A DNA stretch of 64,000 nucleotides from contig JBGARZ010000026.1 of assembly GCA_044229975.1 (NCBI GenBank), positions 62,728-126,727 on the forward strand. Direction: 5' to 3'. The position numbers were made by a program, and so were the translations under genes. The notes beneath the pieces are model-generated. The model saw nothing but the letters and a program-made list of their open reading frames with translations. It was not told the DNA's origin and did no database searches. Numbering within the stretch: the stretch's first letter is position 1; every line of letters begins with the position of its first letter. Shown piece by piece: positions 1 to 64,000 of the stretch. Source of the stretch: Polyangiales bacterium. Lineage in GTDB: Bacteria; Myxococcota_A; Polyangia; Polyangiales; Ga0077539.

Positions 1-373
1 GCGCGAGCCGCAGCGTCGCCCGCGGGACGGCGCGCGAGATGGCCGGCGGCACCCGCGTGAGACCGAGCAGGCGGTTGAGCCGGTAGGCCGCGATCTCGCC
101 GCGGTAATGGTCGCCGTGGCTGGAGGTGCGGGGCTTCCACGCCGCGTCGATGCCGCCCTCCAGGCGGAAGTGGAGGTTCACGCTGGTGCTGCCGACGTTC
201 TGTCGGCCGAGCACCCGCGCGCTGCGGATGGCCTCCAGGATGCGCGTCTCGGAGACACCTCCGAAGGTCCGACCATCGGCCACGACGGCAGGCGGAGGGG
301 ACGGTTGCGAGAGCCCGACCAGCGGGCCGAGGCCGATCGCGAGGCTCAGGAGGGGTGAGATCCAACGACGCAT
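1..373 (-). CDS. Secreted Fam20C/four-jointed-like atypical kinase, 5' part (runs off window start)
   Basis: Not in ORF track. Translated by hand from ATG 373: MRRWISPLLSLAIGLGPLVGLSQP (signal-like)...GSTSVNLHFRLEGGIDAAWKP...HYRGEIAAYRLNRLLGLTRVPPAISR, resembling the Fam20C N-lobe pattern GGTQLKL..ALFKP..EIAAFHLDRILDFRRVPP. Confidence 0.7.
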   Translation of the reverse strand, partial: MRRWISPLLSLAIGLGPLVGLSQPSPPPAVVADGRTFGGVSETRILEAIRSARVLGRQNVGSTSVNLHFRLEGGIDAAWKPRTSSHGDHYRGEIAAYRLNRLLGLTRVPPAISRAVPRATLRLA

Positions 374-517
374 GTCGGCCGCGAGAGCTAGCACGACCGA
401 CCCGAACGCCGGAATTCAGTGGAGTCCATCAAAGCGCGTGACGGACGCGCGGGGCGCGGCATTCCCTCGCGTGACCCTTGACCTGTCCGCGCGCCTGAGA
501 AATGGTCCCGGCCCGCC

Positions 518-1339
518 ATGCGTCACCCCCCCTTCGCCGTCGCTTCGTTGGTCCTCGTCTGTGGCGCTGTGGCCGGCGTCGTGATGGCCCAGCCCCGGCC
601 TCGTCCGCCCGTGCGCCCGGTGCGCGCCGACGCCGGCGTGGTCGCCGATGGCAGCGCCCCCGCGGCCGATGCCTCGACCCCTGCGACCGACGCCTCGGCG
701 ACGCCCGCCGCGAGCCTCGACGGCGCGACCCCCGCGACGCCCGTCAGCCTCGAAGACGGCGGCGTGCGCGTGGGCGACGCGTCCATCCCGATGCGCCAGC
801 TCGGCACGGGCACGGTGATCCACTTCCCGGTGCCCGAGCAGCTCGCCCGCACGGCGGTGCCGGTGTTCGCGCAGATCCGCTCGACGGCGCCCATCGACCA
901 CGTCTCGCTCTTCTACCGCGGCGTCGGCGCGCGGCGGTACACCGAGGTCCGCATGCCCGCGCTCGGGCAGCAGTTTCGCCTGCCGTCGGGCTTCGGCGCG
1001 ATGATCCCCTGCGACGACATCTTCCCGCCGCGGGTCGAGTACTACGTCGCAGCCATCGACTCGTCGGGCGCCTCCAACGGCGGCGCGGGCACGGCCGAGT
1101 CCCCCGTCCAGGTGGACATCGTCGACCGCCGCTCGTACGCCGCGCCGACGCTCCCCGGTCAGCCTCCGCCGCGCACCTGCGGCTCGCTCGCACAGACCGC
1201 CACCGTCCGCGACGCGGGCAGCGGCCCGGCCGTCATCGAGCGCGGCACCAACGACCTCGGCGAGCCCTGCCGCACCAACAACGAGTGCCGACGCGGCCTG
1301 CGCTGCGGCCTCAACCACCAGTGCGTCTTCGACCGCTAG
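518..1339 (+). CDS. Secreted protein: signal peptide, Ala/Asp/Thr-rich linker, beta-sandwich-like domain, C-terminal small Cys-rich module
   Basis: Hydrophobic N-terminus; HVSLFYR...VEYYVAAID beta-rich segment; C-terminal C-x5-C-x4-C-x5-C (CRTNNECRRGLRCGLNHQC); G/C-rich third positions. Confidence 0.75.
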   Translation: MRHPPFAVASLVLVCGAVAGVVMAQPRPRPPVRPVRADAGVVADGSAPAADASTPATDASATPAASLDGATPATPVSLEDGGVRVGDASIPMRQLGTGTVIHFPVPEQLARTAVPVFAQIRSTAPIDHVSLFYRGVGARRYTEVRMPALGQQFRLPSGFGAMIPCDDIFPPRVEYYVAAIDSSGASNGGAGTAESPVQVDIVDRRSYAAPTLPGQPPPRTCGSLAQTATVRDAGSGPAVIERGTNDLGEPCRTNNECRRGLRCGLNHQCVFDR

Positions 1340-1340
1340 C

Positions 1341-1357
1341 ATTGCCAGTCTGGCAAT
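1341..1357. promoter_or_regulatory. Perfect 8-1-8 palindrome, candidate regulator/enhancer binding site
   Basis: ATTGCCAG-T-CTGGCAAT in the intergenic region upstream of gspC. Confidence 0.4.
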
Positions 1358-1463
1358 CGCCCTCCGCGATGACCCGCACCTCACCTGCCAGATCGGCACC
1401 CGTCACCCCCGGCGCCAACCCGCGGTCCCGCAGCGGACCCGGGGTTTCCCGCGCCCACCAGGG

Positions 1464-1479
1464 TGGCACGGGCAGCGCA
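1464..1479 (+). promoter_or_regulatory. Candidate sigma54 -24/-12 promoter for the gsp operon
   Basis: TGGCACG-GGCA-GCGCA, exact GG-N10-GC spacing; the TT of the -12 element is missing and the leader would be very short. Confidence 0.35.
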
Positions 1480-1495
1480 TAGGACACCCCCACCG

Positions 1496-2554
1496 ATGGC
1501 TCGCTGGCTCAACAACATCGAAGGGGTCCTTCGACGCTACCCCTGGGTCATCCCCCTGGGGGCATTGGTTCCGTGCGCGTACTTCGCGGCGCGTGGCACC
1601 AACGACCTCGTGGCCGCCCAGCTCTTCGCGGCCGACACCGACGCGCTGGCGCGGGCCCTCCCGGCCTCCGCCGCCGGGGCGACGCCGGGCGAGCCCGTGG
1701 CCAACCACCACGTGCGCGACCGCACGGCGATCATCCACCGCAACGTCTTCGACTCCGACGCGGGCTGCCTCGACTGCGACGCGGGCCCCGCCGACGTGGT
1801 CGAGGTCGCCAACGACGGCACGCCACCGCCGCCCGAAGAGACCTTCCCCCCAGAGGCCTGCTACCCCGCGCCTCCCGGCGACGGGCGCGTGCGACCGGGG
1901 CCCTGCGAGACCGCGGCACGCATCGTCGGCGCGGTGGAGAGCGACGACCTGCTGTGGTCGTTCGTGCTGGTGAAGGACACCCCGACGGCGTCGGCGATGC
2001 CCTACCGCTTCGGCTCCACCCTCGACGGTCGCAACGTCGGCATCGTCTCGTGGTGCCGCGGACTCGGGGCCTACGTGCTCCTCCGCCCGCCCGGCGGTCA
2101 GCGCTGCTTCCTCGCGCAGAACATGCCTCCGCGCACGGCCCCCGCCGCGCCTGCGGCGCCCGTCGCAGCCGCCGCGGCCCCGGCCGCCGATGGTGCGCTC
2201 GGGGGTGTGCTGGAGGGCATCGAGCGGGTGAGTAACAACGAGTTCAACGTCCGTCGCAGCACCGTCGACCGCATCCTGGAGAGCCAGGCCGAGCTCATGC
2301 GGACGACGCGCATCATGCCCGTCGACCAGGGCGGGCGCGTCATCGGCGTGCAGCTCTTCGGGGTGCGCGGCAACTCGCTGCTGGGCCGCCTCGGGATGCA
2401 GAACGGCGACGTCCTCAACCGCATCAACGGCCTCGACATCGGCTCGCCCGACCGCGCGCTCGAGGCCTACTCCCGGCTCCGCACCAGCGACAATCTCCAG
2501 GTGTCCGTCACCCGCAACGGGCAGCCCGTCAACATCGACTTCCACATCCGCTGA
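1496..2554 (+). CDS. gspC: Type II secretion protein C (PDZ-containing)
   Basis: N-terminal TM, RNVFDS motif, C-terminal PDZ (GVQLFGVRGNSLLGRLGMQNGDVLNRING); first gene before the secretin. Confidence 0.88.
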   Translation: MARWLNNIEGVLRRYPWVIPLGALVPCAYFAARGTNDLVAAQLFAADTDALARALPASAAGATPGEPVANHHVRDRTAIIHRNVFDSDAGCLDCDAGPADVVEVANDGTPPPPEETFPPEACYPAPPGDGRVRPGPCETAARIVGAVESDDLLWSFVLVKDTPTASAMPYRFGSTLDGRNVGIVSWCRGLGAYVLLRPPGGQRCFLAQNMPPRTAPAAPAAPVAAAAAPAADGALGGVLEGIERVSNNEFNVRRSTVDRILESQAELMRTTRIMPVDQGGRVIGVQLFGVRGNSLLGRLGMQNGDVLNRINGLDIGSPDRALEAYSRLRTSDNLQVSVTRNGQPVNIDFHIR

Positions 2555-2560
2555 GCACGC

Positions 2561-5134
2561 ATGACCCGCCGACCATCGACCGCCTCGTCCCTCATCGCGC
2601 TCTGCGCCGCCCTCGCCGCCCTGCTCGCGCACGCCGCGGTCGCAGTCGCGCAGCCGGGCCCGACGCCCACCCGACCCGACCGGCTCAACCCGGGCATCGT
2701 GCAGGCGCAGCCGCCGACGGTGGCGCCGCGCACGCCCGCGGTCCCGGTCGCGCGCCCCGCGGCGACGCCAGTCGCGCGCCCCGCGGCGACGCCCGTCGCC
2801 GCCCCCACGCGCACCGGAACCGGCCCTGGTCAGCAGGTCGCCCCGACACCCGGCATCCAGTCGGTCATCGGCGCGGCGGGGGCCAACCCCAACATGCACG
2901 AGTTCGATCCGGGCATGGAGTACCAGGCGCTGCCGCCGGGGGCGCGCATCACGTTCAACCTCCAGGACGCTGACCTCCCCGACCTCATCCGCGCCATCGG
3001 CAACATCACGGGCCGACGCTTCATCCTCCCGGGCAAGGTGCGGTCGATCAAGACCACCATCTACTCGCCCACCAAGGTCACGCCCGCCGAGGCCTACCAG
3101 GCCTTCCTCTCGGTGCTCGCGGTCAACGGGATGACCGTCGTCCCGTCGGGTCGCTACCTCAAGGTCGAGGAGACCGCCGGGGCCGCCACGCAGGTGCTCC
3201 CCACCTACGGCGCCGGGCAGGACGCGCCCGCCGACGACCGCTTCATCACCCGCGTGGTGCGCCTGCGAAGCATCTCCGCCGACGACGCCTCGACGGTGCT
3301 CGGGCACTTCAAATCGCGCGACGGAGACATCACCCCGTACGCGGCCACCAACACGCTCATCATCACCGACCTCGCGGCCAACATCCGACGGATGCTCCAG
3401 ATTCTCGGGGAGGTCGACGTCGGTGGGGTCGGCGAGCAGATCTGGGTCGAGCCAGTGCACTACGCGCTCGCCAGTGAGCTCGCGACGCGCATCACCGAGA
3501 TCCTCGGCGGCGGCACCGGCGCGGCCGCGGCGGCTCGTCCCGCGGGCGCAGCGGCGACGTCGGAGGTACGCCTCGGGCGCATCCTCTCGGACGACCGCAC
3601 CAACAGCCTCGTCATCGTGGCCACGCAGCGGATGTACATCCGCGTGCTCGAGCTGCTCCGCCGCCTCGACGTCTCCATCGACGGCGAAGGCCAGGTGAGG
3701 GTGCTCCGCCTCCAGCACGGCGACGCCGACGAGATGGCGACCGTCCTCAACAACATCACCAACGGCGGCCGTCAGGCGGGCGCCCCCGCGGCGGGCGCGG
3801 CGCGCGGCACCAACGCGGTCTTCGAAGGACCGGTCCGCATCACGGCCGACAAGCCCTCCAACGCGCTGGTCATCACCTCGTCGCCGCGTGACTACGTCGC
3901 TCTCCGTCGGGTCATCGACGAGCTCGACCGGTCGCGCCGGCAGGTGTTCATCGAGGCCGTCGTGATGGAGCTGTCCATCAACCGCTCCAACCGCCTCGGG
4001 CTCAACTTCCACGGCGCCCTGCCCCTCGACGAGAGCGGCCAGGAGGGCATCGCGCTCGGCGGCTTCAACCCCCTGTCGAGCATCATTCCTGGCGCCGACG
4101 CGCTCACGGGCCTCGCCCTCGGCGTGCGCGGCCAGCAGGTCGCCGGCTCGCAGAACCTCATCCCCGGCATCGGCGTGTCCATCCCGGCCTTCGGCGTGAC
4201 CCTCAACGCCCTCGCCTCGACGGGCGACGCCAACGTCCTCTCGATGCCGCACATCCTCGCGACGGACAACTCGCCCGCCGACATCAACGTCGGGCAGAAC
4301 GTCCCCCTCCAGACCAACATCGGCGGCATCGCGTCGGGCCTCACCGGCGCCGCGGGCGCGCAGGCGGGTGCGCTCGGCGGCCTGCTCGGCGGGCTCGGCG
4401 GCGCGGGCTTCGCGGCGCCCCGCCAGGACGTCGGCACGAAGATCCGCATCATCCCGCACATCAACGACTCCAACGAGGTGCGCCTGGAGATCGACGAGGA
4501 GATCTCCGAGGTGGGCGCCTCCAGCGGTCAGCTCGGCGCGGTGACCATCAACCGCCGCACGGCCAAGACCGTCACCGTGGTGCGCGACCAGAACACCGTC
4601 GTGATCGGCGGCCTCATCCGCAACACCGACACCAACAGCGAGACACGCATCCCCATCCTCGGGGACATCCCCATCCTCGGCGCGCTCTTCCGGCGCACCG
4701 AGCGCGCGGTGCAGCGCTCCAACCTCCTGCTCATCCTCACGCCCTACGTCATCCGCGACCAGAGCGACCTGCGCCGCATCTTCGAGCGCAAGATGCGCGA
4801 GCGGCAGGAGTTCCTCGACCGGTACTTCGTCTTCGGCGACCAGGACTACGAGCCGCCGCGCGACTACTCGCGCACCAACGGTCTGGTCGAGGAGATCCGG
4901 CAGTCCATCCGCGAGCTGCGCACGCGCGCCGAGCTCGAAGCCAACGCCCGCCCGGTGCGACCGGCGCCGCACATGCCCGGCGAGAGCATCGAGCTCCCGG
5001 TCGAGATGCGCCCCTCGTCGGGCCCGCCCAGCGCCGCCGCCCCCGCCGCGCCGGTCGCCGGTGCCCCGGCCCTCGCGCCCGCTCCGGCCATCGTCGCCCC
5101 GGCGATCGCCCTGCCCGTCGCCACGCCTCCGTAG
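2561..5134 (+). CDS. gspD: Type II secretion secretin D
   Basis: N0 domain (FNLQDADL..LIRAI), N-domain repeats, secretin motifs QVFIEAVVMEL, ANVLSMPHILATDN, RIPILGDIPILGALFR. Confidence 0.97.
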   Translation: MTRRPSTASSLIALCAALAALLAHAAVAVAQPGPTPTRPDRLNPGIVQAQPPTVAPRTPAVPVARPAATPVARPAATPVAAPTRTGTGPGQQVAPTPGIQSVIGAAGANPNMHEFDPGMEYQALPPGARITFNLQDADLPDLIRAIGNITGRRFILPGKVRSIKTTIYSPTKVTPAEAYQAFLSVLAVNGMTVVPSGRYLKVEETAGAATQVLPTYGAGQDAPADDRFITRVVRLRSISADDASTVLGHFKSRDGDITPYAATNTLIITDLAANIRRMLQILGEVDVGGVGEQIWVEPVHYALASELATRITEILGGGTGAAAAARPAGAAATSEVRLGRILSDDRTNSLVIVATQRMYIRVLELLRRLDVSIDGEGQVRVLRLQHGDADEMATVLNNITNGGRQAGAPAAGAARGTNAVFEGPVRITADKPSNALVITSSPRDYVALRRVIDELDRSRRQVFIEAVVMELSINRSNRLGLNFHGALPLDESGQEGIALGGFNPLSSIIPGADALTGLALGVRGQQVAGSQNLIPGIGVSIPAFGVTLNALASTGDANVLSMPHILATDNSPADINVGQNVPLQTNIGGIASGLTGAAGAQAGALGGLLGGLGGAGFAAPRQDVGTKIRIIPHINDSNEVRLEIDEEISEVGASSGQLGAVTINRRTAKTVTVVRDQNTVVIGGLIRNTDTNSETRIPILGDIPILGALFRRTERAVQRSNLLLILTPYVIRDQSDLRRIFERKMRERQEFLDRYFVFGDQDYEPPRDYSRTNGLVEEIRQSIRELRTRAELEANARPVRPAPHMPGESIELPVEMRPSSGPPSAAAPAAPVAGAPALAPAPAIVAPAIALPVATPP

Positions 5135-5159
5135 GCTGTTTCCTGGAGAGACCCCGACG

Positions 5160-6950
5160 ATGACCTCCGCGAACTACATGGCCGACGTCTTCCACCGCCA
5201 CGGGGTGGTGACCCCCGAGCGGCTGGCCGAGGCGATGGCCCAGGTCGAGCGCGAGCGCAGCGGAACGCTCCTCGACGTGCTCTCGCGCAACGGCGTCGAC
5301 GAGGCCCCGTTGAGCCGCTCGCTCGCCCTGGAGCTGGGCTTCGACTTCCTCGACCCGCTCCCGCGCACCGACCAGATGCCCGTCGCGCTGCTCCGCGAGT
5401 CGGGCTTCGACTTCGGCTTCGCGCGGCAGAAGCAGATGATCCCGGTGCGCGAAGAGCCCGACGGCAGGCTGCTCATCGCGCTCGGCAACCCCCTCGACAC
5501 GGTCGGCATCGACGACCTGCGGATGGTGTTTCAGCGCGAGCTGGAGTCCGTCGCGGCGACGCCGAGCGCGGTGCTCGACGCCATCAACCGCGCGCAGGCG
5601 GAGATCAACCGCACCAACGAGCTCACGCACCAGGGCGCGCACGACGCGAGCGAGGAGCGCACCGACATCCTGGAGAGCGACGAGGACGCGCAGATCATCC
5701 GCTGGGTGAACTCGCTCTTCGTCGAGGCCGTGAAGGAGCGCGCCAGCGACATCCACATCCAGCCCGACGCCGGCCAGGTCGCCGTGCGCTACCGCATCGA
5801 CGGGCGCCTCTACCAGATGCGCACCGCGCCGAAGAGCGTGCTGCCCTCCATCGTGGCCCGCGTGAAGATCATGTCGGGCCTCAACATCGCCGAGAAGCGG
5901 CTCCCGCAGGACGGGCGCATCGGCTTCAAGATCGGCGCGAAGGAGATCGACATCCGCGTGAGCAGCATCCCCATCGGCCAGGGGGTGGGCGAGCGCATCG
6001 TGATGCGCATCCTGAACAAGGCCTCGGTGATGCTGGAGCTCACCGACCTGGGCTTCGCGCCCGACCGCCTGGAGCGCATGCACCAGCTCATCGACCTGCC
6101 CGAGGGGATCATCCTCGTGACCGGTCCGACGGGCTCGGGGAAGACCACGACGCTCTACGCGTGCCTCAACAAGATCAACACCCCCGACGTGAACATCCTC
6201 ACGGCGGAAGACCCCATCGAGTACGACATCACCGGGCTCTCGCAGATGCAGGTCAACCCGCGCATCGGGCTCACCTTCGCGTCGTGCCTCCGCGCCTTCC
6301 TCCGGCAAGACCCGGACGTGGTCATGGTCGGTGAGATCCGCGACAAGGAGACGGCCGAGATCGCCGTGCACGCGTCGCTCACGGGCCACCTCGTGCTGTC
6401 GACGATCCACACCAACGACGCCGCCGGCGCGGTCACCCGCCTCGTCGAGATGGGCATCGAGAACTTCCACCTCACGAGCTCGCTCAAGGCCATTCTCGCG
6501 CAGCGCCTCGTGCGCGTGCTGTGCCCGCTCTGCAAGGAGCCGTACACCCCGCGCGAGGTCGACCTCGCCCGCATCGGCGTCGACGCCGAGCGCCTCGCGG
6601 CCAAGCTCGCCCGCCCGGAGACCCGCTACGGTCGCAGCGCGTTTGGCGGGTCGCCCGCGGCCAAGGTCGCGGCGCGCATCGCGGCCGGGGCGCCGGTGAC
6701 CATCTACCGGGCGCGCGGCTGCGCGGCCTGCCAGAACACCGGCTACCAGGGCCGCACCGGCATCTACGAGCTGCTGCTGGTGAGCGACGCCGTGCGCCTG
6801 CTGGTGCTGAAGAACGTCGACTCCCCGACCATCCGCCGCGCGGCCATCGAGGAGGGCATGGACACGCTGCGCGACGACGGGGTGCGCAAGGTCTTCGAGG
6901 GTCACACGACGCTCGAAGAGGTGCTCGCGGCCACGCAGGACGACGTCTAG
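5160..6950 (+). CDS. gspE: Type II secretion ATPase E
   Basis: ASDIHI, RLPQDGRI, Walker A GPTGSGKTT, LRQDPDVVMVGEIRD, tetra-Cys motif CPLC...CAAC. Confidence 0.97.
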   Translation: MTSANYMADVFHRHGVVTPERLAEAMAQVERERSGTLLDVLSRNGVDEAPLSRSLALELGFDFLDPLPRTDQMPVALLRESGFDFGFARQKQMIPVREEPDGRLLIALGNPLDTVGIDDLRMVFQRELESVAATPSAVLDAINRAQAEINRTNELTHQGAHDASEERTDILESDEDAQIIRWVNSLFVEAVKERASDIHIQPDAGQVAVRYRIDGRLYQMRTAPKSVLPSIVARVKIMSGLNIAEKRLPQDGRIGFKIGAKEIDIRVSSIPIGQGVGERIVMRILNKASVMLELTDLGFAPDRLERMHQLIDLPEGIILVTGPTGSGKTTTLYACLNKINTPDVNILTAEDPIEYDITGLSQMQVNPRIGLTFASCLRAFLRQDPDVVMVGEIRDKETAEIAVHASLTGHLVLSTIHTNDAAGAVTRLVEMGIENFHLTSSLKAILAQRLVRVLCPLCKEPYTPREVDLARIGVDAERLAAKLARPETRYGRSAFGGSPAAKVAARIAAGAPVTIYRARGCAACQNTGYQGRTGIYELLLVSDAVRLLVLKNVDSPTIRRAAIEEGMDTLRDDGVRKVFEGHTTLEEVLAATQDDV

Positions 6951-6957
6951 GTCGACG

Positions 6958-8247
6958 ATGGCGCACTTCGCATACACGGGCGTCGACGCGAAGGGGAAGA
7001 CGGTCCGCGGGACGGTCGACGCCGACGACGTGAAGGGCGTCCGGCAGGCGCTGCGGCGGCAGGGGATCTTCCTCGACGAGGCCACGCCGCTCGCGGAGGC
7101 GAAGGCCGCCGAAGCGCGCATGAAGGCCGCGGCGGGCACGGTGGCCCAGGTCGGGCTCGCCGTCTCGGCGCCGGGCTTGTACAGGTTCTTCAATCGGGTC
7201 CGGCGCATCGTGTCCAACCCGGGGCAGGCGGTGGCGCTCTCGACGCGGCAGCTCGCCACGCTGGTGAAGGCGGGCATCCCGCTGGTGGAGTCGCTCACGG
7301 CGCTCATCGAGCAGCTCGAAAACGAGGAGCTGCGCGAGGCGTACACCGACGTGCGCGACCGGGTGAACGAGGGCACCGGCTTCGCGACGGCGCTGGCCCA
7401 GCACCCGCGGATGTTTCCCGGGCTCTACATCTCGATGGTGGCCGCGGGCGAGGCGTCGGGGACGCTCGAAGCGGTGCTCCTGCGCCTCGCGGACTTCATG
7501 GAGAGCCAGGTCAAGCTCAAGGGCAAGATCGTGGGCGCGCTCGCGTACCCGGCGTTCATGGCGCTCATGGGCATCGGCATCGTCGGGATGATGATGGTGG
7601 TGGTGGTCCCGAAGGTGAGCGCCATCTTCGACGACTTCCGGCAGGCGCTGCCCTGGTACACGGCGCTGCTCATCGGCGTGTCCAACTTCGTGGCGCGCTT
7701 CTGGTGGCTGGTGATCCTCCTCGGCGGGCTCGCGGGGTACCTCTTCTCGCGCTGGCAGAAGACCCCGGAGGGGGCGTTTCGCTGGGACGCCTTCCGGCTG
7801 CGGGTGCCGGTGTTTGGCGAGCTCACGCGCATGGTCGCCATCTCGCGCTTCACCCGCACCCTCGCCACGCTGCTCGCCTCGGGCGTGCCGCTCCTCAAGG
7901 CGATGGACATCGTCAAGAACGTCATGGAAAACCGCGTTCTCGAAGCGGTGATCACCGAGGCGACGGTGTCCATCAAGGAGGGCGAGAGCATCGCCGAGCC
8001 GCTCAAGCGCTCGGGGAGATTCCCCCCGATGGTCACGCAGATGATCACCGTGGGCGAGCGCAGCGGCGAGCTGGAGTCGATGCTCGAAGCCATCGCGGGC
8101 TCGTACGACAGCGCCATCGACGCGCGCGTCGCGGTGCTCACCTCGCTGCTCGAACCCGTGATGATCCTGGTGATGGGGTCGACGTCCGGTGGCATCGCGT
8201 TCGCGATCCTGATGCCGCTGCTCCAGCTCAACGAGTTCGCCAATTGA
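6958..8247 (+). CDS. gspF: Type II secretion inner-membrane platform protein F
   Basis: TRQLATLVKAGIPL, AGEASGTL, ALAYP, VGERSGEL; three TM segments. Confidence 0.95.
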   Translation: MAHFAYTGVDAKGKTVRGTVDADDVKGVRQALRRQGIFLDEATPLAEAKAAEARMKAAAGTVAQVGLAVSAPGLYRFFNRVRRIVSNPGQAVALSTRQLATLVKAGIPLVESLTALIEQLENEELREAYTDVRDRVNEGTGFATALAQHPRMFPGLYISMVAAGEASGTLEAVLLRLADFMESQVKLKGKIVGALAYPAFMALMGIGIVGMMMVVVVPKVSAIFDDFRQALPWYTALLIGVSNFVARFWWLVILLGGLAGYLFSRWQKTPEGAFRWDAFRLRVPVFGELTRMVAISRFTRTLATLLASGVPLLKAMDIVKNVMENRVLEAVITEATVSIKEGESIAEPLKRSGRFPPMVTQMITVGERSGELESMLEAIAGSYDSAIDARVAVLTSLLEPVMILVMGSTSGGIAFAILMPLLQLNEFAN

Positions 8248-8270
8248 GCCAGCGGCGCCGACCCGAGAGC

Positions 8271-8675
8271 GTGGTGGAGTTCACCTGGGAGCGGCGCAAC
8301 CGCTGGTGGTCGTGGCTGTCCATGCGCCACGCGCGGGCGCTCGTCGGCGGGGCCGTTGCGGTGAGCGCGGTGCTGCTCGCGGTGTCCGTCAACGCCCACA
8401 CCCGGCGGGTGCACGCGACGCGCGCCTCGATCGTGTCGGTGCAGCGCGCGACCGAGGCCTTCCGCGCCGACCACGGGCGCTGCCCGAGCGGCGTCGCCGA
8501 GCTGGTGCACCCGCCCGAAGGGTCGCGCGGGGCGCGGCGCTACCTCGCCCGGGCGCGCGTCGACGCGTGGGGCAGAGACTTTCTCTACACATGTCCGGGG
8601 GGGAAGTTCCCAGCCTCGGCCGACGTTGTTTCGGGCGGGCCGGAAGGTTCCTTCGGGCTCGATCGCGTCGAATGA
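8271..8675 (+). CDS. GspG-like pseudopilin lacking a canonical prepilin cleavage motif
   Basis: GTG start; TM followed by GspG-like head (AFRADHGRCP..L..L...YL....DAWGRDFLYTCPG....DVVSGGPEG); no G|FTLxE. Confidence 0.7.
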   Translation: MVEFTWERRNRWWSWLSMRHARALVGGAVAVSAVLLAVSVNAHTRRVHATRASIVSVQRATEAFRADHGRCPSGVAELVHPPEGSRGARRYLARARVDAWGRDFLYTCPGGKFPASADVVSGGPEGSFGLDRVE

Positions 8676-8707
8676 TCCACACCACCCACAGCCAAGGAGC
8701 CATCGGG

Positions 8708-9133
8708 ATGAACACCCTGCGACGTCAGCTCTCTCTCGCCCTGCGCGCCCTCGCGCGCCCGGCGCCCCGCCGCCGCATGCGCGGCATGACCCTCGTCGAG
8801 ATCATGATCGTGGTCGTGATCATGGGGCTCATCGCGAGCGCCGTGGGCCTCGCGGTCTTCGACCAGGCCAAGAAGGCCAAGAAGGACACGGCGGGCCAGG
8901 AGGTTCGCACCATGGAGCACGCCATCGAGCTGTGGCGGCAGGATCATCCCCAGGGATGTCCCAACGTCGAGCGCCTGGTCTCCGACGGCGTGCTCAACCG
9001 CCGCCAGCGCACCAAGGACCCGTGGGACAACGAGTACATGATCTCGTGCGAGGGCGGCGAGGCCAACGTGCACTCCAAGGGCCCCGACGGCATCGACGGC
9101 AACGAGGACGACGTCCCGCAGCGCCGCAACTAG
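8708..9133 (+). CDS. gspG: Major pseudopilin G
   Basis: RG|MTLVEIMIVVVIMGLIA; DPWDNEY...SKGPDGIDGNEDD; AAGGAG RBS. Confidence 0.92.
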   Translation: MNTLRRQLSLALRALARPAPRRRMRGMTLVEIMIVVVIMGLIASAVGLAVFDQAKKAKKDTAGQEVRTMEHAIELWRQDHPQGCPNVERLVSDGVLNRRQRTKDPWDNEYMISCEGGEANVHSKGPDGIDGNEDDVPQRRN

Positions 9134-9138
9134 ACCCA

Positions 9139-9888
9139 ATGCCGTGTGAGCCCGCCGACGCAGCGTCTCCTCCGCGCCCCTCGACGGGTGCGCCGGCGCG
9201 CTCGCGCGGGTTCACGCTCCTCGAGATCATGATCGTGGTGCTGCTCGCGGGGCTCATGGCGTCGAGCGCGGTGGTGGGCTTCGGCGCCACCCGCCGCGGT
9301 CGCCTGCGGGCGGGCGCCGCGAGGGTCGCCGCGGCGATGCGCTTCGCCTACGTGCACGCGCTCACCACGGGCCGGGCGACGCGCCTCGTGATCTCCCTCG
9401 GCGACAACAAGATCTGGCTGGAGGACACCGAGGACGCGCACGTGCTCGACCCCAACGACCCGCTGCGCGCGGGCGGGGCGGTCATCGACGCGGCGCAGGT
9501 GGAGGAGCTCGCGCGGCGCGAGGCGGCGGCCATCAACGAGATGCGTCCGCGGGCGCCGCGGGCGGAGTTCGCGCGGCCGGCGGGCAACCGCTACCGGGTG
9601 CGCGAGCTGGAGGGCGTGGTGTTCTCGCGGCTGTACACGTCGCACGACGCCGAGCCGAGGGTGCGCGGCGACGGGTACGTGTTCTTCTTCACGGGCGGGG
9701 CGGCCGAGCCCGCGGTGGTGCACCTCCAGGGCGGCAACGACGAGACGTACTCCGTGATGCTGCACGGCGCGTCGGGTCGGCCGGAGATCTTCGACCACGC
9801 CATCGAGCTTCCTTCCATCGACGAAAACGCCAGCGACGAGCGCGACACCGACCTGCGCGACCAGACCATCCACGAGGCGGCGCCGTGA
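9139..9888 (+). CDS. gspH: Minor pseudopilin H
   Basis: RG|FTLLEIMIVV; position after gspG. Confidence 0.8.
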   Translation: MPCEPADAASPPRPSTGAPARSRGFTLLEIMIVVLLAGLMASSAVVGFGATRRGRLRAGAARVAAAMRFAYVHALTTGRATRLVISLGDNKIWLEDTEDAHVLDPNDPLRAGGAVIDAAQVEELARREAAAINEMRPRAPRAEFARPAGNRYRVRELEGVVFSRLYTSHDAEPRVRGDGYVFFFTGGAAEPAVVHLQGGNDETYSVMLHGASGRPEIFDHAIELPSIDENASDERDTDLRDQTIHEAAP

Positions 9889-10718
9889 GCAAGCGCGGAC
9901 AGGCTGGCTTCACGCTCATCGAGGTGATGTTCGCCATCGCGATCCTGGCGATGGCGATGACGGTGGTGTTCAGCTCCAACATCATCGCGGCGCGCAGCAC
10001 CATGCACTCGCGCGAGCTCACCCGCGCGACGCTGATGGCGCGCTGCCGGCTCACCGAGGTCGAGGCGTACCTCGTCCGCAACCAGCTCCCGCCCACCGAC
10101 CAGACGCTCGAAGACCCGGCGCAGACGGGCGAAGAGCCCTGCTGCACCGACGGCGTCGTCTGCGAGGCCAAGGTCGAGCGCATCGAGCTCCCCAACCCCG
10201 CGACGGTCGAGACCGCGGCGGGCAACCAGATGCTCGGTCAGGCCGCGGGCGCAGCAGCGGCGGCGGGATCATCTTTCGGCGGAGCGACCGGCGTGCGCTC
10301 GTCGGGCGACGGCGGCACACCCCTCGGTGCGCTCGCGGGTGCGATGAGCATGATGGGCGGCGCGACCGGCGGCTCCAGCGGTGGCAGCGGGTCGAGCCTC
10401 GCGGGCGCGGGCGCCCCCTCCCCCCGCGACATGGCCGGAACGCTCCTCACCACGGTGTACCCCTCGGTGAAGCCGCTGCTGGAGGGCGCCATCCGTCGGC
10501 TCACCATCACGGTGCGGTGGCACGAGGGCGAGCGCGAGCACTCCTTCGACGTGGTGGAGTACGTCACCAACCCCGGTCAGACGTTGCCGAGCAACGAGCT
10601 CCTCAACCAGTTGCAGGGCGGCGCCGCCGGGCAGACCACGCCGGGCCAGACGACGACGCCGACCAACCAGACCGGGACGGGAACGGCCGCGCCGAGCCTG
10701 CTGGGGTTGCCGCGATGA
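9885..10718 (+). CDS. gspI: Minor pseudopilin I
   Basis: AG|FTLIEVMFAIAILA; IRRLTITVRW; GTGA overlap with gspH. Confidence 0.8.
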   Translation: MSKRGQAGFTLIEVMFAIAILAMAMTVVFSSNIIAARSTMHSRELTRATLMARCRLTEVEAYLVRNQLPPTDQTLEDPAQTGEEPCCTDGVVCEAKVERIELPNPATVETAAGNQMLGQAAGAAAAAGSSFGGATGVRSSGDGGTPLGALAGAMSMMGGATGGSSGGSGSSLAGAGAPSPRDMAGTLLTTVYPSVKPLLEGAIRRLTITVRWHEGEREHSFDVVEYVTNPGQTLPSNELLNQLQGGAAGQTTPGQTTTPTNQTGTGTAAPSLLGLPR

Positions 10719-11416
10719 AGCGATCGCGCGCACGGCGAGGGCTCACGCTGCTGGAGGTGCTCATCGCGTCGGCCATCCTCATCATGGTGTCGACGATGAT
10801 CTGGGCGTCCTTCGACCAGACCTCGCGGCTGCGCGCGCGCATCGGGTACCGCCAGGAAAACGACTACCTCATGCGCACGGCCATGGGGCGCATCACGCGC
10901 GACCTGCGCGGCGCGTACCTCTCGCTGCACGTCAACCAGACGCAGACCCTGCTCGCGGCGACGACGCAGTTCATGGGGCGCGGCGGTGGTTCGGGCGGCT
11001 CGGCGCTCGACATGGCGACGTTTACCCACCGTCGGCTGCGCCGCGGGAGCCACGAGGGCGACGCCTGCGAGGTGGGCTACAGCCTCGGCGAGCGCCGCGG
11101 CTCCAACGGGCGGGGCTTCGACCTCCTGCGTCGCGAGCAGGCGCGCATCGACACCGACCCGCAGCACGGCGGCATCATCGACGTGCTGGTGCCGGGCGTT
11201 CGTCGCTTCGAGCTCAAGTACTACGACGCCACGAGCCAGCAGTGGGTCGACCAGTGGGACACCACGCAGGCCGCCGGGCAGCCCGGACGCCTTCCGGCGG
11301 TGGTGCGGGTGCTCATCGCCATCGAGGAGGGCGAGCGCATGCAGGAGCGCGTCTACAGCACCGAGACGCCGCTCATCATGACCCGCGTGCTCACCTTCGG
11401 ATTGCCCATCTACTGA
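10715..11416 (+). CDS. gspJ: Minor pseudopilin J
   Basis: RG|LTLLEVLIA; ITRDLRGA; FELKYYD..WVDQWD..LPAVVRV; ATGA overlap. Confidence 0.85.
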   Translation: MKRSRARRGLTLLEVLIASAILIMVSTMIWASFDQTSRLRARIGYRQENDYLMRTAMGRITRDLRGAYLSLHVNQTQTLLAATTQFMGRGGGSGGSALDMATFTHRRLRRGSHEGDACEVGYSLGERRGSNGRGFDLLRREQARIDTDPQHGGIIDVLVPGVRRFELKYYDATSQQWVDQWDTTQAAGQPGRLPAVVRVLIAIEEGERMQERVYSTETPLIMTRVLTFGLPIY

Positions 11417-12834
11417 TGACCCCCGAGACCGCCACCCCGAAGCCTCCGCGGAAGCTGCGCCCCAAGCGTCGGCGCGGCGCGGTCGCGTCGCGGGGCAAGC
11501 CCGGCGTGGCGCTCATCATGGTGCTGGCGGCCATCTCGTTGATGTTCGTGCTGGCCGAGCAGACCCGCGACGAGGTGGAGGTCTACGCGCTGTCGGCGGG
11601 CGTCGCGCGCGACCAGCTCATCGCCGAGGCGCAGGCCCGCAGCGCGGTCAACCTCGCGCGGGTGGTGCTCAACGCCGAGCCCGTCATCCGCCGCATCATC
11701 GCGCCCATCCTGACGCCGCTCATGGCCATGATGGGCCGCGGCCTCGCGGCGCCGCCGCAGATCCCGGTGTGGGAGCAGGCCGACCTCATCATCGGACCGT
11801 TTCGCTCGCAGGAGGGTGCTTCGGCGCTGGGTGATCTCGCGCGGGTGAGCTTCGACACGGCGAAGAACCTCGGCGGACTCACGGGGCTCGCGCCGGTGGT
11901 CATCATCGACGAGGACTCGCGCATCAACGTCAACAGCGCGGTGCGCTCGTCGGTGGCGCAGATCCTCCTGGCGCGGCAGCTCTCGGGCCTCGTGGTGAAC
12001 CCCGCGCTCAACGGGTTCTTCGAGCAGCGCGACCCCGACGGGCAGTTCACCGACCGCCCGACGCTGCTCTCCAACGTCATCGACTACATCGACTTCGACG
12101 AGACGGCCTTCGACGCGCAGACGCTGCTCTCCAACAACGGCGGCGTCGCGTCGAGCGCGCCGGAGGACAGCTTCTACCAGCGGCTGCGCCCGGTCGGTCG
12201 GCGCCGCAACGCGCCGCTCGACAGCATCAACGAGCTGAGGATGATTCGCGGCTTCGGCGACGACGACCTCTGGCACTCGGTGGTCGACCCCGACCCCGGA
12301 AACCCCCGGCGGCGCACCATCACGGTGTGGGGTCAGGGGTCGGTCAACGTGAACACCGCCAACGCCCAGACGCTGCTCGCGCTGGTGTGTGCGTACTCGC
12401 CCGACGCGCCGCAGTGCACCGACCCGTCGCAGGCGTCGGTGTTCATCACGACCATCACCATGGTGCAGGGGCTCACGCTCTCCATGGGCATTCCGCTCTT
12501 CACGTCGGCGTCGAACTTCGTCGCCACGGTGCAGGGTCGGCCGCCGCTCGGGCCGATGCTCACGCAGCTCGGGATGCAGCCCTTCGTGGTGCGCGACGCC
12601 GCGGGGCTGGAGCGCTCGGTCACCGTGGAGAGCAAGGTGTTCTCGGTGTACGGCGAGGCCGAGGTGGGCGCGGCGCACGTGCGGGTGCACGCGGTGATCG
12701 ACATGCGACCGCAGCCCGAGCTGCCGTCGACCTTCATGCGGGCGGCCGGAATGAACATCGCAACGACGGCCTCCGGCGGCCTCGGAGTGACGTCCGCGCA
12801 GGGCGGCACCGTGATCTACTGGCGGGAAGACTGA
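11416..12834 (+). CDS. gspK: Minor pseudopilin K
   Basis: PG|VALIMVL with no E5 (typical of GspK); DEDSRININ-like, IDYIDFD, ELRMIRG, VNVNTA. Confidence 0.88.
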   Translation: MTPETATPKPPRKLRPKRRRGAVASRGKPGVALIMVLAAISLMFVLAEQTRDEVEVYALSAGVARDQLIAEAQARSAVNLARVVLNAEPVIRRIIAPILTPLMAMMGRGLAAPPQIPVWEQADLIIGPFRSQEGASALGDLARVSFDTAKNLGGLTGLAPVVIIDEDSRINVNSAVRSSVAQILLARQLSGLVVNPALNGFFEQRDPDGQFTDRPTLLSNVIDYIDFDETAFDAQTLLSNNGGVASSAPEDSFYQRLRPVGRRRNAPLDSINELRMIRGFGDDDLWHSVVDPDPGNPRRRTITVWGQGSVNVNTANAQTLLALVCAYSPDAPQCTDPSQASVFITTITMVQGLTLSMGIPLFTSASNFVATVQGRPPLGPMLTQLGMQPFVVRDAAGLERSVTVESKVFSVYGEAEVGAAHVRVHAVIDMRPQPELPSTFMRAAGMNIATTASGGLGVTSAQGGTVIYWRED

Positions 12835-12841
12835 GGACGGG

Positions 12842-14377
12842 ATGGCGCGCTACCTGGGCATCGAGGTGACGGAGACGCAGCTGAAGGGCGCGGTGTTGAA
12901 GACCGCGTACAAGAAGCTGGTGGTGGAGGGCGCGTTCGCGGTCAACCGACCGCCGGGCCCGGAGGGTCTCACCCACGCGACGCGCGACCTCGCGTCGCTG
13001 GTGCAGGGGCTCCTCGCGAGCACGTCGCCGGGCGCGAAGCCCGCCGAGCTCGACGGCATCTACGCGGCGCTGCCGGGGCACGAGGCGTCGGTGCGCGCCA
13101 TCGAGCTGCCGCGCGTGGTGTGGAAGCGCGGCGAGAAGGCGCTGCTGGCCGAGCTCGAAGGCGCGGTGCCCTTCGACGTCGACGACGCCGTCATCGACGC
13201 GCAGATCACGGCGCCGGGCGACCCGGTTCCGCTGCTGGCGGTGGCGGCGATTCGCGAGCGGGTGAGGTCGCACCTCGACGCGATGATCCTCGGGGGTCTC
13301 GAGCCGCGTGAGCTCGGCGTGGCGCCGATGGCGCTGGGCGAGCTGGCGGCGGAGATCCCCGAGCTGGCGGCCGCGGGCCCGGTGTTGTTGGTCTACGCGC
13401 AGGACGCGCGGGCCGAGGTGGTGGTGCTGAAGGCCGGCGTGACGGTGTTTGCGCGCACGGTGACGGGGCTCACGACACCGGCCGCGAGGGCGCGCGGGAT
13501 GCGGCAGAGCGTCGGCGCGTGGGTGGCGACGGGCGGCGGTCCGATCGAGTGCGCGTACCTCTGCGGCATGGACGCGACCTGGGTGCAGGAGCCCGTGCTG
13601 GAGGCCACGCGGCTGCCGCCCGAGAAGGTGATGCCCATGCCGAGCGGGGCCATCCAGCTCGGCGCGTCGGCGGGGCAGACGGCGCTCTGGGAGTCGCCGG
13701 TGGCGGTGGCGCTCGCGGCGCGGGGCCTCGGGCGCTTCAAGCGCATCGACCTGCGCAAGGGAACCTTCGCGGTGTCGGGCGGCGCCCAGGTGCTGCGCGA
13801 GCGCGCGCCGTACCTGGTGGCGGCGGCGATGGCGATGGTGGCGTTCTGGGGTGTGGCGAGCTGGGCGCGGTACCAGGGGCTCGCGGCCGAGCGCACGCGG
13901 TTGCAGGCCACGCTGCGGACGGTGACGCAGGAGGTGTACGGCGAAGCCATCGACGACCCCGAGCTGGCGATGAGCCGGGCTCGCGGCACCGGGCGCAACG
14001 ACGACGTCGACCCGCTGCCCGCGGCGGACGCGTACGACGTGCTGGGGGTCATCTCGACGCGCATCAACGACACGGTGAGGCACGACGTCGAACAGCTCGA
14101 CATCCGCAACGAGCACGTGCAGATGCAGGGCGTGGTGAACACCCTGGCCGACCGCGACAAGGTGGTGGAGTGGCTCGGGCAGTACCCGTGCTTCCCCGAG
14201 CTGCGGCCCGGGGTCGTGACCACCACGCCGGGCGACAACCGGCAGAAGTACACGTTGGACATCGAGTTCCGGTGCCCGGGGTCGGCGGCCGAGCAGGCGC
14301 GCACCGGGACGACCACCGGGACCACGCGGGCTCCGGGCAGCTCGACGCAAGGAGGCCAGAGTGGCGGCGGCGCTTAG
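12842..14377 (+). CDS. gspL: Type II secretion protein L (actin-like cytoplasmic domain, TM, periplasmic domain)
   Basis: YLGIEV N-terminus of PilM/GspL type, ELEGAVPFDVDD, IDLRKG before the TM; operon position. Confidence 0.8.
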   Translation: MARYLGIEVTETQLKGAVLKTAYKKLVVEGAFAVNRPPGPEGLTHATRDLASLVQGLLASTSPGAKPAELDGIYAALPGHEASVRAIELPRVVWKRGEKALLAELEGAVPFDVDDAVIDAQITAPGDPVPLLAVAAIRERVRSHLDAMILGGLEPRELGVAPMALGELAAEIPELAAAGPVLLVYAQDARAEVVVLKAGVTVFARTVTGLTTPAARARGMRQSVGAWVATGGGPIECAYLCGMDATWVQEPVLEATRLPPEKVMPMPSGAIQLGASAGQTALWESPVAVALAARGLGRFKRIDLRKGTFAVSGGAQVLRERAPYLVAAAMAMVAFWGVASWARYQGLAAERTRLQATLRTVTQEVYGEAIDDPELAMSRARGTGRNDDVDPLPAADAYDVLGVISTRINDTVRHDVEQLDIRNEHVQMQGVVNTLADRDKVVEWLGQYPCFPELRPGVVTTTPGDNRQKYTLDIEFRCPGSAAEQARTGTTTGTTRAPGSSTQGGQSGGGA

Positions 14378-14996
14378 TACGGTACGGGGCGCGTTCGCGG
14401 GGCTGTCGCCGCGCGAGAAGCGGCTGCTCATCGCCCTCGCGGCGGTGTTCGCGACGCTGCTCTTCATGGGCTTCTGGGTGTTTACGAAGCGTCGGCTCGA
14501 CGCGATCGACACCGAGCGCGCGGACATGGTCGAGGCGCTGCGGGTCATCCAGCGGTCGCGTCCGCGCATCGCCGCGCGCAACCAGCAGCGCGACGCGCTC
14601 ATCGCGCGCTACCGCACCAAGGCCCCGCCCCTCACGAGCTACGTCGAGGAGCAGGCGCACGCGGCCAACGTGCAGGTGGTCGAGGCGCGCGACCGTCCCA
14701 ACACCCCGAGCGGCGTGCACTTCACGCAGCGCAGCGTCTCGATCCGTCTACGGCAGGTGAGCCTGGAGGCCATCGCGGACTTCTTCGAGCGCATCGAGGC
14801 CGCGAGCTTCCCCATCGCCATCACGTCGGTGCGCATCCGTCGGCGCTTCGGCGAGGCCAACAAGTACGACGTCGACGACCTCGTGATCACCACCTACGAC
14901 CGCAACACCCAGGCCCGGGTCAACGCCCTGACCGCCGGCTCCGGCAACACCCCCGCGGGCACCACGGGCGCGGCCCGACGCGAGGCGCCGCGATGA
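14361..14996 (+). CDS. gspM: Type II secretion protein M
   Basis: LSPREKRLL followed by TM and coiled coil; operon position. Confidence 0.8.
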   Translation: MAAALSTVRGAFAGLSPREKRLLIALAAVFATLLFMGFWVFTKRRLDAIDTERADMVEALRVIQRSRPRIAARNQQRDALIARYRTKAPPLTSYVEEQAHAANVQVVEARDRPNTPSGVHFTQRSVSIRLRQVSLEAIADFFERIEAASFPIAITSVRIRRRFGEANKYDVDDLVITTYDRNTQARVNALTAGSGNTPAGTTGAARREAPR

Positions 14997-16057
14997 AGGA
15001 GCGACTGCTGGCCCTGCGGCCCATCCTGCTCCGGGTCATCGGGTACCCGGCGTTCTTCATGTTCTTCTTCGTGCTGTTTCTCTACCTGACCTTTCCGTGG
15101 GACCGGCTGCGCGAGTACATCGTCGCGACCGCCGAAGCGCCGCGCCAGACCACCTCCGGGCGCACCACGCCGTCCAACATGGAACTCTCCATCGGCTCGC
15201 TCTCCCCGACCTTCCTCCCCGGGGTCGAGGCGCGCGACGTGCGGGTCACCTTCCTCCCGCAGCGCTCCACCGACCGCCCGACGGTGATGAACCTCGACAA
15301 GCTCCGACTGCGCCTCGGAGTCTTCGCCCTGCTCGCGCAGCGGGCGAGCATCTCGTTCTCGGTCGTCGGCATGGGCGGCACCATCGACGGCAGCGCCTCC
15401 GTCGCCCTCGGCAAGCCCGCCACGCCGCGCATCTCTCCGCTGCGCGCCTTCGAGGTCACCCTCGCGGACGTTCGCGTCGGCGAGGTCGCCCCGCTCGTCG
15501 CGATGGTGGGCCTCCCGCTGGGCGGCAACCTCTCGGGCAACGTCACCGTCGACATCCCCGAAGGCGACGTCTCGCAGACCACCGGCAGCGTGCGGCTCAC
15601 CGCCGACCGCCTCACCGTGGGCAATGGCCAGGCGCAGTTCCAGATCCCCCACTTCGGCGGCGTGACCATCGAGCAGATCCGCGCCGGGCGGCTCACGGCC
15701 AACGCGGACATCCGCCGCGGCGTGGTGCAGTTCACCAGCGTGTCGGCGCACTCCGAGGAGTTCGACCTCCAGATGGACGGCCGCATCGACCTGCGCCCCA
15801 ACTTCGCCGACAGCGCCCTCAACCTCGGGATGCGCTTCCGCCTCACGGACGTCTACCGCGCCAAGAGCGAGCAGGCCGGGCGCATCATGTCGGTGATGGA
15901 CATGGCCCCCGACCTGCGCCGCGCGCGACGCCCCGACGGGCTCTTCGCCTTCCGTTGCAGCGGCACCTTCGACCGCTCCATCAACTGCCCCCCAGACTCC
16001 CGCGCCTCGGCCACCCCTGCTCCAGGCGTCGCCATGCCCGCGGGCTTCGCCCCCTGA
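14993..16057 (+). CDS. gspN: Type II secretion protein N (deltaproteobacterial type)
   Basis: FLYLTFPWDRL motif after the TM; beta-rich AsmA-like body; last gene of the operon. Confidence 0.8.
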   Translation: MKERLLALRPILLRVIGYPAFFMFFFVLFLYLTFPWDRLREYIVATAEAPRQTTSGRTTPSNMELSIGSLSPTFLPGVEARDVRVTFLPQRSTDRPTVMNLDKLRLRLGVFALLAQRASISFSVVGMGGTIDGSASVALGKPATPRISPLRAFEVTLADVRVGEVAPLVAMVGLPLGGNLSGNVTVDIPEGDVSQTTGSVRLTADRLTVGNGQAQFQIPHFGGVTIEQIRAGRLTANADIRRGVVQFTSVSAHSEEFDLQMDGRIDLRPNFADSALNLGMRFRLTDVYRAKSEQAGRIMSVMDMAPDLRRARRPDGLFAFRCSGTFDRSINCPPDSRASATPAPGVAMPAGFAP

Positions 16058-16104
16058 CCACTCGCTCCGCCTTCGCGTCGAAGCGCACATCTGCCCACGT
16101 TTTC

Positions 16105-16120
16105 GGGCGATTTGATTGCT
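16105..16120 (+). promoter_or_regulatory. Candidate sigma54 promoter upstream of the MFS gene
   Basis: GGGCGAT-TTGA-TTGCT: GG-N10-GC spacing with a TTGCT -12 element. Confidence 0.25.
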
Positions 16121-16203
16121 GGTAGGGTCCGACACAATCGCCGGTCGCGAGGGGCTCCAAACTGGATTCCCGCGACGCCCTGCGTAGGATCGTCCCTTCG
16201 CCC

Positions 16204-17469
16204 GTGATGTGGTCCTGGCTCCAACGTCGCCCGCTCGTCGCGTACCTCGCGTACCGCACGCTCGCGCTCACCTGGGCCTTCGCGCCGTTTCAGGTCTCGT
16301 ACCTCCAGCACCGCGGGCTCTCGGTCGCCGACGTCTTCGACCTCAACGTGGTGTTCTGCATCGCCGCGGTCGCCTTCGAGGTGCCCACCGGCATGCTCGC
16401 CGACCGCTACGGCCGCCGGCCCGCCATGAGCGTCGGCGCGTTCGTGATGTCGCTCGCGTGCACGCTCTTCGTCTTCGGCCACTCGTTCAGCGCCTTCGCC
16501 GCGGCCAACGTGCTCTGCGCGCTCTCGATGTGCCTCTCGTCGGGCGCCGACTCGGCCTACCTCTACGACCAGCTCGCCTCGCAGCGGAAGCTCTCGCTCT
16601 ACCCCCGCTGGGAGGGCTGGTCGACCGCCGCCAAGAGCCTCGGCAACCTCGTCGCGGTGCTCCTCGGCGCGCTGCTCTCGCAGTACGTCCACCCCGCGCT
16701 CGCCTTCGTGCTCACGGCCGTCACCACGGCCGTCGCGGGCTTCGTCGCGCTCTCGCTCCCCGAGCGACACACCGTGCACGACGGGCACGTCACGCTGCAC
16801 CTCCGCCGCGCGTTTCACACGCTGCGCACCGACGGTCGGCTCTCCAGCATCGTGGCCTTCGGGGCCGTCGCCTTCGTGCTCCTGCGCCTCTCGCTCTTCG
16901 CCGATCAGCCGCACATCGAGTCGCACCTCCACGGCGACTGGCTGCGCAACCCGTACCTCACCGTCGGCCTCCTCGCCGCCGCCAAGGAGGCGGGCACGGC
17001 GCTCGTCGCGGGCAGCGCGGGGACGCTGTTCTCGCGCGTTCGGTCGCGCACGATCGCGGTGACGCTCGGGGTCGGGCTCACCGCGGCGTACCTGCTCATG
17101 GGCGAGGCCCACGGCGTCGTGTGCATCGTCGTGATGGTGCTGCTCGCCAGCGCCTTCGGCGTGTTTTCGCCGCTCATGCGCGCCCTGATGAACCGCCTCA
17201 TCCCCGACGACCGTGACCGCGCCACGCTGCTGTCCGTCGAGGGCATGGGGCGCCGCCTGCTCTTCGCCGCGATGTCGCCGCTCTTCGGCCGTGCGGTCGA
17301 AGCGTCTTCCCTGCACGCCACCTTCTCTGGCACCGCGTGGGTGGCCGCCGTCGCCTTCGTGGTGCTGGGCGTGTCGGCGTGGTTGGCCTTTCGCGCGCCC
17401 GCCTCCGCCGTCGCAGTCACCTCGACGTCGTCGCGCCCGTCGTCCCCGGCCGTGTCGCTCGCCCGCTGA
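16204..17469 (+). CDS. MFS transporter
   Basis: EVPTGMLADRYGRR (motif A), SGADSAYLYD, RATLLS; about 12 hydrophobic segments. Confidence 0.9.
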   Translation: MMWSWLQRRPLVAYLAYRTLALTWAFAPFQVSYLQHRGLSVADVFDLNVVFCIAAVAFEVPTGMLADRYGRRPAMSVGAFVMSLACTLFVFGHSFSAFAAANVLCALSMCLSSGADSAYLYDQLASQRKLSLYPRWEGWSTAAKSLGNLVAVLLGALLSQYVHPALAFVLTAVTTAVAGFVALSLPERHTVHDGHVTLHLRRAFHTLRTDGRLSSIVAFGAVAFVLLRLSLFADQPHIESHLHGDWLRNPYLTVGLLAAAKEAGTALVAGSAGTLFSRVRSRTIAVTLGVGLTAAYLLMGEAHGVVCIVVMVLLASAFGVFSPLMRALMNRLIPDDRDRATLLSVEGMGRRLLFAAMSPLFGRAVEASSLHATFSGTAWVAAVAFVVLGVSAWLAFRAPASAVAVTSTSSRPSSPAVSLAR

Positions 17470-17473
17470 CGTG

Positions 17474-17818
17474 ATGCGCCACCGGGTCAGGTTCGTGCTC
17501 GACGCGGAGCTGCACGTCGCCCCGATGGTCGACGAGACGGAGCGCGACGAGGCGCCACCCGACGCCATGCGCCGCGAGGAAGAACACCTCGCGCAATGGG
17601 TGCTGATGACCCCGACGCGCATCGACGCGGCGTACGTGTTCGACGCGGCCTACGTCGCGGCGCACCCGGAGAGCCTCGACGAGCGGCACCTCGCGCTGTT
17701 GCATGCGCTGCTGGTGTTCAAGCTCTTCGACGACGGCGAGGTGATCGTTCCGCCGCAGCAGGTGGAGGCCGCGCTGCGGTGGCCTGCGATCGACCGTCCG
17801 CGCCGCGCGCTGCGCTGA
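17474..17818 (+). CDS. Hypothetical protein (114 aa)
   Basis: Starts just after the MFS stop; coding-like codon usage; no recognised motif. Confidence 0.55.
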   Translation: MRHRVRFVLDAELHVAPMVDETERDEAPPDAMRREEEHLAQWVLMTPTRIDAAYVFDAAYVAAHPESLDERHLALLHALLVFKLFDDGEVIVPPQQVEAALRWPAIDRPRRALR

Positions 17819-17854
17819 GTTGTAACCGTGGGCTCGACGGCGCGTAGGTGCACC

Positions 17855-18310
17855 ATGAGCCCGCACACCACATTCGTCGCCGTCGTCCTCGCCGCCCTGC
17901 TCCTCGCGGGCTGCACCGATGATCAAGACCCGGCCGGAGCCGCGATGCTCTGGAACCGCATCCACACCGAGAACTACCGCTCGTGGACCCGCGCGCCGGG
18001 CTACCCCGGCCGACGCGACTCCGACACGCTGCACAGCGATCAGGTGGAGATCTACGTCAACGCGGTGGTCGCCGACGCGCTCGCCGCGGGTCGGCCCCTG
18101 ACGTCGTGGCCCGTCGGGTCGCTCATCGTGAAGGACGGCTGGGACTCCGACGGGCTCGCGCTCGTCGCGGCGATGGAGCGCCGGAGCACCGGCTGGTACT
18201 GGGCCGAGTGGCGACCGACGGGGTCGTCGGCGTACTCGGGCGCGCCGTCGATCTGCATCGACTGTCACGCGTCGGGGCAGGACGGTGTGCGCGCCTTCGG
18301 GCTGCCCTGA
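17855..18310 (+). CDS. Cytochrome P460 / c'-beta family lipoprotein
   Basis: Lipobox LLAGC; NYRSW, PVGSLIVKDG, GWYWAEW, C-terminal CIDCH heme motif. Confidence 0.8.
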   Translation: MSPHTTFVAVVLAALLLAGCTDDQDPAGAAMLWNRIHTENYRSWTRAPGYPGRRDSDTLHSDQVEIYVNAVVADALAAGRPLTSWPVGSLIVKDGWDSDGLALVAAMERRSTGWYWAEWRPTGSSAYSGAPSICIDCHASGQDGVRAFGLP

Positions 18311-18323
18311 CCGAACGCTTGAC

Positions 18324-18833
18324 TCAGCCCGCCTCGGCCATCGCCTCGCCGTGGAAGGCCGACCGTGGGCACAGCGCCTTCACCGTCACCCGGCCCGGCA
18401 CCGAGGTGTCGCACGCCAGCCCGCACCGACCCTCGTACGCGATGCGCGCGAGCCCGAGGCCCGTCGCGCCCGGCCGGTTCTCCGCGTAGACCCGCGCGAG
18501 CGCGGCGGAGTACGCCGCAGCGGGCGTCTCGAAGGACCCCACCCACGCGACCCGCTCCGCCAGCAACGTCATGTGACCGGTGGCCTCGTCGACGACGTTG
18601 GTCACGGCGATCTCCACGCCGTCGTCACGGTGCTCGATGGCGAGCGCCACGCTCGACGCGGGCCGCGAATACTTGATGGCGTTTTCCAGCAGCTCCTCGC
18701 TCACCATCGCGAGCGCGTCGCGCAGGTTGTCGTCGCCGAAGAGCGCCAGCACCAGCAGGCCAACAGCCTCGCGCGCGGGGTCGATCTTCGACCAGTCGGC
18801 CGGGATGTCGAGCGAGAGATGGAGCGCCGTCAC
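18324..18833 (-). CDS. SiaB/Slr1658-like GHKL (anti-sigma-type) Ser/Thr kinase, copy 1
   Basis: N-box EELLENAIKY, VTN, G-box TGLGLARIAYEG; GTGA-coupled to the upstream STAS-like gene. Confidence 0.75.
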   Translation of the reverse strand: MTALHLSLDIPADWSKIDPAREAVGLLVLALFGDDNLRDALAMVSEELLENAIKYSRPASSVALAIEHRDDGVEIAVTNVVDEATGHMTLLAERVAWVGSFETPAAAYSAALARVYAENRPGATGLGLARIAYEGRCGLACDTSVPGRVTVKALCPRSAFHGEAMAEAG

Positions 18834-19222
18834 GCGCCGGCCTCGTCGACGGACAGCAGCACGAAGAGCCCGTCGGGCTTCACGAAGACCCGCAGCGCGT
18901 CGAAGCTGAGCCGCTGCCACTGCCGCTTGGGGTCGGACACCACCACCAGCCGAACGCCCCGCTGCTGCGCCGTCTGGATGAGGTTGATGAGGCTCGCGAT
19001 GGTGGAGCTGTTGAAGTGCCCGAGCGCCTCGAAGCGCAGCTCCAGCGGGGCGCTCAGCGAGGCGGCGAGGTCGAGCGCCTGCTCCAGGTACGGGAGGATG
19101 AGCTGGTCGGCCTGGCGGGCGTTGCTCTTGCCGCTCCAGGCGAGGCGCACCGCGGAGGGGGTCTCCCTCACCGTGGCTTCGATGCGGAGGTCACCGGAGA
19201 CGAGGTCTTGCAGGGTGTTCAT
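18830..19222 (-). CDS. SiaC/Slr1659-like STAS phospho-acceptor protein, copy 1
   Basis: LAWSGKS...PLELRFEALGHFNSSTIASL...WQRLSF, resembling SiaC LSMQGDS...YLNTSS. Confidence 0.72.
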   Translation of the reverse strand: MNTLQDLVSGDLRIEATVRETPSAVRLAWSGKSNARQADQLILPYLEQALDLAASLSAPLELRFEALGHFNSSTIASLINLIQTAQQRGVRLVVVSDPKRQWQRLSFDALRVFVKPDGLFVLLSVDEAGA

Positions 19223-19269
19223 GCGTTGGGTTTCAGGAGGCTGTGGCAGAGGGGATGGTGGAGGGACAT

Positions 19270-20229
19270 CTACGGGGACGGTCGACCGACGAGCTCGATG
19301 CCGAGCAGGGTGACGTCGTCGGTGAGCCCCTGCTTCCCGACGAAGCTCTCCAGCTGCGTCACCGCGCGCTGCACCACCGCGTCGAGGTCGCCCTCGCCCG
19401 CGAGCGCGCCGAGCACCCGGTCGACGCCAAACTCCTCGTCGCCGACCCACTCCTCGACGAGCCCGTCGCTGAAGAGGAAGAGCCGGTCGCCGCGCTCGGC
19501 GTCGAAGGTCACCGAGGGGAAGTCCACGCCCGTCATCACGCCGAGGAAGGGCCCCGGCTGGTACATCTGCCGACCCTCTCCGCGCACCACGTGGACGAGC
19601 GGCGGGTGCGCAGCCGTCGCGTAGGTCACGCGCGCGCCATCTCCCCCGGGGCGCACGTCGAAGCACGCCGCAGTGCAGTGCAGCTCCAGCCCTGGATAGA
19701 CCGAGGCGATCTGCTCGTTGAGGCCCGCGAGCACCTCCCTCGGCGTCGCCGCGTCGCGGACGCCGTCGTACTCCGACTTCAGGATCATCGTGCGCAGCGC
19801 GGCCTGCACCCCGTGCCCGATGGCGTCGGCGATGAACACCCGCCACCCGCCACCGTCGAGCGCGCTCACGCTGTAGAGGTCGCCGCCCACCTCCTCGGCC
19901 GGGCGGTACGCCACCGCGAAGCGGAGCACGTCGCTCACCGGCGGACGCGGCAGGATGCGCTGCTGGAAGGTGCGGGCCTGCGCGAGGTCTTCGCTCAGGC
20001 GACGGTCCTTCTCTTCGAGCACGCGGAGGGCGGAGGCGAGGTTGGCGTTGGCCTCGTTGACCCGCGCGTTGGCGGCGGCGAGCTCGGCCGCGTACTCCTC
20101 CATCTCCAGCACCCGGCGCTGCTGCGCGGCCATCGCCTTGGCGGCGACGCGGGTCTTCTGATCGAGCTGCTCGCGCAGCCGGCGGTTTTCGTCGGCGAGG
20201 TCTTCCTGGTGGAGCGTGAGCAGGCTCAT
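19270..20229 (-). CDS. PP2C (SpoIIE/RsbU/SiaA-type) phosphatase with N-terminal coiled coil
   Basis: ARTFQQRILP, VGGDLY, IADAIGHG, AAHPP, FSDGLVE, DDVTLL. Confidence 0.9.
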   Translation of the reverse strand: MSLLTLHQEDLADENRRLREQLDQKTRVAAKAMAAQQRRVLEMEEYAAELAAANARVNEANANLASALRVLEEKDRRLSEDLAQARTFQQRILPRPPVSDVLRFAVAYRPAEEVGGDLYSVSALDGGGWRVFIADAIGHGVQAALRTMILKSEYDGVRDAATPREVLAGLNEQIASVYPGLELHCTAACFDVRPGGDGARVTYATAAHPPLVHVVRGEGRQMYQPGPFLGVMTGVDFPSVTFDAERGDRLFLFSDGLVEEWVGDEEFGVDRVLGALAGEGDLDAVVQRAVTQLESFVGKQGLTDDVTLLGIELVGRPSP

Positions 20230-21383
20230 GGCTTCTCTCCAAACACCAGCGCCGTCAGCGTGGTGTTGACCGCGAGGCCGTTGAACACCTCGAAGGACAC
20301 GTTGAAGCCCGCGGAGGGCGGGCCCGCGGCGAGCGTTGCGCCGATCGCGTCGAGCTTGCCGAGCGCCTGCGCGAACCACGTCCGTCCGCCGCAGTGGAAG
20401 AGCAGCGCGGCCTTCGGGTTGGGCACCCGCGCGGGGATCTCCTCGGCCAGGAAGCGCCGCGTCGTCTCGACCATGTCGTCGAGGCGCATGATCTCCATCT
20501 CGGTGCCCTCCTCCAGCAGGTTGGCGAAGACGATGGAGCCATCGGGCAAGGGCTTCCACGGCGCGCGCACGATGTACTCGCGCCCCATCTTGATGGCCGT
20601 CGGCCGCATCGCGAAGCCCTTCGGCAGACCGAACTCCAGCTCGTCGATTCCGACGCCGAGGATCTCCGCGTAGCGCGCGGCGGCGGGCTTGCCGTCGATC
20701 TCCAGCGCGCGGGTGCAGGCCGCGTCGACCCGCGTGACGGTGAGCATCTCGCCGGTGGGCGAGTACCAGTGCGAGCGCATCGCCGCGAAGGGCGCGTCGG
20801 ACTTGAACAGCGCCGTCAGGACGCCGTCGGTGAGCACCTCGCCGTCGACGTGGAGGACGGGCTGGGACACGCCGTCCATCGGGCCCGAGGCGCCGCCGCC
20901 CACGAGGGTCACGTCGGCGCCGCCGGAGAGCATGCCGATGAGGAGTTCTTCCTTCTTCATGCGCGAGCCGTCGTCGATGACGAGGCCGACGTGGCTGCGG
21001 CGGTCGAGGTCGGAGGCGCGTACGCCGAGGTCGTCGCAGGCGTTTTTCATCGCCGCGGCGCCGGCCGCGATGGCGTCGTTGCTCAGGTCGCGCCCGAGGC
21101 CGAGGCCCACCTCGAAATCCCCCGAGAGGGCGCCGAGCACCACCGTGCCGTCGTGGAAGCCGTCGCGGTCGAGCTCTCCCGTGGTGGTCGCGCCCACGAG
21201 CCGGGTGCCCTTCGGCAGCCGCTCGCGCACCGCGCGGTTGAGCGCGAGCTGGTCGCGGTCAAACGAGGCAAACATCGTCACGAGCTTGGGCGTGTCCCCG
21301 GAGAGCGCGGAGAGCAGCGCCTCCGCCGCCGCGTTCGGATCCGTGAGTGTGGTGCGCACCGACTGGAACGACGTCTTCGACAT
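20226..21383 (-). CDS. Stand-alone FIST (NosP-like) sensory protein
   Basis: VGATTTGE, LVGGGAS, ALEIDGKPAA.RY, FHCGGR, NTTLTALVF; ATGA overlap with the PP2C gene. Confidence 0.85.
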   Translation of the reverse strand: MSKTSFQSVRTTLTDPNAAAEALLSALSGDTPKLVTMFASFDRDQLALNRAVRERLPKGTRLVGATTTGELDRDGFHDGTVVLGALSGDFEVGLGLGRDLSNDAIAAGAAAMKNACDDLGVRASDLDRRSHVGLVIDDGSRMKKEELLIGMLSGGADVTLVGGGASGPMDGVSQPVLHVDGEVLTDGVLTALFKSDAPFAAMRSHWYSPTGEMLTVTRVDAACTRALEIDGKPAAARYAEILGVGIDELEFGLPKGFAMRPTAIKMGREYIVRAPWKPLPDGSIVFANLLEEGTEMEIMRLDDMVETTRRFLAEEIPARVPNPKAALLFHCGGRTWFAQALGKLDAIGATLAAGPPSAGFNVSFEVFNGLAVNTTLTALVFGEKP

Positions 21384-21492
21384 AGGGCCCCGCGAGGGTC
21401 GCACCAGTGAGCGCGCGGTTCCAGGGGCGATTGGGCGCCATGGTGTGACACGGGTGCCCCCCAGTGTTGGGTTTGGGGATATCGTCCCGGCG

Positions 21493-22896
21493 ATGTCGGT
21501 GCAGGACCAGACGGTCGACGCGAGCGTCGGGGACCATCCAGAGCGCCTGGAGTCCCAGCGCCCCGGGGTGATGGTGATCTTCTCGGCGGCGCGCCCGGCG
21601 TGCACCGCCATCGCGCTGGAGGACGGCGCGCTGGAGATCGGCCGAGGCCCGGTGGGCCACGTGACGCTCGACGACACGCGTCTGTCGCGCAAACACGGCC
21701 GCATCGCGCGCACGGCCGATGGTTGGACCATCGAAGACCTCGGCAGCCGCAACGGGACGTGGCTCGATGGGGTTCCGGTGACGACGGCCGTGACGGTGGC
21801 GGCGCCGCGGGTCGTGCGCATGGGCGACACGCTGCTGCTGCCCGTGGCCGACATCACGCCCTTCGCCGGCCACCGGCCGTCGCGAGAGAGTGGTCCCGTC
21901 GCGGGGCCGACGTTGCTCCGTGCGTGGCAGGCCATCGCGCGCCTCGCGCGCGCGGTCGAAGCGCTGCACATCACCGGCGAGAGCGGCGCCGGCAAGGAGC
22001 TCGCGGCGCGCACCTTCCACGACGCGGGGCCGCGGAGCACCGGGCCCTTCGTGGCCGTCAACTGCGCGGCCATCCCCGAGGGCGTGGCCGAGCGCTTGTT
22101 GTTCGGGGCGCGCAAGGGAGCCTTCTCGGGCGCGGTCGCCGACGCCGAGGGCTACGTGCAGGCGGCCCACGGCGGGACGCTCTTCCTCGACGAGGTCTCG
22201 GAGCTCGACCTGTCGGTGCAGGCCAAGCTCCTGCGGGTGCTGGAGACGCACAAGGTGATGGCCCTCGGCGCGACCAAGGCGCAGGACGTCGACGTTCGCA
22301 TCGTGTCGGCGACGCACCGCGACCTCCGCGCGCAGGTGGCCGCGGGCAAGATGCGCGAAGACCTCTACTTCCGCATCGGGCGGCCGTGCGTGGCGCTGCC
22401 GCCGCTGCGATCGCGGGGCGACGAGGTGCCGTGGCTGGTCGAGCGCGCGGTGCGGAAGGCGCTGCCCGAGGCGAGCGCGCACGTCACGCTGGTGGAGGCG
22501 TGCCTGCTGCGAGAGTGGCCGGGCAACGTGCGCGAGCTGTTTGCCGAACTCCAGGGCGCCGCCCAGGAGGCGCAGGCCGAGGGGCGCACCGTCGTCGAGG
22601 CGCGGCACCTGCCCGAGACGGCGGGGAGGGCCTTTCGGGCGAGCCAGGTTCCGGCGGAGGTGACGTCCGACGGCGCAGCGGCGACGGCGTCGAAGGCCCC
22701 GCGGGTGTCGCGACCGCCCCCGGAGCCCGCGGAGATCATCGCCGCCCTCCAGGACCAGCAGGGAAACATCTCTCGCGCCGCGCGGGCGCTCGGCCTGCAT
22801 CGCACGCAGCTCCGGCGGCTGTTCGAGCGGCACGGCATCGAGCCGCGGCGGTACGGGGCCGACGGGACGGCGCCCGAGCCCGACGAGCCCGAGTGA
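21493..22896 (+). CDS. FHA-domain sigma54-dependent activator (bEBP) with Fis-type HTH
   Basis: FHA: IGR..SRKHG..DLGSRNGT; AAA+: GESGAGKE, LFGARKGAFSGA, GGTLFLDEV, REDLYFR, WPGNVREL; HTH: GNISRAARALG. Confidence 0.93.
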   Translation: MSVQDQTVDASVGDHPERLESQRPGVMVIFSAARPACTAIALEDGALEIGRGPVGHVTLDDTRLSRKHGRIARTADGWTIEDLGSRNGTWLDGVPVTTAVTVAAPRVVRMGDTLLLPVADITPFAGHRPSRESGPVAGPTLLRAWQAIARLARAVEALHITGESGAGKELAARTFHDAGPRSTGPFVAVNCAAIPEGVAERLLFGARKGAFSGAVADAEGYVQAAHGGTLFLDEVSELDLSVQAKLLRVLETHKVMALGATKAQDVDVRIVSATHRDLRAQVAAGKMREDLYFRIGRPCVALPPLRSRGDEVPWLVERAVRKALPEASAHVTLVEACLLREWPGNVRELFAELQGAAQEAQAEGRTVVEARHLPETAGRAFRASQVPAEVTSDGAAATASKAPRVSRPPPEPAEIIAALQDQQGNISRAARALGLHRTQLRRLFERHGIEPRRYGADGTAPEPDEPE

Positions 22897-22904
22897 TCGG
22901 GGCA

Positions 22905-22937
22905 GATTGACCCGCGGGTCGACCGGCGATTGACCCG
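22905..22937. repeat. 10-bp direct repeat pair with an embedded palindrome
   Basis: GATTGACCCG at 22905 and 22928; GACCCGCGGGTC palindrome at 22909-22920. Confidence 0.4.
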
Positions 22938-23009
22938 ACGGGAGTCCTTCGGGTACGCGCCACGGGCAGGAGGCGCGTAAGGTGCCGCTTCGAAGGGACC
23001 CGTAGACCG

Positions 23010-26000
23010 TTGTCCGAGCCGTTGCTGTCCTCGCGCTTCACCGTCCTCCGCAAGCTCGGTAGCGGCGGCTTTGGCGCCGTCTTCGAGGTGCAGGATCGGG
23101 CGCGCGAGCAGCGGGTGGCGCTGAAGAAGCTGGTGCGCGTCGACCCGGCGGCGATCTACCGCTTCAAGCAGGAGTTCCGAGCGCTGGCGGAGGTGCGGCA
23201 CCCCAACCTGGTGCGCCTGCACGAGCTCTTCTGCGACGACGGCGAGTGGTACCTCACCATGGACCTCGTCAACGGCGTCGACCTGCACGCCTGGCTCCGC
23301 GGCCCGTCGAGCACCCCGCCCCCGCGGCTCCCGACGATGCACCCGGCCAACGCCGCGACGATGCCCATCGACGAGCACACCACCTCGCCGTTGAACCACC
23401 TGCCCGCGGGCCCGATGACCCTCGTCCCGAAGCCCCCGTGGCGCTTCGACGAGGCGCGGGTGCGCGCGGTGTTTCCGCAGATCGCGCTGGGCGTGCAGGC
23501 GCTCCACGAGGCCCGCTGGCTGCACCGCGACCTCAAGCCCTCCAACGCCATGGTCACGGCCGACGGGACGGCGGTGCTCCTCGACTTCGGGCTCGTCGCC
23601 AGCACCCTCTCCGACGCGCCGCCCTCGCTCGACCACGAGGTCATCGGGACGCCCACGTACATGTCCCCGGAGCAGGCGTGCGACGGCCCCATCACGGCCG
23701 CCAGCGACTGGTACGCCGTCGGCGTCATGCTCTACGAGGCGCTCACCGGGTCGGCGCCGTTCACCGGGTCGATGTTTCAGGTGCTGCACCACAAGTGCAC
23801 CCGCGAGGTCGACGACCCGCGACCCCTCCACCCGGGCCTGCCGGACGACCTCGTCGAGCTGTGCCTCGCGATGCTCTCGCTCCACCCCGAGCGCCGCCCG
23901 TCGGGGCCGGAGGTGCTGCGCCGCCTCCTGCCCGAACGCCCCACCGAGGACGTCACCCCGTCCGGCGTGCGGGAGCTCCCCTTCGTCGGGCGCTCGCGCC
24001 ACCTCGATGTGCTGCGCGCCCGCCTCGCCGAGGCCGAGTCCGGCCGTCCCGCCTTCGTCGAGATCTCCGGGCGCTCGGGCATGGGCAAGAGCGCCCTCGC
24101 CCGGAGGTTTCTCTCCGAGCTCGTCAACCGTCCCGGCGCCGTCGTGCTCCGTGGCCGATGCCACGCCCACGAGGCCGTCCCCTACAAAGCCTTCGACGGC
24201 GTCGTCGACGGGCTCACCCGCCGCCTGCTCGCCCTCGGCGACGAGCGCGCCTCCGTCATCCCCGACGACGCGCTCTCCACCCTCGCCCGCCTCTTCCCCT
24301 CGCTCTCGCGCCTGCCCCGCGAGTCGTCGCTCAACGAGGCCCCGCCCGCCCGCGACGCCGCCGAGCTCCGCCGCCTCGCCTTCGCCGCCCTCCAGCGCGC
24401 CCTCACCCGCCTCGCCGCCCGCGGAACCGTCGCCATCGTCGTCGACGACCTCCAGTGGGGCGACGCCGACAGCGCCGCGCTGCTCATCGAGCTCCTCGCC
24501 CCGCCGCACGCCCCGCCGGTGCTCTTCGTCGCCTGCCACCGCAGCGAGGAGGCGGCCCACAGCCCGATGCTCCGCCTCCTGCGCGACGCCCGCGCCCGCG
24601 GTGCGCTGGCCGAACCCACCGTGGTGGAGGTCGGTCCGCTCGACGACGACGACGCCTTCGACCTCGCGCGCGCCCTCCTGCCCGAGGCGCCCGAGGCCGC
24701 CGCGCGGGCCGTCGTGCGCGAGGCCGGCGGCAACCCCCTCTTCGTGCAGGAGCTCGCCCGCTCGATGGCCGGCGGCCGCACCAGCGACGGAGCCCTCACC
24801 CTCGCGGGGGTGCTCGCGACGCGCGTGGGTCGACTGCCGCCCGACGCCCGCACGCTGCTCGGCGTCGTCGCCCTCGCGGGTCACCCCCTCGACGAACGCC
24901 TCGCCCGCGACGCAGCCGACCTCAACGCCCTCGCCTTCGATCGCGCGCTCCGGGCGCTGCTCGCGACGCAGCTCCTGCGGCCTGGTGGGGCGGGCGCCCG
25001 CTCGACGCTCGAAGCCACGCACGACGCCATCCGCGACGCGGCCCTCGTGGGCCTCTCGCCCGAGACGCTCGCCGCGCTGCACCGCAGCCTCGCGCGGGTG
25101 CTGGAGGTCGATCCGCACACCGAGCCCGATGCCCTGGCGTTGCACCTGCGCGCGCTCGGCGAGCACGCCGAGGCTCAACGCCTCGATGAGCTCGCGGGCG
25201 ACCGCGCCGTCGATGCGCTCGCCTTCGACCGCGCCGCGGCCCTCTTCCGACGCGCGCTCACCCCCGATGCTCCGCCGCACGCGGGCGCGCTGCGGGTGAA
25301 GCTCGGCGACGCCCTCGCCCACGCGGGCCTCGGGGCCGAGGCCGCGCGCGCCTACCTGCTCGCGGCCGCCGATATGTCGCCCTCCGCGGCCCTGGAGCTC
25401 GAACGCCGCGCCGCCGAGCAGCTCCTCCGCTCGGGCCACGTCGACGAGGGGGTCGAGGTCATCCGCAGCGTGCTGCTCGCGCTGGGCATGGTGTTTCCGG
25501 AGTCGTCGGAGGCGGCGCGGGCGTCGCTCGACGCGCGGCGGGCGTCGCTCGACGAGCAGGGCCACACCTTCGACGAGCGGGCCGCCGTCGCGCGCGACCC
25601 GCAGGCCCTCGCGCGCCTCGACGTGTGCTGGTCGGTGGGCAACGGCCTCGGCGGCGTGTCGCCCATCGTGGGTGCCGACTTCCACGCCCGACACGTCGAG
25701 CTCGCGCTGCAGGCGGGCGACGTGGCGCGCGTGGCGCGAGCCCTCTCGTGGGGCGCGATGCTGGCGGCGATGGAGGGCGGCACCGGGGCGCTGCGCGCGG
25801 ACGCGCTCGCGGAGCAGGCGGAGTCCATGGCCGAGCGGGCGGAGCACTCGCACGCGCTGGGCTGGTCAGTCGCGGCGGCGGCCGTGACGGCGTTTTGCGA
25901 GGGGCAGTGGCGGCGGGCGGCGCAGCTCTGCGAGTACGGCGCGGCCCTCTTCCGCGAGCGCTGCGTCGACATCGCGTGGGAGCTGGGCGAGCTGGAGGTG

Positions 26001-26750
26001 CGCTGGCACCTGCCCGCCCGCGCCTACCGCGGCGAGCTCCAGCTCCTGGCCGACCGCGCCGCGCAGGCCGCGCGCGAGGCGGCGGCGCGGGGCGATCGGT
26101 ACAACCTCACCAACGTTCGGACGACGGTGCTGCCGCTCGTGCACCTCTCCCACGATCAGCCCGCCGAGGCGCGGCGCATGGTGACCGAGACCATCGCGAC
26201 ATGGTCGACGAGCGGGTTTCACCTCCAGCACGCCAACGCCGCGCTCGCGCTCGCGCAGGTCGCGATCTACGAAGGCGACGCGGCGCGGGCCACCTCCGAG
26301 CTGACCGCGTTGCGACGCTCCCTCGATGCTGCGCTCTTCATGGGGATGCTCGTGGTGCGCGCGCCCTGGCACCACCTCCGCGGGGTGGCCGCCGTGGCCG
26401 CGAGCGCGGGCGTGACGGGGCCGGCGCGGCGGGCGTTGCTGCGTGAAGCGGTGCGGTCGGCGCGAGCGCTGCGCGCCGAGGGCCGCGAGTGGACCGAGGG
26501 GCTGGCGCTCTGCGTGGCGGGCGGGGTGCACCTCGCGCGGGGCGAGACGGCGCGCGCGATCGCGGCGTGGCAGCGGGCGGCCGAGACGCTCACGGGGACG
26601 GAGATGGCCCTGCACGCGCTGGCGGCGCGGCGAGCGGGCGCGCGGGCCGCGGGTGATGTGTCGGCGGTGGCCGACATCGAGCAGGCGATGGCAGCGTGCG
26701 GGGTGGCGGCGCCCGCGCGGTGGGGCGCGCTCGTGGTGCCGGAGTTGTGA
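23010..26750 (+). CDS. Ser/Thr protein kinase fused to a STAND/AAA_16 ATPase and helical repeats
   Basis: GSGGFG, VALK, HRDLKPSN, DFG, GTPTYMSPE; FVGR, Walker A GRSGMGKS, Walker B VDDLQWGD, GGNPLF; TTG start uncertain. Confidence 0.92.
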   Translation: MSEPLLSSRFTVLRKLGSGGFGAVFEVQDRAREQRVALKKLVRVDPAAIYRFKQEFRALAEVRHPNLVRLHELFCDDGEWYLTMDLVNGVDLHAWLRGPSSTPPPRLPTMHPANAATMPIDEHTTSPLNHLPAGPMTLVPKPPWRFDEARVRAVFPQIALGVQALHEARWLHRDLKPSNAMVTADGTAVLLDFGLVASTLSDAPPSLDHEVIGTPTYMSPEQACDGPITAASDWYAVGVMLYEALTGSAPFTGSMFQVLHHKCTREVDDPRPLHPGLPDDLVELCLAMLSLHPERRPSGPEVLRRLLPERPTEDVTPSGVRELPFVGRSRHLDVLRARLAEAESGRPAFVEISGRSGMGKSALARRFLSELVNRPGAVVLRGRCHAHEAVPYKAFDGVVDGLTRRLLALGDERASVIPDDALSTLARLFPSLSRLPRESSLNEAPPARDAAELRRLAFAALQRALTRLAARGTVAIVVDDLQWGDADSAALLIELLAPPHAPPVLFVACHRSEEAAHSPMLRLLRDARARGALAEPTVVEVGPLDDDDAFDLARALLPEAPEAAARAVVREAGGNPLFVQELARSMAGGRTSDGALTLAGVLATRVGRLPPDARTLLGVVALAGHPLDERLARDAADLNALAFDRALRALLATQLLRPGGAGARSTLEATHDAIRDAALVGLSPETLAALHRSLARVLEVDPHTEPDALALHLRALGEHAEAQRLDELAGDRAVDALAFDRAAALFRRALTPDAPPHAGALRVKLGDALAHAGLGAEAARAYLLAAADMSPSAALELERRAAEQLLRSGHVDEGVEVIRSVLLALGMVFPESSEAARASLDARRASLDEQGHTFDERAAVARDPQALARLDVCWSVGNGLGGVSPIVGADFHARHVELALQAGDVARVARALSWGAMLAAMEGGTGALRADALAEQAESMAERAEHSHALGWSVAAAAVTAFCEGQWRRAAQLCEYGAALFRERCVDIAWELGELEVRWHLPARAYRGELQLLADRAAQAAREAAARGDRYNLTNVRTTVLPLVHLSHDQPAEARRMVTETIATWSTSGFHLQHANAALALAQVAIYEGDAARATSELTALRRSLDAALFMGMLVVRAPWHHLRGVAAVAASAGVTGPARRALLREAVRSARALRAEGREWTEGLALCVAGGVHLARGETARAIAAWQRAAETLTGTEMALHALAARRAGARAAGDVSAVADIEQAMAACGVAAPARWGALVVPEL

Positions 26751-26783
26751 TACGCACGGCGCGAGGCAGGTGAGAGCGACACG

Positions 26784-27152
26784 ATGGATGATTTGAAGAC
26801 GGCCGATCTGGCCATCGCAGTGAAGGAGCTCAGCGAGCCGCCGACGCTGGTGCTCTCGTGGAGCGGCCGCAGCGCCGACCGCTACCCCAACCGGGTGCTG
26901 GGGCCGTTTTTCGCGGAGGCGCTCGACCGGGCGACGGCGATGGGCGCGGCGATGGAGATGCACTTCCACGCGCTGGAGCACTTCAACTCGTCGACCATCA
27001 CCGCCGTCATCGAGCTCATCCAGGAGGCGCGCGCGCGCAACGTGCGGCTGGTGATCGCGTACGACGGCGCCGTGAAGTGGCAGCGGCTGAGCTTCGATGC
27101 GATGCGGGTGTTCAACCGCGGCGACGCGCTGCTGGAGCTGCGACCGTCATGA
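26784..27152 (+). CDS. SiaC/Slr1659-like STAS phospho-acceptor protein, copy 2
   Basis: LSWSGRS...MEMHFHALEHFNSSTITAV...WQRLSFDAMRVF; paralog of 18830-19222. Confidence 0.72.
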   Translation: MDDLKTADLAIAVKELSEPPTLVLSWSGRSADRYPNRVLGPFFAEALDRATAMGAAMEMHFHALEHFNSSTITAVIELIQEARARNVRLVIAYDGAVKWQRLSFDAMRVFNRGDALLELRPS

Positions 27153-27661
27153 GCGCCAACGACTTCCGCTTCTTCATCGACGTCCCGGTGAGCACACAGT
27201 GGGGCAACATCGAGCTGCTGCGATCGTCGGTGCAAAACTGCCTGGCGGCGGTGTTCTCCGACGTGGCCGGGCGCGACGCGATCGCGATGGTGACGGGAGA
27301 GTTGCTGGAAAACGCCGTGAAGTACGGCTGCTGGACGCACGGCGACGGGGTGTTCCGGTTGCAGGTGTGGGGCGACGAAGAGGCGGGGCACATCCAGGTG
27401 GAAAACCCGGTGGACGCTGACGACTCCGGCCCCAAGCGCGTGCAGGAGCTCATCGCGTGGATGCAGACCTTCGATACGCCCGAGGAGGCCTATCACGCGC
27501 GGCTGCTCCAGGTGGCCGCGGCGCCGCGCGGGTCGGCAGGGGGCCTCGGCCTCGCGCGCGTCGTCTACGAAGGCGGCTGCCGGCTGAGGGCAGAGATCGT
27601 GGGGGACAAGTTTCGCGTGGTGGCCGACATGCCGATGAAGCAGCCCGACGAGACGGCGTAG
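27149..27661 (+). CDS. SiaB/Slr1658-like GHKL kinase, copy 2
   Basis: GELLENAVKY, VENPV, GGLGLARVVYEG; ATGA-coupled to STAS copy 2. Confidence 0.75.
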   Translation: MSANDFRFFIDVPVSTQWGNIELLRSSVQNCLAAVFSDVAGRDAIAMVTGELLENAVKYGCWTHGDGVFRLQVWGDEEAGHIQVENPVDADDSGPKRVQELIAWMQTFDTPEEAYHARLLQVAAAPRGSAGGLGLARVVYEGGCRLRAEIVGDKFRVVADMPMKQPDETA

Positions 27662-27688
27662 GCGCTCGGTGGGTCGCCCGATGCGTCC

Positions 27689-29683
27689 CTACCAGATGTT
27701 GGTCACGCTGACGCCGAAGCGAGCCCGTGAGCCCGCGCTGAAGGCGCGCGTGGGCGACGACGGAAGCGCGCCGCTCGCCGGGTCGTAGCCGTACACGCGA
27801 CCATCGGTGGTCGAGTCGCGTGGAGCGCCGACGAACAACCCCCGCGTGCTCGGGTCGAGGTTGGCGATGGCAGCACCGAAGCCGGTGTCGGCGCCGGGTC
27901 CGTCGAGGTCGGTGCGTCGGAGCGCGGCGCTCAGTGTTCGTGCGCCGTGGAGCACCGTCACCCGCCCGGTGACGCTGAGCGAGGGGGCGCTCGCGCCGAT
28001 GTCCCCGATGGCGTCGCCGTCGATGTCGCCGAGGCCGGTGAGGGCGGCGCCGAAGTGTCCCGCGGGTATCGACGGGGCCGTCAGCGTGGCGGCGGCGTTG
28101 GTGTTGACGCCGAGGCCGTTGCCGACATGGATCAGCACCCTGCCGCGGGTGGTGCCGTCGCCGGGGGCGCCGATGGCGAGGTCCGAGAAGCCGTCGTCGT
28201 TGATGTCGCCGACGTGGACCACGACCGAACCGAAGAAGCTCGTCGGGTCGCCGTCGAGGTTCAGTCGATTGTAGGCGGCGGGGAAGATGCCCATGTCCGT
28301 CCCGCGAAACACGTAGACGCCGCCGCGGTCGGACGGAACGCCCCGCGCCCCGACCACCACGTCGCTGTGCGTCTCGGCGTCGAAGTCCGCCTGCCCCGCG
28401 ACCGACCAGCCGAAGTTGGCGCCGACCTCATTGGCGCCCGTGAGCGTCACCCAGACCGACGGGTCGAGGCCGCTGCGACGCCCGCGGTAGACGAACGCGC
28501 GACCGCGACCGCCGACGGCCTGGGGCTGCCCCACGATGACGTCCGCGTAGCCGTCCACGTTGGTGTCGCCGGCGCCATCGAGGGAGAAGCCGAAGGAGAG
28601 TCCCTCCGTGGCGACGAGGCCCGCGCCGCGGCGCAGCGCGAGCCCGGCGGCTCCATGGAAGATCTCGACGGTGCCTTGCGAGGTGGACTCGTCGTAGGCC
28701 GAGACCCCGAGGTCGGTGTAGCCGTCGCCGTCGACGTCGCCGACGCACGCGACCACGGCGCCGAAGCCCGGCGCGCCATCGGCGGAGGTGAGCACCAGAT
28801 CGGGCGCGGGGAGCGTCGTGCCGAAGGGGCCGCGCCAGACGTACACACGACCGGCGCCGCTGTTCGCGCCGGGACCGCCAACCGCGACGTCCGCGTTGCC
28901 ATCTCCGTCGAGGTCGAGGACGGAGCCGAAGGCGTTTTCGCGCGGCGGTCGGAGCGGTGAGACCCAGAACTCCCAGGTGTCGCTCCAGAGGTCCGTGTGC
29001 GCGCCCGAGAAGAGGAGACCGCGCATGCGCCAGAAGTGGGCGCCGACGGCGAGGTCGGCGGTGACGGTTCCGACGTAGCCGCGCTGGTCGAAGGCGGCCT
29101 CGGGCATGGTGCACGCGCGGTCGCGGCAGACCTGCACCGACGCGCCGACGAGCGGGCCCGCGAGGTCCCACCGCAGCGTCGGACGGGCGACGGTCACCAT
29201 CGACCCGACGGGCGGACCAATGGGCCGCGGCGCGAAGACACCGCTGTCCGCTGGGGGAACATCGATCGGCACATCGACGGAAACGTCGACGGGAGCGACC
29301 GCATCCATGACGACAACAACGTCGGGTGGAGGAACATCCACCGCCTGAACGTCGGGCACGTCCGCGGGCGGCACGTCAGCAACGTCCATGGTCTGAACGT
29401 CGGGTACATCCGCCGTCGGAACATCGACCCCGGCATCGATCGCCGGTCGGTCGTCCGCGGGTGCATCGACGCGGTCGTCGATCGCGACGTCGGTGGCCAT
29501 CACGTCGAGGGCCGTGTCCCCGCCGACATCGCGCCCGACGTCTGCCGCGCCGAGGTCGACCGCCTCGTCGGCGTCGGGCACGTCGATGGAGTGGGTGCGA
29601 AACCCCGGGCAGCCCGCGACCGTCGCGACCAGGAGCGCGAGGTGGAGGCAGCGAAGCGCAGACAGACCAGGCAGGCTCGGCAT
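27689..29683 (-). CDS. FG-GAP / integrin-alpha-like beta-propeller lipoprotein
   Basis: Lipobox VAGC, Asp/Val/Pro linker, CRDRACT domain, repeats DLDGDGNADVAVGGP, GDVDGDGYTD, GDINDDGFSDLAIGAP. Confidence 0.88.
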   Translation of the reverse strand: MPSLPGLSALRCLHLALLVATVAGCPGFRTHSIDVPDADEAVDLGAADVGRDVGGDTALDVMATDVAIDDRVDAPADDRPAIDAGVDVPTADVPDVQTMDVADVPPADVPDVQAVDVPPPDVVVVMDAVAPVDVSVDVPIDVPPADSGVFAPRPIGPPVGSMVTVARPTLRWDLAGPLVGASVQVCRDRACTMPEAAFDQRGYVGTVTADLAVGAHFWRMRGLLFSGAHTDLWSDTWEFWVSPLRPPRENAFGSVLDLDGDGNADVAVGGPGANSGAGRVYVWRGPFGTTLPAPDLVLTSADGAPGFGAVVACVGDVDGDGYTDLGVSAYDESTSQGTVEIFHGAAGLALRRGAGLVATEGLSFGFSLDGAGDTNVDGYADVIVGQPQAVGGRGRAFVYRGRRSGLDPSVWVTLTGANEVGANFGWSVAGQADFDAETHSDVVVGARGVPSDRGGVYVFRGTDMGIFPAAYNRLNLDGDPTSFFGSVVVHVGDINDDGFSDLAIGAPGDGTTRGRVLIHVGNGLGVNTNAAATLTAPSIPAGHFGAALTGLGDIDGDAIGDIGASAPSLSVTGRVTVLHGARTLSAALRRTDLDGPGADTGFGAAIANLDPSTRGLFVGAPRDSTTDGRVYGYDPASGALPSSPTRAFSAGSRARFGVSVTNIW

Positions 29684-29694
29684 CGCGTCGTCGC

Positions 29695-30720
29695 TCAGAA
29701 CCGCAGGGTACAGCCGACGCCACCAGGCGCGGGCACGCATGTCACCGCGGACGTTCGCTCACCTGGCGCGGCGCTGCCCGCTCGCACCCAGGCGTAGACC
29801 GCGCCCGCCGCGAAGACCCCCGCCGCAACGCCAGTGACGATGGCCGCCGTGCTCGTCGCTCCGACGTCGCTGTGGGCCGAGACGCAGTCCGCGCCGCCGA
29901 TGGGGAGCCCGCTCGCCGCGTCGACGAAGCATCGGTCGTCGCCCTGAAACGCGTCGTAGCGCGACTGCCGGACGATGAGCGAGACCACCGCTCCGACGGC
30001 GAGCGCGGAGGCCGTGATCGTGGTGGCCCAGGCGACCGGACGCCACGCCGTCGATGGCCGCGGCGAGGGCGCGGCCCTGGGCGGAAGCACCATCACGGGC
30101 GCGGGCGGCGACACCACCGGCACGGGCACCGCAACCACCACCGGCGGCGTGACGGGCGTCGCCGGTGCCTCGGGCTGCATCGGCATCTCTTCGCGCGCCA
30201 CCTGCCCCGCGACGATGGTGACGTCGCGACGAACGACGTAGTAGCCCGCGAGGCGCAGCTCGACCCGCAGCGCACCAACCGGCGCCCAGACGGAGGCCGT
30301 CATCGGGAGCGTCCCGACGGCCGTGCCGTCGATGAGCACCTGCGCCCCTGGAACACCTCCGCTGATCTGGAGCTGACCAAGGTGCTCGCGGATGCGCGCG
30401 AGGTCGGCGTCGAGGCGGGCGCGGCGCGACTCGACCCAGTCGTCGTCGTGTCCGGTGAGCGCCTCGCGGAGGTCGCGCTCGGCATCGACCCAACGACCCT
30501 GCGCCTGCTCGGCCCACGCGAGCTGCACCCGAACCCGCGGCTGCGGGCACCGCTGCGCCAGGTCACGAAACAAGGTCAGCGCGTCCGCGTCGCGGCCCTC
30601 GCGGCGTAGCGCCACGCCGTCGCGAACGCCGCTCGCGCAGCGGTCGGCCGTCTGCGCGAGCGCCGCCGAGGGGAGCGCCGCCATCCAGCACGCGAGGATG
30701 ACCGAAGACCGCACGCTCAC
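29695..30720 (-). CDS. Exported TPR + PEGA domain protein with C-terminal hydrophobic segments
   Basis: Signal peptide, TPR-like helices, PEGA (GAQVLIDGTAVGTLP..VRRDV), C-terminal CTLRF; GTGA-coupled to the kinase. Confidence 0.82.
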   Translation of the reverse strand: MSVRSSVILACWMAALPSAALAQTADRCASGVRDGVALRREGRDADALTLFRDLAQRCPQPRVRVQLAWAEQAQGRWVDAERDLREALTGHDDDWVESRRARLDADLARIREHLGQLQISGGVPGAQVLIDGTAVGTLPMTASVWAPVGALRVELRLAGYYVVRRDVTIVAGQVAREEMPMQPEAPATPVTPPVVVAVPVPVVSPPAPVMVLPPRAAPSPRPSTAWRPVAWATTITASALAVGAVVSLIVRQSRYDAFQGDDRCFVDAASGLPIGGADCVSAHSDVGATSTAAIVTGVAAGVFAAGAVYAWVRAGSAAPGERTSAVTCVPAPGGVGCTLRF

Positions 30721-32102
30721 TCCTCGATGGGCGCGCCGTTGGCGCCGAGCTGCCGACGCGCCGTCCGCACGGTCGATCGCGGACGCGGCGCCGAACGGAT
30801 CGGCGCCACCACGACGGGCGGCGCGACGACGGGCGCCGGGTCGGGCGACGCGACGACAGGGACCGGTGCGGGTGACGGATCGGGAGCGCGGGCGATCACG
30901 GGCGCGGGCTCTACCACGACCGGCGCCAGCGGCCGACGAGAGACGGGCGTCGCGGGCACTCGCGGGGTCGCCACCCACCACAGCACGGCCGCGGCGCCGG
31001 TCGCGAGCAGCAGACCGCCGACGAGGGCGGCGCGCCGGCGCGAGGGAGGCATCGGGCGCACGACGGCCTGGAGCGAATCGGGGTCGGGCGTGGGGGGCGA
31101 CACCACGACATCGACGGGCGGAGGGGGCGCTACGGGCGGAGGCTCTTCGACGGCGGGCGGATCGGCGTGGAAGATGGGGCCCCACGACGCGCGAGACGGC
31201 GGTGACGCGAAGGGGAGCAGGGCGCGCGCGAGGTCGTCGACGGAGGCGTAGCGGGCGCTGATGTCGACGCTCGCGGCGCGCATCACGACGGCCTCGAAGC
31301 CCTCCGGGATCTCGGGGCGAACCGCGCGCGGCGTGACCATCGTGCCCGACACGATGTTGCGCAGCACGACGTAGAGGGACTTGCCGTCGAAGGCCCGGCG
31401 GCCGGTGACGCACTCCGAGAGGATCACCCCGAGGGTGTACTGATCGCTCGGGGCCTGGGCGCTGCGCGGGTCCTGCGCCTGCTCGGGGGACATGTACCAG
31501 GGCGTTCCGATGAGGGCGCCGGTGGCGGTGAGGCCGTCGACGTCGAGGCTGTCGACCTTGGACACGCCGAAGTCGAGCACCTTCACCTGCTCGCGCCCGA
31601 GGCCGTCGCGCGACAGGAAGATGTTGGCGGGCTTCAGGTCGCGATGAACGATGCCCTCCGCATGCGTCGCGGTCACCGCCGCGCAGACCGGCAGCATCAC
31701 CTCCACGGTGCGCGTGACGGAGAGCGCGCCGTCTCGCGCGATGACCTCCGCCAGCGTCTCGCCCTCCAGAAACTCCATCACGAGGTACGGGACCCCGTTG
31801 AGGATGCCGTGGTCGGAGACGTCCACCACGTGCGGGTGGCGCAGCCGCGAGGTGGCCCTCCCCTCGGTCACGAAGCGCGCCCTCGCCCGCGGGTCGTCGG
31901 CGATGCGACGGTGCAGCGCCTTCAGCGCCACGCGCTTGCCGAGCTCGCGGTGCTTCGCCTCGTACACGGCGCCCATGCCGCCTCGCCCGATGCACCGCAC
32001 GATGGCGTACGCGCCAAACGCCGACCCCGGCGGGAGCGTCGGGTCGCGCTCGCTGCCCTCCGACTCGTCCGAGGGCGTTGGCTCTGTCTGCTGCGCACCC
32101 AC
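30717..32102 (-). CDS. Membrane-anchored Ser/Thr protein kinase
   Basis: GRGGMG, VALK, HRDLKPAN, DFG, GTPWYMSPE; TM, Pro-rich tail ending GANGAPI; GTG start approximate. Confidence 0.92.
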   Translation of the reverse strand: MGAQQTEPTPSDESEGSERDPTLPPGSAFGAYAIVRCIGRGGMGAVYEAKHRELGKRVALKALHRRIADDPRARARFVTEGRATSRLRHPHVVDVSDHGILNGVPYLVMEFLEGETLAEVIARDGALSVTRTVEVMLPVCAAVTATHAEGIVHRDLKPANIFLSRDGLGREQVKVLDFGVSKVDSLDVDGLTATGALIGTPWYMSPEQAQDPRSAQAPSDQYTLGVILSECVTGRRAFDGKSLYVVLRNIVSGTMVTPRAVRPEIPEGFEAVVMRAASVDISARYASVDDLARALLPFASPPSRASWGPIFHADPPAVEEPPPVAPPPPVDVVVSPPTPDPDSLQAVVRPMPPSRRRAALVGGLLLATGAAAVLWWVATPRVPATPVSRRPLAPVVVEPAPVIARAPDPSPAPVPVVASPDPAPVVAPPVVVAPIRSAPRPRSTVRTARRQLGANGAPIEE

Positions 32103-32195
32103 TCGTCGACGGCCTCGTGGCGCCGGAGCATACCCGATTGGCACCGCGCGGGAATCTTGCGAGTCGCCCGTCCGCGGTCGCATGGTGCGCGCCGC

Positions 32196-32882
32196 ATGGC
32201 CCTCCGACTGGTGCGATCTGGCGACGGCGACGACACCACCTCCACGGGCGGCGACGATGCCGCGACGTATCCCTTCGGGGAGACGCCGTTGGTGGTGACC
32301 TTCGCGGCGAGCGACGACCTCCGCGGGCTGCGCGCCGACCAGCGCCTCTCGCTCGCGGCGACGCCCGAGATCTCCCCCGACGACGCCTACCTCGTGCTGC
32401 CCAACCGGGCGCGCGACCAGCTCGTGACGGCCTTTGCGCGCGGCGAGTCGGGCCGCGTGGCGCAGTGGTTCTCCGAGGCGTGGGTGGTGCGCGCGGAGGT
32501 CGACGGAGGCCGGGCCCCGCGGCTCTTCATCGGCGCCCTGTGGCGCGCCACCGACCTGATCGCGGGCCGCTCGGGTCGGGTGGTCTCCATGGGCGGCGTC
32601 GGCGACGCGATGCGGATCATCAACCGCCTCCCCTTCATCGAGTCGCTGGCCCGCGGCGGGCTGCTCGATGCGCGCGGGGCGCAGATGATCCTGTCGCGCG
32701 GCAGCTATGTGGGCGTGTCGCGCCTGGGCATGCCCGAGCTCGGCCTCGGCCCCGACACGGTCGAGCCCACCTTCGTGTGGACCGAGCGCGAGGGTCACGG
32801 CACCCGCGTCCGGGTCGCGCTCTCCGCCGCCGAAGACGACGCCCCCGTCGCGCTGCTCTCGCCGCTCACCCTCGTCGCCTGA
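32196..32882 (+). CDS. Hypothetical protein (228 aa)
   Basis: Coding-like codon bias, fills the gap upstream of rpoH; no motif recognised. Confidence 0.6.
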   Translation: MALRLVRSGDGDDTTSTGGDDAATYPFGETPLVVTFAASDDLRGLRADQRLSLAATPEISPDDAYLVLPNRARDQLVTAFARGESGRVAQWFSEAWVVRAEVDGGRAPRLFIGALWRATDLIAGRSGRVVSMGGVGDAMRIINRLPFIESLARGGLLDARGAQMILSRGSYVGVSRLGMPELGLGPDTVEPTFVWTEREGHGTRVRVALSAAEDDAPVALLSPLTLVA

Positions 32883-32999
32883 GCGCCGCCGTTCTGCGGG
32901 GGAATATCGCCCCTCGGCTGCGGTTGAGTGCCGACCGTGGACGCTGCGCGCGAAGCCCCGTAAGGTGCGCCGTCCAATCCAGCGCGAGGATGCCGAGAC

Positions 33000-34148
33000 G
33001 TGACGACGAAGACCCGCAGCGGCACCGAGCCTGAGGGCGCGAAGCCGAGCCCGACGAAGCGGAAGATGCCCGGCGCGAAGCCACGCCCCACGAAGGCGCG
33101 CGCCGCGAAGGCCCCCACCCCGCGCGAGGAGTCCGAGGAGGAGGAGCCGAAGTCGGCGCGCTCGTCCGACGATGAGCTGGAGACCAACGACGACGGCGAC
33201 GACGCGGTGGTCGGCGAGATCGCGGGCGACCTCGGGGGCGACGACGACGGCGGAGCGGATGTTCGCATCGCGGCCCCGAAGGACACCGGGCTGCGGAAGT
33301 ACGACGCGTTCACGGCGTACCTGTCCGAGGTGCAGCGGCACAAGCTGCTCACCCCCGACGAGGAGCACGAGCTCGCGGTGCGCTACGCGACGACGGCCGA
33401 CGTGAAGGCCGCGGCGCGCATGGTGACGGCCAACCTGCGGCTGGTGGTGAAGATCGCGTTCGAGTACCGGCGCGCGTACCGCAACCTCATGGACCTCATC
33501 CAGGAGGGCAACATCGGGCTGATGCAGGCGGTGAAGCGCTACGACCCGTACCGCGGCGTGAAGCTGTCGTCGTACGCGGCGTGGTGGATACGCGCGTACA
33601 TCCTGCGGTTCATCCTCAACAACTGGCGGCTGGTGAAGCTGGGGACGACGCAGACGCAGCGGAAGCTGTTCTTCAACCTCAACAAGGAGAAGCAGCGGCT
33701 CATCTCGCTCGGCGTCGACCCGACCTCCGCGGAGCTGTCGCGGCAGCTCGATGTTCCCGAGCACGAGGTGGTGGAGATGGACCGTCGGTTGTCCGGCGCC
33801 GACCTCTCCCTCGACGCGCCCATCGGCGACGGCGACGGCAAGCCCACCACGCGCATGGACCTCATGCCGTCGAGCAACGCGCGCGTCGACGACGTGCTCG
33901 CGGGCGCCGAGATCAGCGGCATGGTGCGCGAGAAGCTCGAAGCCTTCGGCCGCACCCTCATCAACAAGGAAGCGGCCATCTTCCAGGACCGCCTGATGCA
34001 CGACGAGCCGGCCACCCTCCAGGAGATCGGCGACCGCTATCACATCTCCCGCGAGCGCGTTCGGCAGATCGAGAAGCGCCTCCAGGACAAGCTCCGGGTG
34101 TTTCTCCAGGCCGAGCTCGGCGAGGCGATGGAGCTCGGTGTCGACTGA
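33000..34148 (+). CDS. rpoH: RNA polymerase sigma-32 (RpoH-family) factor
   Basis: [29 protein letters not shown], RpoH box QRKLFFNL, region 4 [15 protein letters not shown]. Confidence 0.9.
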
Positions 34149-35016
34149 CCCGCGACCGGGCGCGCTCCTCGTCGTCGCGACGCCCATCGGCAACCTCGAA
34201 GACATCACCCTCCGCGCGCTCGCCACGCTGCGCGCCTGCGACGTGGTGCTCGCCGAGGACACCCGCCGCACCCGCTCGCTCCTCCACGCCCACCACATCG
34301 ACCGCCCGCTCGAACGCCTCGACGACCACGTCGTTCGGACCCGCGGGGACGAGATGCTCGACCGCATCGCCGAGGGCCGCACCTTCGCGCTCGTCAGCGA
34401 CGCCGGAACGCCCCTCGTCAGCGACCCCGGCGCCGCTCTCGTGCGCGCCGCCGTCGCCCGCGGCCTGCGCGTCGAGGCGCTCCCCGGACCGAGCGCCGCC
34501 CTCGCCGCGCTCGTGGTGTCCGGTCTCGCGGGGTCGGGCTTCCGCTTCGTGGGCTTCCTGCCGCGCGAGGGCAGCGACCGCCGCGCCGCCATCATGGCCG
34601 CCGCGCGCGACCCGCTGCCCACCATCTTCTACGAGTCGCCCGAGCGCACCGCCGACACCCTCGCGGCGCTACGAACGGTCTGCGGCGACGGTCGCCGCGT
34701 GGCCCTCTGCCGCGAGCTCACCAAGCTCTACGAGACGGTCGTGCGCGACACCCTCGGCGGCCTCGTCGACGCGCTCGCCGCGGGCTCGGTGATCGTCCGC
34801 GGCGAGGTCTCGCTGGTGCTGGAGGGAGCGCCCGCCGAGATGCAGGGCGTCGGTGAGGAGCAGTCGCCCACGGCCGCGCTCGACGCCGCGCTCGACGCCG
34901 CGCTCGCCGCGGGTCTCAAGCCCGCCGACGCCTCACGCGAGGTCGCGCGTGCCCTCGGTCTGCGACGCGCCGACGTCTACGCGCGCCTCTTGGAACGCAC
35001 GCGCCCCGCGGAGTGA
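34138..35016 (+). CDS. rsmI: 16S rRNA (cytidine1402-2'-O)-methyltransferase
   Basis: [47 protein letters not shown]. Confidence 0.95.
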
Positions 35017-35055
35017 CAGAGACGTCTCGACCCGACCGGCGGACTACGGCAGAGA

Positions 35056-35185
35056 GAAGCCGCAAGGGCGCGAGGGTCGCAAGGGGCAAAGAAGGAGGGG
35101 CTTCATCCGCAACGCTCGCGGCGATGCTTCTTCCTCTGTCTGTGTCTCTGCTTCTCCCTTGCGACCCTCGCGCCCTTGCGGCTTC
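35056..35185. repeat. Perfect 30-bp inverted repeat with 70-bp spacer (REP/REPIN-like)
   Basis: GAAGCCGCAAGGGCGCGAGGGTCGCAAGGG at 35056-35085, exact reverse complement at 35156-35185, between convergent genes. Confidence 0.8.
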
Positions 35186-35208
35186 CATCTTCTTCCGCGG
35201 CGAGAACG

Positions 35209-36600
35209 CTACATCCCGACGGTGAGCATTCCGCCGCCGGGGAGCGGGGCTACGCCGAAGCGCAGCGGTGACTCCGTCGCGGCGCTGGGCAACCGATTGG
35301 GGTTGCGGTCGGCCTCGCTCGGCGCCGCGAGAAACCACGCGAGCACGCCGCCGCCGAGGATGCCGACGGCCATGCCGACGCCGACGCCCTCGATCTGCTG
35401 CGAGGCGACGCCGATTCCGCCACCGACGAGGCCGCCGACGGCGGCACCGAGGTCAGCCCAGCGCGTCTGCGCAGGCGTCGGACGCAGCACGCCCGCGGTG
35501 AACATCGCCAGCACCATGCCGACGCCCTCGCCGACGAGCAGGCCGCTCGCCGCGGTCTCGTTGCGCAGTCGATTGCCCTTCATCACCATGGTCACCGAAA
35601 GACCGACCAGCGATCCCCAGACGCCTGCCGACGTCGCGTAGGTCATGCTTCCGGGCTCGGCGTCGGTCAGGTGCGCGAGGCCGAGCGACAGGCCGATGCC
35701 GAGCGTGGCGCCCGCGAGCCCGATGCCCCACCCGTCGCTGGGCTCACGAGGCTGGGCGTAGACGACCGCGGCCGTCCCGGCGAGAGAGCCCAGGATGAGC
35801 CCCGTGCTCACCGCGTAGCCGCGCCCACGACGCACGGCGTGCGAGCGGTCGAGCAGCGCGGCGGTGACGATCCCGCCCGCGACGCCGAGCAAGGGCAGAA
35901 CGATGCGCGAGGCGTTGCGCTCGTCCTCGGTGACGGCGAGACCCGCCCAGGTGCCGAGGACGAAGCCGTAGGTCGCCGCCGCGCCGTAGAGGCTCAACAC
36001 CTCGAAGCCCGCGATGGTGTCTGGCGGTCGGCCCGACGCCACCTGCACGGGCGCATCGGTCGTCTCGGCAACGGGCTCTGCGACGTCGGCCCGCACCTGT
36101 CGCAGCGCCGCAAACACCGCCGCATCGGGGCCCGTCCCAGCCGACGCATCGATCGCCTGGAGGTACACGTCGGCGCCATGGAGGTCCCACCGGGCGAGGC
36201 GATCGACGAGGCCGTCGATGAGCAGCGCGCGCGAGGTCTCCTCCGATGGCGGCGGCGGCGCCTCGCCCTCGGCCGTGGGTGCAGCAGGCGGCTCTGCCGG
36301 GCGCGCGCCCGCGGTCGGAGCACCGGGACGATTGCGCCCATCCGCGAGGCGGAAGAGCACCGCGACCACATCGCGTCCGCTCAGGTCGATGCCGTTGGTG
36401 CGGGCCACGTGAGCAAGCAGCGCGGCGGCATCGCCGGGTTGCCGCGCTCTCAACAACGCCAGCGCGTGACGCACCTGGGTATCCACCGACGCCTCGGCCG
36501 AGGCCGCCATCCCGTCGGGCAGCTGTTGCGCCTGCGCCGCGGCCGACGAGGCGAGCGCGATCGCCGCCGCCAGCCACGCGTGCCTCCGACCAGCGTTCAT
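35209..36600 (-). CDS. Exported/membrane protein with C-terminal Gly-rich multi-TM region
   Basis: Signal peptide AAAQA; several GxxxG-rich hydrophobic helices; ATGA overlap with trpS. Confidence 0.7.
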   Translation of the reverse strand: MNAGRRHAWLAAAIALASSAAAQAQQLPDGMAASAEASVDTQVRHALALLRARQPGDAAALLAHVARTNGIDLSGRDVVAVLFRLADGRNRPGAPTAGARPAEPPAAPTAEGEAPPPPSEETSRALLIDGLVDRLARWDLHGADVYLQAIDASAGTGPDAAVFAALRQVRADVAEPVAETTDAPVQVASGRPPDTIAGFEVLSLYGAAATYGFVLGTWAGLAVTEDERNASRIVLPLLGVAGGIVTAALLDRSHAVRRGRGYAVSTGLILGSLAGTAAVVYAQPREPSDGWGIGLAGATLGIGLSLGLAHLTDAEPGSMTYATSAGVWGSLVGLSVTMVMKGNRLRNETAASGLLVGEGVGMVLAMFTAGVLRPTPAQTRWADLGAAVGGLVGGGIGVASQQIEGVGVGMAVGILGGGVLAWFLAAPSEADRNPNRLPSAATESPLRFGVAPLPGGGMLTVGM

Positions 36601-37589
36601 CGCGGGAGCTTCGGCAGCCCGACCCGATCACGCACCCGGTCGAGCGTGTCGCGGGCCACCGAACGAGCGCGCTTCGCACCATCCTGGAGCACGTCTTCGA
36701 GCGTCGACGGGTCGGCGAGGAGCTGGAGGTACTTCTCCCGCGGCGCCGCGAGGTGGGCGTCGAGGGCGGTCGCAAGGCGCTCCTTCGCGTGGCCGTAGCC
36801 GAAGCCTCCGGCCCGGTAGCGCTCGGCCATGTCGGCAACCTCGTCGGCCGAGGCGACCAGCTTGTAGAGGGCGAAGACGTTGTCGGTGTCGGGGTTCTTC
36901 GGGTCGTCGAGGCCCGCGCCGTCGGTCTTGATGGTCTTCACCTGCTTGCGAAGAACCTTCTCCGTCGCGAACACCTCGATGGTGTTGTTGTAGCTCTTGG
37001 ACATCTTCTGCCCGTCGAGCCCGGGGATGGTCGGAACCTCCTCCTGCACCAGCGCCTCGGGGCGATGCAGGCACTCGCCGTAGAGGGCGTTGAGGTGCCC
37101 GGCCATGTCCTGCGCCATCTCGACGTGCTGCAACTGGTCGCGCCCCACCGGCACCGCGTCGCTGTCGTACAGCAGGATGTCGGCGGCCATGAGCACCGGG
37201 TAGAAGAAGGTTCCGCTGGGGAGCACGCCCCCTTCGCCCTTCTCGACGGCGGCCTTGTAGGCGTGGGCGCGCATGAGGTGCCCCACCCCGGTGACGCAGC
37301 TCAGGTGCCACGCGAGCTCGACCACCTCGGGCACGTCGCTCTGCCGGAAGAACACCGCCCGCGCCGGGTCGAGCCCGAACGCCAGGAAGGTCGCGGTGAT
37401 CTCCAGGCTCGTCCGCCGCAGGAGCGCGGGGTCGCGGCCCGTGGTGAGCGCATGGTAGTCGGCCACGAAATAGAAGGCGTCGTGGCTGTCCTGGAGGGCG
37501 ATGGCGGGGCGCACCATGCCGAAATAGTTGCCCAGATGGGGGGTCCCCGTGGGCTTGATGCCCGACAGGGCGCGCAGGCGTCGCGTCAT
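36597..37589 (-). CDS. trpS: Tryptophan--tRNA ligase
   Basis: SGIKPTG.PHLGNY (HIGH), YPVLMAADILLY, VPVGRDQ, KMSKS. Confidence 0.97.
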   Translation of the reverse strand: MTRRLRALSGIKPTGTPHLGNYFGMVRPAIALQDSHDAFYFVADYHALTTGRDPALLRRTSLEITATFLAFGLDPARAVFFRQSDVPEVVELAWHLSCVTGVGHLMRAHAYKAAVEKGEGGVLPSGTFFYPVLMAADILLYDSDAVPVGRDQLQHVEMAQDMAGHLNALYGECLHRPEALVQEEVPTIPGLDGQKMSKSYNNTIEVFATEKVLRKQVKTIKTDGAGLDDPKNPDTDNVFALYKLVASADEVADMAERYRAGGFGYGHAKERLATALDAHLAAPREKYLQLLADPSTLEDVLQDGAKRARSVARDTLDRVRDRVGLPKLPR

Positions 37590-37643
37590 GGCGGCGGACG
37601 GTAGAACAGCGACGCGCACGATGCACCCACGGGTTGGGATATC

Positions 37644-40316
37644 GTGCGCGCCATGCACGCTCGATCACTCCTGCTGTTGTTGCTCGGCCTCGCCCTTGGT
37701 TGCACCGACGTCGACGCGCCCGCCGGGCAGTGTCGCTACGACTCGGACTGCTCGGAGGGCCAGGTCTGCGCGGGCACCTACTGCCGCGCGGGCTGCCGCA
37801 CCGACCGCGACTGTCCCACCGGCCAGCGCTGCGGCGAGAGCGACCGGCTCAACGTCAGCACCTGCATCCCGATGGTGATCGACGCGCAGTGCAACCGCGC
37901 GAGCGACTGCCCCGCCGGGCTCGTCTGCCTCGACGGCGCATGCCGCCCGCAGTGCCAGCGGGACTACGACTGCCAGGTGATCAACCCGTTCTTCTCGTGC
38001 GTGTCGGGGACGTGCGCGCTGAGCTGCGCCACCGGCACCAGCGACTGCGACGGCGACCCGCGCAACGGCTGCGAGACCTCGACCACCGACAACGCCGCCC
38101 ACTGCGGCACCTGCACGACGACCTGCGCGGGGGCGCCCAACGCGATGGGCACCTGCACGGCCTCGACCTGCGGCCGCCAGTGCAACGCGGGCTTCGCCGA
38201 CTGCGACGGCAACGCGGCCAACGGCTGCGAGGTGACGCTCGCCACCGACGCGACCCACTGCGGAACCTGCGCGACGAGCTGCCCCTCCGCCGCCAACGCC
38301 GACGCGGCGTGCACGGCCTCCATGTGCGGGCGCCAGTGCCGCGCGGGCTTCGCCGATTGCGACGGCAGCGCGGCCAACGGCTGCGAGGTGACGCTCGCCA
38401 CCGACGCCGCCCACTGCGGGACGTGCACCAACGCCTGCTCCTTCGCCCACGCGGCGGCGGTGTGCGCCGCGGGGACGTGCGGGCTCGGCACCTGCGCGGC
38501 GGGCTTCGGCAACTGCGACGGGATGGCGGCCAACGGCTGCGAGACGCCCATCGACACGGGCACCAACTGCGGCGCGTGCGGCACCGTGTGCGCCGCCGGG
38601 ACGGTCTGCTCCGCGGGGACGTGCAACTCGATCTGCACCGGCGGGACGACCTACTGCGGCGAGTCGTGCGTGAACACCGCCACCAGCCTGACCCACTGCG
38701 GCATGTGCGGACGGGTCTGCCCCGCGCCCGCCAACGCCGTCGCGACCTGCGCGGCGTCGCTCTGCGGGTTCACCTGCAACGCGGGCTATCGCAACAACGG
38801 CGAGGGCTGCACGCCCATCGCGGCGGGGCGCCTCGTCTCTCCGGCCTCGCTCTCCACGCTCAACGGCAACAACAACATCGTCTTCCAGGTGGCCCGCGCG
38901 CCCGGCGCCGACGGCACCCGGATCGAGATCTGCCGCGACCGCGCGTGCACCATGGTGGTCGACAGCGAGAACGGCACGGGCGACACCGTCACGCTCACGC
39001 GCCCGCTCTCGGCCGGGCTCTACTTCTGGCGCGCCTACGGTCGCGTCGGTACCAACACCGGCCTCACGCCGTCGGCGCAGACCTGGGAGGTCGTGGTGCC
39101 CAACCGCGCGCGCAACGCCGAGGTCGGCTCGGGCAACCTCTCCGACTTCAACGGCGACGGCTACACCGACCTCGCCATCGGCGAGCCGGGCGGTCGCCGG
39201 GTGCTCGTCTTCCACGGCTCCGCGACCAGCCTGCCCGACGCGCCCACGCGCATCATCTTCGACGGGACGATCACCGGCGGCTTCGGCAACCACACGACCG
39301 CGGGCGACTTCAACGGCGACGGCTTCGCCGACCTCGCCGTCTCCTCCGACAGCAGCCTCGTCTACATCTTCCCGGGCAGCGCCACGGGCCTCGCCCTGAC
39401 CCCGACCACGCGCACCGGCTCCACCGGATACGGCGGTGTCATCCAGGCCGCGAGCGACCTCAACCGCGACGGCTACGCCGACCTGGTGGTCAGCTACCGG
39501 TGCTTCGGCGGGTGCCGCTCGGGGGCGGACGTCTACTACGGGAGCCCGACCGGCCTCGCCGCGACCCCGTCGGTCAACCTCCCCGCCACGGACGACTTCA
39601 TGACCTTCGACAACATCGCCGCGGTCGGCCGCCTCACGACGGACTCCCTCTACGAGTCGCTCGTCATGCTGGGCGTCGGCAAGGGAAGCTATGACATCCT
39701 CGTGTTCCGGGGCTCCTCGACCGGCTTCGGCACCACACCGGTCCAGACATTCTCGGCGCCGCGGTACACCTACAACCTCGCGGCGGCCAACGACCTCGAC
39801 GGCGACGGACAGGGCGACGTGGTCATCTCGACCCAAGGCTTCAAGGCCGCGTCGGTGATCAGCGCCTTGCGCGGCCTGCCCGCGGGGCTCTCCACGACCC
39901 CGTCGCTGACCCTCTCGGACGAAGGAAACCTCGGCGGCCTCGTGGCGGGCATCGGCGACGTCGACAACGACGGATTCGCCGACGTCATGGGCAGCAACGG
40001 CAACGGCGTCGTGCGCATCTTCCGCGGCGGCGGCGGCACGTCGCCCGTGATCTCGCTCGGACCGCGCATCGACGCTCCGGCCCCGACCGAAGGCACGCGC
40101 TTCAACTACTTCGGCGGCCTCTTCCCGACGGCGGGGGACTTCAACCGCGACGGCTTCTCCGACTTCGTCATCGGCGCCGAGCCCGACTTCGACGGCGACT
40201 GCGACTACGACGTCTTCGTCTACCCCGGGCGCATGGTCGTCACCACCGGCACCTTCACGCCCGTCCGCACCTACCGCTACGCCAACGGCAACTGCGGCGG
40301 CGTTGCCGGGCGGTAG
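37644..40316 (+). CDS. Cys-rich repeat lipoprotein with CRDRACT domain and C-terminal FG-GAP propeller
   Basis: Lipobox LALGC; repeats C.AGFADCDG.AANGCE..L.TD..HCG.C; DFNGDGYTDLAIG repeats. Confidence 0.85.
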   Translation: MRAMHARSLLLLLLGLALGCTDVDAPAGQCRYDSDCSEGQVCAGTYCRAGCRTDRDCPTGQRCGESDRLNVSTCIPMVIDAQCNRASDCPAGLVCLDGACRPQCQRDYDCQVINPFFSCVSGTCALSCATGTSDCDGDPRNGCETSTTDNAAHCGTCTTTCAGAPNAMGTCTASTCGRQCNAGFADCDGNAANGCEVTLATDATHCGTCATSCPSAANADAACTASMCGRQCRAGFADCDGSAANGCEVTLATDAAHCGTCTNACSFAHAAAVCAAGTCGLGTCAAGFGNCDGMAANGCETPIDTGTNCGACGTVCAAGTVCSAGTCNSICTGGTTYCGESCVNTATSLTHCGMCGRVCPAPANAVATCAASLCGFTCNAGYRNNGEGCTPIAAGRLVSPASLSTLNGNNNIVFQVARAPGADGTRIEICRDRACTMVVDSENGTGDTVTLTRPLSAGLYFWRAYGRVGTNTGLTPSAQTWEVVVPNRARNAEVGSGNLSDFNGDGYTDLAIGEPGGRRVLVFHGSATSLPDAPTRIIFDGTITGGFGNHTTAGDFNGDGFADLAVSSDSSLVYIFPGSATGLALTPTTRTGSTGYGGVIQAASDLNRDGYADLVVSYRCFGGCRSGADVYYGSPTGLAATPSVNLPATDDFMTFDNIAAVGRLTTDSLYESLVMLGVGKGSYDILVFRGSSTGFGTTPVQTFSAPRYTYNLAAANDLDGDGQGDVVISTQGFKAASVISALRGLPAGLSTTPSLTLSDEGNLGGLVAGIGDVDNDGFADVMGSNGNGVVRIFRGGGGTSPVISLGPRIDAPAPTEGTRFNYFGGLFPTAGDFNRDGFSDFVIGAEPDFDGDCDYDVFVYPGRMVVTTGTFTPVRTYRYANGNCGGVAGR

Positions 40317-40394
40317 TCCGCTCCCGCCCACACCGACCCGGGCTCGCGCCCCGCACTGACCCGCGGCGAGCGCGCGCCACTCCACCGCCGCCCG

Positions 40395-41711
40395 ATGGGT
40401 GTATACGAACCCGCCGTGCGTCCCACCGCCGCCCTCCGCGCCATCGGTCTCTGTCTCACCATCGGTCCGCTCTCCTGCGGCGCGCGCGTGGTGCTCATCG
40501 ACTACGACGGAAGCACGCGCGTCGACGTGGCCACCACGGCCGACGTCGCAGCCGCCGACACGGGGGCGATCGACAGCGGCGCGACCGATGCGGGTGTGAT
40601 GGACGCTGGCTTCGACGTCGGCTTCGATGTCGGCTTCGATGTCGGCTTCGATGTCGGCTTCGACCGCGGGACGCTGCCCATCGATGTCGGCGTGGACGTC
40701 CCCATCGACCTCGGTCCGCCCTGCCCCGAGGGCACGGCGTGCGACCCTGGCGTGGTGTGTCGCACCGGCATCAACCGCTGCCGTGGTGCGGTGGCGTTCT
40801 GCATCGCCAACGACAACGCGCCCTTCGGGACGCGCTGCCCGACCGGCACCTGCGACGGTCGTGGCGCGTGCGTGGCCCCGTCGCAGCGGAGCTGTCCCTC
40901 CGCGTCGGAGACCGGCTGCGGCATCGTCAACCTCCTCGGCGGAACCTTCACCCTCGGCGACACCGGCGCGTTTCGCGCGGCGCCCGTACAGCGCAACATC
41001 ACGGTCGGCGCCTTCGCGATGGACGCCTCGGAGGTCACGGTCGCGCGCTTCCGTCGCTTCTGGGAGGCGGGCCACCCGGCGCCGCCGAGCAGCATTCCGT
41101 ACCCGAGCGCGACCGCGGTCTGGTCGGGCCCCGTCGCCGAGCCCGGCGTCGCGGGCACCTGCAACTGGAACGCCCCCGGCCGCGACTACCACCCCATCAA
41201 CTGCGTCGACTACCCGACCGCGCAGGCCTTCTGCGTGTGGGACGGCGGACGCCTCCCGACCGAGGCCGAGTGGGAGTTCGCGGCGCGCATCAGCCTCGCA
41301 GCGGGGCTCAACGCGGGCCGCGGATACCCCTGGGGCGACGCCAACCCCTCGCCCACCTGCGACCGCGCCCAATGGAACCGCTGCCCCGGCGACGACGGCG
41401 GCGCCACCCGTCGCGTCGCGAGCTTCGGCAACACCGCGGGCTTCTTCGACCTCGCGGGCAACGTCTGGGAGTGGACCGGGGAGTTCTTCTCGCCGTACAG
41501 CGACCCCGGCTGCTGGGGCGGCACCGCGCGCGTCGACCCGTTCTGCGCGCGGGGCACGTCGATGTTCCCCGCCATCCGCGGCGGGAGCTGGGTGTCCGAC
41601 TCGGTCACGCTCCTGCGCGCGGCCAGCCGCGACGACGCGTACATGCCCGCCACGCGCAGCGCGATCCTCGGGATGCGCTGCGCCCGCGCGCGCGCCGTCA
41701 TCGGCGGCTAG
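40395..41711 (+). CDS. FGE-sulfatase (SUMF1/CLec-fold) domain lipoprotein, probably non-catalytic
   Basis: Lipobox PLSC; EVT, HPINCV, RLPTEAEWE.AAR, YPWG, DLAGNVWEW, RGGSW, GMRCAR. Confidence 0.88.
   Translation: MGVYEPAVRPTAALRAIGLCLTIGPLSCGARVVLIDYDGSTRVDVATTADVAAADTGAIDSGATDAGVMDAGFDVGFDVGFDVGFDVGFDRGTLPIDVGVDVPIDLGPPCPEGTACDPGVVCRTGINRCRGAVAFCIANDNAPFGTRCPTGTCDGRGACVAPSQRSCPSASETGCGIVNLLGGTFTLGDTGAFRAAPVQRNITVGAFAMDASEVTVARFRRFWEAGHPAPPSSIPYPSATAVWSGPVAEPGVAGTCNWNAPGRDYHPINCVDYPTAQAFCVWDGGRLPTEAEWEFAARISLAAGLNAGRGYPWGDANPSPTCDRAQWNRCPGDDGGATRRVASFGNTAGFFDLAGNVWEWTGEFFSPYSDPGCWGGTARVDPFCARGTSMFPAIRGGSWVSDSVTLLRAASRDDAYMPATRSAILGMRCARARAVIGG
40608..40664 (+). repeat. In-frame 12-bp tandem repeat (GFDV x4.75)
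   Basis: GGCTTCGA(C/T)GTC repeated. Confidence 0.85.
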
Positions 41712-41757
41712 GCAAGCGCTTCCAACCAGCGCAACCGACGCAGTAGTGTCCGCCGCC

Positions 41758-42300
<543 letters not shown>

Positions 42301-42364
42301 CGCCCATCTCCCCACCGCGCGGGTTGCGACGGCGTCACCCGCAACGCTACTGTGCCGCATCTTG

Positions 42365-44503
42365 ATGCGTCTCCCGATCCGCTCCACGCTCGGCCCCATC
42401 CTCGCGACCCTGCTCAGCGCGTGCGCCGGGTCCCACCACCCGACGACGACCCCGCCCGGGGGTGTTCCCTCCACGGTGACGGCCGCGACCCTCGACGACG
42501 CCCGCCGACTCCTTGACGAGAGCCCCGCCGGGGAGCCCGCGCTGCGCAACCTCCGAACGCTGGTGACGAGGCTCCTCGCGGCCGACGCGCACGCGGCGTT
42601 GCAGTCGGGCGACACGGCCCGCGCCATCCGCCGACTCCAGGCGGCGCTCGTGCACTACACCCCCGAAGAGCTCGCCCACGGAGGGTTGCCGCGCGAGCTC
42701 GAAGCCCCGGCCCGCGCGCTCCTCGCCGTCGCCTCGCCGCGCGGTGAAGAGGGCAACGCGCTCGGCGCTGCGCGGGTGCTGCTCGCGCTCGAAAGCCCTC
42801 CCGCCGACGCCCGCGCCAACTGGGACCGCATCACCGAGTGGGGCGCGCGCAACCGCCAGGACTTCCAGCAGCCGTGGGTTCGCGAGGGCGAGCTCGCCGA
42901 CATCCAGCGCGAGGTCGCCGCGCTCATCCCTGCGCGCGACGTTCTCGACGCGGCCGCGACCCACATCGCCGCGCGACGCCAGGCCGCCGCCGAGGCGCGC
43001 ACCGGGCGCACCGAGCAAGGCCGACTCTCCTACGACGAGGGGCGGCAGATCGGTATCGGCCTCCAGCGATCGGCGGCCGACATGGCCGTGCTCTTCCTGC
43101 GGGTGGGCGCGCTCACCGAGGCGGGCGAGCGGCTCTCGGCCATGGGGGCCAGCACGCAGGGCTCCGGGCTCGCCGCCGCCATCACGGGCATCGCGCGCAG
43201 CGAGGGCGGCGCCGACGCGCTGAGCGGCCTCGCGCGCCAGCTCACGCCCATCGACCACCTCGCGGCGTCGGGCGTGTGCCGCGTCGGGCGCCTGCGGTAC
43301 CCGAGCGACCCGCGGTTTCCCCAGTGCCTCGCGCTGATCGCTCACGGCGACCACGACCTCGGGCTCGCGAGCGCCCACCTCGACGCGACGGCGGCGCTGC
43401 GTCCCAACGACGCCGACGCCCTCCACGACGCCATCGTGGAGACCGCCCGCTGGCTCGCGAGCGAGGTCGGCGCTGACGACGTCGCCCCGGGCCGCCGCGC
43501 GTGGGAGCGCGCCCGAGCGTTGCTCGATCGCTGGCGCGCCCGCACACCCGAGCGTGCTCCGCCGCTCGCCGACGCCGACCTCGAAGAGACCGCCGCGCAG
43601 CTCGAGCTCGCCGCGGGCAACCTCGCCGAGGCCACCGCCCACCTCGAACGCGCGGCCCAGGCCACGCCCGCGTCGCGCGACGCCCTCTACCTGCTCGCCG
43701 AGGTCGGCTGGCGGCACGGCGACGGCGCCGCCGCGGTGCGCCGACTCGACCAGGCCCTCGCGCTCCCGCTGCGGCCGAGCGAGAGCGACTCGTCCTTCCG
43801 CCCGCGCTTCGCCATGCGTCGCGCGCAGGTGCTGGAGTCCACCGGACACGCCGACGAGGCGCGCGCGCTCTACACCGCGACGCTCCCCGACCTCGAAGCC
43901 CTCGCCCACATCGCCGAGGGCCACGAGCTCGGCGAGGTGCACCTGCTGCGCGCGGCCGCCCTCGAAGCGTCGGGGCGCACCGCGGATGTTCGCGCGGCCC
44001 TCAACGCCGCCGTCGACGCCGCTCCTGACAGCCGTGACGTCGCCGGGCACGCCATCATGTTCTGCGTGGGTCGCGCCCGCTGGGCCGACGCGCTCGACCT
44101 CTCCCGCCGTGCCCGCGCGCAGCTCACCCTGGAGCCCGCGTGGCAGGTGTACTTCGCCCTCTGGTCACAGCTCGCCGCCCGCGCCGGTCGCCTGCCCGAC
44201 GACGCCGGCGCCACCACGCTGCTCACCTCCATCGCGACCACCGACGACGCCAACCTCCCGTGGACCACCCGGCTCGCGCAGCGCGCCGTCGGCCGCATCC
44301 AGCGCGACGCCCTCGTCGCCGCGGCGCGGACGCGCGGGCAGCGGGCCGAGGCGGCGTTCTATGAGGCGATGACCGAGCTGGCGGCGGGCGACACGGCGGG
44401 CGCGACGCGCGACCTGCGCGAGGTGGTCGCGAGCGAGACGCTCCACTACTTCGAGTACGACATGGCCTGGGAGACGCTGCGTCGCCTCGACGCCTCGCAC
44501 TGA
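42365..44503 (+). CDS. TPR-rich lipoprotein with NlpI-like C-terminus
   Basis: Lipobox LSAC; Ala/Leu helical repeats; C-terminal AEAAFY..GD..A..L..VV......FEY..A. Confidence 0.7.
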   Translation: MRLPIRSTLGPILATLLSACAGSHHPTTTPPGGVPSTVTAATLDDARRLLDESPAGEPALRNLRTLVTRLLAADAHAALQSGDTARAIRRLQAALVHYTPEELAHGGLPRELEAPARALLAVASPRGEEGNALGAARVLLALESPPADARANWDRITEWGARNRQDFQQPWVREGELADIQREVAALIPARDVLDAAATHIAARRQAAAEARTGRTEQGRLSYDEGRQIGIGLQRSAADMAVLFLRVGALTEAGERLSAMGASTQGSGLAAAITGIARSEGGADALSGLARQLTPIDHLAASGVCRVGRLRYPSDPRFPQCLALIAHGDHDLGLASAHLDATAALRPNDADALHDAIVETARWLASEVGADDVAPGRRAWERARALLDRWRARTPERAPPLADADLEETAAQLELAAGNLAEATAHLERAAQATPASRDALYLLAEVGWRHGDGAAAVRRLDQALALPLRPSESDSSFRPRFAMRRAQVLESTGHADEARALYTATLPDLEALAHIAEGHELGEVHLLRAAALEASGRTADVRAALNAAVDAAPDSRDVAGHAIMFCVGRARWADALDLSRRARAQLTLEPAWQVYFALWSQLAARAGRLPDDAGATTLLTSIATTDDANLPWTTRLAQRAVGRIQRDALVAAARTRGQRAEAAFYEAMTELAAGDTAGATRDLREVVASETLHYFEYDMAWETLRRLDASH

Positions 44504-44506
44504 ACG

Positions 44507-46321
44507 CTACGGCGTCAGGAACATCCGCGCGTTGGAGGTCGGGTGCCCCGACGGGTAGCTGAGGTGCGCGAGCACGCGCGTGACGCAGCGCCCGGCCGGG
44601 CTCCCCGCGGGCGGAGCCATGAGGTTGACCGATCGCACCCGACCGCGACCGTCGATGTCGAGGGAGAAGCTCACGTTGCCGCGGGCGCCGGCGAGGCACG
44701 CGCGGATGGCCGGAATCTGCGGACGAACGCCCTGCATGATCGCAGGCGAGTCGAGCGGCGGACCCGCGGGCTCCGGGGTGGGCGCCGACCGCGACGCCGA
44801 GCGGCTGCTGCTGGATGAGCTGGTGTGATGGTGCTCGACCGGCGCCGTCGGTAGCTCGACGCGCGCGGGTCGTGGCGGCGCGGACGTCGGCGCGACGATG
44901 GGGCGCGCCGCGACGGGCGCAGCGGGTGCGACGGGCGCGAGCTGCTGGGCGACGACAGGCACCACCGGCGGCGGCATCGGGGGGACGACGACCGGCGCGG
45001 GCGGCGGCGGCGGGATCATCGCCGCGGCGGGCACGACGACGATCTCAGGCGGTCTGGAGCGCAGGAGCGCGACGGTCGCGACGAGTCCCAGCACGACGGC
45101 GCACATCATCGTGACGACCACGCTGCGACGCGACCGCGGGGGCGCCTCGACCGCGGGCGGAACCGACGCCATGGGCCACGGCGGCGACGCCTCGAAGCCC
45201 GACGGACCGGCCGGGTCGAGCACCGTGGCACCGGCCTGGTCGAGGGAGTTCATCAGCGGCGCAAACGAGCGCGGAGGAGGCGGCGGAGGCGCCGAGGTCC
45301 GCGGCGGCAATGGCGGGCGCGGGCTGGAGTACACCGGCGTCGGGGCCGCGGGCGCAAACGAGAACGGGTCGGGCACCACCTGCGTCGCACCGTCCGCCAC
45401 GCCGTAGACGCGGGTCGCCTCGTCACCCTGACTCACGATCGCGTCTTCCATCGGCAGCGTCGCGAGCACCGCGAGCATCGCCTGGAGCATCTCGTCGGCG
45501 TTGGCGAAGCGCTGCGAGGGCTCCTTCTGGAGCGCGCGGTCGATGATGGCGCTGAGCGCGGGCGGCGCCGCGGGCGCGTATTGCTGGAGCGGCGTGTGCG
45601 GGTACAGCATGATCCGCGAGAGGAGCTGCTGATACGTGTCGCCGTCGAAGGGCGTCTGGAGCGTGATGCTCTGGTAGAGCACCGCGCCCATGGACCAGAG
45701 GTCGGCCCTGCCATCGACGCGGCCGCCGCCTGCCTGCTCGGGGGACATGTAGTCGGGCGTCCCCACGGCGGTGCCGACGCGGGTGAGGCCGCCCGCCGCG
45801 CGCTCGGTGAGGATCTTCGAGATGCCGAAGTCGAGGAGCTTCACCTGCGCGGGGGAGACCTCGCCGCCGCCGACGAGGAAGATGTTTTCGGGCTTGATGT
45901 CGCGGTGCACGACGCCGACGCCGTGGGCGGCCCGCAGCGCGTCGACGGTGCCCGCCGCGATGGTGAGCGCCTCACGAAACCCGAGGGCCCGCCGCTCCAT
46001 CACGTCGCAGAGCGTCTCGCCGTGCAGCAGCTCCAGCACCAGGAAGGGCCCGTCGTCATCGCTGCCCGCGTCGAGCACGCGCACGATGTTGGGGTGACCG
46101 ATGGAGGCGACGGTCTGCGCCTCCTGCTGAAAGCGCCCGACCACCTCGGTGGAGGTGATGTACTCGGGCTTGATGAGCTTGACCGCGACGTGCACCGCGG
46201 GCGCCGTCAGGTCTTCGGCCTCGAACACCGCGCCCATGCCGCCTTCGCCGATGACACGCAGCAACCGGTAGCGGTTTGCGACCAGCGAGCCCGTGCGCTG
46301 GTGGATGTCGTCGACCTGCAT
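44507..46321 (-). CDS. Membrane Ser/Thr kinase with Pro-rich linker and C-terminal TonB-C/AgmX-PglI-like domain
   Basis: GEGGMG, VAVK, HRDIKPEN, DFG, GTPDYMSPE; TM; C-terminal AIRAC..G.VSFSLDIDGRGRV..GRCV. Confidence 0.9.
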   Translation of the reverse strand: MQVDDIHQRTGSLVANRYRLLRVIGEGGMGAVFEAEDLTAPAVHVAVKLIKPEYITSTEVVGRFQQEAQTVASIGHPNIVRVLDAGSDDDGPFLVLELLHGETLCDVMERRALGFREALTIAAGTVDALRAAHGVGVVHRDIKPENIFLVGGGEVSPAQVKLLDFGISKILTERAAGGLTRVGTAVGTPDYMSPEQAGGGRVDGRADLWSMGAVLYQSITLQTPFDGDTYQQLLSRIMLYPHTPLQQYAPAAPPALSAIIDRALQKEPSQRFANADEMLQAMLAVLATLPMEDAIVSQGDEATRVYGVADGATQVVPDPFSFAPAAPTPVYSSPRPPLPPRTSAPPPPPPRSFAPLMNSLDQAGATVLDPAGPSGFEASPPWPMASVPPAVEAPPRSRRSVVVTMMCAVVLGLVATVALLRSRPPEIVVVPAAAMIPPPPPAPVVVPPMPPPVVPVVAQQLAPVAPAAPVAARPIVAPTSAPPRPARVELPTAPVEHHHTSSSSSSRSASRSAPTPEPAGPPLDSPAIMQGVRPQIPAIRACLAGARGNVSFSLDIDGRGRVRSVNLMAPPAGSPAGRCVTRVLAHLSYPSGHPTSNARMFLTP

Positions 46322-46343
46322 CGCCCTCACATCCTACGTCGAG

Positions 46344-47525
46344 TCACGTCACCAGCGGGAGCCGATGCTTGCGCTCGATGCGGGAAGGGTTCTGCCCCGA
46401 GGCGGTCGCAGCCGCCGCCACCCGCCCGTAGGTCCACGACAGGAAGGTCGGGTCGCGCTCTTCGAGCAGCAGGTGCCCGGCCGTGTCGGCGATGCGGGCG
46501 GTGGCCTGCTCGTACCAGCACTGCGTCCCGCCCGGCAGGTGGGTCGTCCCCGTCTCGGCCAGGTTGGCGCAGGCGCACGAGGCCCCGCAGCGCCACTGCT
46601 CGGCGCACTCGTCGCACGCCGGGTCGGCCGGGCCGCGCTTGATGTTCTTCACGCGGATGCGGTCGATGCCCCGGTCGAGGTGCCCGATGACCAGGGTGTC
46701 GTCGCGGTCTTCGCCCACCATGCGGGCGCAGGGGAAGAGGTTGCCCTGCGGCGACACGGCGATCTCGCGCTCGCCCGAGCCGCACGAGTCGCAGCTCGAA
46801 AGCCCGCCCTTGGCCGCCGCGAGGAGCTTGTTGTCGAAGGTCGGCATCGCGATGGGCTTGCCCGCGCGGATGGCCGCCGCGTAGACCACCGCGGCCTCTT
46901 CGAGGCCCTTCTCCCACAGCTCCAGGTGGGCGTCGCTCCACGCGCACTCGAAGGCCGGGTTGAGGATGATCTCCTTGGCGCCGAGCTCGGCCAGGAAGCG
47001 CACGCTCTCGCCGAGCCAGCGAACATTCTCGGGCGACACCACCGCGATGATCTGGAGCGGCAGCCCCGCGGCCAGCATGTTGTGGGCGCCCGCGACCACG
47101 TCGTCGAAGCTCGACCGGCCGCCGCGCTGCGGGCGCGTCGCTTCATGGGCTTCGCGGCACCCGTCGAGGGAGAGCGTGACCTGCACCCCGAGCGCGGCGA
47201 GCCGACGGGCGCGCTCCGGGGTGACGAGCGTTCCGTTGGTGGTGACCGCGAGGCGCAGCCGACGACCTTCACGCGCGGCGCGGTCGCGGGCCTCGTGGGA
47301 GACGCGCTCCATCATGTCGAAGCAGATGAGGGGCTCGCCGCCGAAGAAGCCGAGGTCGACCGGCGCCTCGTCGCGCCACGGCGTCTGCTCTCGCGGCGCG
47401 TTGAAGAGCAGGTCGAGCGAGCGCATCGCGGTGGGCCAGTCCATCTCGCGCCGAAACTTCTCGCCCGTGTAGCAGTACGTGCACGCGAGGTTGCACTCGT
47501 GGGTCAGGACCAGGGTGACATGCAT
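46344..47525 (-). CDS. Radical SAM/SPASM domain protein (anSME/ranthipeptide-maturase-like)
   Basis: CNLACTYC, FFGGEPL, TTNGTL, LSLDG; SPASM CGSG..G.LFPC..CDEC....CGASCAC; AAGGAG RBS. Confidence 0.92.
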   Translation of the reverse strand: MHVTLVLTHECNLACTYCYTGEKFRREMDWPTAMRSLDLLFNAPREQTPWRDEAPVDLGFFGGEPLICFDMMERVSHEARDRAAREGRRLRLAVTTNGTLVTPERARRLAALGVQVTLSLDGCREAHEATRPQRGGRSSFDDVVAGAHNMLAAGLPLQIIAVVSPENVRWLGESVRFLAELGAKEIILNPAFECAWSDAHLELWEKGLEEAAVVYAAAIRAGKPIAMPTFDNKLLAAAKGGLSSCDSCGSGEREIAVSPQGNLFPCARMVGEDRDDTLVIGHLDRGIDRIRVKNIKRGPADPACDECAEQWRCGASCACANLAETGTTHLPGGTQCWYEQATARIADTAGHLLLEERDPTFLSWTYGRVAAAATASGQNPSRIERKHRLPLVT

Positions 47526-47624
47526 GGTGACTCCTTCGCGTGGGGAGAGACCTCGTCATGCTCCCACGCCTTGGACCTCCCCTCCAAGCGCGCTCGCACA
47601 CTGGTAGTGTCATCCGTTGGAGTC

Positions 47625-47914
47625 CAGTGTGCTGGGTCGACACCCCGCCGCGTCCACGCCGGAGTTCACCGTGCCGCCCCCGCGTCCGTCGCGCTCGGTT
47701 CACTCCGGGCTATTTCACGCGGATCGCCCCGCTCGAAGCGGGGCTCCATGCGGACGCTCACGACCGACTGAATGCCTCCGGAAGGTCACACGGAGCCCCG
47801 CTTCAGGCGGGGCGATCCGCGTGAAATAGCCCGGAGTGAACCGAGCGCGACGGACGCGGGGGCGGCACGGTGAACTCCGGCGTGGACGCGGCGGGGTGTC
47901 GACCCAGCACACTG
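47625..47914. repeat. 290-bp palindromic element with 123-bp arms (REPIN/MITE-like)
   Basis: 47625-47747 is the reverse complement of 47792-47914 except for 2 adjacent mismatches; 44-nt spacer. Confidence 0.9.
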
Positions 47915-47938
47915 CCCGCACCCCTCTGTTGGGAGCGA

Positions 47939-48592
47939 TCAGCCCGGAGTGATGTTCCAGACCAGGTCGGTGGTGCCGAGGGGGCCGCTGAAGCGCAGGC
48001 TGAACGACCTCACCCGATCGTCGAGCACCTCGACCTCGCCCCGGTTGGGGCTCCGCAGGTACTTCGGAAACCGGATGCGGAAGGCCTGGCGCCACACCGT
48101 CGTGTACGGGAAGTAGGTTCGCTCGACCGCGCCGGGGCGGGTGATGGCGTCGATGGCCACCGGGGCGACCTCCTCGCGGCGATCGTTGACCAGCAGCACG
48201 CGCCACGCGCTCGCCGGACGGGTGAGCTCACCCCAGCGGCGGTTTTGCGTGTACAGCGCCACGTAGAACTCGTGCTCCTGCTGGGATGATTCGAGGCTGT
48301 GCTGGAGGAGGTCCTGCCGCTCCTGGGTGGAGAGCCGGAAGTCCTGCGCGTAGCGAACCACGTAGGCCCAGCGGAAGTCCCAGCTCTCGTACGTCGCCGT
48401 CACCGCGATGTGATCGTCGAGCCCCTGGAGCTGGTAGTGGTGGCCCTCGCGGGTCCACTCGCGCAGCACGTCTTCGTAGCTCTCGGCCGTGTACGCCCGC
48501 GGCCCCTGGCGCAGGCTCACCGACGCCGGGGTGCACGCCGCCGCCGCGACGACGACACCCAGCGCGAGCGCCCGGCGGGCCACGTCACTCAC
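47939..48592 (-). CDS. Hypothetical lipoprotein
   Basis: Lipobox AAAC; overlaps the pyrE stop; coding-like codon usage. Confidence 0.75.
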   Translation of the reverse strand: MSDVARRALALGVVVAAAACTPASVSLRQGPRAYTAESYEDVLREWTREGHHYQLQGLDDHIAVTATYESWDFRWAYVVRYAQDFRLSTQERQDLLQHSLESSQQEHEFYVALYTQNRRWGELTRPASAWRVLLVNDRREEVAPVAIDAITRPGAVERTYFPYTTVWRQAFRIRFPKYLRSPNRGEVEVLDDRVRSFSLRFSGPLGTTDLVWNITPG

Positions 48593-49151
48593 CCACGAAG
48601 TCCGCCCGGCTGAACACCGGGATCACCCGCAGACCCAGCGCTTCGAGCGCCGCGCGCCCGCCCTCGCGGCGGTCGACCAGCGACACCACCGCGAGCACCG
48701 TGTGCCCATCGGCCCGCAGCGCATCGACCGCGAGCCGCGACGACCCACCCGTGGTGAGCACGTCTTCGAGCAGCACCACCCGCAGCGACGCCGCCAGGGA
48801 GACGCGCCCCTCGATGCGCTGCGCCGTCCCGTGGTCTTTGGCCTCCTTGCGGACGTAGAGCGCGTCCCACCCCTTCCCGCCGCCCAGCGCCGAGGTGAGC
48901 GACACCGCGCTCGCCAGGGGACACCCGCCCAGCGCCACGCCCGCCACCGCGTCGAGCTCGCCCGCGAGACCCGACTCGCGGATGACGTCGCACAGCACCT
49001 CGCCCACCAGGCGATGACCCACCGCCGTGAGAATCACCTGCTTGCAGTCGATGAAGAAATCGCTCTCGCGCCCGGAGGCGAGGCGGAACGTTCCCTTCCT
49101 CCAGGCATCGTCGCGGAGTCGCTGGAGGAGCTGGCTGCGTGCGTCCGACAT
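48585..49151 (-). CDS. pyrE: Orotate phosphoribosyltransferase
   Basis: FRLASGRESDFFIDCK, VRKEAKDHG, PRPP loop VVLLEDVLTTGGS, VDRREG. Confidence 0.93.
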   Translation of the reverse strand: MSDARSQLLQRLRDDAWRKGTFRLASGRESDFFIDCKQVILTAVGHRLVGEVLCDVIRESGLAGELDAVAGVALGGCPLASAVSLTSALGGGKGWDALYVRKEAKDHGTAQRIEGRVSLAASLRVVLLEDVLTTGGSSRLAVDALRADGHTVLAVVSLVDRREGGRAALEALGLRVIPVFSRADFVGE

Positions 49152-49318
49152 ATACGGGCACCCTTCGTATCGCGCCTTGACCTGCGACAGCAAGCATCGC
49201 CGCCGCGGCCCACGAAAGGCGTGACGCGAGCGCGCGACAAGCAGAGACTGGCCAAGCTGCGGGGTCGTGCGCCCATCGGGTGAGCGTGGGCCGCGCGGGA
49301 AGGGAAGAGTCACCGGCC

Positions 49319-52300
49319 ATGTCCACGAGACCGATCGAGAAACCATCGCGACCCCGCGCACTCTGGGGCATCTGCCTCGGAGCGCTCCTGCTCTTCGGCT
49401 GTACCGACGGAGCGTCGGTGGTCGGAGGCCCGCCCGACGTCCTGGTCACCAACGACCTCGGCTTCGACGCGAGCGCCGACTCGGGCATGGACTCCGGCGT
49501 GGACGTCCCCGTCGACGTCGACCTGCAGGACGGCCCGCGCTGCGGTCCGGGCCAGCTCGTGTGCAACGGGATGTGCGTCTCGGCGACCGTCGACCCCGGC
49601 AACTGCGGCGCCTGCGGCACCCGCTGCGCCGACACCGAGCGCTGCGTCGACAGCGCGTGTCGCACCACCTGCCCCGGCGAGCAGATCGCGTGCCCCGAAG
49701 GCAGCGGCGGCGACGCGGGCGACGCGGGCGGCCGCGTGACCTGCGTGCTCCCGAGCACCGACCTCAACCACTGCGGCGGCTGCGGCCGACGCTGCGCCGC
49801 GGGTCAGGTGTGCTCCAACGGATCGTGCACCACCACCTGCGCCGAGCTGCTCACCACCTGCACGCGTGACGGCGCCTCGTACTGCGCGGACGTTCGTCGC
49901 GACCCGATGAACTGCGGCGCCTGCGGGACGGCCTGCGCCCCCGGGCAGACCTGCGACGCCATGCGCTGCGTGCTCACGTGCACCGCGGGCTTCACGGCCT
50001 GCACCACGGCGGCCGACGCGGGCGCCGACGCAGGCGGCCCCGGCTACTGCGCCGAGCTCCAGACCGACCGCAACAACTGCGGAACCTGCGGCGCCGCGTG
50101 TCCCTCCGGGCAGCTCTGCTCGGGCGGCACCTGCGTCGTGTCGTGCCCCGCGGGGCAGATGGCCTGCGGCGGTTCGTGCCGTGACCTCCAGACCGACCGC
50201 GGCCACTGCGGCGAGTGCGGGCGCGCGTGCGGCGAGGGCCAGGTGTGCTCGGCGGGCGCGTGCGTGACCTCGTGCGGGTCGGGCCAGTCGAGCTGCGGCG
50301 GTTCGTGTCGCGACCTCCAGAACGACCGCGCCAACTGCGGCGCCTGCGACACCGTCTGCGCGGCCGGTCAGGTGTGCACCGGCGGCGCGTGCCAGCTCTC
50401 GTGCGCGTCGGGTCTCTCCAACTGCTCGGGTTCGTGTCGCGACGTGCAGACCGACCGCGCCCACTGCGGCGCGTGCGGCAACGTCTGCGCGGCCGGCCAG
50501 GTGTGCTCGGCCGGGATGTGCGTGACCTCGTGCGGGCTCGGCTCCACCGACTGCTCGGGCTCGTGCCGCGACCTCCAGAACGACCGCGTCAACTGCGGCG
50601 CGTGCGGCGCCGTCTGCGGCGCGGGCCAGGTGTGCTCGGCCGGGATGTGCGTCGTGTCGTGCCCCGCGGGGCAGGTCGAGTGCGGCGGTTCGTGCCGCGA
50701 CACCCTGACCGACCGCGCCCACTGCGGGAGCTGCGGCAACCTCTGCCCGAGCGGGCAGGTGTGCGTCGCGGGCGGCTGCGTCGTGTCGTGCCCGAGCGGA
50801 CAGAACGTCTGCGCGGGCTCGTGCCGCGACCTCCAGGGTGATCGCGCCCACTGCGGCGCCTGCGGCAACGCATGCGGCGCGGGGCAGGTTTGCTCCGGCG
50901 GCATGTGCGTCACCTCCTGCGGCAGCGGCCTCGTGGACTGCGCGGGCTCGTGCCGCGACCTGCTCACCGACCGCGCCAACTGCGGCGGCTGCGGCACCGC
51001 TTGTGGTTCGGGTCAGGTGTGCGTCGGCGGCGCCTGCGTCGTGTCGTGCCCGACGGGGCAGAACGTCTGCACCGGCACCTGCCGTGACCTCCAGACCGAC
51101 CGCGCCAACTGCGGCGGCTGCGATCAGGCCTGCGCCTCCGGGCAGGTGTGCGTCGGCGGCGCCTGCGTCGTGTCGTGCCCCGCCGGACAGAACGTCTGCA
51201 CCGGCACCTGCCGCGACCTCCAGACCGACCGCGCCAACTGCGGCGCGTGCGGGACGGTGTGCGCCGCGGGCCAGGTCTGCTCGGCCGCGGCCTGCGTCGT
51301 GAGCTGCGTCGCCGGGCTCACCAACTGCACCGGCTCGTGCCGTGACCTCACCAGCGACCGCACCAACTGCGGCGCGTGCGGGACGGTCTGCGCCGCCGGT
51401 CAGGTCTGCTCGGGCAGCGCCTGCGTCACCTCGTGTGGCGCGGGCCTCACCAACTGCACCGGTTCGTGCCGCGACGTGCAGACCGACCGCGCCAACTGCG
51501 GCGCGTGCGGAACCGTCTGCGCCGCCGGTCAGGTCTGCTCGGCGGGCGCCTGCGTCGTGAGCTGCGCGTCGGGCCTGAGCAACTGCTCGGGCTCGTGCCG
51601 CGACCTCGACAGCGACCGCGCCAACTGCGGCGCGTGCGGGACGGCCTGCGCCGCCGGTCAGGTGTGCTCGTCGCGCGCCTGCGTCACCTCGTGTGGGGCG
51701 GGCCTCACCAACTGCACCGGCTCGTGTCGTGACCTCCAGAACGACCGCGCCAACTGCGGCACCTGCGGTCGCGCGTGCGCCTCGGGCGAGGCGTGCCTCG
51801 CGGGCGGCTGCGTGGTGTCGTGCCCGACGGGGCAGACCAACTGCGGCGGGTCGTGCGTGACGATCTCCAACGACAACACCAACTGCGGCATGTGCGGTCG
51901 CACCTGCCTCGCGGGCCAGGTGTGCTCGGCGGGCGCGTGCGTGACCACCTGCCTCGCCGGGCAGACCAACTGCTCCGGAACCTGCCGCGACCTGCTCACC
52001 GACCGGGCCAACTGCGGGGTGTGCGCGCGGGCGTGCGGCACGAGCCAGATCTGCGTGGCGGGCGCGTGCGTGACCTCGTGCGTCGCGGGCCAGACCACCT
52101 GCGCCTCGACCTGCGTGTCGACGGCGACGGACCCGGCCAACTGCGGCGGCTGCGGCGTCGTGTGCCCCGGGCGCACGAGCGCCACCACCGTCTGCGGCGC
52201 CAGCGCGTGCGGGTACATCTGCTCGGCGGGCTTCGCCGACTGCGACCTCGCGAGCGGCAACGGCTGCGAGGCGACGCTGGCGACCGACACCGCCAACTGC

Positions 52301-53629
52301 GGCACCTGCGGCAACCGCTGCGCGCCCGCCAACGGCACCGGGGTGTGCACCGCCGGGGTGTGCGGCATCGCGGCGTGCGCGACCGGCTTCGGCAACTGCA
52401 ACGCGACGGTCTCCGACGGCTGCGAGTCCAACACGCAGACCGACGCCAACAACTGCGGCGCGTGCGGGACGGTGTGCCCCGCGGGTTCGACCTGCACCGC
52501 GGGCCGCTGCGGCTTCGGCAACGGCAGCGGCGGAACGCTCAACCCGACCGGCACGCAGACCATCAACGTCATCCGCGCGAGCGTGGTGGGCACGGCGGGG
52601 TCGCCCATCACGACCATCAGCAACGTGACCGGCACCTTCGTCGCGGGTCAGGAGGTGGTGCTCCACCAGACGCAGTGCGACACCGGCGCGGGCACCTACG
52701 AGTTCGGGCGTGTGTCGGCCGTCGCGGGCACCACCGTGGTGCTCCAGAACGCGCTCGGCAGCAGCTACCGCACGGCGGGCGTCTGCCACGCGCAGATCGT
52801 CGTCGTCGCCGAGCACACCAACGTCACGGTGGCGGCCTCGGCCACGCTCACGGCGCCGGCCTGGGACGGCAACACGGGCGGCATCCTCGCGCTCGACGCG
52901 ACGGGTGACGTCAACGTCGCGGGGGCCATCACCATGGACGGGAGCGGGTTCCGCGGCCGCGGCCACGCGTGCATCTACCGGTGCGGGCGCGGCTTCCAGG
53001 GCGAGGGCACCCTCGGCCTCGGCGGCGCCAACATCGCGGCCAACCTCAACGGCGGCGGCGGCGGCGGCGCAGGCCAGGACGACGCGTCGGGCGCCGGCGG
53101 CGGCCACGCGGTCGCGGGCGGCAACGGCGGCGTCGGGACCTGCGGCGTGTGCAGCGAGGCGTGCCCCATCCCCGGCGGTCTCGCGGGCCTCGCGCAGGGG
53201 ACGGCCAACCTGCGGACGGTGGCGTTCTTCGGCGGCGCGGGCGGCGAAGGCGGCTCGGACGAAGACGGCGGCAACCCCGGCGCGGGCGGCGCGGGCGGCG
53301 GCGTGGTGATCATCCGCGCGAGCTCGCTGACGGTGACCACGGCGGGCGTCATCGCGTCGCGTGGCATCCTCGGCGCCAACGGCGCGAGCAGCGCGTGCGG
53401 CGGCGTCGGCTGCGGCATGGGCGGCGGCGGCGGCGGCGCGGGCGGCGCGGTGCGCCTTCAGGTGTCGGGCGTCGCGACCATCAACACCAACCGCGTTCCG
53501 GTGGCGGGCGGCGGCGGCGGCACGGCGACGTGCGGCTCGGCTTCGGGCGGCACGGGCAGCGTCGGACGCATCGGCATCCGCGCGGGCTCCGTGGTCGGCA
53601 CGACGTCGCCGACCTTCGACACGAACTGA
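49319..53629 (+). CDS. Large Cys-rich repeat (Stig1-like) lipoprotein with C-terminal Gly-rich adhesin-like domain
   Basis: Lipobox LFGC; 22 D-x2-[NH]CG-x-C units, mostly at a 43-aa period; C-terminal WDGNTGGILAL...GGGGG. Confidence 0.88.
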   Translation: MSTRPIEKPSRPRALWGICLGALLLFGCTDGASVVGGPPDVLVTNDLGFDASADSGMDSGVDVPVDVDLQDGPRCGPGQLVCNGMCVSATVDPGNCGACGTRCADTERCVDSACRTTCPGEQIACPEGSGGDAGDAGGRVTCVLPSTDLNHCGGCGRRCAAGQVCSNGSCTTTCAELLTTCTRDGASYCADVRRDPMNCGACGTACAPGQTCDAMRCVLTCTAGFTACTTAADAGADAGGPGYCAELQTDRNNCGTCGAACPSGQLCSGGTCVVSCPAGQMACGGSCRDLQTDRGHCGECGRACGEGQVCSAGACVTSCGSGQSSCGGSCRDLQNDRANCGACDTVCAAGQVCTGGACQLSCASGLSNCSGSCRDVQTDRAHCGACGNVCAAGQVCSAGMCVTSCGLGSTDCSGSCRDLQNDRVNCGACGAVCGAGQVCSAGMCVVSCPAGQVECGGSCRDTLTDRAHCGSCGNLCPSGQVCVAGGCVVSCPSGQNVCAGSCRDLQGDRAHCGACGNACGAGQVCSGGMCVTSCGSGLVDCAGSCRDLLTDRANCGGCGTACGSGQVCVGGACVVSCPTGQNVCTGTCRDLQTDRANCGGCDQACASGQVCVGGACVVSCPAGQNVCTGTCRDLQTDRANCGACGTVCAAGQVCSAAACVVSCVAGLTNCTGSCRDLTSDRTNCGACGTVCAAGQVCSGSACVTSCGAGLTNCTGSCRDVQTDRANCGACGTVCAAGQVCSAGACVVSCASGLSNCSGSCRDLDSDRANCGACGTACAAGQVCSSRACVTSCGAGLTNCTGSCRDLQNDRANCGTCGRACASGEACLAGGCVVSCPTGQTNCGGSCVTISNDNTNCGMCGRTCLAGQVCSAGACVTTCLAGQTNCSGTCRDLLTDRANCGVCARACGTSQICVAGACVTSCVAGQTTCASTCVSTATDPANCGGCGVVCPGRTSATTVCGASACGYICSAGFADCDLASGNGCEATLATDTANCGTCGNRCAPANGTGVCTAGVCGIAACATGFGNCNATVSDGCESNTQTDANNCGACGTVCPAGSTCTAGRCGFGNGSGGTLNPTGTQTINVIRASVVGTAGSPITTISNVTGTFVAGQEVVLHQTQCDTGAGTYEFGRVSAVAGTTVVLQNALGSSYRTAGVCHAQIVVVAEHTNVTVAASATLTAPAWDGNTGGILALDATGDVNVAGAITMDGSGFRGRGHACIYRCGRGFQGEGTLGLGGANIAANLNGGGGGGAGQDDASGAGGGHAVAGGNGGVGTCGVCSEACPIPGGLAGLAQGTANLRTVAFFGGAGGEGGSDEDGGNPGAGGAGGGVVIIRASSLTVTTAGVIASRGILGANGASSACGGVGCGMGGGGGGAGGAVRLQVSGVATINTNRVPVAGGGGGTATCGSASGGTGSVGRIGIRAGSVVGTTSPTFDTN

Positions 53630-53644
53630 AGTCCCACCACGCGG

Positions 53645-53686
53645 CGACGCCCGCGGCCTTCCTCTCGGAAGTGCCCGCGGGCGTCG
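53645..53686. terminator. Hairpin between convergent genes (possible bidirectional terminator)
   Basis: CGACGCCCGCGG / CCGCGGGCGTCG 12-bp stem plus inner CTTCC/GGAAG; no U-tract. Confidence 0.4.
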
Positions 53687-53714
53687 TCCCCTCCCCCGTC
53701 AGTCGTCGTTCAGA

Positions 53715-55556
53715 TCAGATCGTCGCGAAGGCCGCGTCGGGGATCTCCAGTGCGCTCGCGTCGCTGTCCCCGAGGATCTGCGCCTTGTGCAGCGCGCCCG
53801 GCAGGATGTTCTTCGCGTAGAAGACCGCCGAGTAGCGTCGGCCCGTGTAGAAGTCGCGGTCGGGGTGACCCTCGGCGACGCCTGCGAGCTTGTCCTCGGC
53901 GATGCGCGCGCCTTCGAGCAGCAGCCACGCGACCACCACCTCGCTCATCAGCTCCAGGAAGCGGTTGGCCACCAGCGGAACCATCTGGATCTGTCCGCCC
54001 TGGAACCACCCGAGCAGCCGCATCACCGCGCCGCCCAGCGCATCGAGCGCGTCGCCCAGGATCTTCACCGACTCACCGAGCGTCGGATGCGCGCGGTTGG
54101 CCTCGACGAAGGTCGAGATGTCCTGCTGGAGCTGCTGGGTGTGCATCCCGCCGTTCTGCCCGAGCTTGCGGCCCACGAGGTCCATCGCCTGGATGTGGTT
54201 GGTGCCCTCGTAGATGGAGAAGATCTTGGAGTCGCGGCAGTACTGTTCGACGGGGTAGTCCTTGGTGTAGCCCGCGCCGCCGAAGGTCTGGATCGCCAGC
54301 TCGCACACACGAAACGCCTGGTCGGACGAGTACGCCTTCACGAGCGGCGTGAGCAGCTCCACCTGGCCGTGGTGGTAGGCGGCCTTCTCGGGGTCGCTCT
54401 CGTGCAGCACCTTGGACCAGTCCTCGTGCACGGCGACCTTCAGCAGCAGGGCGCGCGAGCCCTCCACCTTGGCCTTCATCTCCAGCAGCATGCGCCGCAC
54501 ATCCGCGTGCTCGATGATCGAGGCGCGCGGGGCCGTCGGGTCCTTCCAGCGGGTGATGCTGGCGCCCTGCTTGCGGTCCTTCGCGTACTCCAGCGCGTTG
54601 AGGTACGCGGTGGAGCTGAGCGCAACGCCCTGCAGACCGACGCCGATGCGCGCGCCGTTCATCATCTTGAACATCTGCGGCATGCCGAGGTTTTCGACGC
54701 CGCCGACCAGCTCACCCTGGCACTTGCCGTTTTCGCCGAAGCTGAGCACGCAGGTGGACGAGCCGTTGATGCCCATCTTGTGTTCGAGCGACGTCACGGC
54801 GACGTCGTTCTCCTCGCCGAGCGATCCGTCCTCGTTGATGCGCACCCGCGGGACGATGAAGAGCGACAGGCCCTTGGTGCCGGGCGGCGCGCCGTCGATG
54901 CGCGCAAGCACCAGGTGCACGACGTTGTCGGTGAAGTCCTGATCGCCCGACGAGATGTAGATCTTGGTGCCGACGATGCTGAAGGTTCCGTCGGCGTTGC
55001 GGGTGGCGCGGGTGCTGGCCATCCCGACGTCGGAGCCCGCCTGCGGCTCGGTGAGGCACATGGTGCCGCCCCACCTGCCGTGGAAGATGTTTTCGAGGAT
55101 GCGCTTCTTCTGCGCCTCGGTGCCGCACTGCCCGATGAGCTCGGCGGCGCCAAACGCGAGGCCCGGGTACATGTTGAAGGCCGTGTTGGCGCCCGAGAGC
55201 ATCTCCTCGACGGGCACCACCACCGACTGCGGCGCGTTGAGCCCGCCGTACTCGGTCGGGACGCCGAGCAGCTTGATGCCGCGCTCATGGAGCTGGGTCC
55301 ACGCCTCCTTGAAGCCGGGGGCCGTGACGACCCGACCGTTTTCGAGGCGACAACCAACGCGGTCGCCGACGGAGTTGATCGGCCCGAGCACCTCGGTCAC
55401 GAACTCGTAGGTGCTGCGGAGCATCTCCTTCGCGTCGTCCTCGCCCATCTCGCTGTACGGGGCGCGACCCGAGAGATCCTGCACCCGAAACTGCTCGAAG
55501 AGGACGAAGTGGAGTTCGCGAAGGTCGGCCTTGTAACGGTTGATCGCCTGGGACAC
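53715..55556 (-). CDS. Acyl-CoA dehydrogenase (long DmdC/FadE5-like type)
   Basis: MCLTEPQAGSDV, GTKIYISSG, EHKMGINGS, MMNGARI, QTFGGAGY, IYEGTNHIQ. Confidence 0.93.
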   Translation of the reverse strand: MSQAINRYKADLRELHFVLFEQFRVQDLSGRAPYSEMGEDDAKEMLRSTYEFVTEVLGPINSVGDRVGCRLENGRVVTAPGFKEAWTQLHERGIKLLGVPTEYGGLNAPQSVVVPVEEMLSGANTAFNMYPGLAFGAAELIGQCGTEAQKKRILENIFHGRWGGTMCLTEPQAGSDVGMASTRATRNADGTFSIVGTKIYISSGDQDFTDNVVHLVLARIDGAPPGTKGLSLFIVPRVRINEDGSLGEENDVAVTSLEHKMGINGSSTCVLSFGENGKCQGELVGGVENLGMPQMFKMMNGARIGVGLQGVALSSTAYLNALEYAKDRKQGASITRWKDPTAPRASIIEHADVRRMLLEMKAKVEGSRALLLKVAVHEDWSKVLHESDPEKAAYHHGQVELLTPLVKAYSSDQAFRVCELAIQTFGGAGYTKDYPVEQYCRDSKIFSIYEGTNHIQAMDLVGRKLGQNGGMHTQQLQQDISTFVEANRAHPTLGESVKILGDALDALGGAVMRLLGWFQGGQIQMVPLVANRFLELMSEVVVAWLLLEGARIAEDKLAGVAEGHPDRDFYTGRRYSAVFYAKNILPGALHKAQILGDSDASALEIPDAAFATI

Positions 55557-55820
55557 TGGGTGCCTCCGTCGGGGGGTCTGAGGGGGTATCGGACGTGAAG
55601 GTTCGATGGTCGGCGAAGTCCGCGGGGCTCGGCGCGCGGGTTCACTGAATCGCGGTTCAGTCGTTAGACCCCGTCCCGCGGCGCGTCAAGCGTTTCGCCC
55701 CTGCTACGGGTTCGGCGCACGGGGTCTCCGGACCACTGTCATCGGCCCGGCGAGACGATGTACCGTCCGACCGACCGACCGCAGACCCGCGGTCGATGCC
55801 CGACAGGAGCAAACCCGACG

Positions 55821-57470
55821 ATGATGGCGCACGGCGGACGGCTGGTGGCGGAGGCCCTCTCTCGCGAGGGCGTGACCCACATCTTCACCCTCTGCGGAGG
55901 GCACATCCAGAACATCTACGACGGCTGCCTCGACGTGGGCATCCGCGTCGTCGACGTGCGCCACGAGCAGACCGCGGGTCACGCCGCCGACGGCTGGGCG
56001 CGCGTCACCGGCCAGCCCGGCGTGGTGGCCGTCACCGCGGGCCCCGGCGTCACCGACGTGGTGACCGCCCTCGCCAACGCCCAACGCGCGGGCGTCCCCA
56101 TGGTGTGCATCGGCGGCGCGGGCCCGGCCCTGCTCACCGACCGCGGCTCCCTCCAGGACATGAACCACCTGGACCTCATCAAGAGCATCTGCAAGGCGTC
56201 GTACCGCGTGCTGCACACCGACCGGCTCGCGGAGTACGTCTCCACGGCCTTCCGCGTGGCGCTCTCGGGCGTTCCGGGCCCGGTGTACCTGGAGATGCCG
56301 CTCGACATCCTCATGGGCTTCGCCGACGTCGAGGACTTCGCCGACCCGAAGACCTCGCGCACCCTCGCGCAGCCCGCCCCCGACCCGGTGGAGTTCGCCC
56401 GCGCCGTGGAGATCCTCGCCGCCGCCGAGCGCCCCGTCGCCATCATCGGCGGACAGCTCCACTGGAGCCGCGATCAGAAGTCCCTCCTCGATCTCCTTGA
56501 GCGCTTCCCCATGCCGACCTTCGTCAACGGCATGGCCCGCGGAACGCTCCCTCCCGACCATCCCTGCTTCTTCACCCGCGCCCGCCGCGCGGCCCTCGGC
56601 GCCGCCGACGTGGTGCTCATGTGCGGAACGCCCTTCGACTTCCGCGTCGACTACGGCCGCGCTCCGACGTGGTTGCCCGACACGAAGATCATCAAGGTCG
56701 ACCGCGACGCGACCACCATCGGCCACAACCGCGGCGTCGACGTGGGCCTCGTCGCCGACACGGGCACCGTGCTGCGCGCGCTCTCCGACGCCCTCCCCCA
56801 CTCGGCCGACCACCGCTCGGCGTGGATCGCCACCGTGCGCGTGAGCGAGGACAAGAGCCGCTCGAAGATGGCCGCCGAGATGGTGGTCGAGAGCGATCCG
56901 CCCAACCCCTTGCGGGTCTGCGCCGAGCTCGACAAGTACGTCGACGACGACACCATCGTCATCGGCGACGGCGGCGACTTCGTGGCGACCGCGGCCTACG
57001 TGCTGAGGGTGCGCCGTCCGGGGTTGTGGATGGATCCGGGCCCGCTCGGGACGCTCGGCGTGGGGCCGGGCTATGCGATGGCGGCGAAGCTCGCGCGGCC
57101 GAAGTCGCGGGTCATCGTGGTCTATGGCGACGGAGCCTTCGGGCTGCACACCATGGAGCTCGAAGCGATGGCGCGGCAGGGCATCCCCGTGATGTGCGTG
57201 ATCGGCAACGACGCCGGGTGGACGCAGATCCGCCGCGGGCAGGTGGAGTTCTTCGGCGAGGAGCGGGCCGTGGCGACGGGGCTCGCGTACACGCGCTACG
57301 AAGAGGTGGCGCGGGCGCTCGGCTGCCACGGCGAGTGGGTCGAGACGACGGCAGAACTCGGGCCGGCCTTCGACCGGGCGTTCCACGCGACGGACGTGCT
57401 CGGCAAGCCCGCGGTGGTCAACGTCAAGATCGCATCCAGCGAGTTCCGCAAGGGCTCCATCTCGGTCTGA
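55821..57470 (+). CDS. Thiamine-diphosphate enzyme, ILVBL/HACL2-like (2-hydroxyacyl-CoA lyase / AHAS-like)
   Basis: FTLCGGHI, VRHEQ, TAGPG, DGGDFV, DPGPLGTLGVG, ThDP motif GDGAFG..GND, C-terminus FRKGSISV. Confidence 0.85.
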   Translation: MMAHGGRLVAEALSREGVTHIFTLCGGHIQNIYDGCLDVGIRVVDVRHEQTAGHAADGWARVTGQPGVVAVTAGPGVTDVVTALANAQRAGVPMVCIGGAGPALLTDRGSLQDMNHLDLIKSICKASYRVLHTDRLAEYVSTAFRVALSGVPGPVYLEMPLDILMGFADVEDFADPKTSRTLAQPAPDPVEFARAVEILAAAERPVAIIGGQLHWSRDQKSLLDLLERFPMPTFVNGMARGTLPPDHPCFFTRARRAALGAADVVLMCGTPFDFRVDYGRAPTWLPDTKIIKVDRDATTIGHNRGVDVGLVADTGTVLRALSDALPHSADHRSAWIATVRVSEDKSRSKMAAEMVVESDPPNPLRVCAELDKYVDDDTIVIGDGGDFVATAAYVLRVRRPGLWMDPGPLGTLGVGPGYAMAAKLARPKSRVIVVYGDGAFGLHTMELEAMARQGIPVMCVIGNDAGWTQIRRGQVEFFGEERAVATGLAYTRYEEVARALGCHGEWVETTAELGPAFDRAFHATDVLGKPAVVNVKIASSEFRKGSISV

Positions 57471-57525
57471 TCGACCTTCGTCCGCGGTGAACCTGCCGCG
57501 CGTTCTGCCCTACACTCCACCGGCC

Positions 57526-59517
57526 ATGCGTCGCCTCCGCGGATCGATCGCCGTCTGCGCTGTCCTGTCCGTCGGCTGCACCGGCGTGCTCGGCGGCGCC
57601 GACCCCGCGGACGCGCTCGTGGAGGACATCGACCCTACGACGGACCTCGCGGCGAAGACCGACACCGCTCCGCCTGTCGACACGCAGCCGGGACGCGATG
57701 TCGGCTCGGCGGTCGATGTCCCGGCAAGCGACGCGGGTCCGGTCGACGTGCCTTCGATCGACGTCGCAGGCGAAGACATCATCACGGTCGACGACGTCGG
57801 CACGATCGATGTCCCCGCGATCGACACCGGCGCGCGGGACGTTCCAGCCATCGACGTCGGTCGTTCCGACGTTGGCACGTCCATGGACACGGGCGTCCGC
57901 GACGTCGGCGTCGACAACGGCCCGCGCGACGTCGGCTTCCCCGATGTCGGCGTCGATGCGGGCTTTCGCGACGTCGGCGTCGACACGGGCCCGCGCGACA
58001 GCGGCGTCTTCCCGCCCGCGTGTACACCCGCCGCGGGTGGCGGGCGCACCACCGTGAGCGCGCCGACGTTGACCCGATCGTTTCGCGCGATGGGCGAAGG
58101 CGGTTGGCTCGGCTCCCCCGCCGTCGTCGACCTCGACCGCGACGGAACCAACGAGGTCGTCGTCGCCCGCGGCGCGCGCGTCTTCGTCTTCACCCCGACC
58201 GGAACCACCCGCTGGTCAGCCGCCGTCAACGGCACCAACCGCGTGTGGGCCGCGCCCGTCATCGCGGACTTCCAGGGCGACGCCAACCTGGAGATCGCCG
58301 CCGCTGCGGGCAGTCGCGTGCAGATGTTCGCCGCGGCAGGCGCGGTCACGACGGGCTTCCCGGTGACGTGGCGCGACGAGCTGCGATCGCTCGCGGCGGG
58401 TGACCTCGACGGCGACGGACGCGCGGAGATCGTGACGGCGTCGACCACCCGCTTGGAGGGTTCGCCCGCGCGCGACCTGCTCATGGCGTGGCGCGGGACC
58501 GGCGCCGTGATGACCGGCTTCCCGCCGAACACCTCGCGCGCCTCTGGCTGCGACAGCGCGTGCGACGTGACGGGCGCCTTCGACCAGAACCTCGCCATCG
58601 GCCCCATCGACGACGACGCCGCCATGGACGTGCTCGCCCCGATGGACAACGCGTACATGTCCTGGCACCGCGGGAGCGGCGAGGCGTTTCGCGCGGCTTC
58701 CATCTTCCGCGGTGTGACGCGCGTGCCCGGCATCCGCTTCCTGCACAGCTACGCGGAGGCCCAGCAGGGCTACTCGGAGACCGAGTCGACCTCCAACCAG
58801 GCGCACTTCACCAACAGCGCCCCGGCCATCGCCGACATCGACGGCGACGGAACCCGCGAGCTCGTGGTGCTCGCCTCCGTGCAGAACGCCTCGCAGTCCG
58901 ACCGCCAGCGCGGCGTCGCGCTGTGGGTGGTGCGCTCGGACGGCACACGCCCCGCGACGTGGACGACGCCGTTTCATGTTCCGACGTACCTGTCGGGCCT
59001 CGTCGATCTCGGTGGCAACATCGTGGCGGCCACCAACCAGGTGAGCGTGGTCGAGCTCGACACCGCGTGGCCCGGATTGGAGATGGTCTTCGCGGGCTTC
59101 GACGGGCGCATCCACTGCGTCGGCAGCGACCGCACCGAGCGCTGGACCTACGCGTACACCACGGCGGCGAGCACGCTCACGGGCGGCATGGCGGTGGCCG
59201 ATCTCTCGGGCGATGGGCGACCCGAGATCGTCTTCGCGAGCTACTCGACGGCGAGCAACGTGAGCGCGCTGCACGTGCTCGACGCGCGCGGCGCGCTGCT
59301 GCATCGGGTGGTGCTGCCGGGGAGAGGGTCGATGGCCGTCCCCACGGTGGCGGACGTCGATCGGGACGGGGTGCTCGACGTGGTGGTGAGCCTGAAGGAC
59401 GCGGCCTCCGACGGCGCCGAGGTGCTGGTGTACAGCGTCGCGGGGTCAGCGCCCAACTGCCTGCCGTGGCCCACCGGGCGGGCCAACGTGTTGCGCAACG
59501 GTGTGCCGACGCGATGA
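57526..59517 (+). CDS. FG-GAP/VCBS repeat lipoprotein
   Basis: Lipobox SVGC; DV[GP] linker; SPAVVDLDRDG, AGDLDGDG, PAIADIDGDG, PTVADVDRDG. Confidence 0.85.
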   Translation: MRRLRGSIAVCAVLSVGCTGVLGGADPADALVEDIDPTTDLAAKTDTAPPVDTQPGRDVGSAVDVPASDAGPVDVPSIDVAGEDIITVDDVGTIDVPAIDTGARDVPAIDVGRSDVGTSMDTGVRDVGVDNGPRDVGFPDVGVDAGFRDVGVDTGPRDSGVFPPACTPAAGGGRTTVSAPTLTRSFRAMGEGGWLGSPAVVDLDRDGTNEVVVARGARVFVFTPTGTTRWSAAVNGTNRVWAAPVIADFQGDANLEIAAAAGSRVQMFAAAGAVTTGFPVTWRDELRSLAAGDLDGDGRAEIVTASTTRLEGSPARDLLMAWRGTGAVMTGFPPNTSRASGCDSACDVTGAFDQNLAIGPIDDDAAMDVLAPMDNAYMSWHRGSGEAFRAASIFRGVTRVPGIRFLHSYAEAQQGYSETESTSNQAHFTNSAPAIADIDGDGTRELVVLASVQNASQSDRQRGVALWVVRSDGTRPATWTTPFHVPTYLSGLVDLGGNIVAATNQVSVVELDTAWPGLEMVFAGFDGRIHCVGSDRTERWTYAYTTAASTLTGGMAVADLSGDGRPEIVFASYSTASNVSALHVLDARGALLHRVVLPGRGSMAVPTVADVDRDGVLDVVVSLKDAASDGAEVLVYSVAGSAPNCLPWPTGRANVLRNGVPTR

Positions 59518-60545
59518 CCGAGATCGCCCGTCGCCTCCAGGCCGCCGTCGCGTTCCTCGTGCTCGTGGTGCTGCTCGGCACGACCGGCATCCACCAGATC
59601 GGCGGCGGCCGATGGACCTGGGGGCAGTGCCTCTATCACACGATCATCACCATCTCGACGGTCGGCTTCGGCGAGCTCCCGGGGATGGAGAACAGCCCGT
59701 GGGCGCGCGCGTTCACGGTGGCGCTGGTCGTGTTCGGCGCCGGCTCGGTGGTGTACTTCCTCTCGGTCTCCACGGCCCTCGTGGTGGAAGGTGAGCTCCG
59801 TGACCTCTTCCGACAGCGACGCATGAGCAAGACCATCGACCACCTGAGCGGGCACGTCATCGTGTGCGGCGTCGGGCGCACCGGGCAACACGTCATCGAG
59901 GAGCTGCACGCCACGCACACGCCCTTCGTCGCCGTGGACTCCGACGCGGAGAAGCTCCGCCGACTGCACGACCAGTACGAGAAGGGCGGGCGCTTCCACT
60001 ACGTGGTGGGCGACGCGACCGACGACGACGTGATGCGCGCGGCGGGCATCGCGCGGGCGAAGGGGCTCGTCTCGGCGCTCGACGACGACAAGGCCAACCT
60101 CTTCGCGACGCTGACGGCGCGCTCGCTCAACCCCACGCTCCGCATCATCGCCAAGATGCTCGACGCCGGGACCGAGCCGAAAATGCGCCGCGCCGGGGCC
60201 GACAAGGTCGTGTCGCCCAACATCATCGGAGGGATGCGCCTCGCGAGCGAGATGATCCGCCCCAACGTGACGGAGTTTCTCGACCAGATGCTGCACGCGC
60301 CCGAGCACGTACTGCGCATCGAGGAGGCGGTGGTCGGCAAGGGAAGCGTCGCGGCGGACAAGACGTTGGGATCGGTCGGGCTGCGGAAGATCTGCGACGT
60401 GCTGGTGGTGGCCGTGCGCTCGGCGGACGGGAAGTATCGGTTCAACCCGGGCGCGGAGACGCTGCTGGAGCCGGGCGCGACGCTCATCGTGCTCGGCGAG
60501 CGGACGGAGATCGTGCGGCTGCGAGCGGCGGTCGAAGCGGGGTAG
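59514..60545 (+). CDS. Potassium channel with RCK (TrkA-N/TrkA-C) domains
   Basis: TM-pore-TM with TISTVGFGE filter; VIVCGVGRTG; GDAT; ATGA overlap with the upstream gene. Confidence 0.92.
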   Translation: MTEIARRLQAAVAFLVLVVLLGTTGIHQIGGGRWTWGQCLYHTIITISTVGFGELPGMENSPWARAFTVALVVFGAGSVVYFLSVSTALVVEGELRDLFRQRRMSKTIDHLSGHVIVCGVGRTGQHVIEELHATHTPFVAVDSDAEKLRRLHDQYEKGGRFHYVVGDATDDDVMRAAGIARAKGLVSALDDDKANLFATLTARSLNPTLRIIAKMLDAGTEPKMRRAGADKVVSPNIIGGMRLASEMIRPNVTEFLDQMLHAPEHVLRIEEAVVGKGSVAADKTLGSVGLRKICDVLVVAVRSADGKYRFNPGAETLLEPGATLIVLGERTEIVRLRAAVEAG

Positions 60546-60621
60546 GCGTCTCGGGTTGGAAGAGGAGTGACACAGTCGCGACGTCGTCTCCAGATGGGCG
60601 ACGCACCCGATCCACACTTGA

Positions 60622-63600
60622 TCAAGGAAGGCCGAAGATCGGGCCGCGAGGTGTCAGCGCGGGGTATCCCGTTCCGTCTCCGAGTTCCCCGTTGTTGTTG
60701 CGCCCCCAACAGCGAACGCCCCCGTCTCGAAGTCGCGCGCATGCGTAACGGGCTCCCGCCGAGACCATCGTCACATCCGCGAGCCCCATCACATCGACCG
60801 GCAGGGACCGATTCACGGTCGTGCCGTCGCCCAGAGCACCCTCTGTGTTGTCGCCCCAACAGGAGACGGTTCCCCCGCTTCGCAGCGCGCAGGTGTGCTC
60901 CTCGCCCGCAGAGAGCGCGATGGCGTCGGTCAAGCCGCTCACGCGACCGGGACGTGGGAGATTGACCGTAGAGCCGTCTCCGAGCTGCCCGCCGGAGTTG
61001 TATCCCCAACACCGCACCTCACCCGGCTTCAATGCACAGACGTGCTGTCCACCCGCCACAAGATGGGTGACCCCCGAGAGGAAACCCGTCCCGGAGGACT
61101 CGCGAACCTGCATGGGCAACCAACTGTTGTTCGTGGTTCCGTCTCCAAGCTGTCCACGGGAGTTGTTACCCCAGCACCAGACCGTGCCCGCGGTGCGCAT
61201 TGCGCACGCGAAGTCCGAGCCGATGGCCAGCGCGGTGACGTCGTTGATGGGGGACGAGCCGCCCACCAGACTCGGTGTCGTCCGGGTGCTGCTCGTACCG
61301 TCGCCGAGCCGCCCGTGTTCGTTGCTTCCCCAGCACCCAACCACACCTCCAAGCCGTCGGACGCAGCCGAACGAGTCCCCAATGCCCAGCTCCACCGCGT
61401 CGGAGATGCCCGGCACGGCCTCCAGGCCGGACCCTCCCGCAATGCGACATCGCACGGTACCCGCTGAACTGAGGACGCACACCCGACCGTCGTGTCCGAT
61501 CGAAAGCGCGCGAACCCCCGTGATGTCGTCGGGCTCGGGCCCGAAACGACGGCTCGCCACAGAGCGGGTCACCGAGAACAGCCCCCAGCTCGCGACCATG
61601 CCTCCTGGGCGAAAGGCGTAGGTCGAAGCGCCGAGTCCGGGGCTCGCCACTACCGCGAGGTTGCATGTCTCTCCCGAGCACGGGAGCCCCCCGGATAGAC
61701 CGAAGACCGGCAGTACAGTGGTGGTGGAGGTTCGCGACGTCCGGGTGCCGTCGCCCAACTGACCATTGGAGTTGCGCCCCCAACAGATGGTCCGGCCCGT
61801 CGGCGAGACTCCGCAGTTCGAGCTGCCGCCCGCAGCTACGTGCAGGATGTCGCTCGCGACAGACCTGGGTGTCGAGTTGAAGTTCTGCCCCCAACACCAC
61901 ACCTCGCCGTCGGTCTTGCGAGCGCAGGTGTGGTGGGACCCGGCCGAGAGTTCGGTGACGTTGTTGAGCCCTGTCGGGGAGACCGGGGTCAGGCGTTGGG
62001 TACTCGTTCCGTCCCCAATCTGCCCCTCCACGTTCGCGCCCCAGCAGCGGACACCTCCCGAGCCGACCACCGCGCACGAGTGGGTCGCACCAATCGCCAC
62101 CTCCGTCGCGCTCGTCAGGCCAGCTACGACCGTGGGCGTCGGGCGGTTCGTCGAGGTGCCATCACCGAGCTGCCCGCTCGTGTTCAGACCCCAGCAGCGG
62201 GCGGTGCCATCGCCGAGCACCGCGCAGGTGTGATTCTCCCCGGCCGCGAGGCGAACGACCTGTGAGATCCCGGTCACCTCGGTCGGCGCGGAGCGCGCGG
62301 TGGTCGTCCCGTCTCCGAGCTGCCCCGACGCGTTGGCGCCCCAACACACGACCGTGCCCCCGCGGCGGAGCGCGCAGGTGTGCGTCCCGCCCAGTGCGAC
62401 CTGAACGACGTCACCGAGCCCCACAACGTTCACGAACGTACTGCGGTTCTCGCTCGTCCCGTCGCCGAGCTGCCCGGCTTCGTTCCGTCCCCAGCAGGAC
62501 ACCGAGCCCGCGGTCGATACCGCGCAGGTGTGATACGAGCCCGCGTCCAGCCCGATGGCTCCTGAGAGGCCGAGGACGAACGTCGGCGTCGTCGTAGACC
62601 GCGCGAGCGGCCCCGCCCCGAGCTGACCGTAGGTGGTAGCCCCCCAACACACTACGCGGCCTTCTGTCAGGATCACGCACGCGTGGTCCTCACCGACCGC
62701 GGGCGCGCCGACGCCGCCGACCGTCGGTTCGACGCACTCACCGGCCCTGCACGCCCGTCCAGAAGTGCAGCTCTGGAAACACCGGCCACAGCTCGACGGC
62801 GAAGCGAGGTCTGCTTCGCACCCGTTGGCTGCCGCGCTATCGCAGTCCGCGAAGCCCGCACGACAACTGCCCACGCCGCACGAGCCGCCTCCGCAGCGTC
62901 CGATCGCGTTCGGAACCGTGCAGAGGGTTGCCGATGAGTCGTCGTCGACGGCGCCATCGCAATCGTCGTCGACCGAGTTGCACGACTCCGCCGCGGGCAA
63001 CAGCTCCCCTACGCACGCGGACATCCACTGACGGTCGGTGCCGCAGATCTGTGTTCCGCTCCGGCAGCGACCTGCGTCGCGCGTCGCGGACGGACCGGAG
63101 TAGCAGGCGCGCGTCGCACCGGGTGTGCAATCGCCGCAGCCTTCGTCGACGGCGCCGTCGCAGTCGTCGTCCAGGGTGTTGCCGCACGCCTCGACCGCGG
63201 ACGGGGTCCGTTCACCAAGGCAGTCGCCGACGAAGGCCCCGGCGGGAGAGCACACCTGGACGCCTGCCAGGCATCGGCCGACTCCCCGCGTGTCGGACGG
63301 GCCGGAGTAGCAAGCGCGGGTGGTGCCAGGAGCGCAGTCGCCGCACCCCTCGTCGACTTCTCCGTCGCAGTCGTCATCCATGGCGTTGCCGCAGATCTCA
63401 CTCATCGCGGGCACGTGCTCACCCAGACAGGTCACGTCGAAGGTCCCCGACGGGCCGCAGAGCTGCGTCCCGGCGCGACAGACGCCCCGGTCTCGGGTGC
63501 CCGATGGTCCGCCGTAGCAAGGGCGCGTCGTACCCGGCGAGCAACCTCCGATTGCGTCACCGACCTCAACAGCGTCCGTTCCGGTACGGTCGACGCCGAT

Positions 63601-63873
63601 GGCTACGTCCAGATCGCTCGGTCCTCGCACGTCGTCAGTCGGAGCGTCGGAAACGTCGCTTGCCAGTATGTCCCCCACCTGCGCGTCGCCCGACTGCGCG
63701 TCCATGCCCGGCGGCACGTCGCCGCGAGCGCCATCGTCCGCCGACGGTGCGTCCAGCAGGGGAGCATCGACGGTCAACCCGAGGTCCTCGGATCCGCCTC
63801 CCTGGTCTGTCCCAGCATCCGATCGCGGCGGTTGAGAACCTCCCCCACACGCAGCCACGACGGAACGTGTCAA
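60622..63873 (-). CDS. RCC1/BLIP-II repeat protein with N-terminal Cys/Asp-rich repeats; 5' end uncertain
   Basis: Many HTCA....G.V.CWG.N..GQLGDGT repeats; three C.PG.TR.CY.GP..DDDCDG.VD units; VAAC lipobox-like motif without a good h-region. Confidence 0.85.
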   Translation of the reverse strand: MTRSVVAACGGGSQPPRSDAGTDQGGGSEDLGLTVDAPLLDAPSADDGARGDVPPGMDAQSGDAQVGDILASDVSDAPTDDVRGPSDLDVAIGVDRTGTDAVEVGDAIGGCSPGTTRPCYGGPSGTRDRGVCRAGTQLCGPSGTFDVTCLGEHVPAMSEICGNAMDDDCDGEVDEGCGDCAPGTTRACYSGPSDTRGVGRCLAGVQVCSPAGAFVGDCLGERTPSAVEACGNTLDDDCDGAVDEGCGDCTPGATRACYSGPSATRDAGRCRSGTQICGTDRQWMSACVGELLPAAESCNSVDDDCDGAVDDDSSATLCTVPNAIGRCGGGSCGVGSCRAGFADCDSAAANGCEADLASPSSCGRCFQSCTSGRACRAGECVEPTVGGVGAPAVGEDHACVILTEGRVVCWGATTYGQLGAGPLARSTTTPTFVLGLSGAIGLDAGSYHTCAVSTAGSVSCWGRNEAGQLGDGTSENRSTFVNVVGLGDVVQVALGGTHTCALRRGGTVVCWGANASGQLGDGTTTARSAPTEVTGISQVVRLAAGENHTCAVLGDGTARCWGLNTSGQLGDGTSTNRPTPTVVAGLTSATEVAIGATHSCAVVGSGGVRCWGANVEGQIGDGTSTQRLTPVSPTGLNNVTELSAGSHHTCARKTDGEVWCWGQNFNSTPRSVASDILHVAAGGSSNCGVSPTGRTICWGRNSNGQLGDGTRTSRTSTTTVLPVFGLSGGLPCSGETCNLAVVASPGLGASTYAFRPGGMVASWGLFSVTRSVASRRFGPEPDDITGVRALSIGHDGRVCVLSSAGTVRCRIAGGSGLEAVPGISDAVELGIGDSFGCVRRLGGVVGCWGSNEHGRLGDGTSSTRTTPSLVGGSSPINDVTALAIGSDFACAMRTAGTVWCWGNNSRGQLGDGTTNNSWLPMQVRESSGTGFLSGVTHLVAGGQHVCALKPGEVRCWGYNSGGQLGDGSTVNLPRPGRVSGLTDAIALSAGEEHTCALRSGGTVSCWGDNTEGALGDGTTVNRSLPVDVMGLADVTMVSAGARYACARLRDGGVRCWGRNNNGELGDGTGYPALTPRGPIFGLP

Positions 63874-63922
63874 CGAACGTGAGACAGTTTGGGTGAAAGA
63901 TTACTGAAGCATCTGCTCCTGC

Positions 63923-63986
63923 GCGGGGGTCGCACCCCCGCACCCCGCGGGTTCCTTGGGCGCGCAGGACGGCGGCCCGTCCTGCG
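63923..63986. repeat. Two adjacent GC-rich hairpins (REP-like), may continue past the window end
   Basis: GCGGGGGT-CGC-ACCCCCGC (63923-63941) and CGCAGGACGG-CGGC-CCGTCCTGCG (63963-63986). Confidence 0.5.
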
Positions 63987-64000
63987 TCCCGGCGGAACTC

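What the first reader, a model, noticed from the sequence alone, without database searches (positions are those of the whole stretch)
18324..27661. Candidate new signalling system: mirrored Sia-like partner switches flanking a FIST sensor, an FHA-sigma54 activator and a kinase-STAND protein
Seen: two divergent arms share a 109-bp intergenic region. The left arm is FIST > PP2C > STAS-like > GHKL kinase. The right arm is FHA-bEBP > Ser/Thr kinase-STAND ATPase > STAS-like > GHKL kinase. Known: in Pseudomonas SiaABCD, PP2C SiaA and GHKL kinase SiaB set the phosphorylation of SiaC, which controls the diguanylate cyclase SiaD; FHA domains read phospho-Thr. No GGDEF protein or alternative sigma factor is in this locus. 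Inference: the partner switch is rewired to a sigma54 transcriptional output, integrating a FIST ligand (via the phosphatase) and a STAND-sensed signal (via the kinase). I do not know of a description of this architecture.
Basis: partly seen in the sequence, partly recalled or inferred. Interest (0 to 1): 0.82.

Follow-up and report, generated by a model that had tools for sequence, protein, structure and literature searches.

The report
Phospho-switch wired to kinase and activator
In an uncultured myxobacterium, two separate gene cassettes sit head to head and together supply six kinds of signalling protein that other myxobacteria carry as one operon, likely forming a relay in which a small on/off phosphorylation switch controls a eukaryote-like kinase that would in turn switch on genes.

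Summary
All eight genes and the 109-bp gap are real, and an independent contig (~90% identical) bridges the junction. The mirror itself is not conserved. The arms are two distinct cassettes: unlinked in one congener, left arm not found in two others, mirrored layout in 0 of 159 related loci. The parts list is conserved. One metagenome contig carries FHA-activator, kinase-STAND, STAS, GHKL, FIST and PP2C as a single operon, and another genome has the same six rearranged. Their STAS/GHKL pairs group with the right arm; their FIST is only 25% identical to the window's, so this lineage likely re-recruited a FIST-PP2C input. The STAS/GHKL pair is an unnamed Myxococcota branch of SiaC/SiaB- and slr1659/slr1658-like switches, below every curated cut-off. 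It travels with PP2C (51/79) and Hanks kinases (40/79), rarely with the activator (7/79), and with no GGDEF within 5 kb (0/79). The activator tracks kinases (46/58), not STAS (1/58). Best model, every link inferred: FIST > PP2C > STAS > kinase-STAND > FHA activator > sigma54. The scan met this STAS family before on other DNA (e1-3368412). New variant of a known kind.

The parts
18324..18833 (-). GHKL kinase-like protein, left arm (169 aa; N-box ELLENA, GLGL lid motif, no His-phosphotransfer domain)
   Evidence: slr1658_superfam 34 bits vs cut-off 100; DUF6272 16 vs 26.6
18830..19222 (-). STAS-fold phospho-acceptor, left arm (130 aa; FNSST loop, predicted site Ser72)
   Evidence: slr1659_superfam 26 bits vs cut-off 100
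19270..20229 (-). SpoIIE-type PP2C phosphatase with only an N-terminal coiled-coil-like region, no sensor, no membrane segment (319 aa)
   Evidence: SpoIIE 112.6 bits; motifs GGDLY, DAIGHG, FSDGL, DDVT present and hydropathy low
20226..21383 (-). stand-alone FIST (FIST_N + FIST_C) sensor, 385 aa, overlapping the PP2C start; the only FIST gene found in the genome
   Evidence: NosP model 143.6 vs cut-off 450
21384..21492 (.). 109-bp divergent gap; the junction of two cassettes that are unlinked in G001; no good sigma54 -24/-12 site
   Evidence: DNA homology to relatives ends 13-22 bp from each start codon; best sigma54 match 8 of 12 positions; bridged in run X4
21493..22896 (+). FHA - sigma54 AAA+ - Fis HTH activator (467 aa); GAFSGA loop variant typical of its clade; conserved N-terminal Thr motif (DQT7VD)
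23010..26750 (+). Hanks-type Ser/Thr kinase - AAA16 (STAND) - TPR protein (1246 aa), catalytic and Walker motifs intact
26784..27152 (+). STAS-fold phospho-acceptor, right arm (122 aa; HFN-S69-ST aligns with SiaC YLN-T68-SS)
27149..27661 (+). GHKL kinase-like protein, right arm (170 aa)
27689..32102 (-). kinase - PEGA/TPR - FG-GAP operon; in congeners it lies divergently upstream of the activator, here downstream of the right arm; marks the rearrangement
   Evidence: (70-84% nucleotide identity to L019-L021, L098, L099)

Best explanation
The locus joins two cassettes of one Myxococcota partner-switch family, and the six protein types likely act as a serial relay in which a FIST sensor sets a PP2C phosphatase, PP2C and the GHKL kinase would toggle a serine on the small STAS protein, and the STAS protein is predicted to control the kinase-STAND protein, which would phosphorylate the FHA activator and so drive sigma54 transcription. 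Shown: the genes, their intact motifs, the folds, the co-occurrence of the six types in three different layouts, and separate ancestry of the two arms. Inferred from homology: GHKL phosphorylates and PP2C dephosphorylates Ser69/Ser72, as SiaB/SiaA do on SiaC Thr68. Inferred from gene context plus one weak structure prediction in a sister clade: unphosphorylated STAS binds the Hanks kinase, which takes the place SiaD has in Pseudomonas. Inferred from a conserved motif: the kinase phosphorylates Thr7 of the activator, which its own FHA would bind. The right arm is the inherited core (activator, kinase-STAND, STAS, GHKL); its phosphatase input is swappable (FIST-PP2C, FIST-HK-REC-PP2C, GAF-PAS-PP2C), and here a non-orthologous FIST-PP2C cassette with its own STAS/GHKL pair has been placed next to it. 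Ligand and target genes are unknown; a haem/gas or redox cue is the likeliest kind of ligand.
For: (1) L103: bEBP > kinase-STAND > STAS > GHKL > FIST > PP2C, six intact co-directional ORFs. L022: HK-REC-PP2C < FIST < | kinase-STAND > STAS > GHKL > bEBP. (2) Their STAS+GHKL pairs group with the right arm: 7 rows 100/97, 8 rows with L102 98/98. (3) Activator present in 4 of 4 kinase-STAND-linked lineages with enough context (this genus, L022, L103, L101); L023 and L102 end inside the kinase. (4) FIST of L022/L103 are 52% identical to each other and 25% to the window's, so FIST-PP2C joined this core twice. G003, G004 and L098-L100 keep a GAF-PAS-PP2C nearby whose catalytic domain is closer to L022 (53%) than the window's is (43%); its G000 orthologue (68%) is on another contig. 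(5) Family-wide, Hanks kinase within 5 kb in 40/79 loci (25/39 with full flanks) against 20% of random G000 windows. (6) A kinase-FGE clade is dedicated to the switch: of 21 hits with E<1e-220 in 401 genomes, 15 have GHKL within 2 kb, 1 at 11.5 kb, 3 end at a contig edge, 2 have none. (7) Kinase-STAS fusions with an intact NSS loop in L017 and L197. (8) Complex prediction for the L062 kinase-FGE + STAS pair: weak support, 0.44 against best control 0.00; that mark was reached by 116 of 157 solved and 2 of 215 mismatched pairs, but at 0.60 or under by only 18 of the 157 and both mismatches; runs agree in at least 88% of contacts, partner pLDDT at least 83. (9) Activator clade: kinase within 6.5 kb in 46/58; T[IVL][DE] 9-24 residues before the FHA in 28/52 anchored sequences against 2.3% of random N-terminal 15-mers. 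(10) GGDEF in 1 and sigma70 in 1 of 159 loci, 1.63 Mb; rpoN is in the genome.
Against: The complex prediction is weak and concerns a sister clade, not the window's proteins. The activator is near only 7/79 STAS loci, and only 1/58 activator-clade loci has STAS, so sigma54 output is a minority wiring. Most kinase-STAND relatives have no STAS nearby (0 of 11 top TPR-segment hits fetched). Kinase-STAND-GAF-PP2C fusions upstream of GHKL-STAS (L189, L262, L263, L268, L271) and FHA-PP2C beside kinase-FGE (L043, L050, L083) put the kinase on the input side instead. About half of the family's loci have no kinase nearby. The arms are unlinked in G001, and the left arm was not found in G003 and G004. 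The six-type set rests on three lineages. The 79 loci are kin, not independent, and part of the kinase-FGE reverse test overlaps the genomes used to build its model. No sigma54 promoter was found in the gap, and the GAFSGA loop is a variant whose activity is untested.
Confidence: 0.45

Rival explanations
1. The Hanks kinase is an input, not the effector. It phosphorylates the activator on one branch and tunes the switch (STAS or PP2C) on another, and the STAS protein acts on an unlinked target such as one of the genome's 17 GGDEF proteins or a sigma regulator.
For: Kinase-STAND-GAF-PP2C fusions directly upstream of GHKL-STAS in five loci; FHA-PP2C next to kinase-FGE in three; precedent of a Hanks kinase phosphorylating a STAS protein at a second site (PMC1847690, abstract read); a GHKL > STAS > GGDEF operon in a distant member, L269; invariant Thr71 in the STAS family.
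Against: In the commonest operon the PP2C has its own dCache-HAMP sensor and the kinase-FGE still sits between it and STAS. No other candidate effector is conserved near the family (GGDEF 0/79, sigma70 0/79). No conserved N-terminal Thr like that of Rv0516c.
Confidence: 0.27
2. The two arms are independent switches brought together by a rearrangement with no cross-talk. The right arm uses the unlinked GAF-PAS-PP2C on contig C15, and the left arm signals to something else.
For: Different clades for the two pairs; unlinked in G001, left arm not found in G003/G004; each arm has its own STAS and GHKL; the inherited PP2C orthologue is still in the genome; mirrored layout in 0 of 159 loci.
Against: These are the only two STAS-family and the only FIST genes found among about 7,700 genes, so chance adjacency is unlikely. 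The result reproduces the gene-type set of L103 and L022. The left-arm operon has no effector gene of its own in any of its three lineages. The layout persists in a ~90%-identical relative.
Confidence: 0.18
3. The switch acts directly on the sigma54 activator: STAS, or the GHKL protein as an anti-activator, binds the bEBP, or the FHA reads the phosphorylated STAS loop.
For: STAS or GHKL is the gene immediately before the activator in L101 and L022; STAS/GHKL pairs are known to be rewired to transcription (CapK/CapS, PMC13373217, abstract and passages).
Against: The site aligned with SiaC Thr68 is Ser69, and FHA domains bind phospho-Thr (PMC2875238 passage). The activator has its own conserved Thr motif. 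57 of 58 activator-clade loci lack STAS, and 72 of 79 STAS loci lack an activator.
Confidence: 0.1

Closest known systems
SiaABCD of Pseudomonas aeruginosa (PP2C SiaA, GHKL kinase SiaB, STAS-like SiaC, diguanylate cyclase SiaD; PDB 6KKO, 7E6G; PMC7647112, PMC8457831)
   Same: PP2C + small GHKL + small STAS; N-[S/T]-S-[S/T] loop at the start of helix 2; SiaB is the best PDB sequence hit of the GHKL profile (E 0.067) and has the highest query TM-score listed (0.58); SiaC TM 0.62-0.65.
   Different: Pfam SiaC and DUF6272 cut-offs not met; predicted site is Ser; no cyclase nearby; PP2C is cytoplasmic and paired with FIST; a Hanks kinase and an FHA activator occupy the effector side.
slr1658/slr1659 superfamilies (NCBIfam NF047703, NF047705)
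   Same: The most consistent family match: 101 of 102 GHKL and 57 of 57 STAS members hit them.
   Different: Window proteins score 24-38 bits against a cut-off of 100. The paper search (listings only) showed no mechanistic account of them as a partner switch.
SpoIIAA/SpoIIAB/SpoIIE and RsbV/RsbW/RsbU partner switches
   Same: Top Foldseek hits by E-value for both models; SpoIIE-type phosphatase; serine at the helix-2 start.
   Different: No sigma factor in the locus or within 5 kb of 79 loci; the G1-box DxG is replaced by NP/NV as in SiaB; 10-18% identity.
FHA-domain sigma54 activators paired with Ser/Thr kinases in Myxococcus xanthus (Jelsbak et al. 2005, PNAS 102:3010)
   Same: FHA-AAA+-HTH activator next to a Hanks kinase; 46 of 58 clade loci show this pairing. 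I saw only the citation; the text is not held, and the kinase link is recalled.
   Different: Here a STAS/GHKL/PP2C switch and a FIST sensor are attached, which is true of only a small minority of the clade.
NosP (FIST) two-component systems
   Same: Stand-alone FIST_N + FIST_C protein coupled to the next gene.
   Different: 143.6 bits vs cut-off 450; the partner is a PP2C, not a histidine kinase (the usual NosP partner, recalled; search listing); haem or NO binding untested.
CapK/CapS (PMC13373217) and PknD-Rv0516c (PMC1847690)
   Same: Precedents for a GHKL/STAS pair rewired to transcription, and for a Hanks kinase acting on a STAS protein. STAS-kinase fusions were already noted in Sorangium (PMC2887360, passages).
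   Different: CapS is itself the DNA-binding repressor; PknD uses an N-terminal Thr that this family lacks; neither has FIST, STAND or a sigma54 activator.

Membership tests
SiaC (PF09345/DUF1987) | Pfam gathering score | tested here: not met
   No hit for either window protein or in the genome (where no control genome rang either); 9 of 57 family members hit at E<=0.05, best 5e-5
SiaC (PF09345/DUF1987) | STAS fold with phospho-acceptor at the start of helix 2 | tested here: met
   Model pLDDT 95.6, helix 69-84, TM 0.62-0.65 to SiaC; Ser69 invariant in 57 sequences
SiaC (PF09345/DUF1987) | acceptor is Thr, phosphorylated by the cognate GHKL | not testable with these tools
   Aligned residue is Ser69/Ser72; phosphorylation not measured
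SiaB (DUF6272, NF038262) | curated HMM cut-off | tested here: not met
   DUF6272 16 vs 26.6 bits for the left copy, none for the right; NF038262 hit by 3 of 102 members at E<=0.001
SiaB (DUF6272, NF038262) | stand-alone GHKL fold with N-box and no His-acceptor domain, next to the STAS gene | tested here: met
   GHKL within 5 kb in 76 of 79 loci
SiaABCD system | linked diguanylate cyclase effector | tested here: not met
   0 of 79 within 5 kb; 1 of 159 loci at all; none on this contig
slr1658/slr1659 superfamilies | NCBIfam cut-off of 100 bits | tested here: not met
   24-38 bits, although nearly all members hit weakly
SpoIIAA/AB or RsbV/W partner switch | cognate sigma factor held by the GHKL protein | tested here: inconclusive
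   No sigma70 within 5 kb in 79 loci; 54 sigma70 genes elsewhere in the genome; binding not testable
SpoIIE-type PP2C | PF07228 cut-off and metal-binding Asp motifs | tested here: met
   112.6 vs 25 bits; motifs
NosP | NF041558 cut-off | tested here: not met
   143.6 vs 450; FIST and FIST_C Pfam cut-offs are met
NosP | haem and NO binding | not testable with these tools
   needs purified protein
FHA-type sigma54 enhancer-binding protein | FHA + Sigma54_activat + HTH_8 with Walker motifs; rpoN in genome | tested here: met
FHA-type sigma54 enhancer-binding protein | canonical GAFTGA loop | tested here: not met
   GAFSGA here; GA[FY]SGA in 37 of 41 matches in clade loci, GAFTGA in 33 of 44 matches in G000; activity untested
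Hanks kinase-STAND-TPR protein | Pkinase and AAA_16 cut-offs, intact catalytic and P-loop motifs | tested here: met

The most novel reading that the evidence does not exclude
A six-protein cytoplasmic cascade that chains three kinds of Ser/Thr signalling in series: a FIST gas/haem sensor sets a PP2C/GHKL partner switch, whose STAS protein is a direct on/off cofactor of a Hanks kinase-STAND, which activates an FHA sigma54 activator through an N-terminal Thr switch. Hanks kinases would then be a new class of partner-switch effector across Myxococcota (kinase-STAND here, a dedicated kinase-FGE clade elsewhere), and this genome would have rebuilt the FIST input from an unrelated cassette.
Probability: 0.35. 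Interest if true: 0.75.

Novelty: new variant of a known kind. Interest (0 to 1): 0.58.

Why it matters
Myxobacteria carry hundreds of Hanks kinases, most without a membrane sensor; this genome has about 220. How such kinases are turned on is largely open (my own knowledge). If a STAS protein controls a Hanks kinase, that gives an activation mechanism and a testable job for an unnamed, widespread protein pair (GHKL profile hits in 150 of 401 class genomes). The six-gene operon of L103 is a compact system that can be rebuilt in vitro. The mirrored layout by itself matters little.

Tried and rejected
Mirrored eight-gene layout as a conserved system: rejected (0 of 159 loci). Mirror as a duplication: rejected (different clades). 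Mirror as an assembly error: unlikely. Activator clade dedicated to STAS: suggested by the first tree (8 of 8), which was biased by how the rows were found; the reverse search gave 1 of 58. 'Kinase-GHKL fusion' in L018: a gene-calling artefact over a frameshifted kinase-STAS gene. A STAS-docking segment in the TPR region 901-1000 (58% and 54% identity in linked, 20-33% in unlinked proteins): the blind test failed or was inconclusive, 0 of 11 top hits fetched had STAS, and the best hit is cut at its contig start. sigma54 promoter in the gap or in congeners' upstream regions: none better than 8 of 12 positions. N-terminal Thr on STAS as a Hanks-kinase site: not conserved. My gene caller missed most of L103 (62% GC) and some STAS genes, so neighbourhood counts were redone in six frames; the weak FIST hit in L152 did not survive. 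No RNA holder was listed for the stretch, which says nothing about expression. Literature: five full-text searches bearing on novelty found no description of this architecture; most subscription papers are not in the library, and no supplements were read. Jelsbak 2005 is not held.
Full report
1. Observation. The eight genes, their strands and the 109-bp gap (21384-21492) are as described. Pfam passes cut-off for FIST/FIST_C, SpoIIE, FHA/Sigma54_activat/HTH_8 and Pkinase/AAA_16. Catalytic motifs are intact and no protein has a membrane-like segment (highest 19-residue hydropathy 1.55). Close homologues are labelled Myxococcales/Myxococcaceae MAGs, so the host is an uncultured myxobacterium. In an independent run (X4) a 1506-bp contig with 146 differing letters spans 20668-22194, across the gap, and contigs of depth 37-48 cover 17500-20697, 22356-26260 and 26454-29248 (4 of 17 listed runs laid). 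The layout is therefore real and shared by a relative about 90% identical.

2. The small proteins. The STAS-like family has an invariant F-x-x-x-x-H-F-N-S69-S70-T71 region (57 sequences). Its AlphaFold model (pLDDT 95.6) matches SpoIIAA, RsbV and SiaC at TM about 0.6-0.65. SiaC is phosphorylated at Thr68 in LLYLNTSSIK (PMC7647112, passages), which aligns with Ser69 here and Ser72 in the left copy. The GHKL family keeps the N-box and lid motif and has NP/NV where the G1 box should be (102 sequences). SiaB (6KKO) is the best PDB sequence hit of the profile (E 0.067) and has the highest query TM-score listed (0.58), while SpoIIAB ranks first by E-value. No curated cut-off is met: SiaC, DUF6272, NF038262, slr1658 and slr1659 all fall short, although 101/102 and 57/57 members hit the slr1658/slr1659 models weakly. 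They work like SiaB/SiaC but form an unnamed branch.

3. The mirror is not conserved. Of 8 other genomes in the genus, 3 have the STAS gene. G001 has both arms on different contigs in other surroundings; G003 and G004 have the right arm, and no left-arm STAS or orthologous FIST was found in them (92% and 94% complete). In G001, G003, G004 and three metagenome contigs a kinase-PEGA-FG-GAP operon lies divergently upstream of the activator; in the window its orthologue (70-84% nucleotide identity) lies downstream of the right arm, and DNA homology ends 13-22 bp from each start codon in the gap. The two STAS+GHKL pairs fall in different clades, at path distance 1.5 or more from each other's groups. 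The left arm (FIST > PP2C > STAS > GHKL) recurs as a four-gene operon in G001, in one Kofleriaceae sequence (L039, with three identical copies) and in L126 (FIST 59%, PP2C 49-52% identical). The mirrored layout was in 0 of 159 loci (79 from the best 80 of 106 genome hits, 80 from the best 80 of 203 metagenome hits).

4. The parts list is conserved. L103 carries FHA-bEBP > kinase-STAND > STAS > GHKL > FIST > PP2C as six intact co-directional ORFs. L022 carries HK-REC-PP2C < FIST < | kinase-STAND > STAS > GHKL > FHA-bEBP. Their STAS+GHKL pairs group with the window's right arm (7 rows, 100/97; with L102 8 rows, 98/98; L023 joined them in the quick tree but not in the careful one). L101 has kinase end > STAS > activator. 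FIST of L022 and L103 are 52% identical to each other and 25% to the window's. G003, G004 and L098-L100 have a GAF-PAS-PP2C near the right arm, closer to L022's phosphatase (53%) than the window's is (43%); its orthologue in G000 (68%) is on contig C15. I read this as an inherited four-gene core with a swappable phosphatase input, and a second, independent recruitment of FIST-PP2C in the window's lineage. This rests on three lineages.

5. What the switch travels with. Within 5 kb of STAS in 79 genome loci (six-frame search): GHKL 76, PP2C 51, Hanks kinase 40, activator 7, FIST 2, GGDEF 0, sigma70 0; in the 39 with full flanks 38, 33, 25, 7, 1, 0, 0. Random G000 windows hold a kinase in 20%, an activator in 8%, PP2C in 0.5%. 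These loci are kin, so no P-value is given. Adjacent kinases are of three kinds: a kinase-FGE clade (33 rows, support 99), kinase-STAND, and kinase-STAS fusions (L017, L197; frameshifted in L018). Reverse test for kinase-FGE in 401 class genomes: of 21 hits at E<1e-220, 15 have GHKL within 2 kb, 1 at 11.5 kb, 3 end at contig edges, 2 have none. Of the 34 weaker hits none has a listed GHKL within 10 kb, one unresolved (read by eye). Some of the 21 are genomes the model was built from. Reverse test for the activator: 18 new family hits and 40 of 142 class hits were fetched; 46 of 58 have a kinase within 6.5 kb, 1 has STAS. STAS-linked activators sit in three subclades among unlinked ones. So the activator follows the kinase, and the switch follows the kinase. 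The tallies 89/401 and 150/401 each include one genome marked unpublished (G699); no locus was taken from it and no other claim rests on it.

6. Mechanism. FIST overlaps or abuts a PP2C gene in every confirmed case, and the window's PP2C has no sensor of its own, so FIST likely sets the phosphatase (inference). PP2C and GHKL likely toggle Ser69/Ser72 (homology). In Pseudomonas unphosphorylated SiaC binds helical stalks of SiaD and phosphorylation blocks this (PMC8457831, abstract and passages). Here the kinase is the only conserved candidate effector. One complex prediction, on the L062 kinase-FGE (residues 135-904) with its STAS, gave weak support: 0.44 against best control 0.00; 116 of 157 solved and 2 of 215 mismatched pairs reach the mark, but at 0.60 or under only 18 of the 157 and both mismatches; contacts agree at least 88%, partner pLDDT at least 83; no interface was given. 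It is not the window's pair. The activator has an intact FHA and a Thr motif before it (T[IVL][DE] in 28 of 52 anchored sequences, 6 not anchored; background 2.3%). This resembles the phosphorylated N-terminal ETTS site of GarA/OdhI (PMC8546545, passages; the fold-back onto the FHA is recalled). The best model is a serial relay ending in sigma54 transcription (rpoN present). Against it: kinase-STAND-GAF-PP2C fusions before GHKL-STAS in five distant loci and FHA-PP2C in three place kinases upstream of the phosphatase; about half of the loci lack a kinase; one distant locus has a SiaD-like GGDEF (L269). No target promoter was found. Haem and redox genes recur near the family (multihaem cytochrome, MauG-like and DHOR peroxidases, P450 beside L103, a cytochrome P460-like gene beside the window's left arm), which hints at a gas or redox cue; this was not tested against a background.

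7. Comparison and novelty. Closest are SiaABCD, the slr1658/slr1659 superfamilies, SpoIIAA/AB-type switches, kinase-linked FHA activators of Myxococcus (citation only), CapK/CapS and PknD-Rv0516c (abstract). STAS-kinase fusions were noted in Sorangium without a mechanism (PMC2887360, passages). Searches found no paper on this architecture; the library lacks most subscription journals and no supplements were read. The scan found the same STAS family before beside a hydrogenase operon (e1-3368412), and Sia-like switches wired to histidine kinases (e1-3314045, e1-3190779); these are unchecked notes and were not used as support.

8. Verdict. Observation confirmed; interpretation partly supported. 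The mirror is a lineage-level arrangement. The six-component system behind it is real and, as far as I could search, undescribed. New variant of a known kind; interest 0.58; the serial-relay reading has probability about 0.35 in full and would deserve 0.75.

Noticed in passing
L061, L062, L052, L053, L060, L065, L070, L072, L073, L075, L077, L082 and others: A conserved operon in Kofleriaceae/Haliangiales-labelled genomes: BBP2 porin > carboxypeptidase-regulatory-like protein > cytochrome c554-like multihaem protein > dCache-HAMP-PP2C > kinase-FGE > STAS > GHKL. It is the commonest form of this switch and looks like an envelope redox-sensing system. The kinase has an HCD (non-RD) catalytic loop.
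   Followed up: partly
L189, L262, L263, L268, L271: Kinase-AAA16-GAF-PP2C fusion (about 1,700 aa) directly upstream of distant GHKL > STAS genes.
   Followed up: partly
L017:4322-9812, L018, L197: In other genera of the same family: kinase-STAS fusion > GHKL > STAS > dCache-PP2C > FHA activator, with STAS only about 30% identical to the window's. Sister loci (L195, L196, L198, L201) keep the activator but lack the switch.
   Followed up: partly
window 21493-21560 and L195-L252: A large clade of FHA sigma54 activators (89 of 401 class genomes) shares an N-terminal T[IVL][DE] motif and a GA[FY]SGA loop instead of GAFTGA; a candidate GarA-like self-binding switch.
   Followed up: partly
window 17855-18310: Small cytochrome P460-like lipoprotein gene converging on the left arm; adjacent also in run X4, not in G001.
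   Followed up: no
L103:1340-4674: Cytochrome P450 and a cNMP-binding / BFD 2Fe-2S / FAD oxidoreductase lie divergently upstream of the six-gene operon; candidate targets of the activator.
   Followed up: no
L047, L059, L066, L079, L124, L130-L132, L145, L146, L161, L164: Another recurrent context: STAS > GHKL (often duplicated) with a small receiver-domain protein, convergent on a PP2C that ends a fatty-acid-synthesis-like operon (FabI-like, KAS III-like, CoA transferase).
   Followed up: no
window 2561-16057: Gene cluster that reads like a type II secretion operon (judged from the translations; not scanned).
   Followed up: no
window 33000-34148: Sigma70-family gene (regions 1.2, 2, 4; RpoH-like by my recall) 5.3 kb beyond the right arm; no sigma gene is linked in the related loci.
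   Followed up: partly
L269:7070-10540: Distant family member with GHKL > STAS > GGDEF and a divergent PP2C, a SiaABCD-like layout within the same superfamily.
   Followed up: no

Follow-up and report, generated by a model that had tools for sequence, protein, structure and literature searches.

A probable composite of an IS1-family MITE and a Y1-type doublet in a Polyangiales genome, with likely promoter targeting

The palindrome and the limits of the insertion

The window analysed here is a stretch of 64,000 nucleotides (positions 62728-126727 of contig C35 in assembly G000, a 10-Mb assembly with 71% G+C that is 93% complete). A long palindrome lies in it between two genes of the minus strand, namely a radical SAM/SPASM gene downstream of the insertion (46344..47525, minus strand), whose best profile match is rSAM_PapB at a score below the cut-off of that model, and an upstream gene that follows pyrE (47939..48592, minus strand), which was described as lipoprotein-like in the original prediction and has no NCBIfam match. 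Window positions 49280-53629 (plus strand), beyond pyrE, encode a cysteine-rich repeat protein of 1449 aa at a distance of approximately 1.7 kb from the SPASM radical SAM gene.

Paired inward from 47625 and 47914, the palindrome gives 108 matches, two mismatches and 13 further matches before a 44-nt spacer at 47748-47791, an inverted repeat far beyond chance and with exactly the arm geometry that had been proposed. Both arm mismatches lie in the loops of the small hairpins, which have the form GCCCCGC-N5-GCGGGGC and begin at 47726 and 47795; CCGGAGTTCACCG at 47659 and CGGTTCACTCCGG at 47696 are also present as described. As RNA, one arm alone folds no better than shuffled sequence (z -1.28). 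An Rfam search with the palindrome returned generic hairpin matches only, all below the gathering score, and no terminator-like site was found.

The insertion extends beyond the palindrome. We place the whole element, a non-coding, MITE-like sequence of 314 bp that we assign to "family A", at 47603..47916 (plus strand), so that the limits given originally were too short by 22 nt on the left and 2 nt on the right; copies of this family usually measure 338-348 bp. Where no target-site duplication had been seen, a degenerate 8-bp duplication borders these ends, with CGCACACT on the left (47595..47602, plus strand) and CGCACCCC on the right (47917..47924, plus strand), identical at 6/8 positions; in the allele of metagenome run X1 the difference T47602C in the left duplication raises the identity to 7/8. 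The extra CACACTGG at 47597-47604, previously read as a complement of the left end, is indeed there, though it is made up of the left duplication and the first two G of the terminal repeat.

The left (L) end (47603..47646, plus strand) carries the terminal GGTAGTGTC and a second, internal AGTGT motif, and is a repeat of IS1-family type that is diverged in this copy. It is followed by the left arm core (47647..47747, plus strand), which is homologous to repeats flanking Y1 tnpA genes and consists of an outer hairpin (47659-47708), a 17-nt linker and an inner hairpin (47726-47744). The 44-nt spacer (47748..47791, no strand) differs among copies and occurs in both orientations relative to the L and R ends. 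The right arm core (47792..47892, minus strand) is the inverted copy, with its inner hairpin at 47795-47813 and its outer hairpin at 47831-47880. At the right end (47893..47916, minus strand) the terminal GGCAGTGT is retained, but the place of the usual R end of ~50 bp is taken by the inner L end in inverted orientation, as a result of which the palindrome is ~22 bp longer in the window copy. We infer that the inner L end was copied over the R end by a template switch, with the junction at the shared AGTGT motif; the reverse case, R-end sequence over an L end, is present at C33:211383.

Removing the element and one 8-mer leaves an empty site with 19 nt between 47597 and 47939, or 21 nt between 47595 and 47939. 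Contigs of metagenome runs X2 and X9, both near-identical to the window, join across the site with exactly these 19-nt and 21-nt gaps, in agreement with the limits given above. The element is absent at the orthologous site in all seven congeners examined, and the same intergenic gap measures 70-85 nt in six of them versus 416 nt in G000. In the seventh (locus L028, G007:C72), an unrelated palindromic insertion of ~120 bp lies at the same intergenic site, just past the stop codon of the upstream gene.

Family A, its arms and the resident Y1 transposases

Comparison of one arm with the genome, as the original prediction had proposed, gave 95 clustered loci, of which 20 scored >100 bits; every one of these 20 is an inverted doublet, the sites are unrelated, and the seven congeners provide the empty sites that were looked for. 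Family A is thus short, non-coding and multicopy, with IS1-type ends or remnants thereof at 19 of the 20 doublet loci. Long palindromes are common in this genome, given that a de novo scan recovered 155 long inverted-repeat loci (20 A, 14 B, 36 C, 7 D and 78 others), the last 78 constituting further uncharacterised doublet families.

The outer frame of most A copies is asymmetric, with L ends that begin GGTAGTGTCC and R ends that begin GGTGGTGTCC; the window copy, though diverged, keeps GG(T/C)AGTGT at both ends. Both ends are recognisable at 15 of 21 loci. The flanking 8-mers of these 15 copies agree at ≥6/8 positions in 13 cases and at ≥7/8 in nine, for which chance would give 1% and 0.1% per copy, respectively; the other six loci are left out of the count.

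In a comparison of 19 copies, from which the C27 copy is left out, the two arms of one copy share 97% identity, versus 90% for arms of different copies, and the best match of an arm is its own partner in 14 of the 19. Likeness between copies is 66% for the spacers (57% when shuffled), 74% for the L ends and 71% for the R ends. Two pairs of copies have spacers that are 100% identical but oppositely oriented relative to L and R. The similarity of the outer ends correlates with that of the spacers (Mantel r 0.52, p 0.0006, 13 copies, after exclusion of the seven of 20 copies with a damaged end). The ends track the spacers, and therefore the unit moved whole and the spacer was inverted afterwards. 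The greater conservation of the arms may reflect selection, repair biased towards the old state or conversion between copies.

Several apparent deletion derivatives of the element were seen. A 101-bp L+R element that lacks the palindrome lies at C32:914522-914622 in G000, while lone L ends followed by arm remnants are found at C2:266855-266911 and C26:86333. Larger transposase-like elements occupy the centres of a C doublet (C23:501286-503086) and a B doublet (C39:198515-200979), for which reason doublets may themselves be insertion targets; the former element is, we presume, IS66-like.

Arms that are ~80% like those of family A flank IS200-like Y1 tnpA genes at C23:54498-54947 (family B) and C34:47422-47859 (family C), so the suggested search for IS200-type genes flanked by the arm does lead to such genes, by way of related arms. 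No tnpA with exact family-A arms was found in this genome or its relatives, and the third Y1 gene of G000 is flanked by D arms unrelated to A. The three resident TnpA proteins (136-150 aa) are single-copy and divergent, carry HVH, W and YxxxQxxHH motifs, the last being the signature of TnpA-Y1 subclass 1.2, and pass NF033573; they reach only 20-30 bits against the RAYT model NF047646, versus the 80 that it requires. Inverted repeats of ≥45 bp are present in 22 of 31 tnpA loci, three of the 31 coming from this genome. Nine hand-picked arms share the inner hairpin, a linker of ~17 nt and the outer hairpin. Of the 18 pairs, 10 show compensatory changes, and the self-complementary structure is conserved in this set. 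The arm of sister family B contains GGGGTCAC, which fits the GGGGWSAS motif, and the A arm has no such motif. A fourth, divergent Y1 gene at C26:70450-72500 lies between long tandem arrays of a ~53-bp unit that are inverted relative to each other, and its motifs, compared by eye, resemble class 3 of Quentin et al.

Outer ends and their distance from promoter-like sequence

Over their first 18 nt, the best family-A L ends share 16 with two complete IS1-like elements. Such complete elements, which have terminal repeats of the GGTAGTG..CAGTTTGA type and 8/8 duplications, were recovered at two of six loci from related genomes (4.5 kb in congener G001 and 5.7 kb in G019) and at nine of 15 phage or plasmid loci (eight distinct), and in metagenome loci L110, L119 and L149 IS1-like genes lie inside an R-type end. 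Of two IS1-like proteins tested, one scored above the PF03400 cut-off and the other had no PF03400 match; both fell below the cut-off of the NCBIfam IS1 model NF033558 (58.6 and 31.4 bits versus 100). "IS1 family transposase" is the annotation in three of four plasmid records. We take the carrier group to be, probably, the passenger-carrying ISMhu11-like branch of the IS1 family. No IS1-like transposase was found in the G000 assembly (93% complete), and when the whole genome was searched for autonomous elements bearing family-A ends, only chance pairs emerged. Genome contigs contained four loci with the long R-end pattern, with no doublet within the 420 nt inspected, and metagenomes contained none with the long L-end pattern; a looser R-end pattern matched at least 121 metagenome loci.

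Among the metagenome matches listed, a 26-bp perfect palindrome, GGTAGTGTCCTAATTAGGACACTACC, is frequent in loci L093-L213, which come from unrelated metagenomes, and 35 of its 65 distinct instances among those matches are flanked by a 7-8/8 duplication, making it a candidate for a very small non-autonomous element. Loci L101 and L159 (~1.2 kb) and L157 (278 bp) have the same ends as this group and 7-8/8 duplications, with unrelated DNA inside; the interior of L101 and L159 holds an apparent remnant of an IS1-like C-terminus.

Doublets also occur between the ends of other transposons. Congeners G001 and G007 carry a homologous doublet between the ends of an ISAs1 element (protein matching NF033564, 329 bits), and the ends of these composites resemble the left and right IS ends about equally, a comparison made as a test of the fold-back idea that both derive from the left end. 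In G000, other outer ends border seven of 14 B doublets and three of 36 C doublets, with 3-bp TNA duplications, read by eye, around five of six two-ended B copies and two of three two-ended C copies. Searches for parent elements of the B and C end types found none, and the TACCGATTC end type was found in this genome only, with no autonomous partner. At locus L287 (G001:C223:82538) a lone IS1-type end stands 2 kb upstream of an arm-flanked Y1 tnpA. A doublet lies in the interval, and in the 16 kb examined no partner end that has a duplication was found.

Of 29 family-A ends (those with <8/10 identity to the terminal motif being excluded), 10 have a hexamer with ≥4/6 identity to TTGACA whose first base lies exactly 15 nt outside the end. 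These are four L and six R ends, versus 0-3 ends at any other offset and a background of 1.9% (p ~3e-9 after 31 offsets). Since the offset was first spotted by eye in family A, the metagenome set provides an independent test. Among the matches listed there, a ≥5/6 hexamer begins at offset 15 in 15 of 130 ends (0-3 elsewhere) and a 4/6 hexamer in 22 of 130 (next highest 11), and a -10-like peak appears at offset 38, that is, 15+6+17. The signal reaches metagenome elements as small as 26 bp, the perfect palindrome of that size being often 15 bp away from a -35 box. In the autonomous IS1-like elements it is weak, with four of 22 ends at offset 15 and up to two at other offsets.

In the window, TTGGAG, an 18-nt gap and GAGCAT form a putative host promoter of the radical SAM gene (47558..47587, minus strand), and TTGGAG starts 15 nt outside the left end. 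This hexamer has 3/6 identity to TTGACA, while the orthologous place in congeners has 4-5/6; a consensus promoter scan at the window insertion called nothing, TTGGAG/GAGCAT included. Because the radical SAM gene retains its own putative promoter downstream of the element, the insertion here probably has little effect on the host. Taken over all copies, the sequence pattern makes it likely that the offset is a promoter-targeting habit of the element. Tethering of the transposase to RNA polymerase would account for it, and direct reading of the hexamer is an alternative.

A composite element and its relation to known systems

We consider it highly probable, from comparison of sequences, that the palindrome belongs to a composite IS1-family MITE that carries a Y1-type doublet and is likely promoter-targeting. 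The arm-spacer-arm doublet of a Y1 TIRtron would once have come to be enclosed by IS1-type ends, after which DDE transposition would have spread it, an IS1-family transposase acting in trans to move the whole element as one piece. Tethering of this transposase at promoters could produce the fixed offset, leading to intergenic landing that leaves the promoter intact. Copying from arm to arm, by template switching or hairpin repair, may keep the inverted repeat near-perfect; the same copying would also flip the spacer, and in the window copy part of the left end would have been written over the right end by it. Evidence at odds with this account includes the identity of the ends between copies, 71-74% versus 90% for the arms, which is odd if movement needs the ends alone. 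Also counting against it are the lack of an IS1-like transposase in the assembly and of a tnpA with exact family-A arms, the NF033558 scores below cut-off, the one IS1-like protein with no PF03400 match, the ISMbu6 likeness of the first 10 nt of the end, the 3/6 hexamer and empty promoter scan at the window copy, the weak offset signal in autonomous elements and the lack of a contig across the whole element. The original description of a REPIN/MITE-like element was right in kind, as the outer ends behave as those of a DDE MITE and the inner doublet is related to Y1-flanking repeats.

The better conserved arms would be easier to understand if the doublet were a plain REPIN or TIR dimer, moved by a Y1 (HUH) transposase and repeatedly inserted into pre-existing small IS1-type MITEs, whose ends would then mark nothing but the target. 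Naked A-type doublets without IS1 ends (C27:83237 in G000 and C97 in G001), spacers in both orientations and the 7/8 duplication around the 101-bp L+R element are in keeping with this. However, ends and spacers are co-inherited, the copies with identical but flipped spacers also have near-identical ends, and no cognate tnpA was found. Moreover, the 101-bp form reads as a deletion product, since ~10 nt of the left arm is kept and the join falls at a GTCC micro-repeat. We therefore judge such repeated insertion to be improbable.

We give slightly less credence still to a carrier from the Mutator superfamily (IS256, ISLre2 or ISKra4) in place of the IS1 family. Published p-MULT3 and some p-MULT4 elements of this superfamily insert 15-17 bp upstream of -35 boxes and make 8-9-bp duplications, the first 10 nt of the family-A end also match the repeat of the IS256-family ISMbu6 (PMC3942029, the repeat in its table S1), and an ISKra4-like gene is present in this genome. 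Nevertheless, ISKra4-like elements, the genome's own included, end in GGGTG or GGGTC and not in GGTAGTG (26 loci), PF00872 is absent from the G000 assembly, and IS1-like genes lie directly inside the same end motif. Three full IS256-like genes were found in relatives; a profile search with PF06782 (ISLre2-type) matched none of the control genomes and carries no weight here.

The original prediction had also considered that the palindrome might act at this one locus as a regulatory RNA or cruciform switch between pyrE-lipoprotein and rSAM-kinase transcription. The two neighbouring genes do run in the same direction, and a transcript of the palindrome would fold into a very long hairpin, but the site is empty in the seven congeners and in two near-identical contigs, 20 unrelated loci carry the doublet, no Rfam family matches at gathering level and there is no terminator-like site, so that a switch is very improbable. 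As for a fold-back assembly artefact, near-perfect palindromes can arise in assembly and no contig from the metagenome runs searched spans the entire element, yet an independent contig of run X1 covers 47561-47742 with two differences, reaching across the left junction and 118 nt into the left arm, pieces of family A occur in other metagenome runs, and 19 other copies have private sequences and spacers as well as target duplications, which leaves this with a negligible probability. Nor was the arm found to match the end of any catalogued IS, in a search that did not extend to ISfinder.

As a composite IS1-family MITE, the window palindrome would be selfish DNA, probably of little consequence to its host. 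Beyond this locus, we put forward a broader proposal tentatively, as one that we would doubt a little sooner than accept. It holds that a widespread IS1-family branch, independently of ISLre2 and ISKra4, docks on promoter-bound RNA polymerase and thereby inserts 15 bp upstream of sigma70 -35 boxes, mobilising whatever its ends enclose, be it a 26-bp perfect palindrome or kilobase cargo; and that REPIN-like doublets of Y1 subclass 1.2 repeatedly gain DDE ends (IS1 here, ISAs1 in congeners and two further types with 3-bp TNA duplications) and hitchhike after their own enzyme is lost. If true, the IS1-like offset would be a second, convergent origin of promoter targeting, with a possible use in non-disruptive integration. 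The findings also tie a Y1 subclass recorded as lacking REPs to large doublet families, which bears on the origin of REPINs from IS200-like elements, and show a non-autonomous class riding the ends of another class more than once, with arm homogenisation and spacer inversion legible in 19 copies from one genome.

Each part has a known relative; the literature searched describes neither their combination, nor the promoter offset for IS1, nor the 26-bp form. That literature, from which ISfinder, TnCentral and subscription papers were left out, contained no report of promoter targeting by IS1, of the family-A end sequence or of MITE-enclosed doublets.

Among the systems known, REPINs and their RAYTs share the inverted doublet with conserved arms and a variable spacer, the extragenic location and the link to a Y1 enzyme (PMC3116915; 10.1101/2021.07.10.451892). 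REPIN arms, however, measure ~20-40 bp, compared with ~100 bp here, and have GTAG/GTGG at the hairpin foot, where family-A arms have (A/G/T)T(A/T)G-C before a hairpin of ~50 nt; the GTAG/GTGG seen at the window element belongs to the outer terminal repeat and not to the arm. The enzymes linked to family A also carry YxxxQxxHH and not the class-2 YxxxNP of Group 2/3 RAYTs, and the family-A unit has terminal repeats and a target duplication.

Closer to the arms are the TIRtrons and TIR dimers with a GGGGWSAS motif described by Di Nocera et al. 2013 (PMC3733652). TIRtrons (TIRYTs) likewise have long, partly self-complementary inverted repeats that flank Y1 genes and occur as dispersed dimers, whereas the family-A dimer is enclosed by DDE-transposon ends and a duplication, and no gene with exact A arms was found. 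The table of Quentin et al. 2018 (PMC6006769) gives "REP: no" for TnpA-Y1 subclass 1.2, and Bertels et al. 2017 (PMC5581495) describe a non-duplicating IS200 Group 3 with abundant flanking 16-mers; the two groups are possibly the same. The resident TnpA proteins resemble them in size, motifs, single-copy state and NF033573 match, but differ in that 22 of the 31 loci here have long two-hairpin repeats and the genome holds dozens of matching doublets. The family-A arm type is probably already partly known, because related elements are described by Quentin et al., Bertels et al. and Di Nocera et al.

Family A has in common with IS1-family elements and MITEs the GGTAGTG-type terminal inverted repeats, the 8-bp duplication and the occurrence of small non-coding derivatives. 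It differs in its interior, a ~245-bp palindrome from an unrelated (HUH) system, and in its insertion at a fixed 15 bp from -35 boxes, for which no report was found for IS1. The closest parallel to this offset comes from p-MULT3 (TnGBS/ISLre2) and some p-MULT4 (ISKra4) elements, which, according to Guerillot et al. 2014 (PMC3942029), insert 15-17 bp upstream of -35 boxes with 8-9-bp duplications, close to the ~15 bp and 8 bp seen here; ISKra4 is also alike in having promoters on either side of the insertion, as around family-A-type insertions. Since the ends and the transposase family of family A are different from those of p-MULT3 and ISKra4 in that account, a promoter-targeting habit of this element would be convergent.
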